DNA from: Bacteroidota bacterium
GTDB taxonomy: Bacteria; Bacteroidota; Bacteroidia; B-17B0; Aurantibacillaceae
DNA: 64,000 nucleotides
Assembly: GCA_040387475.1 (NCBI GenBank)
Contig: JAZKDT010000059.1
Span: 10,239-74,238 of the forward strand
Direction of reading: 5' to 3'
Shown piece after piece: positions 1 to 64,000 of the stretch. Each line of letters opens with the position of its first letter. The stretch's first letter is position 1. A program made the translations under genes and the position numbers. The notes under the pieces were generated by a model, which searched no databases, had not been told where the DNA came from, and saw only the letters and a program-made list of their open reading frames with translations.

Positions 1-3000
1 CCGCCCGGTGACCATGAATACGTATATGTTGGTCCGGTTCCTCCAATACCTGTGGCAGTAGCTGCCCCTATACACACATTACAACTTGGCTGCACATTAC
101 CAATAGATGCCGTTAACACAGTAGGTTGAGCAACTGCAGCAACAGTGGATGCTATACACCCTAATGCATCGGTAACAGTAACCACATAATTACCTGCGGG
201 TAACCCATTGGCAACTGCAGTTGTTTGCGTTGGAGTAGTTGGCGACCAACTGTAAAAATAACCTGCTGTCCCGCCAGACGGATTTACAGAAACAACACCA
301 TCACTACCGCCGGCACAACTTACTGTACCATTAACGGGAGTTAAGGTCATAGCCGGTGGAGCAACAATAGAAACGGTTTGTGTTTTAACACATCCAAAAA
401 AATCTGTTACAGTTGCTGTATAAGTTCCAATACATAAATTAGGAATAATGTTGCCGCTACTACCGTTATTTAAACTGATCGTATAATTTGGAGTTCCCCC
501 GCTTACTGATGTTGTAGCAATACCCGTACACTGGCTATTACAATTGGGATTTGTAGGGACAATACTGATTGTCATGTCGGGCTTTGCCGCTATGGTGGTG
601 GTAGCTGTTGCTGTACAACCATTCGCATCAGTTACCGTTGCAGATTGAACTCCTGCACACTGGTTAGTTAGTGCTGATGTTGTAGCGCTGGAAGCGCTCC
701 AGGAAAATGTATATGCGGGCGTACCTCCATTAACAACAGTTGAAATACTGGCGTTACATACATTCGAACAATTAAGAGTCGTAGAATTTAAAGAAAGAAG
801 AATAGGATTAGGTTGAGTTAAATTAAGTGTTTGTGTTCTTACACAACCCTTAGCATCTTTAACTAATAATGTATATGAACCAGCACATAAACCCGTGTAG
901 GGAGGATTGGTTGTAAGAGGTGCTCCCGAAGACTGCAATGTAAATGTATAAGGGCCTGTACCACCACTTGGAATCGAATTGATGGAGCCATTGCAAAGTC
1001 CATTACACGTTGGCGATACCGACGTAATGTTTGGCACAATAGGCGTTGGCTGTGTGATTGTAAAAGTTTGCGTCTTTGTACAATTATTGGCGTCTTTTAC
1101 AATTACCGTGTAAGATCCGGAACAAAGTGCACTTACTGAAGCAGTTCCCTGACCTGTAATTGGTGGGGCCACGGGTTGCCATGTATATGAATAGGCTCCT
1201 GTGCCCCCGCTCATATTAGCAATTGCTGTACCATCACAAATTCCATTACAGGTAATACTCGTAATTACAACAGCTAAAGTTGTAGCAGGTGGCTGGGTGA
1301 TAGTAACTGTATTTGAAAATTTACACCCCAAGGCATCTGTAACCGTGTAATTGTATGCGCCTGCACATAAACTGGTTAAAACAGAAGTTGTTGGCGCCGC
1401 TGGCGACCAACTGTATGTATAAGCACCTGTACCTCCTGAAGGATTTAAATTAATAGCGCCAATACACGCAGCGTTACATGCTAAATTGGTTTGTGTGGGG
1501 CTAGCAGTTAAGGGAGGTGGAGACAAAATAGAAACAGTGATTGTTTTAATACAATTTCCATTATTAGTAACAGTACAGGTATAATTACCTGCGCATAAAC
1601 CAACAGCCTGCGATGCCGTTCCACCACTTGGAGTCCAGGAATATGTAAATGGTCCAATACCCCCGGTTGCGGTTACGGAAGCGGTGCCGTCACATATACT
1701 GCCACATGTAAGATCAGTATGACTCACCGTTAAAGTGATGGCGGGTGGCTGTATTATATTTACAGAATAGGTAGCAGTACATGTTTTGCTATCAGTAACA
1801 GTCATTGTAAGTACTGCCGGACATAAAGCTGTTATAGAAGAAGTTGTAGATGTTGAAGGCGTTGACGACGCTGATAACCAGGAATAACTATAAGGCCCCG
1901 TGCCACCTGATGGCGAAGCGGTAGCCGAACCATTGCAGGCTGCATTACATGTAACGCTACTACTCACGCCATTAGCAAGCAATACTGCTGGCTGAACCAG
2001 GGTAGTAGTAAACGTATTAATACAACCATTTACGTTTGTGGCAGTTACGGTGTAAGTGCCGGCGCATGCGTTTTTTAAAGTATCCCTGGTATTAATATTA
2101 GTATGGGTTACGTTAGGAGGATTCCAGTTAATCGATAACGGAATTGCTCCGGTTAAAACCGAAGCCCGTACCTGTCCGTTACATAATCCATTACAAGTAG
2201 GCTGCGTCGTGCTAAAATTCAATATGGTGGCAGGTGGATCCACCATACCAAAAGATCCGGCAGTTTGCTCTCCAATAGCATTCTCAAATACAACAAGATA
2301 TTGACTGGAGCACCCACACAAGGCATTTACGGAATAAGTTGTTCCAGTATAAGCAGCCTCCGCAGGCGGCAAATTAGAAGGACATGTTCCATTAATCCAC
2401 TGAATAATATACGGTGGGTTTGAACAACCTGACAGGTTAAAGATAGCTATACCATCACACACGCCCTGGCAGGTGGGAAACACAACTGTAGGCGAAGGAA
2501 CCGAACAGGCCTGCGGTGAAATGGGAGTGACTTTTAAATTAGAAACACTATTTAACGCGGAAAGGGTTGCGGAAGGCAACATGCTTTTTTGGCATATAAT
2601 ATTAGTTTTTAGAAGTGCCGAATTTGTAATTTGAGAATTGTTAACGGTGAGGAGATTAGATGCCTGAATCAGATTATTAGAAAGATCCAGTTGCGTATTT
2701 GTAATCACAACATCTTTGGCAAGAATGGAGGAGTTTTTTAATTCAAAATTTCCGGAAACATATACTGATTTTGATGTTACCAAAGTTCCCAACTCTACAT
2801 CTGCTTGCGCATTCAAATAAATATCATTGTCAAATCTATTTTGCGAGAACTGATATTTTACTGATGACTGAGGATTTAAATTAATTTTCCCATTCAGCTT
2901 AAAATAAAAATGCGCATTCAGATTTACATCACCATTGATTGTCAAATCAACATTTGGTGAGCCAATCACATCGATTTTAAAATTGGCGTTTTCCGAAATA

Positions 3001-3239
3001 ATTGATTTAAACTGAACGCTGTGTAATGCATGAATCGTAAAACTGGAAGCAGAAGATGCATTATCAAAAACAACGGTTGAAGCACCGGAAGGTAATATGT
3101 TTGATGAAGTTCCACCACTGGTATAAGACCAATGAGCAATGTCGTTCCAGTAACCTGAGCCACCAACCCAATAAAAAGTTTGTGCATTTAGGCAAGCGGT
3201 TACAAATAGGACAATAAAAAGTAGCAGTTTTTTCAACAT
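1..3239 (-). CDS. Large cell-surface SprB-repeat protein, N-terminal ~1079 aa. The 3' end runs off the window, and it is absent from the ORF track because no stop lies inside the window.
   Basis: Manual translation from the ATG at 3237-3239 gives the signal peptide MLKKLLLFIVLFVTACLNAQ, then an Asn-rich beta-helix-like region, then Cys-containing ~80-aa repeats (TQPTCNGLCNGQV...TATNVNGC). The same frame at nt 3-59 reads TATGIGGTGPTYTYSWSPG, a typical SprB-repeat signature. I checked the frame at both ends only. Confidence 0.8.
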   Translation of the reverse strand, partial: MLKKLLLFIVLFVTACLNAQTFYWVGGSGYWNDIAHWSYTSGGTSSNILPSGASTVVFDNASSASSFTIHALHSVQFKSIISENANFKIDVIGSPNVDLTINGDVNLNAHFYFKLNGKINLNPQSSVKYQFSQNRFDNDIYLNAQADVELGTLVTSKSVYVSGNFELKNSSILAKDVVITNTQLDLSNNLIQASNLLTVNNSQITNSALLKTNIICQKSMLPSATLSALNSVSNLKVTPISPQACSVPSPTVVFPTCQGVCDGIAIFNLSGCSNPPYIIQWINGTCPSNLPPAEAAYTGTTYSVNALCGCSSQYLVVFENAIGEQTAGSFGMVDPPATILNFSTTQPTCNGLCNGQVRASVLTGAIPLSINWNPPNVTHTNINTRDTLKNACAGTYTVTATNVNGCINTFTTTLVQPAVLLANGVSSSVTCNAACNGSATASPSGGTGPYSYSWLSASSTPSTSTTSSITALCPAVLTMTVTDSKTCTATYSVNIIQPPAITLTVSHTDLTCGSICDGTASVTATGGIGPFTYSWTPSGGTASQAVGLCAGNYTCTVTNNGNCIKTITVSILSPPPLTASPTQTNLACNAACIGAINLNPSGGTGAYTYSWSPAAPTTSVLTSLCAGAYNYTVTDALGCKFSNTVTITQPPATTLAVVITSITCNGICDGTAIANMSGGTGAYSYTWQPVAPPITGQGTASVSALCSGSYTVIVKDANNCTKTQTFTITQPTPIVPNITSVSPTCNGLCNGSINSIPSGGTGPYTFTLQSSGAPLTTNPPYTGLCAGSYTLLVKDAKGCVRTQTLNLTQPNPILLSLNSTTLNCSNVCNASISTVVNGGTPAYTFSWSASSATTSALTNQCAGVQSATVTDANGCTATATTTIAAKPDMTISIVPTNPNCNSQCTGIATTSVSGGTPNYTISLNNGSSGNIIPNLCIGTYTATVTDFFGCVKTQTVSIVAPPAMTLTPVNGTVSCAGGSDGVVSVNPSGGTAGYFYSWSPTTPTQTTAVANGLPAGNYVVTVTDALGCIASTVAAVAQPTVLTASIGNVQPSCNVCIGAATATGIGGTGPTYTYSWSPG

Positions 3240-3366
3240 AACGATTTTAAACTTTTACGAATTTAAAGTAGTTTGAGTTTCTAAATATAGGAAAATAAGC
3301 CTAATATTAACAATTCTACTGTGTGAAACCTTACTTTAACTGATTGAATTTAACGAAATTATACTC

Positions 3367-3936
3367 ATGAACGAAGAAAATTCTTTAAATAGCTGGAAAA
3401 CACTTTCCTCCGAATTAATGTATGAATCGGCCTGGATTGCCGTTCATAAACATGAAACGATAAATCCGGCAGGCAATCCGGCCGTTTACAGTGTTATTAA
3501 TTTCAAAAATTTAGCAATTGGCATTTTGCCTTTAAGTAACGATGGATATACCTGGCTGGTGGGACAGTGGCGTTATCCATTAAATGCGTATAGCTGGGAA
3601 ATACCTGAAGGGGGTGGTCCTTTAGGAGAAGCTCCCATAGAAACTGCAGTAAGAGAATTGAAAGAGGAGACTGGTATTGTAGCAAAAAAATTTGACGAAA
3701 TTATGCAATTGCATTTGAGTAATTCGGCCACCAACGAACATGCCTTTGTGTTTTTAGCGACTGATTTAACCTTTGGTGATGCGGAGCCTGAGGAAACGGA
3801 AGACTTGAAAGTTAAGAAAGTTCACATCAACGACGCGTTCGACATGGTGCAGAATGGTGAAATAACTGATGCTATCAGCGTAGCTGCTATTTACAAAGTA
3901 AAGTATTTGATAGACACAGGAAAGTTGAAGATTTAA
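3367..3936 (+). CDS. NUDIX hydrolase (ADP-ribose pyrophosphatase-like)
   Basis: Nudix box GGGPLGEAPIETAVRELKEETGI (GX5EX7REUXEEXGU pattern). Length is 189 aa. Confidence 0.85.
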   Translation: MNEENSLNSWKTLSSELMYESAWIAVHKHETINPAGNPAVYSVINFKNLAIGILPLSNDGYTWLVGQWRYPLNAYSWEIPEGGGPLGEAPIETAVRELKEETGIVAKKFDEIMQLHLSNSATNEHAFVFLATDLTFGDAEPEETEDLKVKKVHINDAFDMVQNGEITDAISVAAIYKVKYLIDTGKLKI

Positions 3937-4049
3937 TCTACTACACGTCTGATAACTCCCCTGCTTCTTTAACAAGGAGAGAATGTTAGAGCCGAAAAGC
4001 GGTAAGTTCTACTTTGACAGCGGTGAGGTTTTGTACGGAAGCGGAGAGT

Positions 4050-4562
4050 TTACCAACCCGCTATTTCCCAGGTTCCCTGCGAGCGCATTACCTGTTCAAT
4101 AATATCACGCACACAAGCATCTCCCCCTTTTCGTCCCGAAATATAAATACAAATTTCTTTTATTTCGTGTGCAGAATCTGCCGGACAACAAGCTATGCCA
4201 ACCCTTTGCATCACTTCGTAATCAGGTAAATCATCGCCCATGAATAAAATTTCTTCTTCATTTAAACTATGCTCATTGATATAATCTTTGTAACATTGAA
4301 GCTTGTCGTGCTGCGACAAAAATATATCTTCTATTCCTAAACCTGCTAATGCCTTTTTTACTACCTGGCTATTTCCTCCGGTAATAATTCCAATGCGATA
4401 ACCTTTCTTTACAGCCAGTTGCAAAGCAAAACCATCTTTGGAATTCATGTTTCTAACAAACTCTCCACTCTCCATTAAAAACACCTGTCCATTCGTTAAT
4501 ACACCATCCACATCAAACAATAAAGTTTTAATGCGCGTTAATTTTTGCTTGAAGTTCTCCAT
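4050..4562 (-). CDS. kdsC: 3-deoxy-D-manno-octulosonate 8-phosphate phosphatase (HAD superfamily, YrbI/KdsC family)
   Basis: HAD motif I is LLFDVDGVLTNG and motif IV is FMGDDLPD. The 170-aa size and overall collinearity match KdsC. Confidence 0.8.
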   Translation of the reverse strand: MENFKQKLTRIKTLLFDVDGVLTNGQVFLMESGEFVRNMNSKDGFALQLAVKKGYRIGIITGGNSQVVKKALAGLGIEDIFLSQHDKLQCYKDYINEHSLNEEEILFMGDDLPDYEVMQRVGIACCPADSAHEIKEICIYISGRKGGDACVRDIIEQVMRSQGTWEIAGW

Positions 4563-4565
4563 AAG

Positions 4566-5366
4566 TTATTCGTGGCTTTGTTGTTTCATAATTAAATCGG
4601 ACAGCACTGTATATACGTGATACAACTGCGGATCCTCTTTTAATAATTGCAAATGTTTATTCATGACGATTTTATCATTCCGCATGGCCGGACCTGTCTG
4701 AGCCTTCCCGGGAGAAACTTTTTGGAGTTTTTGAAACGATTGTAACATAATCGGATGCAATAATGCGGTGTCTTTTTTACTCAACCCGTTTTCAATTATT
4801 TCGTAAGCAGAAACATATAAGGCATTTGTAAAATTACAGGCGAATACCGCAGCTAAATGCATTTGCAGTCTTTTTTTAGAATTGACTTCTTTTACTTTTT
4901 TTGAAACATAGTCTGCCGTTTTTTTCAAAGCACTCAATACGGATTTGGAATTGGCTTCTATTAATAATGGCGTTGTTTTCCAATCGATCTTTGCCCCCGT
5001 GTAAAATGTTTGAAGTGGATAATAAACTCCAACAGAAGACGACACCTTTTTCAAAACCGATATATCAATGCTTCCGGAAGTATGCACCACAATTCCTTTT
5101 AATTTTAAGGGCATTAAATTTTTACAAACCTCAGCAATCACATCATCCTTTACTGCAATGATATATACATCTGCTTTTTTAGTAAGAGCATTATAATCAG
5201 TTACCAACTCACATTTAGCCTGCTTTGAAAATAATCTGGCCTCTTTTGAATTTCGGTGATTGAACACCTGAACCACATGGAGTTCTTTTTTATCTTTAAA
5301 AGAATCAGCTATATGATATGCAACATGGCCTGTTCCTATAATGACTATGTTAACCGTTTTGCTCAT
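4566..5366 (-). CDS. Rossmann-fold NAD(P)-binding protein, DUF2520-like
   Basis: N-terminal dinucleotide-binding motif VNIVIIGTGHVAYHIA. It lies 3 nt upstream of kdsC in the same orientation. Confidence 0.55.
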   Translation of the reverse strand: MSKTVNIVIIGTGHVAYHIADSFKDKKELHVVQVFNHRNSKEARLFSKQAKCELVTDYNALTKKADVYIIAVKDDVIAEVCKNLMPLKLKGIVVHTSGSIDISVLKKVSSSVGVYYPLQTFYTGAKIDWKTTPLLIEANSKSVLSALKKTADYVSKKVKEVNSKKRLQMHLAAVFACNFTNALYVSAYEIIENGLSKKDTALLHPIMLQSFQKLQKVSPGKAQTGPAMRNDKIVMNKHLQLLKEDPQLYHVYTVLSDLIMKQQSHE

Positions 5367-5377
5367 GTGTAATATAA

Positions 5378-7978
5378 TTACGAAGCGTTTTTTAATTTGT
5401 TCATCCGGCGTCGTTCAATAATAGCAATCAATGTTCCAATGATCATGATTAAACAACCCAGCCACAATACATTGATAAAGGGAAACATATAGGCTTCCAA
5501 TACCACAAAATCCTGCGCGTTATTTACTTTTTCACTCATCTGAATTTCAATACTACCTTCATTAGGATTTATTTTCCAGAAGATAAATTTTAAACCTAAC
5601 TCCTTCAGCTCAAATTCGTCGGGCATTACCATACTATTTTTCAAAATATATTTTGGCGTTGCCCTATAAATTTTACCGTTAATATCGGTCGCTTTTAAAA
5701 CCGCTGTTACCACTAATAAGCTATCGTTTGCAGAATATTGTTCTTCTGTTAAATTAGTGGTTATACTATCTATTTCTATGATGGCGTTATCAGAGAAAAT
5801 AGTGTCATTCATATGTCCGATAAAATTAGTTGGTTCTCGGTAAGCGTCTTTTTTTATATCTTTCGTATCACTTAAAATCCCGTAGGTAATGTGCGTATAA
5901 ATATCATTACTTAAAAAATGTTTGGTAGCGGGATGCGCTGCAGCACCCATTCTTGGATTATCCTGTATCATAGGACTTAACTCAAATGCCTTTACAATTT
6001 TACCATTTTCATCTTTGGCAAAATAATCCATGTTAAAAAATACATCTATGCCTCTGCGCTCTTTTCCTTTATAAGTTACCAAATAATTTCCCATTGACAG
6101 GGTATCACCTACAGTAAGAACCAGACTTTTTTTAGCGTCAAAATCCTCGCCTAAACTTGCTACATTTTTTTGAGATGTATTTTTAGAGATGGTCTGTTTT
6201 TTAGAGGTAGATACTAAAGCTCCCAATAAAATTAAAGCAAAACCTATATGTGCAATAGATGAGCCCGCGTGACGCATCCTTCCTTTCAAAATCCTTAACC
6301 AATAATCGAGATTGCAAAACACGGCAAATAAAGCTGATATAAATAAAATGGCATAAGAAATTAAATTCCATTTATCAAGGGGTTTTGCCAAAGAATAATC
6401 CTTTAAAAAATACAAAGGAATAACTGCCGATAGTCCAAATATCACCGACAATAATCCTGAAATACTTATGCTTTTTAAAAATTGTTTCGGATCTGTTTTT
6501 TTATATTTAAAAAATTGTCCGACTGCAACTAATAATAACGCAACAATAGTGAACGGAACCATCCATACATTATAATCGGCCACTTTAATGCCGGCTTTTT
6601 CTTTTTCATACAGCCATCCCATAAACAGTTTATTCATAACAGGAATTGAAGTGAAATAAGTGATCACCAGAGCCGACAATAAGAAGACCAAAGAGCCCAC
6701 AAACATCCAAAACTCTCTTGAATACAAGCTTTCCTCCTCTTCCTCTTTTGGAAAAAACTTAATGTACGAATAAATAGTCAACACAAAACTCATAACTATC
6801 CACACTAACAGTATAGCAACTTTATGACCTACTGTGAGGCCTACAAAAAACATTAAAAAAGAAACCATCACATAAGAAACGCGAACGAGTTTGTCATGGA
6901 TCAGCAATACAATACAAATAAAAATAAACGTGAGTACATACACTACCAGCTGCCCCTGCATCCCCAGATCTGTAAAAGCATGGACCGAACTTTTACCTAA
7001 AATACCACTGCGGGTTAAGAACGTAGAATATAACACCAATAAAAAAGAAGCAATAGCCATTAAGTGGGTCATAAATAAAGAACCTCCTTTATTTTTATTG
7101 ATGATCATCACGTGTCCGGCACCAACCATAACCAGCCACGGCACTAAGGAAGAATTTTCAACCGGATCCCATGCCCAGAAACCTCCAAAACTCAGAGCTT
7201 CGTAAGCCCATGCGCCGCCCATTAAAATACCTGTTCCCAAAATCATGATGCTGAAAAAGGTCCAGGTCAATGCGGGTCGTTGCCAGGTCGTAAAATCACG
7301 TTTCCATAAACCGGCGATAGCAAAAGTAAATGGAACTAATGTAGAAGAGAATCCCAAAAATAAAGTCGGCGGATGGATTGTCATCCAATAGTTCATCAAT
7401 AGAGGATTTAACCCGTTACCATCAATCTTGGATAAATAATTTTCGACTTGCAAAAACGGCAAATTAGAAAATTGTGGATTTTCTCTTAGTAATAAAAACG
7501 GGTTAGAACCTAATTTATAATCACCAATATAAACTCCAAGCAACATGCTGGCAATAAAAACCTGCACTAAAGCAAAAATAGCCATTGTTGGCGCTTCCCA
7601 TTTGGCCTCAATGGTTTTACGTAAAATATTACCTAAAACAACATTCCAGAATGCCCATAATAAAAAACTACCTTCCTGTCCTTCCCAAAAGCAGGACATG
7701 ATGTATTGCATTGGCATTTCATTATTACTATGCTGATAAACATATGAGTATTCGTAAAAATGATTGAACAACATGTAAAACAACGTGGCTGCAATTCCTA
7801 TAATGGAAATTGAGTGAATCGTAAAAGCTGTATTCGCAAATTTTTTCCATTGGGAAGTTAAAACTTCTTTGGAATAAAAATAATAACCAATAGCAGAAAA
7901 TAAAGCGGCTATTAAGGATAAAACGACAAAGCCATTTCCTAATTGTCCAACCCACAAGCGCTCGTCCATAGTACCCAT
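5378..7978 (-). CDS. ccmF: Cytochrome c-type biogenesis heme lyase CcmF
   Basis: Polytopic 866-aa membrane protein with the WWD heme-handling motif GGFWAWDPVENSSLVPWL. It sits in an operon with ccmB/C/D/E. Confidence 0.85.
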   Translation of the reverse strand: MGTMDERLWVGQLGNGFVVLSLIAALFSAIGYYFYSKEVLTSQWKKFANTAFTIHSISIIGIAATLFYMLFNHFYEYSYVYQHSNNEMPMQYIMSCFWEGQEGSFLLWAFWNVVLGNILRKTIEAKWEAPTMAIFALVQVFIASMLLGVYIGDYKLGSNPFLLLRENPQFSNLPFLQVENYLSKIDGNGLNPLLMNYWMTIHPPTLFLGFSSTLVPFTFAIAGLWKRDFTTWQRPALTWTFFSIMILGTGILMGGAWAYEALSFGGFWAWDPVENSSLVPWLVMVGAGHVMIINKNKGGSLFMTHLMAIASFLLVLYSTFLTRSGILGKSSVHAFTDLGMQGQLVVYVLTFIFICIVLLIHDKLVRVSYVMVSFLMFFVGLTVGHKVAILLVWIVMSFVLTIYSYIKFFPKEEEEESLYSREFWMFVGSLVFLLSALVITYFTSIPVMNKLFMGWLYEKEKAGIKVADYNVWMVPFTIVALLLVAVGQFFKYKKTDPKQFLKSISISGLLSVIFGLSAVIPLYFLKDYSLAKPLDKWNLISYAILFISALFAVFCNLDYWLRILKGRMRHAGSSIAHIGFALILLGALVSTSKKQTISKNTSQKNVASLGEDFDAKKSLVLTVGDTLSMGNYLVTYKGKERRGIDVFFNMDYFAKDENGKIVKAFELSPMIQDNPRMGAAAHPATKHFLSNDIYTHITYGILSDTKDIKKDAYREPTNFIGHMNDTIFSDNAIIEIDSITTNLTEEQYSANDSLLVVTAVLKATDINGKIYRATPKYILKNSMVMPDEFELKELGLKFIFWKINPNEGSIEIQMSEKVNNAQDFVVLEAYMFPFINVLWLGCLIMIIGTLIAIIERRRMNKLKNAS

Positions 7979-7986
7979 TCGTAAAT

Positions 7987-8385
7987 TTATTTTTTATTTT
8001 TTTCGTCCCATGCCATGGCTTCCCATAGTTCCAATTTGTTTCCTGCAGGATCCATGATCCAGGCAAATACTCCATTCTCATGATATTCAGGTCCTTTAAC
8101 AATAGTAACATTTCCTGCTTCTAACTGCGACAGCATTTCTGCCATATTATCAACCCGGTAATTTATCATGAATGTTGATTCGCTTGGACTAAACCATTTT
8201 GTATCTTGTGGAGCCGTACTCCATACAGTTACGCCTTTATCGTTGGCCTGATCGTTTGGCCATCTTAAAATGGCTCCGCCCCAGGTTTCTAAATCCAATC
8301 CTAAATATTGCTTATACCACTCTCCTAATTCTTTCGGATTTTGAGTTTTAAAAAACACGCCTCCAATTCCTGTTATTTTTGCCAT
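7987..8385 (-). CDS. VOC (glyoxalase/bleomycin-resistance fold) family protein
   Basis: 132 aa. N-terminal ITGIGGVFFKTQNPKELGEWYKQYLGL and C-terminal FAWIMDPAGNKLELWE are typical beta-alpha-beta-beta-beta VOC modules. Confidence 0.65.
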   Translation of the reverse strand: MAKITGIGGVFFKTQNPKELGEWYKQYLGLDLETWGGAILRWPNDQANDKGVTVWSTAPQDTKWFSPSESTFMINYRVDNMAEMLSQLEAGNVTIVKGPEYHENGVFAWIMDPAGNKLELWEAMAWDEKNKK

Positions 8386-8397
8386 TGCATGTTATTG

Positions 8398-8781
8398 TTA
8401 AGCCTGGGGTTTGCCGTCATTATATTTACTCGGACATTTCATTAAGATCTCGTTAGCATGAAATTCCTCTCCCTGCATTTTGCCAATCAAAACAATTTGT
8501 TCTGATTTTTGAATATCCTGCGGAACACTTTTATGAAGCACTACTCTTTTCTCAACGCCCTTATTATCCACCATCATAAATGAACATTCATCTGCATTCA
8601 TCTTTGGATCGTATTGTACGGGAACCGCTTTATTTAATTTTCCAACAACGTGGTACTCTGTATCAGGATTAGCGGTGGCTTCCATAAAATCAGAATATGT
8701 AGAACTGTTTTGAAGCGAGGTAAAGATCACTCCAATAGCTACCGCTATAACCACTATTCCTAAAATGTGAATTTTTTTCAT
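8398..8781 (-). CDS. ccmE: Cytochrome c maturation heme chaperone CcmE, CxxxY variant
   Basis: N-terminal TM anchor, an OB-fold-sized body, and C-terminal FHANEILMKCPSKYND in the position where canonical CcmE has HxxxY. The CPSKY motif is at nt 8422-8436. Confidence 0.85.
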   Translation of the reverse strand: MKKIHILGIVVIAVAIGVIFTSLQNSSTYSDFMEATANPDTEYHVVGKLNKAVPVQYDPKMNADECSFMMVDNKGVEKRVVLHKSVPQDIQKSEQIVLIGKMQGEEFHANEILMKCPSKYNDGKPQA

Positions 8782-8797
8782 CTTACTCAGTACTTAT

Positions 8798-9013
8798 TTA
8801 ATGCTTATTTTCTAATTTTCTCAATTTTAAATCAATCGATACGAGGTAACCAATCAGGCAAATAAAAATAATTGCCAATACTGTTATCACTACATAGATT
8901 TTCCCGTCTCTTCTAAAAGCGTCGGCCATATCGGGTGACGTTGTAACTTCCTGTGCTATTCCAAAAAATGGAAATAAAAGGCCTGTCAATATTAAAATAA
9001 TTTTATTCTTCAT
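8798..9013 (-). CDS. ccmD: CcmD-like small membrane protein
   Basis: 71 aa with a single C-terminal TM helix followed by the basic tail KLRKLENK. It lies between ccmC and ccmE and overlaps ccmC by 11 nt. Confidence 0.55.
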   Translation of the reverse strand: MKNKIILILTGLLFPFFGIAQEVTTSPDMADAFRRDGKIYVVITVLAIIFICLIGYLVSIDLKLRKLENKH

Positions 9014-9665
9014 TTTGTTTATGAGTTAAAATGGCTAAACGTTTTTTTACATCAAAAATCCAAAGGCTTAATAATATCCAACCGATAACAGCCGGATAAA
9101 AAACTGTACGTAAATTACTATCCATATCATACTGGGCAAATTTTGCGTTACCGCCGTTGCCCGGATGCAGAGAGTCTGTAATGCGTGGTAAGATCATAAT
9201 GAATACAAACATCATTACAAATGCAAAAATATTATATACGGCAGCAATGCGGGCTTTCTTTTGTTCATCTTCAATAGAACTTCTTAAAATAAAATACGCC
9301 AGGTAAATTAAAACAGCAATGGCAACCCCATTTAATTTAGGATCTTTAAATGTCCACCAGGTTAACCAGGTAAACTTGGCCCACATACAACCGGTTAATA
9401 AGCCAGGCAGGGCAAAAAACAATCCTGTTTGCGCTGCCTGATTACTGATGAGATCAGATTGCAGATCGTTTTTAGCCAGCTGTTTGATGGCGTATACTAC
9501 TGATAAACCCATTTGAAACAACATGGCAAACCAAATAGGCACATGATAATAAACGTTACGAATAGTTTCGTTTAAAATATCTAAACGAGGAACGTTGTTC
9601 AACAAACCCCATACAATTGAGTACAGGATAAGGATGACACTTGATATTTTCCACCATTTAAGCAT
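9003..9665 (-). CDS. ccmC: Heme exporter protein CcmC
   Basis: Trp-rich motif MWAKFTWLTWWTFKDPKLNG in a 6-TM protein. I prefer the ATG at 9663-9665 (MLKWWKISSV), which removes the 44-nt overlap with ccmB. Confidence 0.8.
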   Translation of the reverse strand: MLKWWKISSVILILYSIVWGLLNNVPRLDILNETIRNVYYHVPIWFAMLFQMGLSVVYAIKQLAKNDLQSDLISNQAAQTGLFFALPGLLTGCMWAKFTWLTWWTFKDPKLNGVAIAVLIYLAYFILRSSIEDEQKKARIAAVYNIFAFVMMFVFIMILPRITDSLHPGNGGNAKFAQYDMDSNLRTVFYPAVIGWILLSLWIFDVKKRLAILTHKQNEE

Positions 9666-9669
9666 TCGT

Positions 9670-10329
9670 TTATTCTTTCCAAAGGTAATTAAATAATAGC
9701 GTTGCCAAAGCAACTACCACAATATTTAGCATGATCAAAACCATCAGGTATTTATAGCTCACGGCCCATCCAAGATCGTCAATAGCATACTTACTTAATT
9801 TAATGGAAACCAAGAGTAAAGGTAACAACACCGGAAAACTCAAAATGGCCATTAAACTCATGTTATTGCCTGCTTTGGAAGCGATTGCGCTCATTAAACT
9901 CAATACACCCGAGAAAGCGGTTGAACTGAATAATAAGCTCAGCAAAAACATTCCCATATCTTTTACTACACTCCCTACAAACCAAGAGTAAAAGAAAAAG
10001 GTTAGCAAGCTCAATACAGCCATTAACAGCATATTGTAAATGATCTTGCTTAAAATAAAATGCTGTGGATGATAATAAAGGTAGTTGTAAAGCCCTTTTC
10101 CTTTGGTCTCCTGCATAAAGCTTTTGCTGGAAACGCTTACCGCTATAAAAGCGAAAATAACCCAAAATAAGGCATTCCAGGTAATTTTGTCCATTTTACC
10201 CTGGAAACACAAAACAGAAATGAAAACTGTCGCAACTATATAAACTAAAATTCCGGCAAGAGTTGACTTCTGCCGGAATTCCAGTAAGAATTCTTTTTTA
10301 ATAAGTTGAGATAATAATTGCGTGCTCAT
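9670..10329 (-). CDS. ccmB: Heme exporter permease CcmB
   Basis: 219-aa polytopic membrane protein immediately upstream of ccmC. The N-terminal KKEFLLEFRQKS is CcmB-like. Confidence 0.65.
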   Translation of the reverse strand: MSTQLLSQLIKKEFLLEFRQKSTLAGILVYIVATVFISVLCFQGKMDKITWNALFWVIFAFIAVSVSSKSFMQETKGKGLYNYLYYHPQHFILSKIIYNMLLMAVLSLLTFFFYSWFVGSVVKDMGMFLLSLLFSSTAFSGVLSLMSAIASKAGNNMSLMAILSFPVLLPLLLVSIKLSKYAIDDLGWAVSYKYLMVLIMLNIVVVALATLLFNYLWKE

Positions 10330-10370
10330 TGAGGGCCCAAATTTACGCCCAAATCCTGAAAATCACAATT

Positions 10371-13300
10371 TTATCGCATCAATTGCACATATCCTTCATA
10401 ATGGTTAGGAGTAGCTTCAGGAACAGTTAAAATAAAGAAATAGGTTCCATCAGTGTGTCCGCCGCCATTCCAGTCATTTTTATAATTATCCTGTTCAAAA
10501 ACTTTTTTACCCCAACGGTTAAAAATTGTTAAGTGATTACTTCCCAGCAATTCCAGGTTCTTAAATTTCAATAATTCGTTGGCACCGTCGCCATTTGGTG
10601 TAAATACGTTTGGCACCTCAATTACAGCGTCAACTACATACCACAGAGTATCCCTGTCCGAACATCCGCTTGAACCGGTAACGGTTATAACAACGGGGAA
10701 AGTTCCGGCCATGGTATAAAAATGATTCACCGGATTACCATTAGCACCATTCCCGTCTCCAAATGTCCAGCTGGTGCTGGTTATAGAGCCTGTTGAAATA
10801 GTGGAAGTACTTGTAAAATCAATAACCGTTGTTGGTGTAACAGGCGATGGCGGTGTGGCAGTAAAACTTGCTACCGGTATGACATCATTAAAAACCGTAG
10901 TTGTGTTAGTTGCTATACAACCTTGCGCATCCATGAAAGTAACGCTCACATTTCCTGCCGTACACATCAGTGTCGAATCGGCTGTGGAACTGTTGTTAGA
11001 CCATGCATAAGAATAGGGAGTAAAAGAAGATGTACCTGTTGCTGTAATTTCAGCACAATCGCCCGGACAAATAACAAAATCAGGAGAGAATAAACTTACT
11101 GAAGGACTTGATTTAACCGTTGCTACTGTTGCCATGCCCACGCATAAATTAGCATCTGTTACTATAACTGCATAATTTCCCTGAGTAGACGTTGTTGCTG
11201 TAGCAGCCGTTCCAAGCGCTGAGGGTGTCCATGCGTATGAATAACTTGTTGATCCTCCAATCCCTGCTGTAACAGTTGGCGTTAACGTTGCATTAAACCC
11301 ATTACAGAAAATAACCGGCAAAGCCGACATACTTACAGTAGGATTTGGCACAGCGATAACAGTACAGGTATTTGAAACAAGACTAACACATCCGGTAGTA
11401 CTATTAGTTACCTGTAATGTTAATACTGTTGGCGTAGTAACCGTTAAAGAAGGCGTATGTACTCCATTACTCCAGGTATACGTATAAACCCCTGCCGGGG
11501 AGAAAGAAATAGCTGCAACGGTGTTGCTTGTTCCTGAACACATACTCACACTGGCAGGAATAACCACTGTTGGCGTAGGACTGATGTTGACATTGATAGA
11601 AGCTGTTGCAATACAGTTATTAGCGTCAACGGTTACCGTGTAAATTCCTGCACTGGTCACGGTAGTTGTTTGAGCCGTTCCACCGCCTGTCCAGCTATAA
11701 CTTGTAGCGCCGGAAATAGATGCCGTAAGCGTTGTTGTTCCTGCCCCACAAATAGAAAGCGGGTTGGCTGTTATTCCCACTGTTGGTGACGAAGCAGAAA
11801 CGACAAACGGCACTGAGCCTGTACAACCATTTACATCGGTTACAGAAACTGTATAGTTAGTTGTTCCTGTTAAAGAAGCTGTTGGAGTATTGATAGCGCC
11901 CGGTGTCCAGGTATAAGTATCATAGGCCGGCATTCCGCTTGCCGGTGGATTAAGTGCTAATGTAGTGCTGGTTGCAGGCGGACAATAATTTAACGCCCCA
12001 AAAACCGAAGGAGTTGGAATTGGGTTAGAAGAGATCGTTACAATGCATTTGTTAGACGTATCGCTCACACAACCTGTTGTATTATTAGTAACCAGTAATG
12101 ATATAACTGAGTTAGCACTTACTGTTGTAAAAGGTGAATGGGTTCCATCACTCCAGGTGTAGGTATAAACACCGGCCGGCGTGAAAGAAACCACGGAAAC
12201 TGTACCACTTGATCCGGCACATAAATTAAGAGACGGTGTTATGACCACTGAAGGCGTAGGCGTTATATTAACGTTAATGGTTTGTGTAGACGTACAGTTA
12301 TTTGCAAGCACGGTTACCGAATAGACACCAGCTGCGTTTACCGTTGTAGTTTGCGCTGTTCCCCCATTTGACCAGCTATAACTGGTTGCTCCCGAAATTG
12401 AAGCAGTAAGGGTGGTGGTGCCTGTTCCACAAATGGCAGTTGGATTAGCTGTAATACCAACAGTTGGCGAAGCGGTAGACACTGTAAAGGTAGTAAAACC
12501 TGTACAACCATTAGCATCAGTTACTTTAACCGTATAGGTTTTACCTGCAAAAGTTCCATTTAAAGCAGCCGTAGGTGTATTAACAGGGCCTGGCGTCCAG
12601 GTATAAGTATTATAGGCTGCCATTCCCGGTAGCGGAGGATTTAAAGACAACGTTGTACTAGTTGCGGGTGGACAATAATTTAACGGTCCCAATACTACAG
12701 GCACTGGGTTTGGGAATACCTGAATAGTATCGGAAGATGATTTATAGCAACCGGTTTTTTTAACAGTGACATAATAAACTCCAGTAGTATTCGCAATGGT
12801 TGAACAACCACTGGTACCATTGCTCCAGTATACATTATCATAGCTCGAGCAATTGATCAGGTTTAAAGTAGCCCCCGGGGTTGCACACACTGTTCCGGAT
12901 GGAGACGATGATAACGTTGGCTGAGGAATGGATAAATTCTCAATTTTAATAAAATAGGTTGCTGATGTGGATAATGGTGGTGTGCCGTTATCTGTTCCGG
13001 TAATAACTACCGTATGCACTCCCGTTAAAGTTGGACTGGCTACTACCATCCATGTATAGATGGTGGTTCCTGCCGTAGTAGTTGTAACTCCTAAAGGTTG
13101 AAAGTTTGAGCCTAAAGTAGCAGCTGTTCCGTTGATAGTAATAGATTGAGTACTTTCCGGTGCTAAAAAGGTAGTGGTGTAAACTAAGGTATCGCCTAAT
13201 GAACAAATTTTTAATGTGTCTCCGCAGGACGAGCCGCCACCGGTTGCATCCTGAACAATTGGAGGCAAATTATTGTTAGTACCACAGGTATTGAAAAAAT

Positions 13301-14174
13301 ACGATTTATTATCTAAAAAAGACACGCCGTCATTTAAACCGTAAGGCCCGTCATAAGAAATGCCCGGAGCATCAAAACGTCCGATTTGAACAAAGTTGGT
13401 GCCATCTCCTTTATTAACACCAACCGTAGAAGGTACTCCGCCAAAACCACCCACACCCTGTGAAGCAGAACCTGTAGTCCATTGCATATCACCGTAACAA
13501 AAAGCAACATTATTACCATTGGGAAGAATAGGATCTGATCCGTCGGTAATAATCAGCTGAAAATCATTTAATTTATCTGCCATAGAGCTATAGTAACCCA
13601 CATTACTCCATTTAACAATTAAAGAGGTAGCCGTTTTTTTGAAATAAGGTAAACCGCTTGACGCATTTCTGGTATCTACATCGCCCCAAAATGGCGCAAT
13701 CATTACAAAACCCGGATCAGGGAATGGATTTGAACTAAAAGTAGAGTAAGGGCTTCCAAAAGAGATATTACCGTTATTATTGATATAACAGCTTGTATAG
13801 GTTGTTCCATAAAAACAGAAGCTGAATCCTAATGGAATTAATGCCGTAGAGCCATCATCATTACGATATTCAGGTGCAATGCCCGAAGTGATAGGCACTA
13901 CCGAAAAGGTGGGATCTACCGGAACCATACATTGGCAGGCACCGGTACTATTGGTTTTTGCTGCTGATGGCATACCAAGCGTTAGGTCGCCTTTGGTTTG
14001 ATTAACTCCAGGATTAGTATTTGTGGCGTTATTAATAAATTTATAATTGGCCTGAGGCAATAATTGTCCGCTTGCTTTTAAATTTTGGTAGCTTTGTACT
14101 GTTGTAAGAATAGTTTGCGCTTTAAAAAACGAAACAGTTAACAACAAACAAAAAAGTACATTTAATTTTTTCAT
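10371..14174 (-). CDS. Large secreted protein with a NIDO-like domain, Ig-like repeats, a PKD domain and a T9SS type B (gliding-motility-associated) C-terminal sorting domain
   Basis: Signal peptide present. NIDO-like block FCFYGTTYTSCYINNNGNISFGSPYSTFSSNPFPDPGFVMIAPFWGDVDTRN. PKD-like WTFGDGNGANGNPVNHFYTMAGTFPVVITV. C-terminus VPNVFTPNGDGANELLKF...IFNRWGKKVFE...WNGGGHTDGTYFFIL. Confidence 0.8.
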   Translation of the reverse strand: MKKLNVLFCLLLTVSFFKAQTILTTVQSYQNLKASGQLLPQANYKFINNATNTNPGVNQTKGDLTLGMPSAAKTNSTGACQCMVPVDPTFSVVPITSGIAPEYRNDDGSTALIPLGFSFCFYGTTYTSCYINNNGNISFGSPYSTFSSNPFPDPGFVMIAPFWGDVDTRNASSGLPYFKKTATSLIVKWSNVGYYSSMADKLNDFQLIITDGSDPILPNGNNVAFCYGDMQWTTGSASQGVGGFGGVPSTVGVNKGDGTNFVQIGRFDAPGISYDGPYGLNDGVSFLDNKSYFFNTCGTNNNLPPIVQDATGGGSSCGDTLKICSLGDTLVYTTTFLAPESTQSITINGTAATLGSNFQPLGVTTTTAGTTIYTWMVVASPTLTGVHTVVITGTDNGTPPLSTSATYFIKIENLSIPQPTLSSSPSGTVCATPGATLNLINCSSYDNVYWSNGTSGCSTIANTTGVYYVTVKKTGCYKSSSDTIQVFPNPVPVVLGPLNYCPPATSTTLSLNPPLPGMAAYNTYTWTPGPVNTPTAALNGTFAGKTYTVKVTDANGCTGFTTFTVSTASPTVGITANPTAICGTGTTTLTASISGATSYSWSNGGTAQTTTVNAAGVYSVTVLANNCTSTQTINVNITPTPSVVITPSLNLCAGSSGTVSVVSFTPAGVYTYTWSDGTHSPFTTVSANSVISLLVTNNTTGCVSDTSNKCIVTISSNPIPTPSVFGALNYCPPATSTTLALNPPASGMPAYDTYTWTPGAINTPTASLTGTTNYTVSVTDVNGCTGSVPFVVSASSPTVGITANPLSICGAGTTTLTASISGATSYSWTGGGTAQTTTVTSAGIYTVTVDANNCIATASINVNISPTPTVVIPASVSMCSGTSNTVAAISFSPAGVYTYTWSNGVHTPSLTVTTPTVLTLQVTNSTTGCVSLVSNTCTVIAVPNPTVSMSALPVIFCNGFNATLTPTVTAGIGGSTSYSYAWTPSALGTAATATTSTQGNYAVIVTDANLCVGMATVATVKSSPSVSLFSPDFVICPGDCAEITATGTSSFTPYSYAWSNNSSTADSTLMCTAGNVSVTFMDAQGCIATNTTTVFNDVIPVASFTATPPSPVTPTTVIDFTSTSTISTGSITSTSWTFGDGNGANGNPVNHFYTMAGTFPVVITVTGSSGCSDRDTLWYVVDAVIEVPNVFTPNGDGANELLKFKNLELLGSNHLTIFNRWGKKVFEQDNYKNDWNGGGHTDGTYFFILTVPEATPNHYEGYVQLMR
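11335..12722 (-). repeat. Tandem in-frame duplication (2 x ~690 nt, ~230 aa) inside the NIDO/T9SS protein
   Basis: The two copies begin NP(V/I)P...LNYCPPATSTTL(S/A)LNPP and share long identical runs, for example SPTVGITANP, TTTLTASISGATSYSW and PAGVYTYTWS. The string ggacaataatttaac recurs ~690 nt apart. Confidence 0.85.
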
Positions 14175-14250
14175 GTGATTTTCCTTTTATATAGGGAGTT
14201 AAAAATAGCATTTATTAATTATTATATCAAATTATCCACTCATTAATACC

Positions 14251-14814
14251 ATGAATAAACTAATTATCCCGCTGTTTATAGTTGCAATTGCAACATCTTT
14301 AGTTGCTTTTATGCGAAAAAAAGGAACACCTAATTCCTCTTTACATCAATTTAAAGCAACTACACTTGAAGGACAGGTAATAGATTTTGCATCTCTCAAG
14401 GGCAAAAAAATACTGATTGTAAACACAGCCAGTAAATGTGGATTTACGCCGCAGTACAAGGAATTGGAGGAGTTATACGAAACTTACAAAGACAAAAATT
14501 TTACGATCGTGGGATTTCCCTGTAACCAGTTTGGCAACCAGGAACCTGGAAACAGTTCTGACATCAAATCTTTTTGTACCAGGAACTACGGCGTTACTTT
14601 TACTATGATGGAAAAAGTAAATGTAAAAGGCGATAGCATCAGCGAAATTTACAAATGGCTTACCAGTAAAGATATGAATGGAGTTGAAGGCAGCTCCGTG
14701 AAATGGAACTTTCAGAAATACATGATTGATGAAAATGGTTTTTTAATAGGTCATGTTGGTTCCATTAAATCTCCAAAATGTGATAAGATCATCAACTGGA
14801 TAGAAGGAAAGTAA
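14251..14814 (+). CDS. Glutathione peroxidase (Cys-type) with an N-terminal membrane or signal segment
   Basis: Motifs NTASKCGFTPQY, FPCNQFGNQEPG and KWNFQKYMI. Confidence 0.85.
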   Translation: MNKLIIPLFIVAIATSLVAFMRKKGTPNSSLHQFKATTLEGQVIDFASLKGKKILIVNTASKCGFTPQYKELEELYETYKDKNFTIVGFPCNQFGNQEPGNSSDIKSFCTRNYGVTFTMMEKVNVKGDSISEIYKWLTSKDMNGVEGSSVKWNFQKYMIDENGFLIGHVGSIKSPKCDKIINWIEGK

Positions 14815-15564
14815 TTATCTTAAAACCGTAGTGGCATTTGCCTGGATAGTTGGCATGAGGATAACATCGTTAACATTAACATGTGCCGGACGACTCGCCA
14901 TCCAATAAATGGTTTCCGCAACATCCTCAGGTTTTAAAGGCACTATATTTTCATATACTTTTTTAGCCCTTTCAGCATCGCCATCAAACCGAACAATACT
15001 AAATTCGGTTTCCACCATTCCCGGATTTACAGCGGAAACACGAATTCCGTGAGGTAAAAGATCAATCCGCATTCCTTTGTTTAAAGCGTCAACAGCATGC
15101 TTGGTGGCACAATATACATTGCCATTTGCATATACCTCCTTACCTGCTATAGAGCCAACGTTAATAATATGCCCTTTTTTATGAGCGATCATGATTTGTG
15201 AAACATGTTTCGTAACATACAACAATCCTTTGATATTTGTGTCTATCATTTGTTCCCAATGTGCCAGTTTTCCATCCTGTATAGTTGACAAACCTGCCGC
15301 TAACCCGGCGTTATTAACCAATACATCTATATTCCTGTAATCTCCTGGTATGGATTTGATCGCAGCTTCCACCTGTTTCTCATCACGTACATCAAATTTC
15401 AATGTCAGCACTTGAATGGAATGCTCCTTCTCCAAAGTGGTTTTAAGGTCTTGCAAGCGATCCTCTCTCCTGCCGGTAATAATCAGATTGTATCCGTTTC
15501 TGGCAAATTCAATGGCTGTTGATTTTCCAATACCCGAAGTGGCTCCTGTAATTAATGCTATCAT
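14815..15564 (-). CDS. SDR family NAD(P)-dependent oxidoreductase
   Basis: TGATSGIG cofactor motif, NNAG, and catalytic YCATKHAV (YxxxK). Confidence 0.85.
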   Translation of the reverse strand: MIALITGATSGIGKSTAIEFARNGYNLIITGRREDRLQDLKTTLEKEHSIQVLTLKFDVRDEKQVEAAIKSIPGDYRNIDVLVNNAGLAAGLSTIQDGKLAHWEQMIDTNIKGLLYVTKHVSQIMIAHKKGHIINVGSIAGKEVYANGNVYCATKHAVDALNKGMRIDLLPHGIRVSAVNPGMVETEFSIVRFDGDAERAKKVYENIVPLKPEDVAETIYWMASRPAHVNVNDVILMPTIQANATTVLR

Positions 15565-15758
15565 AATTTTTTGTATCGCTACAAAGATAAATATAAAACA
15601 GTAGCTGTGTATAAAACTTAAAATGAGCCAAAAACCAAGGGAAATAATGCTTATATTTATGCAGCTCTTTTTTAAGCGCTGGAATTTAACGTATTAACAT
15701 TCACAGCTTTGCAACAACATTTGAGTTGATTGTATTAGCTTACTAAATATATATAATT

Positions 15759-17216
15759 ATGGCATGTGGTACCTGCTCTACAGGAGACGATAAAAATGGC
15801 GGTGTCCCCGCGGGATGTAACAATAACGGATCATGCGGCACCGGTGGTGGCTGTAATAAACTAAACGTATTCGACTGGCTTGGAAACATGAGTTTGCCTG
15901 AAGGGCAAGCGCCCTGCGATGTAGTTGAAATTCGCTTTAAAAATTCCCGTAAAGAATTTTATCGTAACGTTAACAATTTAACTTTGAATGTAGGCGACAT
16001 TGTTGCCACAGAAGCGTCTCCCGGCCATGACATTGGCGTGGTTTCCGTTACCGGCGAATTAGTAAGACTTCAGTTAAAGAAGAAAAACATCAGTTATGCC
16101 AGCGAAGAAATCAAAAAAGTATACCGCAAGGCAAAACAACAGGATATTGATAAATGGAAAGAAGCTCAGGCTTTGGAAGTTGAATCCATGTTTAAATCCA
16201 GAACACTGGCATTGAAGCTTGGCTTACAAATGAAGATAAGCGATGTGGAATACCAGGGTGATAAAAGCAAAGCGGTATTTTATTACACTGCTGATGGCCG
16301 CGTGGATTTCAGGGAGCTGATCAAAGTGATGGCCGATACGTTTAAAGTACGTATTGAAATGCGCCAGATCGGTGCTCGCCAGGAAGCTGCCCGCCTGGGT
16401 GCTATTGGCTCTTGCGGACGTGAATTATGCTGCTCTACCTGGTTAAATGATTTCAGAACTGTTTCTACCTCGGCTGCCCGTTACCAGCAGTTGTCATTAA
16501 ATCCATTAAAGCTGGCCGGGCAATGTGGTAAATTAAAATGCTGCTTAAATTATGAGTTAGATAGTTACCAGGATGCCTTAAAAGAATTTCCGGAAATTGA
16601 CAATCGCCGTTTGGCTACCGAAAAAGGATTTGCTTTTCACCAAAAGACCGATATTTTTAAACGCATCATCTGGTGGAGCTATACCAGTGAACCTGATGTG
16701 TTTGTTCCCTTAACCATTGCGCGAACAAAAGAGATTTTCAGGTTAAATGCTGATAATATTAAACCCGCTGATTTACTGGAGCCAAAACAATTCAAGGAAT
16801 TGGAAATTGTGAAACAGCCGGATTACGAAAACGTTGTGGGGCAGGATTCCTTAACGCGTTTTGATAGTTTGAAAAAGAAAAACAACAACAACAACCGAAA
16901 CAAAAATAATAACCGTAAGCCAAATCCTAATCAGAAACCACAGGGCGACGCTTCTGTAAACGCGGCCGGCAAAAATGCTACCGGTGAAAAACAGCCGCAA
17001 CATAATAAACCGCAACACAAACCCCAGAACCAAAATAAGCCGAATCCTAACCAGAATAAACCGCAGAATCCGAATCCAAACAAGCCGCAAAATAATGGGC
17101 CGTTAAAACAACCGCCGCAAAAAAATGCGCAACAAGGGCAGGGACCAAAACCTCAACATAAAAAACCGGTTCACAATCATAAACCAAAACCTAAACCAGA
17201 TGGTGGCAATGCGTAA
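15759..17216 (+). CDS. PSP1 domain protein (RicT/YaaT-like) with a Cys-rich N-terminus and an N/P/Q/K-rich disordered tail
   Basis: The N-terminal MACGTCS...GCNNNGSCGTGGGCNKLNVFDWL is followed by a PSP1 core with a CGRELCCSTWL...CGKLKCCLNYE Cys cluster. The last ~113 aa are low complexity (KPNPNQKPQ...). Confidence 0.8.
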   Translation: MACGTCSTGDDKNGGVPAGCNNNGSCGTGGGCNKLNVFDWLGNMSLPEGQAPCDVVEIRFKNSRKEFYRNVNNLTLNVGDIVATEASPGHDIGVVSVTGELVRLQLKKKNISYASEEIKKVYRKAKQQDIDKWKEAQALEVESMFKSRTLALKLGLQMKISDVEYQGDKSKAVFYYTADGRVDFRELIKVMADTFKVRIEMRQIGARQEAARLGAIGSCGRELCCSTWLNDFRTVSTSAARYQQLSLNPLKLAGQCGKLKCCLNYELDSYQDALKEFPEIDNRRLATEKGFAFHQKTDIFKRIIWWSYTSEPDVFVPLTIARTKEIFRLNADNIKPADLLEPKQFKELEIVKQPDYENVVGQDSLTRFDSLKKKNNNNNRNKNNNRKPNPNQKPQGDASVNAAGKNATGEKQPQHNKPQHKPQNQNKPNPNQNKPQNPNPNKPQNNGPLKQPPQKNAQQGQGPKPQHKKPVHNHKPKPKPDGGNA

Positions 17217-17676
17217 AATTTTAATGATCAGTTGCGTGACGCTTTGCATAGCATTTATGTCTTGTAACAAAAATGTGGTGTTTAGCGAGTACACTAAAAT
17301 TCCGGAAGAAGGATGGAAAACAGAAAATAAATTATCCTATACGGTTGATATTACCGATAACAAACCATACCACAACGTGTTTTTAACTGTACGACACGCC
17401 GATTCTTACCCTTTCAGTAATCTCTTTGTTTTTTTAACCACTACTTATCCCGACGGAAAAAAATCGGTTGATACGTTGGAATGTATTTTAGCCAATAAAA
17501 AAGGCGAATGGCAGGGCGATGGCGCCGGCGATTTGTGGGACAATAAAATTCCTTTGAAACAAAATTTAATGTTTCCACAAACGGGTAAATACACATTTAC
17601 CTTTGAACAAGGCATGCGCCCGGATCCACTTCCTTTAATTATGGATTTCGGAATGGTGATCGAGAAGGTGAAGTAG
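17209..17676 (+). CDS. gldH: Gliding motility lipoprotein GldH
   Basis: Lipoprotein signal MRKILMISCVTLCIAFMSC. The body (VRHADSYPFSNLFVFL...DGKKSVDTLECILA...GEWQGDGAGDLWD...GKYTFTFEQGMR) is collinear with GldH. The ATG at 17209 overlaps the PSP1 stop (ATGCGTAA). Confidence 0.75.
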   Translation: MRKILMISCVTLCIAFMSCNKNVVFSEYTKIPEEGWKTENKLSYTVDITDNKPYHNVFLTVRHADSYPFSNLFVFLTTTYPDGKKSVDTLECILANKKGEWQGDGAGDLWDNKIPLKQNLMFPQTGKYTFTFEQGMRPDPLPLIMDFGMVIEKVK

Positions 17677-17684
17677 GATTACTC

Positions 17685-18110
17685 ATGAGATATTTATTAT
17701 TTCTGTTAAGTTTTGCGTTTTGGAGTTGCCACAACGTACCTCAAGTTGACAGGCTAACTACGCTTGATTTTGAACATCCATCTGTTTTACGCAATCCTGA
17801 ATGCTCATTTATTGTAGTAAAAGAAAAAATCTGTGGTGTGTGGATTGGAAAAAAAAGTGTTTTATCAAAAGACACAACTATGGGCTCATACACCTTAACA
17901 ATAGACTACATTAGTAATGGATCTCTCAATTTGCTTGAAATAACAGCAGACAAATCCAGACAAACAACTTTAACAGGAGATCTTTTTATACTTGATGAAA
18001 ATTATGTTATTAAATGTGACTCGTTGCAAATAATCAACATTCATTATTTATCAGACAAGCAACTGAAGCTGGGAGAAGTGCTTTTTAAAAAAATGGAAGG
18101 CAACGGTTAG
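17685..18110 (+). CDS. Hypothetical lipoprotein
   Basis: Lipobox-like N-terminus MRYLLFLLSFAFWSC. I recognise no family. Confidence 0.4.
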   Translation: MRYLLFLLSFAFWSCHNVPQVDRLTTLDFEHPSVLRNPECSFIVVKEKICGVWIGKKSVLSKDTTMGSYTLTIDYISNGSLNLLEITADKSRQTTLTGDLFILDENYVIKCDSLQIINIHYLSDKQLKLGEVLFKKMEGNG

Positions 18111-18358
18111 TAATTTTACAGCGTCTCTATCCTACTAAACTATAATTCGATCCCATTCAACTTACCAATCTCCTCAAAATTTGTATTTAATATGCTGTAC
18201 CTACGGCACAGCATAAATTATATACATTATTCATTTCAACCAACATCTAACTCCTACGGAGTTATTTTAAAAAAATAAATATATGGATTGTCCCGAGGGG
18301 CAAACTATTGATAAAGTATAAATACGATACATTAAAAGTGTGCCGCAGATACAAGATA

Positions 18359-19348
18359 TTACCCTTTATCCTTGTTGCTAAAACTATAATTCAATCCCAC
18401 ACTAATTCTCCCGGCACTTTTTAAATTACCATCGCGTACTTGCTCCGCTGCTGTAAACTGCCAGGCCGTATTTAAAGAAAATGATTTGTAGTAAATATCC
18501 AATCCCGGTCCAACTAATAAAGAATTGACCTGCGTGTTTTTTTGCAACACATTTTTAATTTTTAAACCTTCAGTAAATTCATAATTAGCTTGTACCGATG
18601 GATAAAGAATAATACTCTTTAACTGAACTCTATAAAACACTGATACAAAATCGTTATGGCTATTCCCTAATTTTTCTCTGAATGAATTAGTTCCGTTTGC
18701 CTTGTAGTTCAGACTAATACTCGCTCCTAGTTTTTTGCTCATGCAGATATAATTCACGTAAGCAAAGCCATCTACGCTTCCCGTGCCGGGTTGCATTTCA
18801 AAAGGCAAGCGATCACTATTGCTATCGTGAGCATAAAAATTGCCGGTTGGTAATTTAATGCCGGCCCCTAAAATAAGTTTATGCCTGATCCTTTTATCTG
18901 CTTTGGGCGTTATCACATGATAACCCGCATTGAAGGAAATATCACCAAAACCGGTATGATGAACATAACTGTCATTTGTTTTTGACTTATTATCCATTAA
19001 AGGCAAAAACACGTTCAACTCTAAACGCTTCAGCACAAAATACTTAAAACGTAATTCAAATATTTTATACGACTCGAAATCATTACTTGAATATATGCGA
19101 GTGGCTTGAGTTGAATCAACAGCATGATCACCGCCGTGCATGGTTCGGTAAGCCGATTTTGGGAAAAAGTGAGTTTGTTGCTGGTAATCTCTGTACCCAT
19201 TGAACACACGATAGCGGTGTAAAAAAGAAATACTGCTTTTATTGTCGTATGGCGTGATCCCCATGTAACTACCGCAAATATCACAGGCTAATGCGTTTAA
19301 CGATAACATCAAACAACAGACTACAAAAAGTGCTTTTGTTTTTTTCAT
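18359..19348 (-). CDS. Outer-membrane beta-barrel channel, MetA-pathway/transporter-like family
   Basis: Signal peptide, alternating beta-strand pattern, a GFGDISFNAGY motif and a C-terminal aromatic-rich strand. The mature N-terminus carries CDICGS. Confidence 0.55.
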   Translation of the reverse strand: MKKTKALFVVCCLMLSLNALACDICGSYMGITPYDNKSSISFLHRYRVFNGYRDYQQQTHFFPKSAYRTMHGGDHAVDSTQATRIYSSNDFESYKIFELRFKYFVLKRLELNVFLPLMDNKSKTNDSYVHHTGFGDISFNAGYHVITPKADKRIRHKLILGAGIKLPTGNFYAHDSNSDRLPFEMQPGTGSVDGFAYVNYICMSKKLGASISLNYKANGTNSFREKLGNSHNDFVSVFYRVQLKSIILYPSVQANYEFTEGLKIKNVLQKNTQVNSLLVGPGLDIYYKSFSLNTAWQFTAAEQVRDGNLKSAGRISVGLNYSFSNKDKG

Positions 19349-19365
19349 AAATAATTTTTATAAAA

Positions 19366-19473
19366 TGTCACTTCGAGTAGCATTTGCCTATTCCTGCAAA
19401 TGCATATCGAGAAGATGTTCTCAAAAGAATTCTCGATACGTTTTTTAAAGAGGCAAAACTACTCGAACTGACA
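19366..19473. repeat. MITE/REP-like ~108-nt palindromic intergenic element, copy 1
   Basis: Terminal inverted repeats TGTCACTTCGAGTAG...CTACTCGAACTGACA with a nested hairpin TATCGAGAAG-N-TTCTCGATA. It is collinear with a second copy at 40693-40810. Confidence 0.75.
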
Positions 19474-19481
19474 AAGTTGTT

Positions 19482-20264
19482 TTAATTATTATGAATGTGT
19501 TCTACCGTAAACATATCCGCGTAATTGTCTGCAATCGTTTTTGCATCCGAACCAGCTGAATGAACCGTGTGAAAAGTAGCAAAATCAATCACTGTTGGCG
19601 ATTCAAACCACTCCAACAAATTGCTCGACATATGAATGGTAGGAGAAACAGAATGAGTAACTTTTGCTGTATCATTATTAAATGACGGCATCGCAATCCT
19701 CATTGCTTTATTGGACCCTGAAAAACCACCTGCATGAAAAGTTAGCTTGTTACCACTTGCCGGCGACTGTGGAGAATTACCCTCCATTTTTGCCATAATA
19801 TATCCCTGGTTCCAAACCCAAACCATACCGTTAACCGGATCTAAAGCGCCTGTTCCGGGGGTTAAATTATGAACGCTATCCACACCTATCATAAATTCAA
19901 TGGCTTTATAATCGCCAAAGGGAACATTCTCCATGGTGATCAAAGTTGATGAAGGTTGATCATGATCTATTAAATGGTAGCTATTGGGTTCTGTCCAAAC
20001 TGAATTATCAGTTTTTGTAATTTTGATATTACTAATATAGTAACGATACATGGTAACATTAAATGTATTACCGGCCTGATTCGTGTAAGTTTCTGTATTA
20101 AATACCAAATCAGAATCGCCCACCATGGCTTCAAATAAAATATTGAGTTTTCCCTCTGGTGCCGGAGCTTCCGGTTCTGGCTCCGGTCCTACTACGGTGT
20201 CTTTTTTACAATGTGACAAGCTTAATGCTAAAAGTGCTATCGTTGTTATAAATATGTGTTTCAT
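19482..20264 (-). CDS. MbnP-like lipoprotein (putative copper-associated periplasmic protein family)
   Basis: Lipobox LALSLSHC. The body (LNILFEAMVGDSDLVFNTETYTNQAGNTFNVTMYRYYISNIKI...FMIGVD...) resembles the MbnP family. This is called by eye only. Confidence 0.5.
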   Translation of the reverse strand: MKHIFITTIALLALSLSHCKKDTVVGPEPEPEAPAPEGKLNILFEAMVGDSDLVFNTETYTNQAGNTFNVTMYRYYISNIKITKTDNSVWTEPNSYHLIDHDQPSSTLITMENVPFGDYKAIEFMIGVDSVHNLTPGTGALDPVNGMVWVWNQGYIMAKMEGNSPQSPASGNKLTFHAGGFSGSNKAMRIAMPSFNNDTAKVTHSVSPTIHMSSNLLEWFESPTVIDFATFHTVHSAGSDAKTIADNYADMFTVEHIHNN

Positions 20265-20357
20265 TTTAAATAAATTAAGTATATGATCGTCTCACTTCAC
20301 TTGTTTTTCTAAAGAAATAAAAAAAAAGAAAGATTATAGTTAAACCGTTAATAAATT

Positions 20358-20738
20358 TTAAAATGACGGCGGATGAAACACTGACGCAGAAATATTATTT
20401 GGGATGTTTTCTGTTGATGTAGAAAATACTTGTTTACTCTCTTGTGATGGTTCAAATATAAACGTTATCAAACCTGTGCGCAATTCTGATTTTTCAGTTT
20501 TATCTTTTATGGACGAAGAGGAATCTGACTGACGTTTGTCTTCTTTTTTGATCTCTTTTTCCAAATAACATTTAGCCTCACAGCAACTTTTAGGTTTATT
20601 CTTATTTTCGCAAACAGTTGCAGCCAACTCTTTTTGATTGAACTTAAAGTGGAAATAAATAACTGTTCGCGCAGCACATTGCCAGCTGAAACTGATCAGT
20701 AAAAAAACTGAGAAGAGTATGTGTGCCCGTTTTTTCAT
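20358..20738 (-). CDS. Hypothetical secreted or membrane-anchored Cys-rich small protein
   Basis: N-terminal hydrophobic segment, then CENKNKPKSCCEAKCYLEKE, then a Ser/Lys-rich tail. It is the first gene of a three-gene same-strand cluster. Confidence 0.4.
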   Translation of the reverse strand: MKKRAHILFSVFLLISFSWQCAARTVIYFHFKFNQKELAATVCENKNKPKSCCEAKCYLEKEIKKEDKRQSDSSSSIKDKTEKSELRTGLITFIFEPSQESKQVFSTSTENIPNNISASVFHPPSF

Positions 20739-20766
20739 TGCGCATCACAAATATAGCAAATGAAAT

Positions 20767-23301
20767 TTATTTAGTAAGGATGATTTTCTTAACGCTTGTC
20801 GCCAAATTTACCTGATAAACCGATAAAAAATAGACCCCATTGTCATATCCCGACAAATCAACACCGATGATTGGTGTACTTAACTGACTTTTTAAAATCA
20901 GTCGCCCTTGTATATCTGTTACTTCTATAAAACTTGTTGAAGAAATTGCATTTTCTGCTATTTCTACATTAAAAATTCCTTTTGAAGGATTAGGAAACAC
21001 ACGTATATCTTCATTCACAATCGGCTCGAATTCCATTTCGCCGGTAATAGTCATCGTTCCCATCTTCATGCCGTTTCCAAAACTAGTCACCCACATTTCA
21101 GAAGTGTTATAGGGGTTAAAAAATACGCGCTCCGGCTGACGAAAAGGGTAACTCGCAACGTTTGAAAAAGCCGGTGTTGCTGAATTGATATTAGCGCTTT
21201 TCCAAAGGCCTTGAGTTTCGGTTGTAATATATAGCTCATTTGGATTGTTCGGATTAAAGGTACACGAGGTGGCCCGATCCAAGGTACTACTAGTTAACTT
21301 AATCCAATTGGTGCCACGATTCGTTGTTTTATATAAACCTCCCAAACCATTGGGTGCACCTCCCCAACCGCTGAACACGTTCACATACCAGGTATTTTGA
21401 GTGGCGTCATTCGGATCTATTACTACATCTTTGGTCCAGTAATACATGCCTGTGTGCGATTTGTCTGTCCAACTGTTTGATGCAGGATCGTAAATAAAAA
21501 CACCTGAACTGGCAGTAAATACGGTAGTTCTTCTTCCCGAATAGGTTGCCACCAACTTACCATCATTTAGAACAACCAGGGAAGCGGGATGTTTTTCGGT
21601 ACGGGGAGGATTAGGTAATAATGTCCAGGTGGAGGTTGCCAAATTGGAAAGGTCATCACAACGATATACGCCGCCCACTCCTGAACCACCATTATAATGA
21701 ATAACACTGGCGTAAGCACGGTTTGTGTTATTGGGATCCAAGGCGATCCAGAAAACCGGATGATTAAATATTTTTAAATTTTGCCAGGTCTGGCCATTGT
21801 TGGTAGAATAAATAATTTTTCCATTGGCATCGGCGGCATCTAAAATCGCATCCGTTAAACGGGTACTTTGATACATATCATGAATATTAGATGTAGCGGC
21901 AAATAAAGTTCCGCTAGCACTTTGCGCAACTCGGTAGGTAGAGTTAGCTGCATTTCCAGTATAATTAAACGACCATGTATTTCCGGCATCAATACTTCTG
22001 ATTCCTTTGATATCCGAAAAACACGCCCACATGTTGTTAGCGGTTGCCCAATGCACCTGCCAGCAGGTCGTGTTTTCTATGCCTGCCGTTGAGTAACTTT
22101 GCATAGGCGGCGTTACTGCACCGGCAGCATGCTGACCTGTTGGATTGACATATGCTTGCTGCCAGCTAGTTCCACCATTGGTTGTTTTATGACAAAAACC
22201 AAAGTCACCAAAAATAACTACCTGTGAATTATTTGCAGCGACATCAAATCCAAACGGGCATTCTCCATAACTCCACCCTCTATCGCCACCTTGTCCGCTC
22301 CAACCCGTGTTGATGTTTTGGTTAGTATTAGTAATAAATGTATTGCTCCAATTTCCACCGGCATTCGTTGTTTTAAAAATCGTGGGTTCACTGTTATCAT
22401 TACTGCCCGCTACGTAAACCGTGTTGATGTCATTCTCGGCCATATCAATGAACATCGGGAAATCTGTTATTAAATTAATTCCTGTTGATTTACTTATCCA
22501 ATTACTTGTTCCATAATCACAGGAGTAAATGCCTTTACAAAAATCGTAATAATCTGAACCTTGTAAACCAACATAAATATCACCCGCATCTCCTGTTAAA
22601 CAAAAAAAGCGTGTGGTTGTTCCAACCTTAGCCGCGGCGAAACTCCAGATACGATCAGATGCCGGAATACCTGTGATTGCTGCATTTGCCCAAGTAGTGC
22701 CACTGTTGGTTGAAACTAATATCCCATCATTAGTTCCTACATATATATTTGCCCCATCAAATAAAACGCCGCCCACAACATTGCCTGCGCCTGAGTTTGC
22801 CGCGGTATGAAATTGAGTGAAACTCAAGCCTCCATTGTTTGAAATATAAATTTCTCCGTAAGTAGAAATGATCAGTTGATTTGAATTATTATAGTTCACG
22901 TGGATGGTGTAGACATCTGAACCCGGGTCCGGATTTCCAGCCAGGGTTGTCCAGTTAGCACCATTGTTTGTGCTTTTAACAGGCGTACCGATGTCATTGA
23001 TGTAACTGATCGAGTATAACAAATTAGAAGTGTTTGTGTAACACACTTTAGAATTATGTCCGCCTGTAAATTGAGAAAAATGCACTTGCGAATAACTTGT
23101 TCCAAAATTAGTAGTGTGAAACAACTCGCTCATGTCGCATGAGATGTAAAATTCATTGTTATTTCCCGGATTAATACTTGGCGAAAATAAAGCGCCGCCC
23201 CCTCCTACGCCACGGGAACTCCAGGATGCAGGTTGGGCAATAATTGTAATAGAAAATAAAATAATGCAGAGAATCGAAAAGTAATTTTTCTTCATAGTCA
23301 T
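20767..23301 (-). CDS. BNR/Asp-box repeat beta-propeller protein with a T9SS type A C-terminal sorting domain
   Basis: At least eight Asp-box-like motifs (STNNGANWT, SNNGGLSFT, STNSGTTWA, TTNAGGNWS, TTNGGTSWQ, SIDAGNTWS, STNNGQTWQ, TTNRGTNWI). C-terminus VFPNPSKGIFNVEI...NGVYFLSVY...KKIILTK. Confidence 0.8.
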   Translation of the reverse strand: MTMKKNYFSILCIILFSITIIAQPASWSSRGVGGGGALFSPSINPGNNNEFYISCDMSELFHTTNFGTSYSQVHFSQFTGGHNSKVCYTNTSNLLYSISYINDIGTPVKSTNNGANWTTLAGNPDPGSDVYTIHVNYNNSNQLIISTYGEIYISNNGGLSFTQFHTAANSGAGNVVGGVLFDGANIYVGTNDGILVSTNSGTTWANAAITGIPASDRIWSFAAAKVGTTTRFFCLTGDAGDIYVGLQGSDYYDFCKGIYSCDYGTSNWISKSTGINLITDFPMFIDMAENDINTVYVAGSNDNSEPTIFKTTNAGGNWSNTFITNTNQNINTGWSGQGGDRGWSYGECPFGFDVAANNSQVVIFGDFGFCHKTTNGGTSWQQAYVNPTGQHAAGAVTPPMQSYSTAGIENTTCWQVHWATANNMWACFSDIKGIRSIDAGNTWSFNYTGNAANSTYRVAQSASGTLFAATSNIHDMYQSTRLTDAILDAADANGKIIYSTNNGQTWQNLKIFNHPVFWIALDPNNTNRAYASVIHYNGGSGVGGVYRCDDLSNLATSTWTLLPNPPRTEKHPASLVVLNDGKLVATYSGRRTTVFTASSGVFIYDPASNSWTDKSHTGMYYWTKDVVIDPNDATQNTWYVNVFSGWGGAPNGLGGLYKTTNRGTNWIKLTSSTLDRATSCTFNPNNPNELYITTETQGLWKSANINSATPAFSNVASYPFRQPERVFFNPYNTSEMWVTSFGNGMKMGTMTITGEMEFEPIVNEDIRVFPNPSKGIFNVEIAENAISSTSFIEVTDIQGRLILKSQLSTPIIGVDLSGYDNGVYFLSVYQVNLATSVKKIILTK

Positions 23302-23557
23302 AGCTTTTAAAACACCAGTATGAAGTTATAAAATAAATTTATGCGTTACGCTATCAAGAAATACTTAATTGGTTTAGTGCAGAAATATTACAGAATCGAG
23401 AAATGTTCTTTAGCAAGTCCCTTCCAGAGAAATCGGGAAGCGTTCTTCATTTATATTCTGGTTCTCGTTCACTCACAGCCGCCCTCAAAAGTTCACTGAA
23501 CTTTTGCCGTGCTCGACCTCACAGATAGGCTTACACATTCTTTATGAAAATAAAAAT

Positions 23558-24562
23558 TTAATTCAATTGCTTCCACAACATATCTTTTAACTCCTGAACA
23601 TTGTATCCGGTTTGAGAAGAAAAGAATATATAAGGAATTTTGAATTTCCCTTTCATGCGTTTGTTCAGATCTTTTTCCAGCTCCATGATCAGTTCTTCAT
23701 CGATGGTGTCGCATTTCGAAATAGCCAGAATACGTTGTTTATCCAACAACTCAGGGTTGTATTGCTTTAATTCGTTCAGCAAGATCTTATACTCTTCGTA
23801 AATATTATCGCTTTGGCAGCTTACCAAAAATAATAAGCTGGAGTTACGCTCAATATGCCGTAGGAAACGAACACCTAATCCTTTTCCTTCACTGGCACCT
23901 TCTATAATTCCTGGAATATCTGCCATTACAAAGCTTTTGTAATCGCGGTAAGGCACAATTCCTAAATTAGGGGTTAAGGTTGTGAATGGGTAATTGGCAA
24001 TCTCAGGTTTAGCTGCCGATACCACTGATAATAAAGTAGATTTGCCTGCGTTAGGAAAACCTACTAAGCCAACATCTGCCAATACTTTTAATTCTAAAAC
24101 TTTCCACTCTTCCTTTCCTTCTTCTCCCGGTTGCGAGTAACGCGGTGTTTGATTAGTTGGTGATTTGAAATGCGCATTTCCTCTTCCGCCCATTCCGCCA
24201 GGTAATAAAATAAATTCCTGCCCTTCTTCGGTAATCTCACAAATAATTTCACCGGTCTCCAAATCACGTGCAACCGTGCCCAAAGGCACATCTAATATTT
24301 CATCCTCTCCTTCTTTTCCTGATTTATGAGAAGAACCCCCATCACCACCTTGCGTAGCAATAATATGTTTACGGTATTTTAAATGGATCAATGTCCAGAA
24401 TTGCTTGTTACCACGCAAAATAACATGTCCACCACGGCCACCATCGCCACCATCAGGCCCGCCAAAGGCCGTTAATTTATCGCGGTGTAAATGCGTAGAA
24501 CCCTTTCCACCTTTTCCACTTCTGCAACAGATCCTTACGTAATCAACAAAATTATTATCCAC
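23558..24562 (-). CDS. obgE: GTPase ObgE/CgtA
   Basis: Gly-rich Obg fold ([12 protein letters not shown]) and a G domain ([21 protein letters not shown]). Confidence 0.9.
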
Positions 24563-24583
24563 TTTCTTTTAGATTAAAGATAA

Positions 24584-24631
24584 AAGACAAAAGATTTAAG
24601 AGAAGTTCATTCATCTTAAATCTTTTGTCTT
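24584..24631 (-). terminator. Perfect 18-bp stem / 12-nt loop hairpin between adk and obg (putative intrinsic terminator or attenuator)
   Basis: AAGACAAAAGATTTAAGA-gaagttcattca-TCTTAAATCTTTTGTCTT. On the coding (minus) strand it is followed by TTATCTTT. Confidence 0.55.
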
Positions 24632-24644
24632 AAGTCTTATGAAA

Positions 24645-25922
24645 TTACTTTTTCTTTTTAGTCGCTTTTTTTGGAGCAGCCTTTTTTACAACTTTCTTAG
24701 GCGCTATTTTTTTTGCTACTTTCTTTACTGCCTTTTTTACGATGCTCTTTTTAGCTACCACCTTTTTTACCACTTTTTTAATGGCTTTTTTAGGCGCTAT
24801 TTTTTTAGCAGCTTTTTTGATCACTTTCTTAGGCGCTATTTTTTTTACTGCCTGTTTAATAATCTTTTTAGCTGTAGCTTTTTTCGGTGCTAATTTTTTA
24901 ACCACCTTTTTTGGAGCGGGTTTCTTACTAGAATTCTTTGGTGACGACTTTTTAGCAGGTACTTTTTTGACAGGAACCGCTTTCCTAACAACTTTTTTAG
25001 CAGAAGATTTTTTGGCCACTGATTTCTTAACAGGTGCTGATTTCTTCACTGGTGCTTTCGACGCTACTTTCTTAACTGCCTTTTTAGGCGCCGACTTTTT
25101 AACGTCTTTTTTCACAGGTGCTTTTTCTTTTTTATCTGAATGAAAAAAGTTGCTTACTGTTTCTTTGATCTTGGCAATAATTCCCTTCTCGGGCTTTTTA
25201 GTATCGTTATCTTTTGCCTGACGAACTTCTTCAATATCCTGTTTCAATTCATTTGAAATTTCAGTGGCCACTTCAAAATCATTGATCGTTAGATCCAAAT
25301 GTTCAATATCATTTTCTAACATCGTTAATTCCATCTCCGCTTTTACAAAAGTAATACGCTCTGTTAACTGGTTAAAAATAGAATCAATAGAGCCAATACC
25401 ATTTATTGAATGAAATTTGGCCTGTTCAGAATAATATTTTTTAAGCGGCAGGGTTTTATTATTGTATTCGTTTACGCGGTTTCTGATGATATCTTCGTTC
25501 TGATCATCCGCTCTCCCTGAATCCTTTCCACGTAACAACAACCGTTTCACTAACTCTTCGTTATCAACGTCCAATGCAAGCATGGCGCCAATAGCTGTTC
25601 CTTTTTTTTGCAACAAATCATCCAAAGCAACAGCCTGAGCTTGTGTACGCGGGAAACCATCAAAGATAAATCCGCCTGCATTTGGATTTGCATCTAATTT
25701 AGATTCGATCATACCAATCACGATATCATCGCTCACTAAATCGCCGCGATCCATAATTTGTTTGGCTTCCGTTCCAAGAGCTGTTCCTCTTGCAATTTCG
25801 CTACGCAAAATATCGCCGGTAGATAAATGCACTAAACCATATTTTTCAATTAATTTTTCAGATTGAGTTCCTTTGCCGGCGCCCGGAGGGCCAAATAAAA
25901 CGATGTTTAACATGTTGCTCAT
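24645..25922 (-). CDS. adk: Adenylate kinase fused to a long C-terminal histone-H1-like Lys/Ala/Pro-rich tail
   Basis: Residues 1-~193 form a short-type Adk (GPPGAGKGTQ P-loop, GFIFDGFPRT, no Zn lid). An acidic linker follows, then ~180 aa of KKxAPKKxVKK repeats ending KKATKKKK, all in one uninterrupted frame. Confidence 0.85.
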   Translation of the reverse strand: MSNMLNIVLFGPPGAGKGTQSEKLIEKYGLVHLSTGDILRSEIARGTALGTEAKQIMDRGDLVSDDIVIGMIESKLDANPNAGGFIFDGFPRTQAQAVALDDLLQKKGTAIGAMLALDVDNEELVKRLLLRGKDSGRADDQNEDIIRNRVNEYNNKTLPLKKYYSEQAKFHSINGIGSIDSIFNQLTERITFVKAEMELTMLENDIEHLDLTINDFEVATEISNELKQDIEEVRQAKDNDTKKPEKGIIAKIKETVSNFFHSDKKEKAPVKKDVKKSAPKKAVKKVASKAPVKKSAPVKKSVAKKSSAKKVVRKAVPVKKVPAKKSSPKNSSKKPAPKKVVKKLAPKKATAKKIIKQAVKKIAPKKVIKKAAKKIAPKKAIKKVVKKVVAKKSIVKKAVKKVAKKIAPKKVVKKAAPKKATKKKK

Positions 25923-25946
25923 AAATTAATATTTAATTGTTATTTA

Positions 25947-26486
25947 TTATTTTGACTCAAGTACAAAAATTGCTTTCATGTTTCTTCCCAACCCATCGTA
26001 GTCTAATCCATAACCAACTACAAAGTCGTTAGGAATTTCCATACCAACATAATCCACTTTAATATCTTTTTTGTAAGCTTCGGGTTTCAATAAAAATGAA
26101 GCCACTTTAATTTGCTTTACTTCTTTTTTGGTTAATAACGTCACCAGTTTTTCCAGGGTAATTCCCGTGTCAACAATATCTTCAACGATCACAACGGTTC
26201 TACCTTTAATTTCTTCGGTCAATCCAATCATTTCTGTAACCGTTCCTGTGCTGCTCGTGCCATGATAAGATGCGAGTTTAATGAAAGAAATTTCACAGGG
26301 AATCGTTACTTCTTTTAAAAGATCGGCAGCGAACATAAATGAACCATTTAGCACGACTAAAAATAAAGGCATGTCGTTTACTAAATCTGCATTTATTTTT
26401 ACTGCCAGGTTAGCTACACTTTCCGAAATTTTTTCGGATGAAATATAGGGCACAAAGGTTTTATCGTTTAGGGTTACGCGTTGCAT
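25947..26486 (-). CDS. hpt: Hypoxanthine phosphoribosyltransferase
   Basis: PRPP-binding motif VVIVEDIVDTGITL. I prefer the ATG at 26484-26486 (MQRVTLNDKTF), since the upstream extension looks non-coding. Confidence 0.85.
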   Translation of the reverse strand: MQRVTLNDKTFVPYISSEKISESVANLAVKINADLVNDMPLFLVVLNGSFMFAADLLKEVTIPCEISFIKLASYHGTSSTGTVTEMIGLTEEIKGRTVVIVEDIVDTGITLEKLVTLLTKKEVKQIKVASFLLKPEAYKKDIKVDYVGMEIPNDFVVGYGLDYDGLGRNMKAIFVLESK

Positions 26487-26608
26487 TGGGTCTTTTTGTA
26501 AAAACACAAATATAATAACTATTTGAATGAAAAAAGCCTTTATCTCCTTGTTTAGGGCAAAACACCGCACTTTCTTATCGTATGTGAAGCAAATTTCAAG
26601 TACATTTG

Positions 26609-27973
26609 ATGCCCGTGATTAATTTGTCTAAAAATATCCATTTAAAAGAAACTATTTCCTTGTCGATTCCTTTGATAATGACCCAAATAGGGCATATCAT
26701 CACCGGGATGGTAGACAACATATTTTTAGGAAGATTAGGTAAAACAGAACAGGCCGCGGGCATTTTATCCAACAACCTGTTTGTGATCCTCCTGGTATTC
26801 AGTATTGGTATGAGTTATGTACTAACACCCGCTGTTACAGATGCCCACGTAAACGGGAACGAGAAGGAAAAAGCATCTTTATTCAAAAACTCGCTTTTTA
26901 TTAACATGGTAGTAGCCGTTTTACTGTTTATCATCCTGTTTTTTTCATCTCCTTTACTGGCGCATATGCAACAGCCCGAGGACGTTGTTTTGCTTGCCAT
27001 TCCTTTTTTCGACGTCTTGATTTTTTCAATTATCCCTGTGGCCTTATTTTTTGTATGTAAACAATATACTGAGGGTTTGAGCAACACCAGGGCGGCCATG
27101 TACATCAGTGTTATTGGCAACATTATGAATATTGTTTTAAATTATTTACTAATTTACGGTTACTGCGGATTGCCCGAATTGGGCTATATGGGCTCTTGCT
27201 GGGCTACCTTTGTCTCACGCGCGTTTATGGGGCTTGGATTTTTAATATATATTTTTAGAAACAAAGCGGTTAATTCTTTTGCCATCTATTATAAAGAGGC
27301 AAAAGTAAACGCTCAATACGTGTGGCCCTTATTTAAGGACGGCCTGGCGTCTGCCTTGCAATTTACTTTTGAAGTGGCAGCTTTTGCCATTGCGGGTTTG
27401 CTTGCCGGTGTATTTGGAAAAGAACAAATAGATGCACATGGTATCGCCTTGAGTTTAGCGGCATTTACATATATGTTTGCCAGCGGAATTGGCAGCGCAA
27501 CAACGATTCGCGTAGGAAACTATTATTCCTTAAACAACCTGAATGAAGTAAAACTGGCCATTAAAACATCGTACAAAGCGGTAATTGTTACCATGGGTTT
27601 TATGGCGTTAATCTTTATTAGCTGCAATACGTTTTTACCGCTTATTTTCAGCAATGATGAAGAAATTATTTCGATTGCCTCTAAACTGTTATTGTTCGCC
27701 GCTTTTTTCCAGTTGTTTGATGGAACGCAGGTTGTTGCCATTGGTGTATTAAGAGCTTTAGACGATTACAAATATCCTACGTATGTTGCCTTTATCGGCT
27801 ACTGGTTAATTGCCCTGCCACTATGTTACCTTTTTGCGTTTGTATTTAACTATAAAGTATATGGTGTTTGGCTTGCCTTAAGTGTTGGACTCGGGTTCGT
27901 ATCTGTTGCTCTTTTTTTCAGGATCAGGGCTTTACTGAAACTGAAATCTATACCATCACAAAATATAAACTAG
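26609..27973 (+). CDS. MATE family efflux transporter
   Basis: ~454 aa with 12 predicted TM segments and a NorM-like N-terminus (ETISLSIPLIMTQIGHIITGMVDNIFLGRLG). Confidence 0.8.
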   Translation: MPVINLSKNIHLKETISLSIPLIMTQIGHIITGMVDNIFLGRLGKTEQAAGILSNNLFVILLVFSIGMSYVLTPAVTDAHVNGNEKEKASLFKNSLFINMVVAVLLFIILFFSSPLLAHMQQPEDVVLLAIPFFDVLIFSIIPVALFFVCKQYTEGLSNTRAAMYISVIGNIMNIVLNYLLIYGYCGLPELGYMGSCWATFVSRAFMGLGFLIYIFRNKAVNSFAIYYKEAKVNAQYVWPLFKDGLASALQFTFEVAAFAIAGLLAGVFGKEQIDAHGIALSLAAFTYMFASGIGSATTIRVGNYYSLNNLNEVKLAIKTSYKAVIVTMGFMALIFISCNTFLPLIFSNDEEIISIASKLLLFAAFFQLFDGTQVVAIGVLRALDDYKYPTYVAFIGYWLIALPLCYLFAFVFNYKVYGVWLALSVGLGFVSVALFFRIRALLKLKSIPSQNIN

Positions 27974-28544
27974 CTAAAAAGAACAAGCCACATACGGTTA
28001 AAAGTCCGTTAACGCTTAAATGTTTATTGACCCTGTAAACAAAAAAGCCCATGCATAGGGCAAATACTATGACCATGAAACTAGGGTAGGTATATATGTG
28101 CCAAAATGTTCTATCGTCAAACCCTAATTTTGCTTTGAGGATCTTATTGAATAGAAAATCACGCCCAATATAAAATCCTTCAAAATGTTCGGGCAATTGG
28201 TACAATTCGGCAGTTTTAACAGGAACAAAAGTTCCATCAATAGCTGTTATTTGCAACTCGGTAACAGTTCTGGCATTTTGGGTACGGTTAAATTCGCCAT
28301 AAGAACAGTTAATGCTTGATACATATGTTTTTTGCCAGTGACAGCAGATCAAAATACTTAGCAGGCAATAACTTAAAAATGCGGCCAGCGTAATATTGAT
28401 ATTATTAATGATCTTATAAAATGGTGTTTTTTTCAGGTCTTCAATTTGCTTCAGCTCTTTTAAATGCTTGATCTGTTTAAAGTAATACAGCTCCTCGGGA
28501 GATAAAGGGATACGGGGTTTTCTCCGGGGCTGTTCTTCTTGCAT
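27948..28544 (-). CDS. Hypothetical membrane protein
   Basis: 198 aa with TM helices near residues 55-80 and in the C-terminal third. It lies downstream of GT2 on the same strand. Its 3' end overlaps the convergent MATE gene by 26 nt. Confidence 0.4.
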   Translation of the reverse strand: MQEEQPRRKPRIPLSPEELYYFKQIKHLKELKQIEDLKKTPFYKIINNINITLAAFLSYCLLSILICCHWQKTYVSSINCSYGEFNRTQNARTVTELQITAIDGTFVPVKTAELYQLPEHFEGFYIGRDFLFNKILKAKLGFDDRTFWHIYTYPSFMVIVFALCMGFFVYRVNKHLSVNGLLTVCGLFFLASLYFVMV

Positions 28545-28567
28545 CGCTTAAGTGGTTAAGGAAGAAA

Positions 28568-29527
28568 CTATAGATTGATTTTCTTTTCTAATAAATAATT
28601 ATTCCTGTCGGGAGAATTTCTTAAAATTAATTCGCCGATAAAGCCAGCTAAAAACAACATGGTTCCCAACATCATTGAAGTTAAAGCAATATAAAATGAT
28701 GGTCGGTCGGTTAATAAGCGTGCTGCTTTATGGATAATAAATGCGTGATAAAATTTATCGATTCCTAAATACATTACTGAAAAAAGTCCTACCATAAACA
28801 TCAGCGTTCCAATTAAACCAAAAAAGTGCATAGGTCGTTTTCCAAATTTAGATAAGAAGGTGATAGTCAGTAGATCTAGAAAGCCATTGATAAAGCGTTC
28901 CCAGCCAAATTTACTGACACCATATTTACGGGCCTGGTGCTGAACTACCTTCTCCCCTATTTTTGTAAAGCCGGCGTTTTTAGCCAGAACCGGTATAAAG
29001 CGATGCATTTCGCCATAGATTTCAATGCCTTTAACTACTTCTTTGCGGTAGGCTTTTAAACCACAATTCATATCATGTAACTTAATACCTGAGATCAATC
29101 GGTTAGTACCGTTATATAATTTGGAAGGAATATTTTTAGTGAATGTATTATCGAATCTCTTTTGCTTCCAACCGCTCACCAGGTCGTAATCTCCCGAGGT
29201 GATCATTTTATAGAGTTCGGGGATTTCATCCGGAGAATCCTGCAAATCAGCATCCATGGTAATCACTACATCGCCCTGTGCGGCTTCAAATCCTACATGT
29301 AAGCCTGGAGACTTGCCGTAATTGCGGCGAAATTTAATGGCTTTTACACAATGATTTTGAGCTGCCAGTGATTCAATCACCCGCCATGACTTATCTTTGC
29401 TACCATCATCCACAAACACAATTTCGTAAGAAAATCCATTCTCATCCATCACGCGTTTAATCCAATCGTGCAATTCGGGCAACGATTCTTCTTCGTTAAA
29501 TAAGGGGATGACAATAGAGATGTTCAT
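28568..29527 (-). CDS. Family 2 glycosyltransferase, polyprenol-phosphate sugar synthase (GtrB/ArnC-like)
   Basis: ISIVIPLFNEEESL, VFVDDGSKDKS and the TMDADLQD DxD motif, plus two C-terminal TM helices. Confidence 0.8.
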   Translation of the reverse strand: MNISIVIPLFNEEESLPELHDWIKRVMDENGFSYEIVFVDDGSKDKSWRVIESLAAQNHCVKAIKFRRNYGKSPGLHVGFEAAQGDVVITMDADLQDSPDEIPELYKMITSGDYDLVSGWKQKRFDNTFTKNIPSKLYNGTNRLISGIKLHDMNCGLKAYRKEVVKGIEIYGEMHRFIPVLAKNAGFTKIGEKVVQHQARKYGVSKFGWERFINGFLDLLTITFLSKFGKRPMHFFGLIGTLMFMVGLFSVMYLGIDKFYHAFIIHKAARLLTDRPSFYIALTSMMLGTMLFLAGFIGELILRNSPDRNNYLLEKKINL

Positions 29528-29605
29528 ATAAGAGTTTAAAAATCAGCATTATTTAGCCAACGTACAAATTTTACGAAAAATATGCTAATAATGAAATAAA
29601 TTCTA

Positions 29606-29613
29606 TACTTTTG
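29606..29613 (+). promoter_or_regulatory. Bacteroidota -7 promoter box (TAnnTTTG) for the SRP RNA
   Basis: TACTTTTG lies ~4 nt upstream of the first base of the SRP RNA closing helix. Confidence 0.5.
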
Positions 29614-29615
29614 CG

Positions 29616-29714
29616 GTGGGTAAGTCTTTCACGACCAGCTCCTGTCAAATCCCCCAGGATGGGAACATAGCAAGGGTAGATGGTTGAGCGGTGCGATGAA
29701 AGTAGCTTACCCTT
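29616..29714 (+). ncRNA. ffs: Signal recognition particle RNA (small/4.5S type)
   Basis: The 5' GGGTAAGTCTTTCA pairs with the 3' TGAAAGTAGCTTACCC. The conserved domain IV core CCCCAGGATGGGAACATAGCAAGGGTAGATGG has a GGAA tetraloop and an AGCA loop. A T7 run follows. Confidence 0.85.
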
Positions 29715-29781
29715 TTTTTGTGCCCTTTTTTTACCCTTCCCGTTAAACCTTTTTGTAAAATTGCCATCTGAGTAAAGTATT

Positions 29782-30516
29782 TTGAAACTTCTCTTATATA
29801 GTTTATGTGTCCTGATCTGTTCCCTAACATCAGAGCCTTCGCATGCACAAAACTCAAAGCAATACCTTACTGATTCTTTAACCCGAAAATTTCAAAAAGA
29901 TAGTGCACACATATACAGATTTAAATTAATCAGACCTTACATAGCCATTGATAACAGAAATTCATTTATTAAAGAAGGTCCGGTGAATGTAAAAGGTTTT
30001 CAGTTTGGTATAATTATCAAAGAACATCATACCGTGGGCCGAGGTATCTATAGCTTGCAGGATAATTCCAAACAAAATTTAACCAGTCTCGACGAAAATA
30101 GCATTCCTCTTAAAAGAACGTTGAATTTAAATTACGTGACTTTGTTTTATCAATACACGATTATTGATACACGCTTCTTTGAATTGGCGCTTCCCCTCGA
30201 AATAGGCTTAGGAACTTACCGATTGAAACTCATTGACGATATACAAGATAAAGTTGTATCCGAAAAAACAGGTAGTACAACTCTTACCAGCGGCGGGGCC
30301 GATATTGTATTGAAACCTTTTAAATGGGTAGGTCTCACTGCAAGTGCAGGTTATCGATTTGCTTTTGATAAGAATCCAAATATAAATTTTAGCGGGGCCT
30401 ATTATTCTTACGGCCTATGGGTTGATTTAAGACAAATATACCGGGATACTAAATTTTATGGATTCACCCGTAAAAAATACAGGCGGCACATGAAAGAAAT
30501 TATGAAAGAGCATTAA
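29782..30516 (+). CDS. Hypothetical secreted protein (possible small beta-barrel)
   Basis: Apparent TTG start, signal peptide ending SHAQ, and a C-terminal basic tail. I recognise no family. Confidence 0.4.
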   Translation: MKLLLYSLCVLICSLTSEPSHAQNSKQYLTDSLTRKFQKDSAHIYRFKLIRPYIAIDNRNSFIKEGPVNVKGFQFGIIIKEHHTVGRGIYSLQDNSKQNLTSLDENSIPLKRTLNLNYVTLFYQYTIIDTRFFELALPLEIGLGTYRLKLIDDIQDKVVSEKTGSTTLTSGGADIVLKPFKWVGLTASAGYRFAFDKNPNINFSGAYYSYGLWVDLRQIYRDTKFYGFTRKKYRRHMKEIMKEH

Positions 30517-30517
30517 T

Positions 30518-32596
30518 CTACTTTTGTACGATTAATTTAACCGGCTTTCCGACGTCCTTTCCGTTATTTACGAAACGACACAGATAGGTACCACTTTCAA
30601 AATGAGTTAACGAAATAGCCATTTCGTTATGAATAGCCTGCCTGTAAGTTTGCGTCAACATTTCTCTTCCTAATAAATCGCAGATAATAATGGTTGAATT
30701 TGTCAATGCACTATTCTCTGAATTTACAAATACCATATCTGTTGTCGGATTTGGGAATAGCGTAATCGCATTCTCCAATCCCGAAAGCTTATCAACACCT
30801 GTAATCATACAATTTCCAGGCATATTCGCATCTAACCAGGTAATACGCGTTGAGATCCAGGATTTAAATAAGTTAATGTCTCCCTGAAATGTAGTTGGCT
30901 GCGTTCCTACTTCTGGAGTTCCAACATCAACACCCTGGGTAGACCATTTAGCCTGGTGACGTTGCTGTGCTGAATCCAGGTAAACAGCCGCGGAATCAAT
31001 ATAACTAAATAAATTGGTTGTACTTAAAACAGTGTTCCTTAAATTAACCCATCTGCACCTGAGTTCATTTCTAAAAGTAGAATCCTCCAATAGTCTCACA
31101 TACCATCCATTTGAATTTACATCCGGATTACAATCATTTATTTTATAAGCCCAACCCGACCCATTGGTAGCCGAAAAAATACTACATCCTGGGATATTGG
31201 TCCAGGCCCAATCGAAGTCCCAGACTGGTCCGGCTTTCAATTTTCCTCCGTTGTCATCCCTGTCTTTATGCATGAACCAACTCTTCTTAAAACCGTCGTT
31301 ATTACGCGATAATTCGTTCACGATAAAGTAATCAATAAATGAAGCTGTGCTCAGATAAGCTCGGTAACCTGTTAAGGGATCAGCGAATGTTGACCCATAC
31401 AAAGCCGTTTCCATGGTGTTAACGTAAGCTTGAATATATGTTTTTTGTTGCGCCGTTATATTGTCAGGTTTTGGATACTCATAAACCAAATGCACAGGAA
31501 AAGAGGGATGATCTACAGGCTGATAATTTAACAACCAGCTATTAGATGCGTCCCAGTAATCGTTTTTAATAATGTAGCCACCGGTCATATTTATTCCTGA
31601 ATTTTCGGTGGAATCCAGTTTCGCAATATCAACCCGGTTATTATCCCGTTTGATTTTTTCGGATAAAAAATAAACACCCTGGTATTGACCATTTAATACC
31701 ACCTCACAAGGTTTGGATCTGGTAGCATAATGTCCCATCTGTTCAAATAGTTAATTAGCCAATGAATTTCTAAGGTAGGTTCTGTCGTTGTATGTTGCAA
31801 GTAAACACCAATCATGTTCAGGAGGCATTCCTAACAGCGTTGTATCGTTTTCGAGCATAGCTGTATTCCTGGTTTCAATGGCATAAGGCTTCTGAGGCAA
31901 GCTTGCCGAAAAATTTCCACGAATCTCGATCCCAATGTTGTTATTGTAAGCATTGGGTGCATCGGTAACATGGTTTATCATACCAGGGCCATTATTAATG
32001 ATTTTCATATGAGCATTTATCTTGGGATCATTTATAATCGTTTGAGAAAACGTGTTAATGACAACAATCGGTAAATTAGAAGAGGTGAATATATTTGGCA
32101 AAGGCGCATTTGTTGCAAACGTTATACTCCAGTTCAACAAGTTACCTACATCACTGGCGTATGTATCCACTATTCTCAATTTCCAAATGCCATTTCCATT
32201 TTGGCCATTGTTTGCATTTCCTAACGTATTCATAGGCTTATAAGTTCCTGAGAAAGGTGCAGATCCTGAAACTATCGAAGTAGTTACCGTTTGATTAAAG
32301 CATGTATTCGTAAAATTATTTCCGCTCCCGCCAACATAAGATAATAACATAACATCAGTTCCATCAGGAGCTATCAAATTAATATTCAAATCAGAATCAT
32401 AGGTATGTGTGATATTCATACACACATTTACTAATCCGTGTGTAGCATTCAGCGTAGCAGGTGTTAGCCCGGCAACATTTATATTGAAATCATTATTTTG
32501 CCCGTCATCGGAAATTGCACCGCCACCTCCTGAAAACGTTTGAGCATAGAGACCTGCAGAAAAAACCAAAAGTATTAACGAGAATAGAAGTTTCAT
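30518..32596 (-). pseudogene. P-domain + CotH kinase-family + T9SS CTD protein, interrupted by one in-frame TAA (31751-31753)
   Basis: ORFs 31751-32596 and 30518-31738 are in the same frame. Together they are collinear with the intact 702-aa paralog upstream (RNSLAN*LFEQMGHYAT against RNVLSYDIANKTGHYAS). Confidence 0.7.
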
Positions 32597-32628
32597 TTTA
32601 TATACATCAAAGATTTCAGGATTTGGAG

Positions 32629-34695
32629 TTAGTTGGTTTTAATAATTTTTTTCACAATATTCTTTTTGCCACTTGTGATTTTTAAAAAATAAACTCCGTT
32701 GTTTAAAGATTGGTCAAAGTTAATTTCTATGTTGCTTTCACCATCATTCAAATCCTTTGCTCGTAGCTGCTTAACCACGTTTCCTAATACATCAGTTACC
32801 TGAAAATCGACCGTTTGTTGATACGCCAAATACAGTTTAACATTAAAGTTATGGCTAAAAGGATTGGGAGAAAGTGTTACGTTTTTATCGCTCAATTCAT
32901 TTTCACTTAATCCAACCGTACAAACACCCGGCAAATTAGAATCCATCCAGGTAATACGATTAAGTATCCAGTTTTTCAACGCAGTAATTTCTCCGGCGTA
33001 ACTGGTTGCTATAGGACTTGGATTGGGCCAGGTATAAACTCCCAAAATGGGCCACAGGTCAAAATGTCGAGCTTGTGCTTGATTTAAGTGCCCTGCCACC
33101 GAATCAATGTAATTATTTAAAACAGGAATGCTGAGCGTCGTTAAACGTAACTCGTTCCATCTGCATTTAAGCTCCGCTGTATAACCGGGATCTTCTAATA
33201 ATCGTCTCCACCAAAAATTATTTTGCCAGCCACCAGGACAAACCGTTCCCTGGTTCCATGCCCATCCGGTATAAAGTTCGGCCTGGCAATAATCTGCATT
33301 CCACCAGGCTATATTGTAATCCCAGGCAGGGCCCGCATGTAATTTGCCGCCCTGGCTGTATTTATCTTTATGAAAAAAAGTACTCAGGCGGTAACCGTCG
33401 ACATTTTTACTTAATTCGTTTAAAAGAAAATAATCAATAAACGTAGTGACACCAATATATTTTCTGTAGCCAGTAACCGGGTTAGAAAATGTGGGGCTGG
33501 CTAATACATCTTCTACCGTGTCAATATAGGCTTGAATATATGCTTTTTGTTGAGGGGCAATATCAGTAGCGTTTGGATAAACGTAAACAAAATTTACCGG
33601 CGTACCATCATCAGCATTATAGGAAGATGTCCAATAGGTATTAGGTCCGTCATCCCTGTCTACTTTTATAATATAGCCTCCGGTTAACTGATCGCCTGAA
33701 ATATCTGTTGGCAATAATTTAGAAACATCAACGCGATTATTATCGCGCTTTACTTTTTCCATTAATACATAAATACCCTGGTACTGGCCGTTAATCAGCA
33801 ATTCACAAAATTGGGTGCGTGATGCATAGTGTCCTGTTTTATTAGCAATATCATAACTTAAAACATTTCTGATACATGTTTTATCGTCGTATGGCGCATA
33901 TAAAATCCAATCATGTTCAGCAGGCATTCCCAATAAAATAGTATCATTGTCTAAATTGTTAACGTCTCTTGTTTCAAGTCCGTACGACTTTTGAGGAAAA
34001 CCTGAAGAACTCGACCCTCGAATTTCTATACCAATATTATTATTATACGCATTTGGTAAATCAGTCGTGTAATTAGTTACTCCCGGTCCATTATAAATGA
34101 TCTTCATTCCTGCATCTATTTTGGGTTCATTAACAATAGTTTGAGAAAATGTATTGATCATAACAATAGGCAAGTCAGAAGCAGTAAATACATTTGGAAG
34201 TGGAGCATTTGATCCAAACGTTATACTCCAATTTAATAAATTTCCTACATCCTGCGCATACGTATCTACAATTCTTAGTTTCCAGGCGCCATTACCGTTT
34301 TGGTTATTGTTAGCATTTCCCAGCGTATTCATCGGTTTAAAAGTACCCGTAAATGGTGCGGAGCCTGAAAATATGGAGTTAGTGACCGTTTGATTAAAAC
34401 AGGTATTAGTGAAATTATTTCCGCTTCCTCCTGCCCCCGAAACCAACATCATATTTGTTCCATCTGGTGCGATTAAATTAATGTTCAAATCCGAATCATA
34501 GGTATGCGTGATATTAAAACAAACACTCACTAATCCGTGCGTATTGTTTAGAGCGGAAGGCGCAAGACCGTTGACGTTAATAGTGAAATCATTATTTTGT
34601 CCGTCATCTGATATACCACCACCCGTTCCCGAAAATGTTTGAGAGCAGAGGTTAATTGAAAAAAGAATTAAAAAAAAATGTAGGAGTTTTGTCAT
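32629..34695 (-). CDS. Secreted proprotein-convertase P-domain + CotH kinase-family protein with a T9SS type A CTD
   Basis: P-domain block NITHTYDSDLNINLIAPDGT...GAWKLRIVDTYAQDVGNLLNWSITF. CotH block INGQYQGIYVLMEKVKRDNNRVDV. C-terminus LSPNPFSHNFNVKL...NGVYFLKI...KKIIKTN. Start moved to MTKLLHFFLILF. Confidence 0.8.
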   Translation of the reverse strand: MTKLLHFFLILFSINLCSQTFSGTGGGISDDGQNNDFTINVNGLAPSALNNTHGLVSVCFNITHTYDSDLNINLIAPDGTNMMLVSGAGGSGNNFTNTCFNQTVTNSIFSGSAPFTGTFKPMNTLGNANNNQNGNGAWKLRIVDTYAQDVGNLLNWSITFGSNAPLPNVFTASDLPIVMINTFSQTIVNEPKIDAGMKIIYNGPGVTNYTTDLPNAYNNNIGIEIRGSSSSGFPQKSYGLETRDVNNLDNDTILLGMPAEHDWILYAPYDDKTCIRNVLSYDIANKTGHYASRTQFCELLINGQYQGIYVLMEKVKRDNNRVDVSKLLPTDISGDQLTGGYIIKVDRDDGPNTYWTSSYNADDGTPVNFVYVYPNATDIAPQQKAYIQAYIDTVEDVLASPTFSNPVTGYRKYIGVTTFIDYFLLNELSKNVDGYRLSTFFHKDKYSQGGKLHAGPAWDYNIAWWNADYCQAELYTGWAWNQGTVCPGGWQNNFWWRRLLEDPGYTAELKCRWNELRLTTLSIPVLNNYIDSVAGHLNQAQARHFDLWPILGVYTWPNPSPIATSYAGEITALKNWILNRITWMDSNLPGVCTVGLSENELSDKNVTLSPNPFSHNFNVKLYLAYQQTVDFQVTDVLGNVVKQLRAKDLNDGESNIEINFDQSLNNGVYFLKITSGKKNIVKKIIKTN

Positions 34696-34886
34696 ATGAA
34701 TTCGTTGTTTAACGAATTTACATAAAATTAACTTCAATTTATCATAGAATATACATTAAATAACTTTACTATGGTATTTATAAATCACTGATCTTAACAC
34801 CGGTAAACTAATTTGTATTTGGATGACTTTAATTAAATTTACTGAATATGCTAATTATGAGTAGTTTTATTATAAAAATAACCCCT

Positions 34887-37034
34887 ATGAAAAAAATTTA
34901 TCTTCTCGTTCTTTTTTTATCCTGTTTCAGAGTTTACTCGCAGGTAGTTACTTATTATAAAGATGCTGATTTGGATACGTATGGTAATCCGGCAATAAGT
35001 CAAAATTCGTCTACAGGTGCGCCCGTAGGTTACGTATTGGACAATACAGATTGTAACGACAGTGATCCAAATTCTAATCCCGGAGAAATAGATATTTGCA
35101 ATAACATGGATGATAATTGCAACGGCTGGATTGACGAGGGAGGAACAACTACTTTTTACAGGGATTTTGACAACGACGGGTTTGGAATGGCGAGTAGCGG
35201 CACAACCCTTGCCTGTACAGCTCCTCCCGGTTATGCCGGCAATAATGCTGATTGTAACGACGGAAATGCAAATATTCATCCGGGTGCGACTGAAATTATT
35301 GGCGACGGTATAGATCAGGATTGTAATATGATGGAAATGTGTTACGTGGATGCTGATAATGACGGATATCGGCCTAACAGCACGGCCACTGTAAATAGCT
35401 CTGACATGGATTGTGTTGATGCCTACGAGGCAACTCCGTCCGATCCGGTAGGCGATTGTGATGATGCCAATATGAACATCAATCCCGGTCGTCCGGAGAT
35501 GTGCAATGGCGTGGATGATGATTGCGACGGGCTTATTGACGAAGGATTTACTACGACTTACTACAGGGATTTTGATAGCGATGGATACGGAATGGCTGCC
35601 AGCGGGACAACTATCGCATGTTCTGCTCCAACAGGATATGTATCTAATAATACAGATTGTAACGATGGAAATTCCGCCATCCATCCAGGTGCTGTTGAAA
35701 TTATTGGCGACGGGATAGACCAGAATTGCAACTCTATGGAAGTTTGCTACGCTGATGCAGATAATGATGGCTACAGACCTAATAGCACGGCAACTGTTAA
35801 TAGCTCTGATTTGGATTGTAATGATGCGTTCGAAGCTACAACCACAGATCCGGTTGGTGATTGTGATGATGCCAATTTTAACATTCATCCCGGAAGTTTC
35901 GAGATTTGCAATGGAATAGATGAAGACTGCGATAGTTTTATTGACGAAGGGCTAACCACCACCTATTACCGTGATTTTGATAGTGATGGATATGGCATGG
36001 CCAGTAGTGGAACAACTGTTGCTTGTACCGCGCCTGCCGGATATGTATCTAATAATACAGATTGTAACGATGGAGACCCAGGCGTTCATCCGGGTGCTAC
36101 CGAAATTATTGGCGATGGAATCGACCAGGATTGCAACACCATGGAAGTGTGCTACGCTGATGCAGATAATGATGGATACCGCCCTAACAGCACAGCTACA
36201 GTAAACAGCTCTGATTTAGATTGCTTCGATGCTTTTGAAGCTGTTGGTGCGGATCCCACAGCAGATTGTAATGACAATGATTTTAACATGAATCCCGGGG
36301 TTGTAGATATTTGCAACGGCATGGATGATAATTGCAATAGTTGGATTGATGAAGGAGGGACGACTATTTTCTACAGAGACTTTGATAGCGACGGATATGG
36401 CATGGCTGCAAGTGGCACTACTATGGCATGCTCTGCTCCTCCGGGTTATGCCTCAAATAATATGGATTGTAATGATGCAGACGGGAACATCCATCCGGCA
36501 GCCACCGAGATTTGCGATGGAGCGAATGTTGATGAAAATTGTAATGGCTTAGCAGATGACTCTGATGCTTCCGCTATCAATACAATTGTATTTTATTTAG
36601 ATGCAGATGGCGACAGTTTTGGCGTTACATCTAACTCCATTACCAAATGCGATCCTATTGGCTCATATTCGGCTATCATTGGCGGTGATTGTGATGACTC
36701 CAATCCAAATATTAATCCAAATATGTTAGAAATAGTGAATGGAATAGATGACAACTGTGACGGAGCCGTAGATGAATTATCAACTTCTATAGTTGAGTTA
36801 AGTACAATTGATAAAATTTATCTTTATCCAAATCCTGCCAGCGAAAAAATTACTGTTGTGGGAATCACATCCAAAACAAAATATCAAATTATCAATTATA
36901 TTGGTGCAATAGTGCAGGAAGACTGGATTGATGCGGAAAACCCAACTATCCCTATCAAATCTCTATCATCGGGGTTGTATCAGGTAAAATTGATTAAAGA
37001 CAAAACAAAAGCTATTAAATTAATTAAAGAATAA
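34887..37034 (+). CDS. Putative metal-binding (MopE-like) motif repeat protein with a T9SS type A CTD
   Basis: Signal peptide MKKIYLLVLFLSCFRVYSQ. Repeated DxDxDGYG and DC(D/N)DxxxxI(N/H)PGxxExCNGxDDDCDG motifs. C-terminus IYLYPNPASEKITVVGI...SGLYQVKLI. Confidence 0.8.
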   Translation: MKKIYLLVLFLSCFRVYSQVVTYYKDADLDTYGNPAISQNSSTGAPVGYVLDNTDCNDSDPNSNPGEIDICNNMDDNCNGWIDEGGTTTFYRDFDNDGFGMASSGTTLACTAPPGYAGNNADCNDGNANIHPGATEIIGDGIDQDCNMMEMCYVDADNDGYRPNSTATVNSSDMDCVDAYEATPSDPVGDCDDANMNINPGRPEMCNGVDDDCDGLIDEGFTTTYYRDFDSDGYGMAASGTTIACSAPTGYVSNNTDCNDGNSAIHPGAVEIIGDGIDQNCNSMEVCYADADNDGYRPNSTATVNSSDLDCNDAFEATTTDPVGDCDDANFNIHPGSFEICNGIDEDCDSFIDEGLTTTYYRDFDSDGYGMASSGTTVACTAPAGYVSNNTDCNDGDPGVHPGATEIIGDGIDQDCNTMEVCYADADNDGYRPNSTATVNSSDLDCFDAFEAVGADPTADCNDNDFNMNPGVVDICNGMDDNCNSWIDEGGTTIFYRDFDSDGYGMAASGTTMACSAPPGYASNNMDCNDADGNIHPAATEICDGANVDENCNGLADDSDASAINTIVFYLDADGDSFGVTSNSITKCDPIGSYSAIIGGDCDDSNPNINPNMLEIVNGIDDNCDGAVDELSTSIVELSTIDKIYLYPNPASEKITVVGITSKTKYQIINYIGAIVQEDWIDAENPTIPIKSLSSGLYQVKLIKDKTKAIKLIKE
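35142..36770 (+). repeat. Four tandem ~405-nt (135-aa) coding repeats in the MopE-like protein
   Basis: TT(T/I)(F/Y)YRDFD(N/S)DG(F/Y)GMA recurs at about aa 101, 236, 371 and 506 of the listed ORF, with extended nucleotide similarity between the units. Confidence 0.85.
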
Positions 37035-37046
37035 GGTTTATAAACG

Positions 37047-37084
37047 TAAAAAAGCCGTTCCAATACTGGAACGGCTTTTTTGTT
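37047..37084. terminator. Bidirectional rho-independent terminator
   Basis: AAAAAAGCCGTTCCA-atac-TGGAACGGCTTTTTT, a 10-bp GC-containing stem flanked by an A-run and a T-run, between convergent genes. Confidence 0.85.
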
Positions 37085-37097
37085 TTTATTAAAACAA

Positions 37098-39908
37098 CTA
37101 CTTGCTCAAATATAAATTACGTTCACTGTATATGTTTTGGAAATACTCGTCTTGCAAACTATCAATAAAATAAATAGCTTCACCCGTTGATTTCATTTCA
37201 GGACCTAATTCCTTCTGAATCTCAGGGAATTTTTCGTAACTAAATACCGGAATTTTAATGGCGTATCCTTTTTGCTTAGGCTCAAATTTAAAATCTTTTA
37301 CTTTAGCACCTAACATCACCTTTGTAGCATAATTTACATAAGGCTCATCGTATGCTTTAGCAATAAATGGCACAGTACGCGATGCGCGGGGATTTGCCTC
37401 GATAATGTAAACGACCTCATCTTTAATGGCAAATTGTATATTTAATAGCCCAACGGTGTTCAAAGCCACTGCGATCGTTTTGGTATGTTGCTCCATTTGT
37501 TTCAGCACATTTTCGCTCAGGTCAAATGGAGGTAACACAGCATAACTATCTCCGCTGTGAATACCAGCAGGCTCAATATGTTCCATCATACCAATAATGT
37601 GAACATCTTTGCCGTCACAAATCGAATCCGATTCAGCTTCAATGGCATTTTGCAAAAAGTGATCCAATAAAACCTGGTTGCCCGGCAAATCGTGCAGTAA
37701 TTTAACCACGTGCTGTTCAAGTTCTTCTTCATTAATAACAATCTTCATGCTTTGTCCACCTAATACATAACTCGGGCGAACCAATAAAGGAAAGCCCAAT
37801 TCTTTAGATAAGGTAATCGCTTCTTCAGCATCTGTAATAACTCCGAACTTAGGATAAGGGATATTATGATCTTTTAATAAGTTAGAAAATCTTCCCCTGT
37901 CTTCAGCAAGATCTAAGGATTTAAAATCGGTGCCTATAATTTTAATGCCATAACGTTCTAATTTCTCTGCTAATTTCAAAGCTGTTTGGCCACCTAATTG
38001 AACAATCACACCCACAGGTTTTTCATGTAAAATGATATCGTAAATATGCTCCCAGAACACCGGTTCAAAATATAATTTATCGGCCGTACTAAAATCAGTA
38101 CTAACAGTTTCCGGGTTACAGTTGATCATGATTGTTTCGTAACCCATTTCTTTGGCTGCTAAAACGCCATGTACACAGCTGTAATCGAACTCAATACCCT
38201 GACCAATACGGTTTGGTCCGCTGCCTAAGATGATCACTTTCTTTTTATCTGTGCGAATACTTTCATTTTCATCTTCAAACGTCGAATAATAATAAGGCGT
38301 CTTTGCTTCAAACTCCGCCGCACAGGTATCAACCATTTTAAAGACGCGGTTAATATTCATTTCCTTACGCTTATTATAAACCTCACTTTCCAAACAACGC
38401 AACAAATGCGCTACTTGCCTGTCGGCATATCCCATTTGTTTCACTTCATAAAGTATATCTCTTGGAATATCACTTAACTTATACTTAGATACTTCATTCT
38501 CCAAAGCAATCATCTGTTCGATTTGCTCCAGGAACCACATATCAATGCGCGTTAGCTTTTGAATTGTTTTGATAGAAATACCCAATTTCATCGCATCATA
38601 GATCATGAACAAACGATTCCAACTTGGCCTTTCCAACCCCGCTAATAATTCGGCCTGATTTGTATTTTCTTTTCCATCTGCACCTAAACCATTGCGTTTA
38701 ATTTCCAATGATTGACAAGCTTTTTGCAGAGCTTCCTGGAAAGAACGGCCGATCGCCATTACCTCACCAACCGACTTCATCTGGAAACCTAATTCGCGAT
38801 TACAACCTTTAAATTTATCGAAGTTCCAACGTGGAATTTTTACGATCACATAATCCAAAGTTGGTTCAAAATATGCTGACGTTTGTTTCGTAATTTGATT
38901 TTGTAGTTCATCCAACGTATATCCAATGGCTAATTTACTGGCGATACGCGCAATTGGGTAACCGGTTGCTTTACTGGCTAATGCAGATGACCGGGATACA
39001 CGCGGGTTAATTTCAATGGCAATGATCTCTTCTTTTTCGTCATCGCTTACCGCAAATTGCACGTTACATCCACCCGAGAAATTACCAATACTGCGCATCA
39101 TTTTGATAGCCATGGTACGCATTTTTTGATAGGTGCTATCACTTAATGTTTGTGCAGGAGCTACTGTAATACTGTCTCCGGTATGCACACCCATTGGATC
39201 AAAATTTTCGATGGAACAAATAATCGCTACGTTATCGCTCTTATCACGCAACAATTCCAATTCATATTCTTTCCAGCCTAAAACAGCTTTATCAATTAAA
39301 ACTTCATGTATCGGTGAAGTCTGCAAACCTCTGTTCAATAAGTGATCATAATCTTCTTTTTTATAAACTACTGAACCACCGCTTCCACCAAGGGTAAACG
39401 AAGGGCGGATCACTAAAGGAAATCCAAACTCCTGGGCAATAGATTTACCTTCTAAAAATGACTTAGCTATTTTAGACGGAGCCATAGAGACACCAATCTC
39501 ATTCATGCGGATGCGGAACAAATCTCTATCTTCGGTTACCTTAATTGCATCGATATCAACACCGATCATTTTCACCCCGTATTTTTTCCATATGCCCAGG
39601 TCATCACACTTTAAAGCCAGGTTTAATGCTGTTTGTCCGCCCATTGTCGGCAATACAGCATCAATTTTTCTTTCTTCCAAAATTTTGATGATCGATTTTA
39701 CTTCCAGAGGCAACAGGTATATATGATCTGCCGTTACTTTGTCAGTCATGATCGTAGCGGGATTGGAATTGATTAATGTGACTTCAATACCTTCCTCGCG
39801 AAGGCTTTTAGCAGACTGGGAACCTGAGTAATCAAACTCGCAGGCCTGACCAATAATAATGGGGCCGGAACCAATAATTAAAACGGATTTTATAGATGTG
39901 TCTTTCAT
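37098..39908 (-). CDS. carB: Carbamoyl-phosphate synthase large subunit, short form ending at the allosteric-domain boundary
   Basis: Two ATP-grasp halves (IIGSGPIIIGQACEFDYSG and ILGSGPNRIGQGIEFDYS). At 936 aa it corresponds to E. coli CarB without its C-terminal ~135-aa MGS-like domain. Confidence 0.9.
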   Translation of the reverse strand: MKDTSIKSVLIIGSGPIIIGQACEFDYSGSQSAKSLREEGIEVTLINSNPATIMTDKVTADHIYLLPLEVKSIIKILEERKIDAVLPTMGGQTALNLALKCDDLGIWKKYGVKMIGVDIDAIKVTEDRDLFRIRMNEIGVSMAPSKIAKSFLEGKSIAQEFGFPLVIRPSFTLGGSGGSVVYKKEDYDHLLNRGLQTSPIHEVLIDKAVLGWKEYELELLRDKSDNVAIICSIENFDPMGVHTGDSITVAPAQTLSDSTYQKMRTMAIKMMRSIGNFSGGCNVQFAVSDDEKEEIIAIEINPRVSRSSALASKATGYPIARIASKLAIGYTLDELQNQITKQTSAYFEPTLDYVIVKIPRWNFDKFKGCNRELGFQMKSVGEVMAIGRSFQEALQKACQSLEIKRNGLGADGKENTNQAELLAGLERPSWNRLFMIYDAMKLGISIKTIQKLTRIDMWFLEQIEQMIALENEVSKYKLSDIPRDILYEVKQMGYADRQVAHLLRCLESEVYNKRKEMNINRVFKMVDTCAAEFEAKTPYYYSTFEDENESIRTDKKKVIILGSGPNRIGQGIEFDYSCVHGVLAAKEMGYETIMINCNPETVSTDFSTADKLYFEPVFWEHIYDIILHEKPVGVIVQLGGQTALKLAEKLERYGIKIIGTDFKSLDLAEDRGRFSNLLKDHNIPYPKFGVITDAEEAITLSKELGFPLLVRPSYVLGGQSMKIVINEEELEQHVVKLLHDLPGNQVLLDHFLQNAIEAESDSICDGKDVHIIGMMEHIEPAGIHSGDSYAVLPPFDLSENVLKQMEQHTKTIAVALNTVGLLNIQFAIKDEVVYIIEANPRASRTVPFIAKAYDEPYVNYATKVMLGAKVKDFKFEPKQKGYAIKIPVFSYEKFPEIQKELGPEMKSTGEAIYFIDSLQDEYFQNIYSERNLYLSK

Positions 39909-39913
39909 AATTT

Positions 39914-40012
39914 AGTTTAAAGTTTGAAAGTTGAGAAAGTTTGAAAGTTGGATTACATAGCAGAAAATTGATTAAACTTTCTAAACCTTTGAACTTTAAA
40001 ACTTTCCAAACC
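39914..40012 (-). promoter_or_regulatory. Repeat-rich long imperfect hairpin in the carB 5' leader
   Basis: Direct repeats AAGTTTGAAAGTT occur twice, facing inverted copies AACTTTAAAACTTTCC / AAACTTTCTAAACC ~40 nt away. The structure ends ~6 nt from the carB ATG. Confidence 0.45.
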
Positions 40013-40117
40013 ATTGGAAAAAACAAACTTGGTAAAGATAGCGCTTTGATAGACTTTTGCCTTATTAAGATTTTAACATTTAATTAATAAGCAGGCTTTT
40101 TGTTTTAATTCGTAAGT

Positions 40118-40678
40118 TTGTTAGTGTTTACTTATAAAAATAGCCTGTTTTCTGCACTTTTAGTTCTCCCGTGCTTGTTAACAATGGCTCAGGACGACTA
40201 CACGGGCCCAAAAGCCAGGGATTATACTAAAGATCCTGCTAAAAACGCGGCTTTTATTGAACTGGGAGGAAATGCAGGCTTGTATTCCTTGAATTTTGAA
40301 CGCATTTACTATTACCGTGAAAAACTTAAAATAAGTGGCCGTTTGGGATTTGCGCCCAGCTTTAACGGAATCTATATTGAACAGATCTATCTTTTAGAAA
40401 ACAATTTTATCCTATTTTCAAATCCACATCACCTGGAATTGGGCCTTGGAGCTACCCTGCAACGTCGTTATAATGAACGCCCCGGTTTTCCTGATAATTA
40501 TTTCTGGGAGAATATCATTTTTGGCGCAGGTCGTGTTGGCTATCGTTATCAGAAACAGGATGACGGATTTTTTATCCGAGGTGCCTTAACGCCCATCTTT
40601 ATGAGCAATGATGCTTTGGGGTTTCATTCTGATTATTTTCAGTTTTGGGCTGGAGTAAGCGTTGGGGCAAGTTTTTAA
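40118..40678 (+). CDS. Hypothetical secreted protein (possible small OM beta-barrel)
   Basis: Apparent TTG start, signal peptide ending TMAQ, alternating hydrophobic pattern and a terminal aromatic residue (GASF). Confidence 0.4.
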   Translation: MLVFTYKNSLFSALLVLPCLLTMAQDDYTGPKARDYTKDPAKNAAFIELGGNAGLYSLNFERIYYYREKLKISGRLGFAPSFNGIYIEQIYLLENNFILFSNPHHLELGLGATLQRRYNERPGFPDNYFWENIIFGAGRVGYRYQKQDDGFFIRGALTPIFMSNDALGFHSDYFQFWAGVSVGASF

Positions 40679-40692
40679 AACACCTTAACAAT

Positions 40693-40810
40693 TGTATTTT
40701 CGAGTAACATTTACTTGTTCTTTATAAATGTGTATCGAGAAGTATTTTGATAAGCAGTTCTCGATACAATTTTTTGCGAGATGCAGGCAAAAAAATCATT
40801 CGAACTGCCA
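40693..40810. repeat. MITE/REP-like palindromic intergenic element, copy 2
   Basis: TGTATTTTCGAGTAACATTT...GTATCGAGAAG-N-TTCTCGATAC...AGGCAAAAAAATCATTCGAACTGCCA is collinear with copy 1 at 19366-19473. Confidence 0.7.
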
Positions 40811-40815
40811 AACAC

Positions 40816-42222
40816 TTATTTATTTAATTCCATCTGCAGTTGATACTTCAAAGATTTTAGCTTTAAATAAGGGATCTTCAGTAAGTTTTTATTCTTTGTT
40901 TGCAGATATACTTCGTTCATAACCCATTGAATAGCATATTGGTAATATTGTTTGGGATGAGTGCGTTTAAAATCAATGTCTCGGTCGGTCGATGTTTCCC
41001 ACTCCAGGCGCTGATCCAAAAATTCATTTTTTACTTCGTTGTATAATTCCGTTCCTTTGATGGGATACGCAACTGTGATGGTATACTGCGAAGGATTAGA
41101 TTGCACCAAATGTTCGATCGTTTCTTTAATATCATCTTTGGTTTCTCCTGGATAACCCAACATGATAAACGTTCCTGCTTCCAGGCCATGCTGCTTAGCA
41201 AGGTTTATCATCTGTCGTGTTTGCATCACATCCACTCGTCTATCCATAGCATCGATTATTTTTTGAGAACCACTTTCGGCACCAACCCAAACCCTAAAAC
41301 AACCGCTCGCTTTTAAAGTTTTGATCACCTCTTCATTTAACCTATCCGCACGCGAAATAATTTCATAAGGGATGCCCGCGCCCTGCTTTTTTACCTCTTC
41401 TGCAAATTCGTTTAGCCACTTATGATGAATGGTGAACACGTCGTCCACAAACCAAATCATATCAGGATTGTAAATATCTTTGATTTGTTTCATTTCCTGT
41501 GCAACTAATTGCGGAGAACGTCGCCGATAGGTGCCGCCATATACAGCGCGACTGCACCATTTGCAGGTATACGGACAACCACGCATGGTATTGACGCTCA
41601 TCATACTATAACCGTGGTGGTTTTTCCATCCATTCAAATAAGGCGTGAAATCAATCTTCTGGCGGTTTGGAAATGGCAATGTGTTCACATCCTTTATTAA
41701 AGCGCGTTCAGGAGTGGTAATTACTTTTCCATTTTCTAAATAAGCAATTCCTTTGATTGAGGACAAAGCGTCGCTTCTCGACTTCGCTCGAAGTGACAGG
41801 TCTGTCGTTGTGTTTAAAAATTGAATCAGTTCCAGTGTTGTTTCTTCGCCTTCGCCGATGATAATAAAGTCTCCGCCGTAATTCAAAAAATTCTCCGTGT
41901 GATTTCTTACTTCCGGTCCGCCCAAAATAACCTTAGTATGGCTCAACGTATTTTGCGATCGAATGAATTTTATGATCTTCAAAACGTTGAGCTTTGTCAT
42001 TAGGTTAGTATAAATAGCAATCACATCCGGTTTTTGATCCAGTAAGTTTTCTTTAAGTTTATCGAGCGTTGAAAATGTAGAATCAAACACCTCATTTTCG
42101 AAACCATGTTTTTCTATGAATGAGGAAATATATAATATACCCAATGGCACATATGGCCGCATGATCTGAAGTTCTTTCGGATCTTCGCTTAAAAAATAAC
42201 CATGTGTAAAAAGGATCTTCAT
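40816..42222 (-). CDS. B12-binding-domain radical SAM protein (class B), subfamily 2
   Basis: N-terminal Rossmann-like MKILFTHGYFL...PYVPLGILYISSF and the radical SAM cluster motif RGCPYTCKWC (CX3CX2C). Confidence 0.8.
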   Translation of the reverse strand: MKILFTHGYFLSEDPKELQIMRPYVPLGILYISSFIEKHGFENEVFDSTFSTLDKLKENLLDQKPDVIAIYTNLMTKLNVLKIIKFIRSQNTLSHTKVILGGPEVRNHTENFLNYGGDFIIIGEGEETTLELIQFLNTTTDLSLRAKSRSDALSSIKGIAYLENGKVITTPERALIKDVNTLPFPNRQKIDFTPYLNGWKNHHGYSMMSVNTMRGCPYTCKWCSRAVYGGTYRRRSPQLVAQEMKQIKDIYNPDMIWFVDDVFTIHHKWLNEFAEEVKKQGAGIPYEIISRADRLNEEVIKTLKASGCFRVWVGAESGSQKIIDAMDRRVDVMQTRQMINLAKQHGLEAGTFIMLGYPGETKDDIKETIEHLVQSNPSQYTITVAYPIKGTELYNEVKNEFLDQRLEWETSTDRDIDFKRTHPKQYYQYAIQWVMNEVYLQTKNKNLLKIPYLKLKSLKYQLQMELNK

Positions 42223-43004
42223 TATTTCTTTTTAAAGGTAATGATATAATGATCAGCAAAATTGGAAAAAAACGAAAATGAACACATACGATCAGCGAAA
42301 CGTAATACGTTCAAAAACAATTGTCTCTTTAAAAAATACGGTTCCAAATAGGAAGGCGGCACAAATAATCCAATTGGCTTCGATATTATACATTCATAAT
42401 CGTCGCCAAATAATTCTTTAAAATATTCAGGACTGTAATAATAGGTTTTAAATTTCTCATCATTGATAATGGTCTCAACTCCTGTTTTATTTTGACGGCG
42501 AATCGATCTATCCTTATCTTTTTTGAGTGCAAAATAAAAGCGTTCCCATAAACATTGTGTTCCCATAATAACAAATACTAATTGATCACCTTTTTTTTGA
42601 AGAGAATCACAGCCGTTCCTAAATTGTATGAGTTCATTAGCATTAAGGCAATTTAATCCGCCAAAATTGGAAAAAATTAAATCATATTTATCTTTTTCCA
42701 AGGAACCAATGTGAATACAGTTCAATTGTCTGAATTCAACCTTCTTTGTTTTTTGCTTCGCCACCTCTATCATCCCTTCAGAAATATCAGTACCTAATAC
42801 CTCTACGCCTTTTTTGGAAAACCACAAGGCATCTTCACCTGTTCCGCAATTAACTTCCAGTACTTGCTTTATATTATTTTCAATAACTTTTCTTAATTGC
42901 CTGCGCACCTGGTCACGTTGAGCCTCACCAATCATTGAATAGGTAAAATGATTGTCATAATTTATGGCGTAACTATCAAAGGCTTGCGGCTGCAATGGGC
43001 TCAA
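42222..43004 (-). CDS. Class I SAM-dependent methyltransferase
   Basis: Motif I VLEVNCGTGEDALWF, post-I VLGTDIS and later DLIFSNFGGLN. Confidence 0.75.
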   Translation of the reverse strand: MSPLQPQAFDSYAINYDNHFTYSMIGEAQRDQVRRQLRKVIENNIKQVLEVNCGTGEDALWFSKKGVEVLGTDISEGMIEVAKQKTKKVEFRQLNCIHIGSLEKDKYDLIFSNFGGLNCLNANELIQFRNGCDSLQKKGDQLVFVIMGTQCLWERFYFALKKDKDRSIRRQNKTGVETIINDEKFKTYYYSPEYFKELFGDDYECIISKPIGLFVPPSYLEPYFLKRQLFLNVLRFADRMCSFSFFSNFADHYIITFKKK

Positions 43005-44436
43005 TTTTTTTTAGTCTTTGTTTTTCTATTTGTTCACCTGGTATCATTTTTAAAAGCGATATTGCATTTTTAAAATGTTGCTTGGTAGGAGATAATAACA
43101 ACTGTTTAGCAGACGCAAAGCCCACATGCTTACGGTATCGCTTGTGAATATAACGTTGCAGCTGTTTATAAAAATCTTTATGATAGGTGTTTTTAAACAT
43201 CATGTCTAAATCGTCACTATCTGTCCAATTACTTTTTTCCTTTAATTGTTCTTTTACCTTCTCATAAAATAATGTGCCGGGTAAAGGGTACGATACCGAA
43301 ATACCGATATCATCGGGCAAAAGATCTTCAACCATCTTAACGGTTAACTTAATATCATCTATGGTTTCGCTCAAATATCCAAGTTGAAGAAATAATGAAA
43401 CCTGAATATGATGTTTTTGTAAAAGTTTAGTGGCTTCGTAAATCTGCTCCACTTTTGTGCCTTTATCCATAGCGTCCAATATTTTTTGAGAGCCACTCTC
43501 TGCACCCATCCAAACCATCGTACAGCCGCTACTGGCCAAATGTTTCATATTGTCTTCCTCTAATAATAAATCGGCCCGGCTTTGTATTTTATAACTAATC
43601 TTTACTTTTTCCCTGATTATATAATAATCGAACTCCTTTAACCAGTTTGGCTTCAATCCAAAAATATCGTCGGCAAACCAAATGTGAGTAAAACCAAATT
43701 GCTGTTGCCATTTCTTAATTTCCAAAACTATATTTTCGGGACTATGAGAATTATAACGGTTACCATAAATAGGTTTTGCACACCAATTACATTTATAAGG
43801 ACAGCCGCGAGTGGTTACAAAATTCAAAGAAAAATAACCGTGGTTTTGCATCCACATATTTTTGTATCCGGATATATCTATCAGGTCCCATGCCGGCGAA
43901 GGCAATACATCCAAATCTTTAAGAACGACCCGGGGACTTGTTCTAATTAGCTGTTTATCATTCAAAAATGCGATCCCTTTTATAGAAGTTGTCGACTGCT
44001 CAGCTTTAAATGCATTACATAATTCCAAAACCGTTTGTTCAGCTTCACCAATTACAACTACATCTGCACCATGGTTTAAATAATCAATTATATGATCTGT
44101 AGCATCCGAACTCGAAACGATGACTTTGCAACCTTTGCTTTTAGCGTACGCCTGCATATCAAAACACGCTTCCCGCATATTAGTGAGACACATTTTAGTG
44201 AGGTAATTAAATCCGTCATCATAACTGATAAAAACATCGGGTTTAAACTCATCAATGGTTGAACGAATATCAAAAGCCGAATAACAAAACATCGTGTCAA
44301 ATAATTTAACGTCGTAACCATTCTCCCGCAAATAAGACATGCCATATAGTGTTCCTAAAGGAGGATAAGGCATAGCTGTTTTCAACTGCTTAGCATCAAA
44401 TCTTAAAAAATAACTATGGGTAAATAGAACCTTCAC
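42976..44436 (-). CDS. B12-binding-domain radical SAM protein (class B), subfamily 2
   Basis: MKVLFTHSYFL...PYPPLGTLYGMSY and TRGCPYKCNWC. It is a paralog of 40816-42222. Confidence 0.8.
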   Translation of the reverse strand: MKVLFTHSYFLRFDAKQLKTAMPYPPLGTLYGMSYLRENGYDVKLFDTMFCYSAFDIRSTIDEFKPDVFISYDDGFNYLTKMCLTNMREACFDMQAYAKSKGCKVIVSSSDATDHIIDYLNHGADVVVIGEAEQTVLELCNAFKAEQSTTSIKGIAFLNDKQLIRTSPRVVLKDLDVLPSPAWDLIDISGYKNMWMQNHGYFSLNFVTTRGCPYKCNWCAKPIYGNRYNSHSPENIVLEIKKWQQQFGFTHIWFADDIFGLKPNWLKEFDYYIIREKVKISYKIQSRADLLLEEDNMKHLASSGCTMVWMGAESGSQKILDAMDKGTKVEQIYEATKLLQKHHIQVSLFLQLGYLSETIDDIKLTVKMVEDLLPDDIGISVSYPLPGTLFYEKVKEQLKEKSNWTDSDDLDMMFKNTYHKDFYKQLQRYIHKRYRKHVGFASAKQLLLSPTKQHFKNAISLLKMIPGEQIEKQRLKKIEPIAAASL

Positions 44437-44440
44437 TGAA

Positions 44441-45370
44441 TTATAAGTCTATTTGAAATTGATTAGCAAAAGTCACTATTTTCTCCTGCCATAAAGTCAA
44501 CACTTTGTTTTGATATCCTTTTGAATGGTATTTGCAAACATGCTTTCTCGAACGAAACTGAAGATCAAAATCTTCACGGCTCAATTCAGGGTGCTTTTTT
44601 CGCCAGTGTTTTAATGTCATATAGAGTAATTTATCGTCAACCCAATTTCCAAATTTTCCCAAAAACAAAAATTCAATCCATTTTTTATACCAGGGCGAAG
44701 GCGTTTCAATACAATGGAGTCCGGACGATTCCGACTTATTCAAAAACTTAGTTTTATACCAGCTATTATCTTTCAATATCCTTTTATAGACGGGATAATT
44801 AACTGTTGGTAATAAATAAGCCAGCTCAGTAGCTACGAAATCATTCTTATCAGGAATTAGAAGATCTTTCTCTGATATAAAATAATTTAAACAGAAATTA
44901 TCTTTATTTTTTTTTGATAAGGTCTTATAATATAAAATAAATATGGTACGGCATATCCATAAACGATTGGCTTTGGTGATAACAAAATAATCTATATCGC
45001 TGTATTCATCATAATAGTTTTTCGATAATCCTCCTGAAATACAGATGCCGGAAATAAAAGGAAAACTCGCTATCCTTTTACTATAACGATACGCTTTAGG
45101 CATAGTTTTTATAGCTTCGGCATTTCCTTTTAACCGCCGGGCAATATTAGCAAACGATGCTGAAGGAAGTAAGTAAAATCCTTGTTCCTCTTTAACGAAA
45201 CCCTCCTCTATTAAACATTGCATATCTGCCATGAGATCATCTTTACCAACAATTACAGGCATATTCTCAAATACCTCATCAAATTTTAATGGATAATTAA
45301 ATACATCAAAATATAACAAGGTCTTTAATACGTTTTTCTGATTTAAATTAATAGTAAACGTTTGAATCAA
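44441..45370 (-). CDS. Nucleotidyltransferase-fold (Pol-beta-like) protein, function unknown
   Basis: ISGGLSKNYYDEYSDIDYFVI fits the hG[GS]x9-13Dh[DE]h signature. The start appears to be TTG. Confidence 0.5.
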   Translation of the reverse strand: MIQTFTINLNQKNVLKTLLYFDVFNYPLKFDEVFENMPVIVGKDDLMADMQCLIEEGFVKEEQGFYLLPSASFANIARRLKGNAEAIKTMPKAYRYSKRIASFPFISGICISGGLSKNYYDEYSDIDYFVITKANRLWICRTIFILYYKTLSKKNKDNFCLNYFISEKDLLIPDKNDFVATELAYLLPTVNYPVYKRILKDNSWYKTKFLNKSESSGLHCIETPSPWYKKWIEFLFLGKFGNWVDDKLLYMTLKHWRKKHPELSREDFDLQFRSRKHVCKYHSKGYQNKVLTLWQEKIVTFANQFQIDL

Positions 45371-45392
45371 ATGGTCATAGTTTTATTACCAT

Positions 45393-46079
45393 CTAAGATA
45401 CGCTAATCAGCGTGATTTTAAAAATAAAATTGGTTTCCCATTTAATCTTTTTATGCACAAGTAATTCTAACGAAAACTGATGCAATTTTGCGATATGTTT
45501 AATTTCATCAATCTCGCAATTGTCGGCTAAAATCATATAAACACTACTTTCGACATGTATATAGTTTTTTAAAGCCGAAAATAACTTAACAAAATATTCA
45601 CCATTTTTTCCGCAATTCCACGCCAGCTGATCAATACTTTTAACATCCTCAAAAAAATAAGGAGGGTTAATCACAACAACATCAAATTTAAATACCTGAA
45701 TAGCATCAAATAAATCACTTTTTAAAACAGATACATTTGTTGTGACTTTTCCAAAGTTTATCTCAAAGTTCAGTTTGGTGCAATCAATGGCTACTGCATT
45801 AATGTCACATGTAGTAACAATTGCTTCTTTTTTATACGCTAATAAACTGATAAGGCCTGATCCGCAACCAATTTCCAGGAAATGCTTATTAGTTATATCC
45901 AGTGTAGAAACAAAATCAAATAAATATGTACTACTGAAGAAGAATTTAGGATGAAAAACCGTTGGTCTGATGACTAGTTTAAACCCACGTACTGTATCGG
46001 TTCTTTCTTTTTTTAAATACCAAAGCACATACGGTTTGACAAAGGTTTGCACGTATATTTTCTGAAGACGATCCAGCAT
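45393..46079 (-). CDS. Class I SAM methyltransferase with an NPPY motif (N-methyltransferase type, HemK/RsmC-like)
   Basis: Motif I FLEIGCGSGLISL and motif IV FDVVVINPPYF. Confidence 0.75.
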   Translation of the reverse strand: MLDRLQKIYVQTFVKPYVLWYLKKERTDTVRGFKLVIRPTVFHPKFFFSSTYLFDFVSTLDITNKHFLEIGCGSGLISLLAYKKEAIVTTCDINAVAIDCTKLNFEINFGKVTTNVSVLKSDLFDAIQVFKFDVVVINPPYFFEDVKSIDQLAWNCGKNGEYFVKLFSALKNYIHVESSVYMILADNCEIDEIKHIAKLHQFSLELLVHKKIKWETNFIFKITLISVS

Positions 46080-46080
46080 A

Positions 46081-47577
46081 CTAAAATCCTTCAGTTTCAG
46101 GTTGCCTGTATTTCCATACCCGTTGCAAGAAACTTATTTCTTTTGGAAAAGTATATAAGCTGCTTTTGTATCTCCAGCTGCTTAAAGTTTTTAAAATGAG
46201 CTTTTTCGACGTGGATAAACGTATATCAGAATTAGAAGGATAATACCCGTTCAATACTGTTTCAAACTGTTTGATCTTATCGATCATGTATGGCTTTAAC
46301 CAGGGGGTTAACGGGTTTTTACGAAGATCAAAATTTTCCCACGCAGGACTGATCCAATCTTCTAAAGTTTCAGGGAATTTAAAGCCGCTATCTAATACCT
46401 GTTTATACATATCAGATCCTTCTGTAGGGACCGGACTATAGGTGTAAATTATAATTTCTGTTTTAGGATTAATAGCTTTTACTTTTTTAATAAAAGTAAT
46501 ATCCTCCTCAATTTGTTTGTTCACCTGTTCTTCTGTATCTCCCGGAATTCCCAGCACAAAAGAATATTCAGGAATGATGTCGAATTTTTTTAAACGTTCG
46601 GCAAATTTTAAAATCTGAGCTCCGGTTTGCGTGCCCCCCTTGTCCATTTTTTTCAAAACTTCGTCATTACCTGTTTCCGCACCGAAAAAAATCATCTTGC
46701 ATCCCGATTTTCGAATAGCTGCTAAAGATTCGTCTTTATATTTATCCATGGTGTCGATACGTGCTTCGCCCCACCAAACCATGTTTTCTTTTTCAATCAA
46801 CTTAGCAAATTCAACGGTTCGTTTTTCAGAAACAAAAAAATTGTTATCATGAAATTCAATAGAATCTGCATGATAAGTATCTTTCAGTAGCTTCACATCA
46901 TCATAGATCCCTTGTGCCGATTTACCTTTCCAGCGGGCGTTATAAATAGGCACAACTGCGCAAAACGAACAAGTGAATGGGCAACCAAAGCTACTATGAT
47001 AAGCGATCGTTCTTTTTCCTAAATACGTTTTGGGTAGTACTTTTTGAAGTGAGTAGAAGTTGTTTAGTTTATTATAAGGCAACGCTGGCAATTTATCCAG
47101 ATCCAATAATTCTTCTTTAGCTGTTTTTACAATTTGCCCGTCCTTTTTATAGATCAGGTTCTTGATATTATTAACCGGCAACTTATTTTCTATTGCATTT
47201 ATCAATTGAGGAAAAGTGTTATCGCCAGGCCCATTTACTATATAATCTACATAACCAGAATTTAAATTAACTGCATATTGATTAGAAGCAAAGTAACCTC
47301 CGAAAATTATTTTGATATGCGGATAATTCTCTCTGATCTTTTTTGTGAAAGGAATGGCCTGCTTCAATTGCGGGCCAGGCATGACCGTACAAGCAAAATA
47401 ACTAATCTTACCAGTACATAAATGCCCTTCAATTACAGCCCATGGATCTTTTTCTAAATTCCCATCTACAATAACCCAATCATAAATTCCATCAATACTA
47501 GCCGCTATTTGCAACACACTATTGGGTATGCGCGGATTGTGATTGGTAGCTCGTGGATTAAATAAAAGGATCGACAT
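46081..47577 (-). CDS. B12-binding-domain radical SAM protein (class B), subfamily 1
   Basis: MSILLFNPRA...VIVDGNLEKDP and SSFGCPFTCSFCA (CX3CX2C). Confidence 0.8.
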   Translation of the reverse strand: MSILLFNPRATNHNPRIPNSVLQIAASIDGIYDWVIVDGNLEKDPWAVIEGHLCTGKISYFACTVMPGPQLKQAIPFTKKIRENYPHIKIIFGGYFASNQYAVNLNSGYVDYIVNGPGDNTFPQLINAIENKLPVNNIKNLIYKKDGQIVKTAKEELLDLDKLPALPYNKLNNFYSLQKVLPKTYLGKRTIAYHSSFGCPFTCSFCAVVPIYNARWKGKSAQGIYDDVKLLKDTYHADSIEFHDNNFFVSEKRTVEFAKLIEKENMVWWGEARIDTMDKYKDESLAAIRKSGCKMIFFGAETGNDEVLKKMDKGGTQTGAQILKFAERLKKFDIIPEYSFVLGIPGDTEEQVNKQIEEDITFIKKVKAINPKTEIIIYTYSPVPTEGSDMYKQVLDSGFKFPETLEDWISPAWENFDLRKNPLTPWLKPYMIDKIKQFETVLNGYYPSNSDIRLSTSKKLILKTLSSWRYKSSLYTFPKEISFLQRVWKYRQPETEGF

Positions 47578-48404
47578 TATGAATTGATAAAATATAAAAT
47601 TCCGCTTTTTTCTTTTTTCAGGAACTTTTTTATTAGACCCGGAACAGAAAATTTATAGGATATGAATTTAAAGCTATTTTTTGAAAATTGATCGAGGTCT
47701 TCATAACTAAAATACCCTTTAGAAGGATAAAAACGAATGTTAAACTCATAACGTTCTTTAAAATAGGCATTTGTGGTCGTAATCTCTGACTCTTTAACAG
47801 CTACACTTTTATAAAATGTATTTCCCAGAATTAAAAGAATTCCATTCTTTTTAAGCAACCTTTTATATTTCTCAATTAATTGCACCGGATCTGTATAAAA
47901 CTGCAGGCAATGGTTAAAAACGATCATGTCAAACTGTGTTGCATACATCTCTGTTTGTAACACATCGGTCTGAATAGATAGCCAGTTTGCTGATGAGAAA
48001 TGCTTTTTTGATCCCAATCCATTATACTCATCATCAAAAATATCTGCAGTTATAACTATTGCGTTAGTTTTAGATAAATAATTTGTTAACCATCCGTTCC
48101 AACCCCCAATTTCAAGTACATGAGTTTTGGAATTTAAATACTTAGAAAAATATTCTTTTAATGTTATAAGATCCTGTTTCCTGGTAAAGGTCTCAGATGC
48201 TAATTCGTTAATATCAACTTCAGGAAAGTTCTCATACAAATGAAAAGGCAAACGATAATTGTTTTCCTTTATTTGAATTTCCGTAAAACGATCCAGAAAA
48301 GATCGCAATTGCTTATTAAATTCAGCAGAAGTAATTGTATGAATACCATCATGAGATTCTAGTTCGTGATCTTCAGGTACTTTTATAAATTCACGAATAT
48401 TCAT
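47577..48404 (-). CDS. Class I SAM-dependent methyltransferase (divergent motif I)
   Basis: HVLEIGGWNGWLTNYL, VITADIF and FDMIVFNHCLQF. Confidence 0.65.
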   Translation of the reverse strand: MNIREFIKVPEDHELESHDGIHTITSAEFNKQLRSFLDRFTEIQIKENNYRLPFHLYENFPEVDINELASETFTRKQDLITLKEYFSKYLNSKTHVLEIGGWNGWLTNYLSKTNAIVITADIFDDEYNGLGSKKHFSSANWLSIQTDVLQTEMYATQFDMIVFNHCLQFYTDPVQLIEKYKRLLKKNGILLILGNTFYKSVAVKESEITTTNAYFKERYEFNIRFYPSKGYFSYEDLDQFSKNSFKFISYKFSVPGLIKKFLKKEKSGILYFINS

Positions 48405-48407
48405 GGC

Positions 48408-49490
48408 CTAATTTGAAAACGCGCTGCAACATCTGCTGCAGGCTGGCAATAAGCCTCCTTCATTCGCAACTGTTTTCCTGAATTTGGCAATAATCTTGCT
48501 GTTCCATATCTCTTTTAAATTTTCCTGATATAAGTTACCAATAGTTAAATTATAGCAGCGGCCATGGGCGGGAATAACATCCCCATTAGATTTTATCATT
48601 ACCGCCGTGAAAATATCGTAACATTTTTTGCCATATAATTTTTCAGGTTCATGGTAAAAAGAATACATTGTCTGACGATCGCTTATTTCTGGCGAAAAAG
48701 AAACTCTGAATGGATAGGTTGTTTTTTTTATTTCTTCAATTTCAGAAAAAAGAGTTTTCAGGTCATACTGATTCAGATCAATATCCTTCATATTAGAAGC
48801 GGTTGCAAAATATTCTTTTCCAAAACGAATATTATGGTCATCTGCAACTCCATCGGGCGTGTAGTTTGTATGCATAAAGCCAATTTGCTCAAATGGATAA
48901 TCTCTAAAATGGTCTAGAAATTCTTTTAATCGTCCTATATTCCATTGTGTAATCACGCAAAACAAAGAGATCTTCGGGCGTTTTGGTTGTGAAAATAAAT
49001 AATCAATTCCTTCTACTGCTTTTTCAAACGACTTACTATAGCCTCTGATTTCATTATGTATATCAGCGGGTCCGTCCAAAGAAACGTATAATTCGTTAAG
49101 ACCTCCATCAATTAATTTGTCTGCCCATTTCTTTAAGGAAAGCGCATTGGTTGTGATACTGGTAAACAGTTTTTTCTGTGATGCGTATTTTAACGATTCG
49201 TATAAATGACTATAAACCAAAGGTTCCGTAAATGCATAGCCTAATTTCGTATTTGGATAATACATCGCAGCCTGATCTGCTATTTTTCTAAATAGCTCCA
49301 TTGGCATGTGCAAAGGAGTTGTGCCCACTAAATTTTGATAAAAATTACTGTCGCTGTAATCAACACCTACGTCACACATTTTGCAATGCAGGTTGCAGGT
49401 ATTATTAACGCCTAATACTAACCAATCTGGCCCATAAAATAATTTTTGTGGAATATGTTTTTGATTGAGATATTTAAGCTTATCGATCAT
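48408..49490 (-). CDS. Radical SAM protein with a SPASM/twitch-like C-terminal Cys cluster
   Basis: GVNNTCNLHCKMCD (CX3CX2C), a core YVSLDGPADIHNEIRG, and C-terminal GRCYN...LPACSRCCSAF. Confidence 0.75.
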   Translation of the reverse strand: MIDKLKYLNQKHIPQKLFYGPDWLVLGVNNTCNLHCKMCDVGVDYSDSNFYQNLVGTTPLHMPMELFRKIADQAAMYYPNTKLGYAFTEPLVYSHLYESLKYASQKKLFTSITTNALSLKKWADKLIDGGLNELYVSLDGPADIHNEIRGYSKSFEKAVEGIDYLFSQPKRPKISLFCVITQWNIGRLKEFLDHFRDYPFEQIGFMHTNYTPDGVADDHNIRFGKEYFATASNMKDIDLNQYDLKTLFSEIEEIKKTTYPFRVSFSPEISDRQTMYSFYHEPEKLYGKKCYDIFTAVMIKSNGDVIPAHGRCYNLTIGNLYQENLKEIWNSKIIAKFRKTVANEGGLLPACSRCCSAFSN

Positions 49491-49496
49491 TTTAGG

Positions 49497-50912
49497 TTAC
49501 GACATTTTTTGAACAGGCTTTAACCATTCTTTTAATTTACGTTCGATCGGAAAATAATAAACTTTGTTTTCGATACGCCATTTGGCAAATTCCTGAAAAA
49601 GAAATTTAGCAGGTGTTCGATCATTATAAGCCATGTTTTGATAAAACTTAAAATTCTCGATCTCACGGATTTTTTCTTCACTGATCCATTCACTTTTTTT
49701 GGTGCCTACATAATCAAAGTTACTCCATTCTTCAAGTGTTGAATTAAACTGATACCCTTTAGCCAGCAACTCATCTGCAATTTTATTTCCAGGGTAAGGC
49801 TTATAGTAAAAAATGCTCATGTTAAATCTGCTACTCATCTTTCGAAGTTCTTTTACCATACGCAAAGTTTCTGAAATGCTTTCATCTGTTTCTCCCGGAA
49901 AGCCAACGATGATACTGAAATTAATCGCGATATCATATTTTATACACTGTTTCGCTGCTTCATAAATATGTTCCAGCTTAATATCTTTCTGCATCCAGTC
50001 CAACATCTCCTGGGTACCTGCTTCCATGCCTATCATTACCCGTTCAAGTCCGGATTCCTTGCATAATTTCCAAACCTCATCATCCAACCGAACTCCCTGA
50101 TCAGCCCGCATGGTGCCAAACCAGCTCACCGGTAGTTTACGCTTAATGAACTCCTCTGCGACAGCCTTTACACGTTTACTGTTCGTAAAAAATGTTTCGT
50201 CCTGTAAATGGATATGCTCGAATTTATATTTTTGCCATAGCGATTCAATCTCCTCGCCTATTCTTTCAGGGCTATAGCCATACCAACCGCGTTTATACAT
50301 AAATGGATCGGCACAAAAGGAACAACGGAACCGGCAACCCTGTGATGAGATATAATCCAATTGTTTTCTGCCGCTTAAATTCATGTAACTGTTAACGTCG
50401 ATCAAATCATAATTAAAAGGTGCAAAATTATTAATATCTTCCATCACCCGCTCGCCGTTCTCAGCATAAGCACCGTTTACTTTATAACAAATGCCTTTTA
50501 CTCCCTCTAATGACGTCTTTGCAACAATTCGCTCGAGCAGTTCTTTAAACGTATTCTCTCCCTGACCTTTTACCACCACATCCACGCTTGACTCATCGAG
50601 TGTTTGTTTTGGGAATAATGAAGCATGCCAGCCACCCCAAACTACAGGCATGTTAGGGAATTTTTCTTTTACCGCCCTTGAGACTTTAACTGCATCTTTT
50701 ATCGGACTTCCGGTTAAAACAGTAGTTGCAAAACACACACCATTATTCTGAAGAGCTTTATTAATTTTGATCATGGGATCAGATTCCAACCTACCATCTA
50801 CGATCACTACATTGTATTTATCAGCATCCAAAACCGAACCAATAGCCAATAAAGCTAATGGCATAGTGTAAAAAACAGCTTCGGGATTATATAGTACAAC
50901 AGTATATTTCAC
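49497..50912 (-). CDS. B12-binding-domain radical SAM protein (class B), subfamily 1; first gene of the operon
   Basis: The start appears to be GTG. VVLYNPEA...VIVDGRLESDP and SSQGCRFRCSFCA. It is a paralog of 46081-47577. Confidence 0.8.
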   Translation of the reverse strand: MKYTVVLYNPEAVFYTMPLALLAIGSVLDADKYNVVIVDGRLESDPMIKINKALQNNGVCFATTVLTGSPIKDAVKVSRAVKEKFPNMPVVWGGWHASLFPKQTLDESSVDVVVKGQGENTFKELLERIVAKTSLEGVKGICYKVNGAYAENGERVMEDINNFAPFNYDLIDVNSYMNLSGRKQLDYISSQGCRFRCSFCADPFMYKRGWYGYSPERIGEEIESLWQKYKFEHIHLQDETFFTNSKRVKAVAEEFIKRKLPVSWFGTMRADQGVRLDDEVWKLCKESGLERVMIGMEAGTQEMLDWMQKDIKLEHIYEAAKQCIKYDIAINFSIIVGFPGETDESISETLRMVKELRKMSSRFNMSIFYYKPYPGNKIADELLAKGYQFNSTLEEWSNFDYVGTKKSEWISEEKIREIENFKFYQNMAYNDRTPAKFLFQEFAKWRIENKVYYFPIERKLKEWLKPVQKMS

Positions 50913-51004
50913 TGGAAGAATAAATTGTGTACTAAAGTTAATTAAAATTATTACACTAAATGTGCGTTGGTTGATTAATTCCCGTAATTTTAATTCAGAA
51001 ACAA

Positions 51005-52081
51005 ATGTGTAAAACGATATTATATATTCATTTCCATCCTTCGCATTATAGCGACAAATTGGATTTTATAAAAGAGCAGTTATCTTCCTTATCTTATAAA
51101 ACCGAATTAGGAAAAACGTGTGCCGTACATTATTTGTTAAATAATAACCTGGAGTTCAATGAACAGTATGAATCTATTCAATTAATTTCTAGGAAATTAA
51201 GCCGGTGGGCCTTTTTAATATTAGCTGTTCAGTATATTAAAACCAATAAGTGCAAATATGTTATTATTCATGGTCTGGACTACTTTTTAGAGGCGGTTTT
51301 TATAAAATGGTTTTCGGGATCTAAAGTAATCATACAACATCATGCCGAGAAAACCTATTTAAGAAAAAAAGCCCGGTTAATGCCATGGGCAGATAAGTGG
51401 ATCGACGCTTATTTTTTCAATGGTAAAAACGTAGCACTCCCTTTTATTCAAAAAAAATGCATTGCTTCTATTAGCAAAGTTTATGAGGTAGTGGAAGGCA
51501 GTTCAAACTTTAAGCTTCAATCAGCTAAAAAAACCGGATCTTTTAAGCAGTTGGTTTTTATAGGACGTTTAAATCCAAATAAAAATCTGATGACTTTATT
51601 AAAAGCCATTCTTATTTTAAAAACAATGCGTTCCGATTTTCATTTATCCGTTTACTATACCAGCACCGAATTAGAAAAGGAACTTAAAATATACTGCAAG
51701 CAAAATGGCATTACAGATACTATTACATTTAAAGGTTCTGTTCCTAAAAGCGAAATAGAAAGTGCTTTAAACCGATCTGACATTTTTGTTTCCTGCAGTT
51801 TGTATGAAGGAAGCGGGTATTCGTTGATAGAAGCGTTAGCGTGCGGTACTTTCCCTGTGGTATCACACATTCCTGCTTTTGATTTTATACTGGAAAATCT
51901 GATTGATAAAGAACAATTTGAACCTATAAGTGAAACAGAATTGGCGCATAAACTAAATAAAGCGCTAAATGGATCATTCACAAATCAGAGAAAAGAAACA
52001 ATTCGAAAACATTTTGATAATAAATGCAGCGACCAGGCAATTGTTTTACAAATAGAAAATGCTTTAACGCAATTAGTTTAG
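51005..52081 (+). CDS. Family 4 (GT-B, Glycos_transf_1) glycosyltransferase
   Basis: FIGRLNPNKN and the EX7E region YEGSGYSLIEALACGTFPVVS. It is divergent from the rSAM operon across a 92-nt spacer. Confidence 0.75.
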   Translation: MCKTILYIHFHPSHYSDKLDFIKEQLSSLSYKTELGKTCAVHYLLNNNLEFNEQYESIQLISRKLSRWAFLILAVQYIKTNKCKYVIIHGLDYFLEAVFIKWFSGSKVIIQHHAEKTYLRKKARLMPWADKWIDAYFFNGKNVALPFIQKKCIASISKVYEVVEGSSNFKLQSAKKTGSFKQLVFIGRLNPNKNLMTLLKAILILKTMRSDFHLSVYYTSTELEKELKIYCKQNGITDTITFKGSVPKSEIESALNRSDIFVSCSLYEGSGYSLIEALACGTFPVVSHIPAFDFILENLIDKEQFEPISETELAHKLNKALNGSFTNQRKETIRKHFDNKCSDQAIVLQIENALTQLV

Positions 52082-53131
52082 CAAAAGTGCCATAATCTTT
52101 TTTGCCGAATCACCCATTGTGTTAAACGTTACGCGCTCCGTTTCTTCTTTTTCAGACAACAGATCAAGAATGAAACTTACAAGACTGGCTTTATCTGTGT
52201 TTATGTGCAAGTTTTTAACAGGATCATTGCCTAATTTCTGTGTAGAAACAACTTTACATCCGCTAAATAAAGCTTCCATCAAAACTGTCGAATTTCCTTC
52301 GTAATGAGAGGTGTGCAAAAATAACCTTGATTGATTCATTAGACCCAATGTTTCTTTATGGCTTTTTGCTCCCAGCAACTCGATATTATGTTGTAAGTTA
52401 TGTTGTGAGATCAAATTGCTTAAGAGTTTTTTTTCTTCGCCCTCTCCTGCAATTTTGACATTCAATAAGGGATGTTTTTTTACAACTTCTATAATGACAC
52501 CAATAAATAAGCTATAATTTTTAAGAGGACTTAAGTAGCCTGCACCAAAAATATCAATGGCTCTATGCGCTGTATTTAAAGGTTCGAAAAGTTTAGGATT
52601 AATGCCATTGGTAACAACATGTTGCGGATCTATGAGATGATTTTTTTTAAATTCATCTTTTAGAAAATCGCTCATCGCCATTAACTGTTCAGGCTTGGGC
52701 CGTATTTTTTTAATAAAGCCATTGGTTGTTTTAGCATCCTGTCCAATAATCCAGATCATATGTTTGAGATTATTTTCCAATGCAAATTTATTGGCTACCA
52801 ATGCTGTATCTATACACCATAAACTAATTAAACCTTTAATACTACAAGTTTCTTTAAGCTCATTCAGTTTTTGAGAAGCAAGGCGTTTTGTATTTAGTCC
52901 AAAAATATGTTTTTTGTTTTTGCCACCTATGGCATGTACATCAATTCCATTCCAGCTGTATAAACCCTTTTTGAATGGGTATTGAAGCGTAATAAAAACG
53001 AATTTAAAATCAGAAAAATTATGTTTAAGCGCTAATGCAAATTGCTGAAAAGCCGGCAGACACGTTGTATCATTTTCGTTTTCCGGAAAACCAGGAGTAA
53101 CAATAACAATACAGGCTAATTTATTTGGCAT
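52073..53131 (-). CDS. Family 4 (GT-B) glycosyltransferase
   Basis: HYEGNSTVLMEALFSGCKVVST (EX7E). Its start overlaps the stop of the upstream amidohydrolase (TAATG). Confidence 0.75.
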   Translation of the reverse strand: MPNKLACIVIVTPGFPENENDTTCLPAFQQFALALKHNFSDFKFVFITLQYPFKKGLYSWNGIDVHAIGGKNKKHIFGLNTKRLASQKLNELKETCSIKGLISLWCIDTALVANKFALENNLKHMIWIIGQDAKTTNGFIKKIRPKPEQLMAMSDFLKDEFKKNHLIDPQHVVTNGINPKLFEPLNTAHRAIDIFGAGYLSPLKNYSLFIGVIIEVVKKHPLLNVKIAGEGEEKKLLSNLISQHNLQHNIELLGAKSHKETLGLMNQSRLFLHTSHYEGNSTVLMEALFSGCKVVSTQKLGNDPVKNLHINTDKASLVSFILDLLSEKEETERVTFNTMGDSAKKIMALLLN

Positions 53132-54396
53132 TAAGATAAATACAAATTTTTATTCACTACCCCGATTACTTCTCCTTTGAGTTCTTTTCCAATAAATCCC
53201 GAATTTTTATTTGACGACACAATATGCGATGTTTTAAACACATACTTATTGTTAGGATTAAACAGCGTAAGATTTGCTTCGGCATTTTCTTTAATAATCA
53301 CAGGCGATAAACCCAAAATATGACGTGGATTTTTGGTTAGTGTCTCTATAATAGTTTCGAGTGATAATTTAGAACTTAATGCAGCGTTTAAAACGCCGAA
53401 ACAACTTTCCAAACCAACCATACCGTTATCAGCTAAATCAAATTCGAGGTCTTTGCTTTCAATATCCTGCGGACTGTGATCACTAACGATCACGTCAATG
53501 GTTCCATCGGCAACGCCTTTTTTTAAAGCATCTATATCGTCTTTTGTTCTTAGCGGAGGATTTACTTTAAAATTCGTATTAAAACCTTCGAGCTCCGAAT
53601 CTTCCAGAAGCAAATTATAGGCTGCTACGCCGCAGGTGATATTTAATTTTTTTGCTTTTGCCTTTTTAATCAACTCTACACTTCCTCTTGTACTGATAGT
53701 TGGCACGTGCATTTTTCCGCCTGTATATTCAAGGATCTGGATATTACGCTGTAGCATTAATTCTTCGGCTAATGCCGGAATTCCTTTCAATCCAAGTTTT
53801 GTAGAAGTAATACCTTCGTTAACCAACCCGTCGTGTGAGATCGTTTTATCATCACAGTGTGTCATAATAAAACTGTTAATGTTTTCGGAGTATTGCAGCG
53901 CTCTTAAAATTAAACCGGCATCCTTAGTTGTTTTTTTATAGTCGCTAAAAGCTACAGCGCCCGATAATTTCATGTCGTACATTTCCGACAGATCTTTTCC
54001 TTCCTGGTTATGACTTAATGTTCCAACAGGTAATACATCAACCAAATTACCTTTGGCTCTATTCACAACGTATTCTATCTGGCCTTTATTGTGTAAGGGT
54101 GGATTTGTTCCACTCATTAAGCATACACTTGTAAATCCACCTTTAGCAGCGCTCTTCAATCCATTATCCAACGTTTCTTTATATTCATAACCCGGATCGC
54201 AAAAATTCACCTGCATATCCAACCACCCTGCAGATAAGTGTAATCCATCGCCTTCAATGGTCTTAACGCCTTTTTCGGAAGCAATCGATTTTTTGATCTG
54301 AGTAATAACACCCTTCTCAATTAAAATATCTACTGTTTTCCCATTGTGTGGACTGGCTGAATCTACAACGGTTGCTTGTTTGATTAATAAATTCAT
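53131..54396 (-). CDS. Dihydroorotase-like amidohydrolase lacking the HxH metal-binding motif
   Basis: It is collinear with class I DHOase (LIKQATVVD...GWLDMQVNFCDPGYEYKE...VSDHSPQ). The position of HVHxRxPG reads QVNFCDPG. Confidence 0.7.
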   Translation of the reverse strand: MNLLIKQATVVDSASPHNGKTVDILIEKGVITQIKKSIASEKGVKTIEGDGLHLSAGWLDMQVNFCDPGYEYKETLDNGLKSAAKGGFTSVCLMSGTNPPLHNKGQIEYVVNRAKGNLVDVLPVGTLSHNQEGKDLSEMYDMKLSGAVAFSDYKKTTKDAGLILRALQYSENINSFIMTHCDDKTISHDGLVNEGITSTKLGLKGIPALAEELMLQRNIQILEYTGGKMHVPTISTRGSVELIKKAKAKKLNITCGVAAYNLLLEDSELEGFNTNFKVNPPLRTKDDIDALKKGVADGTIDVIVSDHSPQDIESKDLEFDLADNGMVGLESCFGVLNAALSSKLSLETIIETLTKNPRHILGLSPVIIKENAEANLTLFNPNNKYVFKTSHIVSSNKNSGFIGKELKGEVIGVVNKNLYLS

Positions 54397-54513
54397 ACGC
54401 TTCTATTTTTTAACCGCCGAGTTTGCAAAGTTATTTAGCAAAGCTCGCGGAGTATTTATTATATAATTTTCCTTTTTTATTTTTGCTTTAATCTCCACGC
54501 ATCTAAGGTTAAT

Positions 54514-56562
54514 TTATTTTATTAACCTTATTATTAAGATCTCTGCTGCTAAAAATAACAAGGCTAAAATTAAAAACAATTTCCATAGTTTTTTGCCATC
54601 GTTCACTTCTTGCAGAGCATTTGTTAATGTTTTTTCGTCCGGCGTTATAATACCCATATTCTTTAAACCTTTTTCATCAATTTGTTTTTGAAGATCTTCG
54701 TTAGTCATAAAATTCATGTCAGACTCTTTTCGGTCAAAGTTAAATGCCAGATCCTTTATTTGCTGGCCATTTTCAAATACACCGTACTGGCCTGCTTCAG
54801 TGATTTGGTTCTGTGTAAATAAAGTTGTTCTGTTATTTTGCAAACGGTGTTCAGGTATCACATCTGAAGTTTTATCATCTTTTAATATGTGTAAGGGCTT
54901 ATCTGAAAAGTTAGTAGTGCTGCTTAAAACAATGGCTTCATTAATGGCGGTTTTGTAGTAAATAGAGGAAGGCTTTAAACTCAAAATAGACATTTTGATT
55001 AGCGTAGGAACAAACAAAGCATGCTTTAACAAATTTGAAGCCGTTTCATCCGACGCTATGGAAAACAAATATACTTTGCCGTTGGCAGTTGAATTTAACG
55101 ACAACAAAAATTGTCCGTTTTGTAACAAGACTATATTTTGAGTATTGCTGTTGGTTGTTCTCGTAAACTCAAAATGTTCGAACACTTTAGGCAGATCCAT
55201 GCGTTGGTCCAGCTTATCAAATACACCTTCGTATAAGCCCTGTTCAAAATTAATACTTTGTGTTTTTGTATTTAATGTATCTGATTTTATTATTTGGGGC
55301 AACTGCAATGTCTGAAAAGCCGCATTGTATGAAGTCAGATCCGCTTTTTTATTTGGAAAAATAACTAGGCTTCCGCCATTACTCACAAACTTCAGCAACT
55401 CAGAAGTTAAGCCTGATGTCAGGCTACTTAACTCATTTAAGATGATAATATTTGTATTTGTAAACAGACTGTAGTCAATAGAAGCCTCATTATTTTCTTT
55501 ATACACGAACAAACTATCATTCTGCATCAACGACCGAAAATTTCCTGATGTTTTTGTATCTTTCCCATTAACCACCAAAGCACTAATTGTAGTTTGCGCG
55601 TTAAAGCTAAAATAAAAATTATCGTCGTACGTGATGGGATAATCTTCTATTTTTAAAACGCCTTTGTTAACGCCTTTAATTTTTACTGTAAAAGAGATAC
55701 CTACATCTTTTTTATTGCCCGCACTCACGTTGAATGATGCCAGCGACACCTGGGCATCGTTGATGTATAATTTCAGGCTACCATTCTCAATATCTTTATT
55801 GCTTTTATTGATCACGATGGCATGAATAACCTGTTGGGTTTCGTATTGCTGAACTGGTGTTTCAAACCAAACACTGTCAATATAAACGTTGTTAACTTCT
55901 GAGGAAACAATCGGAATGCAACTGATGACAATACTCGTGTCAATATCTGTTTTGGAAATATCAGAGGTGTTTTTTTGAAAATCGCTCAGCAAAAAAATGC
56001 GTTTGTTTTTAGATGAAGAATTTTGCAGAAAATCCTGCTGACGTTTAATCACATTATTAATATTTTTTGTTGCTGAAGATATTTTCACATCATTAAGCTG
56101 CTCAATAAACTCCTCTTTAGACACAAAACGCTGGTGCCTTCCTTCAAAGTCATTGGTAAGCAATTGAAATTTATCACTGGCATTAAACGTATTGGCAATT
56201 TCGGTGGCGTGTTGCTTCGCATTTTCGAGCAGCGTTCCTTTTTTATTAGTACTTTCCATACTGAAAGAATTGTCGATGTAAATACTAACTGTTTTTTCAC
56301 CCTGAACGGCTTTTGTTTTTCCCGGAATAAAAGGTTGCGCAAAAGCAAACACCAAACAAGCAATTGCTAAAATACGCATGGCTAAGATCAACCATTCTTT
56401 TAATTTGGATTTGCTGTCGCTTTCCTGCTTTAGTTCTTTCAGAAACTGAACATTGGTGAAATAGATTTTTTTATATTTTCTGAAATTGAAAAGATGAATG
56501 ATAATAGGAATGGCGATTGCTGCTAAACCAATTAGAAATGTAGGAAACAAAAAATTCATCAA
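54514..56562 (-). CDS. BatA-domain (N-terminal double-TM aerotolerance-regulator-like) membrane protein
   Basis: N-terminus FLFPTFLIGLAAIAIPIIIHLFNFRKYKKIYFTNVQFLKEL, a second TM helix, a large extracytoplasmic region and a C-terminal TM anchor. Confidence 0.7.
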   Translation of the reverse strand: MMNFLFPTFLIGLAAIAIPIIIHLFNFRKYKKIYFTNVQFLKELKQESDSKSKLKEWLILAMRILAIACLVFAFAQPFIPGKTKAVQGEKTVSIYIDNSFSMESTNKKGTLLENAKQHATEIANTFNASDKFQLLTNDFEGRHQRFVSKEEFIEQLNDVKISSATKNINNVIKRQQDFLQNSSSKNKRIFLLSDFQKNTSDISKTDIDTSIVISCIPIVSSEVNNVYIDSVWFETPVQQYETQQVIHAIVINKSNKDIENGSLKLYINDAQVSLASFNVSAGNKKDVGISFTVKIKGVNKGVLKIEDYPITYDDNFYFSFNAQTTISALVVNGKDTKTSGNFRSLMQNDSLFVYKENNEASIDYSLFTNTNIIILNELSSLTSGLTSELLKFVSNGGSLVIFPNKKADLTSYNAAFQTLQLPQIIKSDTLNTKTQSINFEQGLYEGVFDKLDQRMDLPKVFEHFEFTRTTNSNTQNIVLLQNGQFLLSLNSTANGKVYLFSIASDETASNLLKHALFVPTLIKMSILSLKPSSIYYKTAINEAIVLSSTTNFSDKPLHILKDDKTSDVIPEHRLQNNRTTLFTQNQITEAGQYGVFENGQQIKDLAFNFDRKESDMNFMTNEDLQKQIDEKGLKNMGIITPDEKTLTNALQEVNDGKKLWKLFLILALLFLAAEILIIRLIK

Positions 56563-56655
56563 CTGTAAAAATACATTTTTTTACTCAAAATTATAGCTAT
56601 TTCAATAAGTCAAACTTTTTTAGACTATCATATACTCACATTTATCCTTAAATTT

Positions 56656-57723
56656 ATGAGAAATATAAACATCATGAAAAAAATATACTTCGTTTTTTTG
56701 CTGACTATCACTTCTTTATCTAATGTGTTTAGTCAACTTACTTTTACAGTTGCTCCCAGTATGGCAGACCTTACAAACTATTTTCAGGGAATAGGACTTA
56801 CGATTTCAAATATGACCGTAACAGGTTCACCTAATGCCTATGGGTTTTATTCGGGCACATCCAATATGGCTTTTGGCAGCGGCATTATTATGAGCACCGG
56901 TGTTGTTAGTGGACTAATTAGCAATCCCGCTGGAGCATTTGCCAGTACAGATAATATGGCTTTGGGTAATATGTATGCAAATAACCTATCTGGTTCAACT
57001 TCCTATGATGCTTGTATGATAGAGTTTGACTGCATACCTGTAAATGCTAATTTATTGTTTGATTTTTCATTTGGTTCTGAAGAATATAATGAATTTGTTG
57101 GATCTAATTTCAATGATGTTTTTGGAATTCTTGTTTCTGGACCTAATCCTTTGGGTGGCAATTACAACAATAACAATTTCGCACGTGTTCCGGGAACAAC
57201 TATTCCTATGGTTTCTGTAAATAACATTAATAACGGCTCATCGGGCACTGGTCCTTGTATGAATTGCGCATACTATATTGATAATACAAACGGTACTGAT
57301 GTAGCTTTTGATGGATTTACGACAGGTTTACAAGGATTGGTTCCGGTATTACCAGGGCAAAGTTACCATTTTAGGATTGTTATTGCAGACGTAGATGATG
57401 GGATTTATGACTCAGCTATTATGTTCTTAACTAATTCATTTAAGTCTGTTCCAAACACGCCAACCGCTATTTTAGAAACTGAAAAAGAAAATAGTTTATC
57501 GGTTTATCCTAATCCAACTTCAGGGGCTGTTGTTCATGTCAATATAGAAAATGATGTCATTAATTCTCTTGAGTTATTTTCTTACGAAGGAAAACGCGTT
57601 GAGCATACTCAATTTGATAAACATACACACACAATCCAATTAAACAATACAGCAAAAGGCATTTACTTTCTGCATATTACTTCCAACAAGGGGAAAGTCG
57701 TTAAAAAGCTAGTGGTTAATTAA
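56656..57723 (+). CDS. Choice-of-anchor L domain protein with a T9SS type A CTD
   Basis: DACMIEFDCIPVNANLLFDFSFGSEEYNEFVGSNFNDVFGILVSG...IADVDDGIYDSAI. C-terminus LSVYPNPTSGAVVHVNI...KGIYFLHI...KKLVVN. The true start may be the ATG at 56674. Confidence 0.75.
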   Translation: MRNINIMKKIYFVFLLTITSLSNVFSQLTFTVAPSMADLTNYFQGIGLTISNMTVTGSPNAYGFYSGTSNMAFGSGIIMSTGVVSGLISNPAGAFASTDNMALGNMYANNLSGSTSYDACMIEFDCIPVNANLLFDFSFGSEEYNEFVGSNFNDVFGILVSGPNPLGGNYNNNNFARVPGTTIPMVSVNNINNGSSGTGPCMNCAYYIDNTNGTDVAFDGFTTGLQGLVPVLPGQSYHFRIVIADVDDGIYDSAIMFLTNSFKSVPNTPTAILETEKENSLSVYPNPTSGAVVHVNIENDVINSLELFSYEGKRVEHTQFDKHTHTIQLNNTAKGIYFLHITSNKGKVVKKLVVN

Positions 57724-57740
57724 AATTTTGCCATTATTTA

Positions 57741-57770
57741 AAAAGCCTAACTATATTCAGGCTTTTTTAC
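57741..57770 (+). terminator. Rho-independent terminator
   Basis: AAAAGCCT-aactatattc-AGGCTTTTTT lies directly after the stop at 57723. It argues that the next gene starts at 57782. Confidence 0.65.
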
Positions 57771-57781
57771 TATTCAATTGT

Positions 57782-59356
57782 ATGAAATTTACATTTTTAA
57801 TTAGTTTATTGCTATTATCTTTCTTAGTTAATTCTCAGTCCAACTTTTCCATTAAAATCAGCGCTGACGAAATTGAACAGCCTTTTGCATGGCATTATGT
57901 AATGTCGCTCGATGATGGCTCTTCTGTACTACTAACAACAGATAAGTTAAGGAGTAAATTCTACATGAAGCGTTTTGATCAGGAAGCCAGAATGGTGCTG
58001 GATACATTGTTTTGGGAGTCATTGGATACTGAAAAAAATCATGTCCAAATTTCTGGTGTACATGAAATCAATGGCCGTTTGATCTTCTTTTTATCAAAAC
58101 TCATAAAAGCTACTGTAACGTTTTACAGGTTGGAGATAGATCCAAAAAATGGTAAAAAAATAAGAGAAGAAGAGCTGTTTAATTATTCTATTACAGACCA
58201 GGAGTTCCCCGGCAATTCAGATTATACATTTGATTTCACCAAAAATGACGTAACAAAGAGATATTATTTTTTAGTCCTTGTAAAGGCCAAGAAAGATAAT
58301 ATTGAACTACTGTTAAATAGCTATAATTATGATCATCAAAAAGTTTCATCAACAGCTAAACAGGTGCCAATTAAAAGCTCATCCATCGATTTACTGTCAA
58401 GCTTACAAATTGGAAATGACTATTACTTCGCCATCAACTACAATAATGTAGTTGACAAAACTGAAAAAATATATAAAAAAGACATTATTATTTATAAAGG
58501 CTCCGCCAATAAATTAGAAGAAGTGCCTTTTTTGGCTGAAAATTTCAGCAATATAATCGGCGGGCAATTTTCAAACGGCCAAAACGGCGTGAAACTGGCA
58601 ATTTCCAATAGCTATATTACTACAGAAACTTTTTTTGGCGATCGTAAAACCGACACCTATCTGTTAACTTTAAATGACGAAATTTTCGGTATCACTGAAA
58701 AACAAAATATTTTGCATGATAAATTAATTAGCCAATACAAAAACATTTCAAAAATTAAAGAAAAAGGCAGGATACATATTTTAAACTCCCCAGCTGCCTA
58801 CTTTGTAAATTATGCTAACCAGGATGAAATGATCTTTCACTCCTATTCCGGGGGAGCAAATGGAAATACGCAATGGACTTATATAGATGACCTTGGCATT
58901 TTTGATTTTGACAGTAAAGGCAATTTAATTAAAACAGATATTCACCCGCTTAAGTACGAGTTAACAGAACATTGCACCAATACTTTTCAATATAATTTAT
59001 GGCATAAAGGCAATACATTTCAATATAACGCCGGGCATCCAAGTGCCCTTTTATTCAAACACATTGAATTTATAAATTATAACGGTAAAACCTTTGTTTT
59101 TTATAATGACGCGCCTGAAAATATTGGGGTGACTGATATTAAAGATGCAACAGAGTTAAAAAAAATAAATCAGAGTATTGGCATGTGTTTAGTTTCAAAT
59201 AAGGATGGGAATACAAAAAAAACCGTTGGTATCGTTAAAGAACAATTATACTTTGATTTTGCATCAGCTGGATTTAATGAAAAAACAGGGATTTACTCTG
59301 TCATAACGTATGCCAAAAAAAACAAAGTATTTATTTCACATATTACCCTTCAGTAA
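57782..59356 (+). CDS. Hypothetical secreted protein with no recognisable family
   Basis: Signal peptide MKFTFLISLLLLSFLVNSQ, ~524 aa, and no T9SS CTD recognisable. Confidence 0.5.
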   Translation: MKFTFLISLLLLSFLVNSQSNFSIKISADEIEQPFAWHYVMSLDDGSSVLLTTDKLRSKFYMKRFDQEARMVLDTLFWESLDTEKNHVQISGVHEINGRLIFFLSKLIKATVTFYRLEIDPKNGKKIREEELFNYSITDQEFPGNSDYTFDFTKNDVTKRYYFLVLVKAKKDNIELLLNSYNYDHQKVSSTAKQVPIKSSSIDLLSSLQIGNDYYFAINYNNVVDKTEKIYKKDIIIYKGSANKLEEVPFLAENFSNIIGGQFSNGQNGVKLAISNSYITTETFFGDRKTDTYLLTLNDEIFGITEKQNILHDKLISQYKNISKIKEKGRIHILNSPAAYFVNYANQDEMIFHSYSGGANGNTQWTYIDDLGIFDFDSKGNLIKTDIHPLKYELTEHCTNTFQYNLWHKGNTFQYNAGHPSALLFKHIEFINYNGKTFVFYNDAPENIGVTDIKDATELKKINQSIGMCLVSNKDGNTKKTVGIVKEQLYFDFASAGFNEKTGIYSVITYAKKNKVFISHITLQ

Positions 59357-59362
59357 ATTTTA

Positions 59363-59391
59363 GAATCCCTGCTCATTGATCGGGATTTTTT
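59363..59391 (+). terminator. Rho-independent terminator
   Basis: GAATCCC-tgctcattgatc-GGGATTTTTT. Confidence 0.6.
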
Positions 59392-59585
59392 GAATGTTTT
59401 TAATTCAACATCTTCTTTGACATAAATTCTCTTTTAAAGAGAAGTCAAAATAATAAGTCTGCCTGTTTTCTTTTTTGAAATTGTTCCAAAAAATCATTTT
59501 TTTTCTTGCACCCCCCCTTTTTTTGATATATTTTTGTCAAAAAATTGATAATTTATCATTTACCCCCCTATAAAAATATCAAATT

Positions 59586-61775
59586 ATGAGTACAAGACGT
59601 ATTTTAGCCATGCAGGATGTTGGAAAACGCACACCGGTAGAGTTTAATAACAACAACAAACAAGTATCAACTTATTATGGGTCCAATGTATTTGGACTGG
59701 ACGCTATGCGCGAATTCTTATCCGAAGAAGCTTTTAACAGCATTCAGAATTCCATGAACCAGGGAACGATTGTAGAGCGTAAAATGGCCGATCAGGTTGC
59801 CGCCTGCATGAAAGCCTGGGCGCAAAGTAAAGGTGTAACACACTTTACGCACTGGTTTCAACCATTATCAGGTGCGACTGCCGAAAAACATGATGGCTTT
59901 TTTGAGCCTATCGAAGGTGGAAGAGCCATTGAGCGTTTCAGCGGAAATGCTTTAGTACAGCAAGAGCCGGACGCTTCTTCTTTTCCTAACGGAGGCATTC
60001 GTAATACATTTGAAGCGCGCGGTTACACGGCATGGGATCCCACATCTCCGGCATTCATCTGGGGCGAAACATTATGTATTCCTACAATTTTTATTTCTTA
60101 TACAGGCGAATCATTGGATTTTAAAACGCCTTTATTAAAATCATTACATGCTATAGACAAAGCTGCTACAGATGTTTGCCAGTATTTTGATAAAAACGTC
60201 ACTAAAGTTATTGCTACCTTAGGCTGGGAGCAGGAGTATTTTTTGGTAGATTCTGCATTATATAATATCCGTTACGATTTACAACAAACAGGTCGTACGT
60301 TATTTGGTCATGCGCCTGCAAAAGGCCAGCAATTAGAAGATCATTACTGGGGTTCAATTCCTGAAAGGGTTTCAGCCTATATGCGTGATTTTGAATATGA
60401 ATCTCATTTATTAGGAATTCCTGTTCGTACCCGTCATAATGAAGTTGCTCCTGCACAGTTTGAATGTGCTCCTGTTTTTGAGGAAACAAATTTAGCAGTG
60501 GATCACAACTTGTTATTAATGGACGTAATGGAAAAAGTGGCTATCCGTCATAACTTCCGTGTATTAATGCACGAAAAACCATACGCAGGTGTTAACGGAA
60601 GCGGTAAACACAACAACTGGAGCTTAGCTACCAACACAGGAAAGAACTTATTATCGCCCGGCAAAACCCCTAAAACCAACTTACAATTTTTAACTTTTTT
60701 CATCAATACAGTAAAAGCAGTTTATGAACACGGCGATCTATTGCGCGCTTCTATTGCATCAGCCAACAACGATCATCGTTTAGGCGCTAACGAAGCGCCG
60801 CCGGCAATCATGTCAGTATTTTTAGGTGAACAATTATCTAAAGTATTGGATGAATTGGAAAAAGCCGTTCACAATGGTAAAATGAGCCCGGAAGAGAAAA
60901 CCGCACTCAAATTAAACATCGGTAAAATTCCTGATATTTTATTGGATAATACTGACAGAAACAGGACTTCACCATTTGCCTTCACAGGAAATAAATTTGA
61001 GTTCAGAGCCGTAGGATCAAGTGCCAATTGCGGCGGACCAATGACCGTTTTAAATGCGATCATGGCCGAGCAACTGGTTACATTTAAAAAAGATGTGGAT
61101 GCATTGATCAATAAAAAAGTAGAGAAAGATGAAGCTATTTTTCAAACATTAAAAAAATACATCATCGAAAGTAAAAAAATTCGTTTCGAAGGAAACGGGT
61201 ATGGCGATGAATGGAAATCTGAAGCTAAAAAGCGCGGTTTAAATAATATTCCAACTACACCTGGCGCGTTAGAAGCAATGATCTCTAAAAAAACGTTAGC
61301 CATGTTTGAATCTCAAGGCATCTTAAATCATCGTGAGCAGGAAGCACGTTACGAAATTGCTTTGGAAACTTATACCAAAAAAATTCAGATCGAATCCCGG
61401 ATCATTGCTGATATGGTAAGTAACCAGATTATTCCGGCCGCACTGAATTACCAGAAAACATTGGTCGAATCAGTAAGAGGTATGAAAGATATCATGACTC
61501 CGGCAGAGTTTAAAGTGGTTGCTAAAAGCCAGTTAGAACTTATTAAAGAAATCTCTGAGAAAGTAACCATTATTAAAACAGAAGCTGATTTAATGACGGA
61601 AGAACGTAAGAAAGCTAACAACCTTGATAACGCAAAAAAACAAGCACACGCCTATTGCGAAAAAGTAAAACCATACTTCGAATCAATGCGTTACAACGTA
61701 GATAAACTGGAAGGTATAGTAGATGACGCTACCTGGCCGCTACCAAAATACCGTGAAATGCTTTATTTAAGATAG
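59586..61775 (+). CDS. glnN: Glutamine synthetase type III
   Basis: The 729-aa length and N-terminal YYGSNVFGLDAMREFLS match Bacteroides-type GSIII. The catalytic region includes HNEVAPAQFE and KPYAGVNGSGKHNNWS. Confidence 0.9.
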   Translation: MSTRRILAMQDVGKRTPVEFNNNNKQVSTYYGSNVFGLDAMREFLSEEAFNSIQNSMNQGTIVERKMADQVAACMKAWAQSKGVTHFTHWFQPLSGATAEKHDGFFEPIEGGRAIERFSGNALVQQEPDASSFPNGGIRNTFEARGYTAWDPTSPAFIWGETLCIPTIFISYTGESLDFKTPLLKSLHAIDKAATDVCQYFDKNVTKVIATLGWEQEYFLVDSALYNIRYDLQQTGRTLFGHAPAKGQQLEDHYWGSIPERVSAYMRDFEYESHLLGIPVRTRHNEVAPAQFECAPVFEETNLAVDHNLLLMDVMEKVAIRHNFRVLMHEKPYAGVNGSGKHNNWSLATNTGKNLLSPGKTPKTNLQFLTFFINTVKAVYEHGDLLRASIASANNDHRLGANEAPPAIMSVFLGEQLSKVLDELEKAVHNGKMSPEEKTALKLNIGKIPDILLDNTDRNRTSPFAFTGNKFEFRAVGSSANCGGPMTVLNAIMAEQLVTFKKDVDALINKKVEKDEAIFQTLKKYIIESKKIRFEGNGYGDEWKSEAKKRGLNNIPTTPGALEAMISKKTLAMFESQGILNHREQEARYEIALETYTKKIQIESRIIADMVSNQIIPAALNYQKTLVESVRGMKDIMTPAEFKVVAKSQLELIKEISEKVTIIKTEADLMTEERKKANNLDNAKKQAHAYCEKVKPYFESMRYNVDKLEGIVDDATWPLPKYREMLYLR

Positions 61776-61833
61776 TAGAATTAGTATTTCTGTTATCTGT
61801 CAGTTCGAGCGAAGTGACAAAACATTTAAATCC

Positions 61834-62217
61834 TCAGCTTTTTAGCCGGGGATTTTTTGTGTACAGCCACGCCCACCAGATCAATATGAACTGTATAGGA
61901 ATTCTGATGATTGCGACCAAAAACATCACATCGTCATTATCCCAACAATCAATCAGCATTTGTATGTGAATGATAAAAAATACAATCAGCATAGCAATAA
62001 TCAACAAGGCTGCCGCTTTACGTGTGGCTTTGGGTATTAATAAAATTGCAAAAATAATTTCGCATAAGCCACTTAAATAAATGCAAAAATCATGGCAAGG
62101 AATGTAAAAGGGCATTATCTTTCTATAAAATTCCGGCTTTACAAAGTGATTAATTCCGGCTAGGATATATAGCAGAATCATAAGATAAAAGAAAAATGGA
62201 AAAGCCTTGTTTTTCAT
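61834..62217 (-). CDS. DoxX-like small integral membrane protein
   Basis: ~127 aa with four hydrophobic helices and ILAGINHFVKPEFY near the N-terminus. I prefer the ATG at 62215-62217. Confidence 0.45.
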   Translation of the reverse strand: MKNKAFPFFFYLMILLYILAGINHFVKPEFYRKIMPFYIPCHDFCIYLSGLCEIIFAILLIPKATRKAAALLIIAMLIVFFIIHIQMLIDCWDNDDVMFLVAIIRIPIQFILIWWAWLYTKNPRLKS

Positions 62218-62452
62218 AAATTTCAAAGATATACGCTTACAGGGTTATTTTAGATTTTAAGTTTACCATTTAGCCTGATAATTGTGAAAATACAAGCCTA
62301 AATCCATTAAACCAGCCGTAAACAGGGACTAAAAACGTTGCAATCTTTGCAAATAATAGGATTCTTTAGACGAATGGCGCTAAAATAATGCTTAAAATTT
62401 TTGCAGTTTTAAAAAATTATATATCTTAGCAACTTATAAAGTTTAATTACCT

Positions 62453-64000
62453 ATGAAAAACTTAAAAAAACTAGCACTAACCACTACCGCTATCATTGCG
62501 TTTGTATTTTCTGTAAGCGCTCAGAAAAATTATTTAAAAGATGCTGATGTTGCATACGAGCATCACCAATACTTTAATGCGATTGAGCTTTATAAACAAG
62601 CTTATACCAAAGTAAAAAAAGCCGATTCGAAAGCAAGAATTTTGTACAGAACAGCTGATTCATACAAGCAAATTAATGATTTAAAAGGTGCTGAAACCTA
62701 TTATAACAAAGCAATTAAGGCAAAATATCCTGATCCAATTGCTATTTTGCAATTAGCAGATGTTTTAAAAGCACAACAACGCTATCCTGAAGCGATTGTA
62801 GAATATAATAACTACAAGAAAGAAATGCCTTCTGATCCTCGTGGAGAAAACGGTGTTAAATCATGTGAACTGGCTCAACAATGGAAAGATGCTAAAAATA
62901 CTCCTGAAACTCGCTTAAAAGTTGAGAATATGGCGTTGATTAACTCTAAAGAAGCCGATTTTGGTCCTGCTTATGCAGATAAAAAATTCACAACTTTATA
63001 CTTTACCTCTACCCGCCAGGGTGCTCAGGGTTCAGTAGATGTTACTACAGGTCAAAATCACTCTGATATTTATGAAACAAAATTGGATAAAAACGGCAAA
63101 TGGAGCACACCAGTTACTATTGCTACAACTTTAGTTTCTAAAATGAATGAAGGTGGTGCTTATGTTACTAAAAAAGGTGATTTAATGTTCATGACCCGTT
63201 GCGGTGAAGCAAAAGGAAAAGAATTAAAATGTCAGATTTATGTATGCAAAAAACAAGGTCCATCATGGGGAGATCCTGAATTATTGCCTTTTAACGTAGA
63301 TTCAGTGCATTTACGTCACGCTGCAGTATCTGCAGATGGTAATACTTTATATTTTGACGCAAAATTACCGGGTGGTTACGGTGGAACTGACATCTGGATG
63401 AGTTCTTATAACAAAAAAGATAAAACATGGGGGCCAGCTGTAAACGCAGGGCCAAGTGTTAATACACAAGGCAGCGAAGGTTACCCGTATATTGCTGATG
63501 ATGATAAAACATTATATTTCTCCTCAAACTACCATTTAGGTATGGGTGGATTAGATTTATTTAAAGCTGAAAAAGATGCCAGCGGTAAATTCACAAAAGC
63601 GCCTGAAAATTTAAAATCCCCAATGAACTCGGCAGGTGATGATTTCGGTATTGTTTTCGAAGGTAAAAAAATTAAAGGTTACTTCTCTTCTAACCGTGAA
63701 GGCGGGAAAGGAAGTGATGACCTTTATTCATTTGTATTACCACCATTAAACTTTAATTTAAGTGGTACTGTTGTAAGTACAGAAAACAATGAGCCTGTAA
63801 CAAACGCATTGATTCACCTAAAAGGATCGAATGGTGACATGTTCGAATTTAAAACAGCTGCTGATGGTAAATATAACTTCAAATTAAAAGAAAACACTTC
63901 CTATGAAGTAACTGTTGGAACTGAAAAAAATACAACTTCAGCATCTTTTAAATTAGGTTTCTTAGCTACTAAGGACATGGGGAAATTAACTACAGTTGAC
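62453..64000 (+). CDS. TPR + TolB-like (PD40) beta-propeller + carboxypeptidase-regulatory-like protein; N-terminal 516 aa of a probable OmpA-family protein (runs off the window)
   Basis: Manual translation gives the signal peptide MKNLKKLALTTTAIIAFVFSVSAQ and TPR-like YFNAIELYKQAY / AETYYNKAIKA. PD40-like repeats follow (GPAYADKKFTTLYFTS, SADGNTLYF, ADDDKTLYFSSN), then GTVVSTENNEPVTNALIHLKGS. Confidence 0.6.
   Translation, partial: MKNLKKLALTTTAIIAFVFSVSAQKNYLKDADVAYEHHQYFNAIELYKQAYTKVKKADSKARILYRTADSYKQINDLKGAETYYNKAIKAKYPDPIAILQLADVLKAQQRYPEAIVEYNNYKKEMPSDPRGENGVKSCELAQQWKDAKNTPETRLKVENMALINSKEADFGPAYADKKFTTLYFTSTRQGAQGSVDVTTGQNHSDIYETKLDKNGKWSTPVTIATTLVSKMNEGGAYVTKKGDLMFMTRCGEAKGKELKCQIYVCKKQGPSWGDPELLPFNVDSVHLRHAAVSADGNTLYFDAKLPGGYGGTDIWMSSYNKKDKTWGPAVNAGPSVNTQGSEGYPYIADDDKTLYFSSNYHLGMGGLDLFKAEKDASGKFTKAPENLKSPMNSAGDDFGIVFEGKKIKGYFSSNREGGKGSDDLYSFVLPPLNFNLSGTVVSTENNEPVTNALIHLKGSNGDMFEFKTAADGKYNFKLKENTSYEVTVGTEKNTTSASFKLGFLATKDMGKLTTVD

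Follow-up and report, generated by a model that had tools for sequence, protein, structure and literature searches.

What is made by an operon in which several B12-type radical SAM enzymes are encoded together with methyltransferases and a nucleotidyltransferase? The operon in question (genes A to I, positions 40816-50912) lies in the 64,000-nt window analyzed here, i.e., the whole stretch from position 10,239 to 74,238 (forward strand) of contig JAZKDT010000059.1 in the assembly GCA_040387475.1 of a Bacteroidota bacterium (Aurantibacillaceae). A preliminary description of this DNA had called the locus an orphan unit of nine genes that fits no characterized pathway. ORF calling and translation identified exactly nine minus-strand ORFs in this interval (Table 1), with gaps as in that description. 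The successive gaps from A to I are +6, +3, -1, +1, +22, +4, -29 and -1 nt (the value of -29 nt between G and H is conditional on the putative TTG start of H), and the nine genes are a real operon. The five CX3CX2C clusters and the NPPY motif of E are all present in the translations. The enzyme types proposed earlier agree with Pfam, with NCBIfam alignments and, for F, with AF2/Foldseek: A, D, G and I are the four B12-type radical SAM enzymes, B is the single radical SAM/SPASM protein, C, E and H are the three methyltransferases (class I), and F is the Pol-beta nucleotidyltransferase, which also has a winged helix. No riboswitch or other Rfam family was found in the divergent intergenic region upstream of A, and the hairpin beyond I, in which a U-tract is absent, is a possible end of the operon.

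Table 1. Genes of the operon and adjoining features (positions within the 64,000-nt window).
Feature	Assignment	Position	Strand	Size and motif	Remarks
A	B12-binding radical SAM	49497..50912	-	471 aa; GCRFRCSFC	sporadic accessory gene
B	radical SAM with SPASM-type C-terminal domain	48408..49490	-	360 aa; CNLHCKMC	accessory
C	class I SAM methyltransferase	47577..48404	-	275 aa	accessory
D	B12-type radical SAM	46081..47577	-	498 aa; GCPFTCSFC	paired with E
E	NPPY/"MTS small domain" N-methyltransferase, HemK2/MTQ2-like	45393..46079	-	228 aa
F	winged-helix, Pol-beta-fold nucleotidyltransferase and helical C-terminal domain	44441..45370	-	309 aa	core-cassette marker
G	B12-type radical SAM	42976..44436	-	486 aa; GCPYKCNWC	core
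H	class I SAM methyltransferase	42222..43004	-	260 aa from TTG	core; start uncertain
I	B12-binding radical SAM	40816..42222	-	468 aa; GCPYTCKWC	usually core
GT4	GT4 glycosyltransferase	51005..52081	+		divergent from A; recurrent cassette partner
second GT4	GT4 glycosyltransferase	52073..53131	-		recurrent cassette partner
A/GT4 intergenic	divergent intergenic region	50913..51004	.	92 nt	presumed promoter region
hairpin		40732..40767	-	11-bp stem, 16-nt loop; z = -2.4	about 50 nt past the stop codon of I

All five radical SAM proteins pass the threshold of PF04055 (Radical_SAM). The B12-binding domain (PF02310-type) exceeds its threshold of 32.1 bits in A (49.5 bits) and I (54.8 bits); in D and G it scores 23.9 and 22.7 bits, both below that threshold, yet in these two the N-terminus is still part of full-length alignments with B12-radical SAM models (e.g., BchE, positions 15-392). 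Judged by the combination of motif and N-terminal cobalamin-binding domain, A, D, G and I are predicted class B radical SAM enzymes, a class whose AprD4-like members do not methylate. A and D are paralogue types with 28% identity, G and I with 38%. In B, the SPASM domain (PF13186) clears its 21.5-bit threshold with 39.2 bits, and the second Cys block reads CSRCC (CX2CC) instead of the CX2CX5CX3C of the seven-Cys motif (CX9-15GX4C...CX2CX5CX3C...C), so B may carry a reduced, twitch-like auxiliary cluster; its PDB matches (BlsE, MoaA) are weak.

In the NCBIfam classification that had been suggested as a check, no model reached its curated cutoff for any of the nine proteins. The best scores of the B12-radical SAM equivalogs (BchE, HpnJ, HpnR, PhpK, MgmA/TIGR04014, BzaD, the ladderane model TIGR04072, AprD4, ArsL and others) were 100-171 bits against cutoffs of 360-750. 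The top match of I is the PhpK family P-methyltransferase (171 bits, cutoff 600), with Sden_1168 as a further match, and the AprD4 model reaches 102 of the 500 bits required. With 112-147 bits, HpnJ is one of the better matches of I, A, G and D, and because its cutoff is 577.6 bits none of the four is HpnJ. Among PDB sequences, AprD4 is the best match of I (E 7.8e-23, radical SAM core only) and is also found among those of D and A, and G and A both match best to MgmA, which C-methylates a glutamine of methyl-coenzyme M reductase (PMC11796369). Overall, the radical SAM enzymes resemble known enzymes only weakly, and their matches range from methylases, cyclases and dehydratases to protein modifiers such as MgmA. 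PADLOC returned no specific defence system (only the weak generic matches PDC-M51A, mad2 and pVip, and none for F), and no literature on this cassette was found; the earlier statement that the gene set belongs to no characterized pathway thus stands.

C, E and H have clear methyltransferase assignments in Pfam. E scores 82.4 bits with TIGR00537 (cutoff 87) and 54.5 bits with PrmC (cutoff 199) and therefore falls outside HemK/PrmC/MTQ2 by score; its matches in structural databases are RlmG, N6AMT1 and GenN (the last one weak, E ~8e-5), and its fold is common to RlmG, RsmC and GenN. The Pfam nucleotidyltransferase family (PF01909) is sub-threshold in F (E 0.007). The G[GS]...DxD motif of F (SGGLSKNYYDxxSDIDYF) is invariant in 17 homologues, as is SGGLSKNYYDEYSDIDYF, which fits the Pol-beta signature hG[GS]x9-13Dh[DE]h, and the AF2 model of F is confident (pLDDT 88). 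The best Foldseek matches of this model are LinB, ANT(4') and AadA (TM-score ~0.25, identity 10-15%), and MNT is also found. Motif and model together firmly predict a nucleotidyltransferase of the Pol-beta superfamily. The likeness to LinB, ANT(4') and AadA points to a sugar hydroxyl as its substrate class, which is a lead and not a finding because the TM-scores are ~0.25. The N-terminal domain is modelled with ordinary winged-helix order, and a family-specific motif (QFRSRKxVCKxHxxGxQN) is found in the C-terminal domain.

The preliminary description had taken the nine genes as a single unit and held that this would fail if they were not co-conserved in other genomes. We examined their co-occurrence in 53 related, complete Bacteroidota loci (at least 7 kb on either side of F). 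F was present in 100% of them, G in 96%, H in 91% and I in 68%, followed by E (58%), D (57%), B (23%), A (11%) and C (11%); all nine genes together were found in none of the 53. The core of the cassette is F-G-H, usually with I, to which the D-E pair is a frequent and A, B and C are sporadic additions. G always lies directly after F, and its identity is at least 53% everywhere. D (median identity 74% across the loci that carry it) and E travel as a pair, sometimes relocated or inverted yet still linked (loci L055, L061 and L073). The accessory genes vary even among close relatives (locus L001 is without B and C and has an arylsulfotransferase; L002 and L003 are without B). Accessory-gene turnover of this kind is typical of surface-antigen loci, and in the present lineage pyrC and carB flank the variable island in which the cassette lies. 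Across Bacteroidota the cassette is widespread (80 loci examined, at least 428 genome matches; the F family forms 573 clusters at E<=1e-30); its carriers include the cultured strains Kordia periserrulae DSM 25731, Tenacibaculum skagerrakense DSM 14836 and Ohtaekwangia koreensis DSM 25262. A few F homologues (e.g., in locus L053) lie among housekeeping genes, without G. The present operon is an enlarged form of this modular cassette, specific to the strain, and because its nine genes are not a co-conserved unit, the earlier interpretation was only partly right.

In independent lineages, the cassette lies near genes for the GT4 pair, GT2, GT9, GT87 and PMT_2 (GT-C fold), and near Wzx, Wzy_C/WaaL-like, Wzz, polysaccharide deacetylase, FkbM methyltransferase and MsbA-like ABC exporter genes; some loci have GT-C/ArnT-like enzymes and GDSL/SGNH genes. 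At least 41 of the 56 loci of at least 15 kb carry one or more of the listed glycan families. Glycan genes have a frequency of 24-25% in the first two gene positions beside the cassette and of at most 8% from the fourth position outwards, a count with a mild selection bias, as the families were picked for annotation by frequency. The family of the divergent GT4 gene was found in 16 of the 80 loci, distant lineages included, and that of the second GT4 gene in 26. Moreover, F occurs in other genomes as a fusion protein whose partner is an initiating phosphoglycosyltransferase (Bac_transf; protein P0177), a GT4 (P0207) or a methyltransferase (P0209), and each of these fusions is encoded within a Wzy_C, Wzz, GT or PGT locus. 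Near the operon, the two GT4 genes were the only glycan genes among the ten ORFs scanned (34848-40678 and 51005-61775); Wzx, Wzy, PGT and sugar-nucleotide genes were not found among these ten. What genes the operon contains, how they are conserved as modules, their linkage to glycan genes and the fusions of F are established. "Orphan" is accurate insofar as no characterized pathway matches, but it overstates the isolation of a widespread cassette that is systematically linked to polysaccharide-assembly genes. Because of this linkage, the glycosyltransferases, correctly noted before as neighbours, are part of the system and not incidental.

The recurrence beside cell-surface polysaccharide genes makes decoration of a surface sugar polymer the most likely role, and a glycan or glycolipid target had already been named as plausible. 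We give an even chance to the reading that the cassette tailors, in the cytoplasm, a sugar residue of a cell-surface polysaccharide or glycolipid. The lipid moiety (polyprenyl, hopanoid-like or fatty-acyl) might be modified instead, analogous to HpnR/HpnP methylation or to the ladderane-associated B12-radical SAM enzyme. The sub-threshold NCBIfam matches to HpnJ, HpnR and TIGR04072 ("lipid biosynthesis B12-binding/radical SAM protein") are compatible with this, as are the MsbA-like exporters and the GT-C/ArnT-like and GDSL/SGNH genes of some loci. However, those scores are far under the cutoffs and no better than those for BchE or PhpK; no cyclase, prenyltransferase, ACP, KAS or acyltransferase family recurs beside the cassette in the related loci, where the recurrent neighbours are Wzx, Wzy, Wzz and PGT and F is fused to PGT or GT4. 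We therefore consider a lipid target unlikely.

A peptide or protein target, as in proteusins, would involve C-methylated side chains, E acting on Asn/Gln amides (like PoyE/HemK) and B acting on a peptide encoded elsewhere. E is indeed HemK2/MTQ2-like and close to the TIGR00537 cutoff, MgmA tops the PDB matches of G and A (PMC11796369), peptides are common targets of SPASM enzymes, and the RiPP C-methyltransferase models (TIGR03975, ApyD) match weakly. Yet no ORF of 20-95 aa conserved across lineages was found within 2.5 kb of the cassette (80 loci and the window), in agreement with the earlier finding that a precursor peptide is missing nearby, and proteases, leader-recognition domains and peptide exporters were likewise not seen; the winged helix of F is not PqqD-like, B as the only SPASM enzyme is present in just 23% of the loci, and the context and the F fusions favour glycan assembly. 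This makes a peptide target quite improbable.

A similarly low probability is given to a diffusible aminoglycoside- or nucleoside-like metabolite, with F as the nucleotidyltransferase of its biosynthesis or of self-resistance. The set of enzymes is reminiscent of the gentamicin, apramycin and blasticidin pathways, with weak matches to GenN, AprD4 and BlsE, the nearest relatives of F in structure are LinB, ANT(4') and AadA, which nucleotidylate antibiotics, and GT4 and deacetylase genes are nearby. But a set of cyclitol synthase, aminotransferase and dehydrogenase genes is absent from the scanned ORFs of the window and not recurrent in the loci, the cassette is surrounded by genes for polymer assembly (Wzy_C, Wzz, Wzx, PGT), and the variable pyrC-carB island is not a self-contained cluster. 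The PhpK and Sden_1168 matches of I would fit phosphonate or phosphinate decoration, with F making a nucleotide-phosphonate conjugate on which PhpK/Fom3-like enzymes methylate P or C, and Fom1/Fom3 set a precedent for such a nucleotide handle (PMC9088020). The scores are, however, far below the cutoffs (171 vs 600), the PEP-mutase signature EDKx5NS was found neither in the six-frame translation of the window nor in the 1213 ORFs of the 80 loci, and F has a Pol-beta fold as opposed to the cytidylyltransferase type of Fom1, so that phosphonate chemistry is highly improbable.

For the tailoring of a surface sugar, family membership and analogy suggest the following steps. The substrate would be an undecaprenyl-diphosphate-linked repeat unit or an activated precursor thereof, to which F would transfer a nucleotidyl (or nucleotide-derived phosphoryl) group as a handle or to activate a hydroxyl. 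The core pair G and I would then act on unactivated carbons, most probably by C-methylation, possibly by radical deoxygenation or rearrangement, and H would methylate an O or N atom. D and E may together introduce a C-methyl and an N-methyl group, like GenD1 and GenN on the garosamine of gentamicin. Further strain-specific modifications might come from A, B and C, and the neighbouring GT4 pair could assemble the glycan that bears the modified residue. To our knowledge, no polysaccharide is known to be modified by a B12-radical SAM enzyme, and the glycan reading is thus without direct precedent. The few F homologues in housekeeping surroundings, the presence of just two GT4 genes near this operon and the weak, scattered matches of the radical SAM enzymes also speak against it. 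In its specific form, that B12-radical SAM enzymes and a dedicated Pol-beta nucleotidyltransferase put C-methyl or other carbon-centred modifications on lipid-linked repeat units of surface polysaccharides in Bacteroidota, it is a tentative and rather doubtful proposal. If true, a bacterial cell-surface glycan would for the first time be seen to undergo radical, B12-dependent tailoring; the structure of the surface antigens would depend on the supply of vitamin B12, for which most of these bacteria are auxotrophic, and the modules of the cassette would generate antigenic diversity.

Several known systems share parts of this logic. The polytheonamide set (PoyB/PoyC/PoyD/PoyE) combines several C-methyltransferases of the B12-radical SAM type with a further radical SAM enzyme and an amide N-methyltransferase of the NPPY type, enzyme types that parallel those of the cassette, although the cassette has no nearby precursor gene and lies in a glycan-assembly context. 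In bacteriohopanepolyols, a glycosyltransferase, a deacetylase and a B12-type radical SAM enzyme (HpnI/HpnK/HpnJ) remodel a lipid-attached sugar; deacetylase and GT genes also recur near the cassette, and the HpnJ model is among the better matches, but the scores are 112-147 vs 577.6 and neither the window nor the related loci showed hopanoid genes. LinB, ANT(4') and AadA/ANT(9), which nucleotidylate hydroxyls of sugars or aminocyclitols, are the best structural matches to the nucleotidyltransferase and helical-domain architecture of F (10-15% identity, TM ~0.25); F differs by its extra winged helix, the QFRSRKxVCKxHxxGxQN motif and its occurrence in glycan loci instead of resistance contexts. 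AprD4, responsible for the diol-dehydratase step of apramycin 3'-deoxygenation, is likewise a radical enzyme acting on an oligosaccharide sugar and the best PDB match of I, a match limited to the radical SAM core (102 bits vs 500). In fosfomycin biosynthesis, the class B radical SAM enzyme Fom3 requires the CMP handle provided by Fom1 (PMC9088020), and this use of a nucleotide handle for substrate recognition parallels the invariant adjacency of F and G; Fom1 has a cytidylyltransferase fold whereas F is Pol-beta, no PEP mutase is found in the cassette loci, and the cassette enzymes score far under the cutoffs of the PhpK and Fom3-type models. Gentamicin is an actinobacterial secondary metabolite whose cyclitol, aminotransferase and dehydrogenase genes are absent here, but in its pathway GenN N-methylates and the B12-radical SAM enzyme GenD1 then C-methylates the same sugar (PMC4340712). 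Such sequential methylation on one sugar ring of a pre-assembled oligosaccharide (GenN and GenD1, with GenK) resembles the logic suggested for D-E, and E gives weak matches to GenN structures (E ~8e-5).

The nine minus-strand genes of the operon, named A to I in order of transcription, were found among the window ORFs exactly where the preliminary description had placed them, and its range of intergenic gaps (-29 to +22 nt, the -29 resting on a putative TTG start of H) was confirmed. All five CX3CX2C motifs, and NPPY, can be read in the translations, and Pfam identified Radical_SAM in five proteins, SPASM in B and three class I methyltransferases. Four cobalamin-binding domains had been proposed; those of A and I scored above the Pfam threshold and those of D and G below it, although the N-termini of D and G align with full-length B12-radical SAM models. 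The paralogue types are A/D (28% identity) and G/I (38% identity). The operon is preceded by a 92-nt divergent region upstream of A and followed by a hairpin downstream of I. An Rfam scan of the operon region found no riboswitch or other RNA family, the sole match in the window being a small SRP RNA, and scans for sigma-70 promoters and terminators, both ill-suited to Bacteroidota, gave results similar to those for shuffled sequence. G+C is 0.32-0.36 at window positions 42001-60000 versus 0.37-0.40 for 26-42 kb, and the low-GC stretch reaches past the cassette (A to I and the related gene sets around F homologues in other genomes).

Coordinates of the operon genes and of other features in the window and in related loci (L numbers, loci from other genomes; share, presence in the 53 loci with at least 7 kb on either side of F)
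Feature	Coordinates	Strand	Assignment	Share
A	49497-50912	-	B12-type radical SAM	11%
B	48408-49490	-	radical SAM/SPASM	23%
C	47577-48404	-	class I methyltransferase	11%
D	46081-47577	-	B12-type radical SAM	57%
E	45393-46079	-	NPPY methyltransferase	58%
F	44441-45370	-	nucleotidyltransferase	
G	42976-44436	-	B12-type radical SAM	96%
H	42222-43004	-	class I methyltransferase	91%
I	40816-42222	-	B12-type radical SAM	68%
GT4 pair	51005-52081	+	GT4; family in 16 loci	
GT4 pair	52073-53131	-	GT4; family in 26 loci	
pyrC-like	53131-54396	-	dihydroorotase	
carB	37098-39908	-	carbamoyl-phosphate synthase large subunit	
728-aa protein	34848-37034	+	nine MopE-like putative copper-binding repeats (PF11617, 267 bits); T9SS C-terminal sorting domain	
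T9SS-sorted protein and 542-aa ORF	56656-59356	+	"choice-of-anchor L" protein, then ORF without Pfam/NCBIfam match	
SRP RNA	29611-29716	+	Bacteroidales-type small SRP RNA (RF04183, 99 bits)	
ASST	L001:4811-6289		arylsulfotransferase	
Second SPASM family	L023:10910-11959; also L020, L025, L026, L029, L059, L077		radical SAM/SPASM	
~381-aa family	L005:5117-6262; also L006, L013, L017, L018, L043, L061, L069, L072, L073, L076, L078		no Pfam match	
GT4-F fusion variant with carbamoyltransferase	L082:14472-16235 and 19346-21636		GT4-F; NodU/CmcH type	

None of the nine proteins reached a curated NCBIfam cutoff and no equivalog-level match was obtained from Pfam or NCBIfam, which bears out the earlier statement that the genes fit no characterised pathway. 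The B12-radical SAM enzymes scored 100-171 bits against BchE, PhpK, HpnJ, TIGR04072, MgmA and others, for which the cutoffs are 360-750. The sequence matches to PDB entries were likewise weak, and they were mixed: A, D, G and I matched MgmA, AprD4, CysS, OxsB, TokK and TsrM; B matched BlsE and MoaA; and E matched RlmG, N6AMT1/HemK2, RsmC and GenN. Megablast of the operon DNA against plasmids gave no match, and full-text searches of the literature yielded nothing on the cassette. In a 2026 review of B12-radical SAM enzymes (PMC12931638) lipids, polysaccharides and Flavobacteria go unmentioned, and Bacteroides appears only for the cobamide use of B. thetaiotaomicron, with no radical SAM enzyme. 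Judged by sequence, every part falls within known superfamilies and none is a member of a named equivalog; as a system, the cassette is uncharacterised.

Relatives of the nucleotidyltransferase F are encoded in at least 428 genomes (scan with one genome per species), and 573 F-family clusters were recovered at E<=1e-30 in a profile search of 1.84 billion representative proteins. Eighty loci, fetched for comparison, were analyzed by tblastn with the window proteins and by independent clustering of all locus ORFs; they span Flavobacteriales, Cytophagales, Chitinophagales, Sphingobacteriales and Bacteroidales (carriers: Kordia, Tenacibaculum, Flavivirga, Flavobacterium, Ohtaekwangia, Chitinophagales, Sphingobacteriaceae and Bacteroidales). 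The cassette also occurs in MAGs labelled Hydrocarboniphaga, Methylacidiphilales, Saccharospirillaceae and Burkholderiales (L023, L040, L055 and the F homologue P0014); because the carB of L023 is 95% identical to that of the window, contaminated bins are the probable source of these labels, not a distribution beyond Bacteroidota.

All nine genes occurred together in none of the 53 loci with sufficient flanks, the most being eight (two loci). The preliminary description had read A to I as an orphan nine-gene unit; in the phylogenetic co-occurrence test the nine-gene set was not co-conserved, a result which that description had itself regarded as telling against the set, and the genes belong instead to a common modular cassette. 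What is strongly conserved is a smaller core. Most often the genes follow the order (B)(A)(C) D E F (second SPASM type) G (extra methyltransferase) H I (extra methyltransferase), and D-E stays linked even where it is inverted or lies on the other side (L055, L061, L073). Accessory genes already vary among close relatives with F about 78-80% identical, e.g., B is absent from L002 and L003. In seven loci F and G are separated by the second radical SAM/SPASM family, which shares about 21% identity with B. L001, the F of which is 79% identical to that of the window, has an arylsulfotransferase (ASST) gene in place of B and C, located between its A and the GT4 gene; sulfation is hinted at as another decoration. 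The novelty lies in the system, i.e., a Bacteroidota-specific modular cassette with up to four B12-radical SAM enzymes in surface-polysaccharide loci, together with the invariant pair of a Pol-beta nucleotidyltransferase and a B12-radical SAM enzyme.

Among the annotated neighbours in distant lineages, polysaccharide-assembly genes overwhelmingly predominate. At least one gene of this type was present in at least 41 of the 56 loci of 15 kb or more, and the frequency fell with distance from the cassette (24-25% at one to two genes, 16% at three, 8% at four to five and lower beyond). The related loci encode Wzx, Wzy_C/WaaL-like proteins and two Wzz families, GT9, GT87 and PMT_2 (GT-C fold) transferases, as well as polysaccharide deacetylase, GNAT, FkbM methyltransferase and GDSL/SGNH proteins, MsbA-like ABC exporters lie directly downstream of I, and in Ohtaekwangia a GT2 gene overlaps the start of F. 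In the window, the only glycosyltransferases among ten scanned neighbouring ORFs are the GT4 pair adjoining the operon, and both families recur in related loci. The strongest evidence for a glycan context is provided by gene fusions of F in the representative search. The partners are a Bac_transf initiating phosphoglycosyltransferase (PGT; P0177), a GT4 (P0207) and, in P0209, a class I methyltransferase, and each fusion is accompanied in its locus by genes of the Wzy_C, Wzz, GT4/DUF1972, PGT, RgpF or carbamoyltransferase type. An IS21-type transposase pair comes after the GT4-F fusion variant with its carbamoyltransferase in L082, which would fit mobile or variable loci of this kind.

We rate it an even chance that the cassette tailors a glycan or glycolipid, and hold the individual steps to be much less likely. 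Modification of a lipid chain is unlikely and a diffusible aminoglycoside-like product slightly more so, as for both the expected companion genes are absent and the Wzx, Wzy, Wzz and PGT context fits poorly. A RiPP precursor or peptide system is equally doubtful: a search of 408 small ORFs, all no more than 2.5 kb from a cassette, yielded only families confined to close relatives, in agreement with the earlier failure to see a precursor-peptide ORF near the operon. Least probable by some distance is a phosphonate route, the PEP-mutase signature being absent from the window and the loci searched. PADLOC gave generic matches only, which excludes a defence system at the level of that tool.

Within this lineage, pyrC/BatA on one side and carB on the other enclose a variable glycan island that holds the cassette and differs in content among relatives; the pyrC-like dihydroorotase gene and carB both belong to the pyrimidine pathway. 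The carB product (936 aa, matching positions 3-925 of a 1058-position model) appears to be devoid of the C-terminal allosteric domain, and across related loci carB shows 90-99% conservation. Twelve loci carry, next to the cassette, a protein family of about 381 aa that is absent from the window; its single membrane segment is N-terminal, and it contains the sequence CMWCH (a CxxCH haem-c-type motif).

F itself gave a sub-threshold Pfam nucleotidyltransferase match. A hypothetical protein from a Bacteroidota MAG shares 100% identity with it, an origin that fits the T9SS sorting domains and the Bacteroidales-type SRP RNA of the window. The G[GS]...DxD motif of F does not vary across 17 homologues. 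In the confident AF2 model (pLDDT 88) the nucleotidyltransferase core is preceded by a winged helix at the N-terminus and followed by a helical domain at the C-terminus, and LinB, ANT(4') and AadA are the best PDB structure matches (TM-scores low); by profile, the PDB yielded only a marginal match, to a minimal nucleotidyltransferase. In L070 and L081 an SDR epimerase/dehydratase follows and overlaps F; this overlap aside, the loci with F and no G (L053, L070) were uninformative.

We know of no bacterial surface polysaccharide tailored by a cobalamin-dependent radical SAM (class B) enzyme, and our literature search found none. If surface-glycan tailoring is correct, class B chemistry would extend from antibiotics, cofactors and lipids to cell-surface polysaccharides, Bacteroidota envelopes would be predicted to hold unusual branched or poly-methylated sugars, and, in environmental as well as host-associated communities, cobalamin availability would be linked to surface structure. 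What makes the cassette notable is the concrete, testable context that it provides for a large orphan clade of B12-radical SAM enzymes, and the F-G pair offers a tractable entry to their substrate.

The chemistry that we infer is that of a cytoplasmic tailoring module acting on a sugar residue of a surface polysaccharide or glycolipid, the carrier glycan of which would be built by the GT4 pair. C-methylation is the commonest chemistry of class B enzymes, and G and I may perform radical C-H functionalisation of this kind (alternatively, AprD4-like deoxygenation in the case of I), H would add a heteroatom methyl group, and A, B and C may be strain-specific additions. F always lies directly upstream of G, and enzymes of its fold class transfer nucleotides to sugar hydroxyls; its most likely role is nucleotidylation of the substrate, which would yield a handle or an activated hydroxyl. 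In this the F-G pair resembles Fom1/Fom3, in which the CMP handle made by Fom1 serves the class B enzyme Fom3 (PMC9088020), a nucleotide handle for a B12-radical SAM enzyme. D-E, in turn, would combine C- and N-methylation in the manner of GenD1/GenN of gentamicin, which C-methylate and N-methylate, respectively, the same sugar after glycosylation (PMC4340712), the match of E to GenN being weak.
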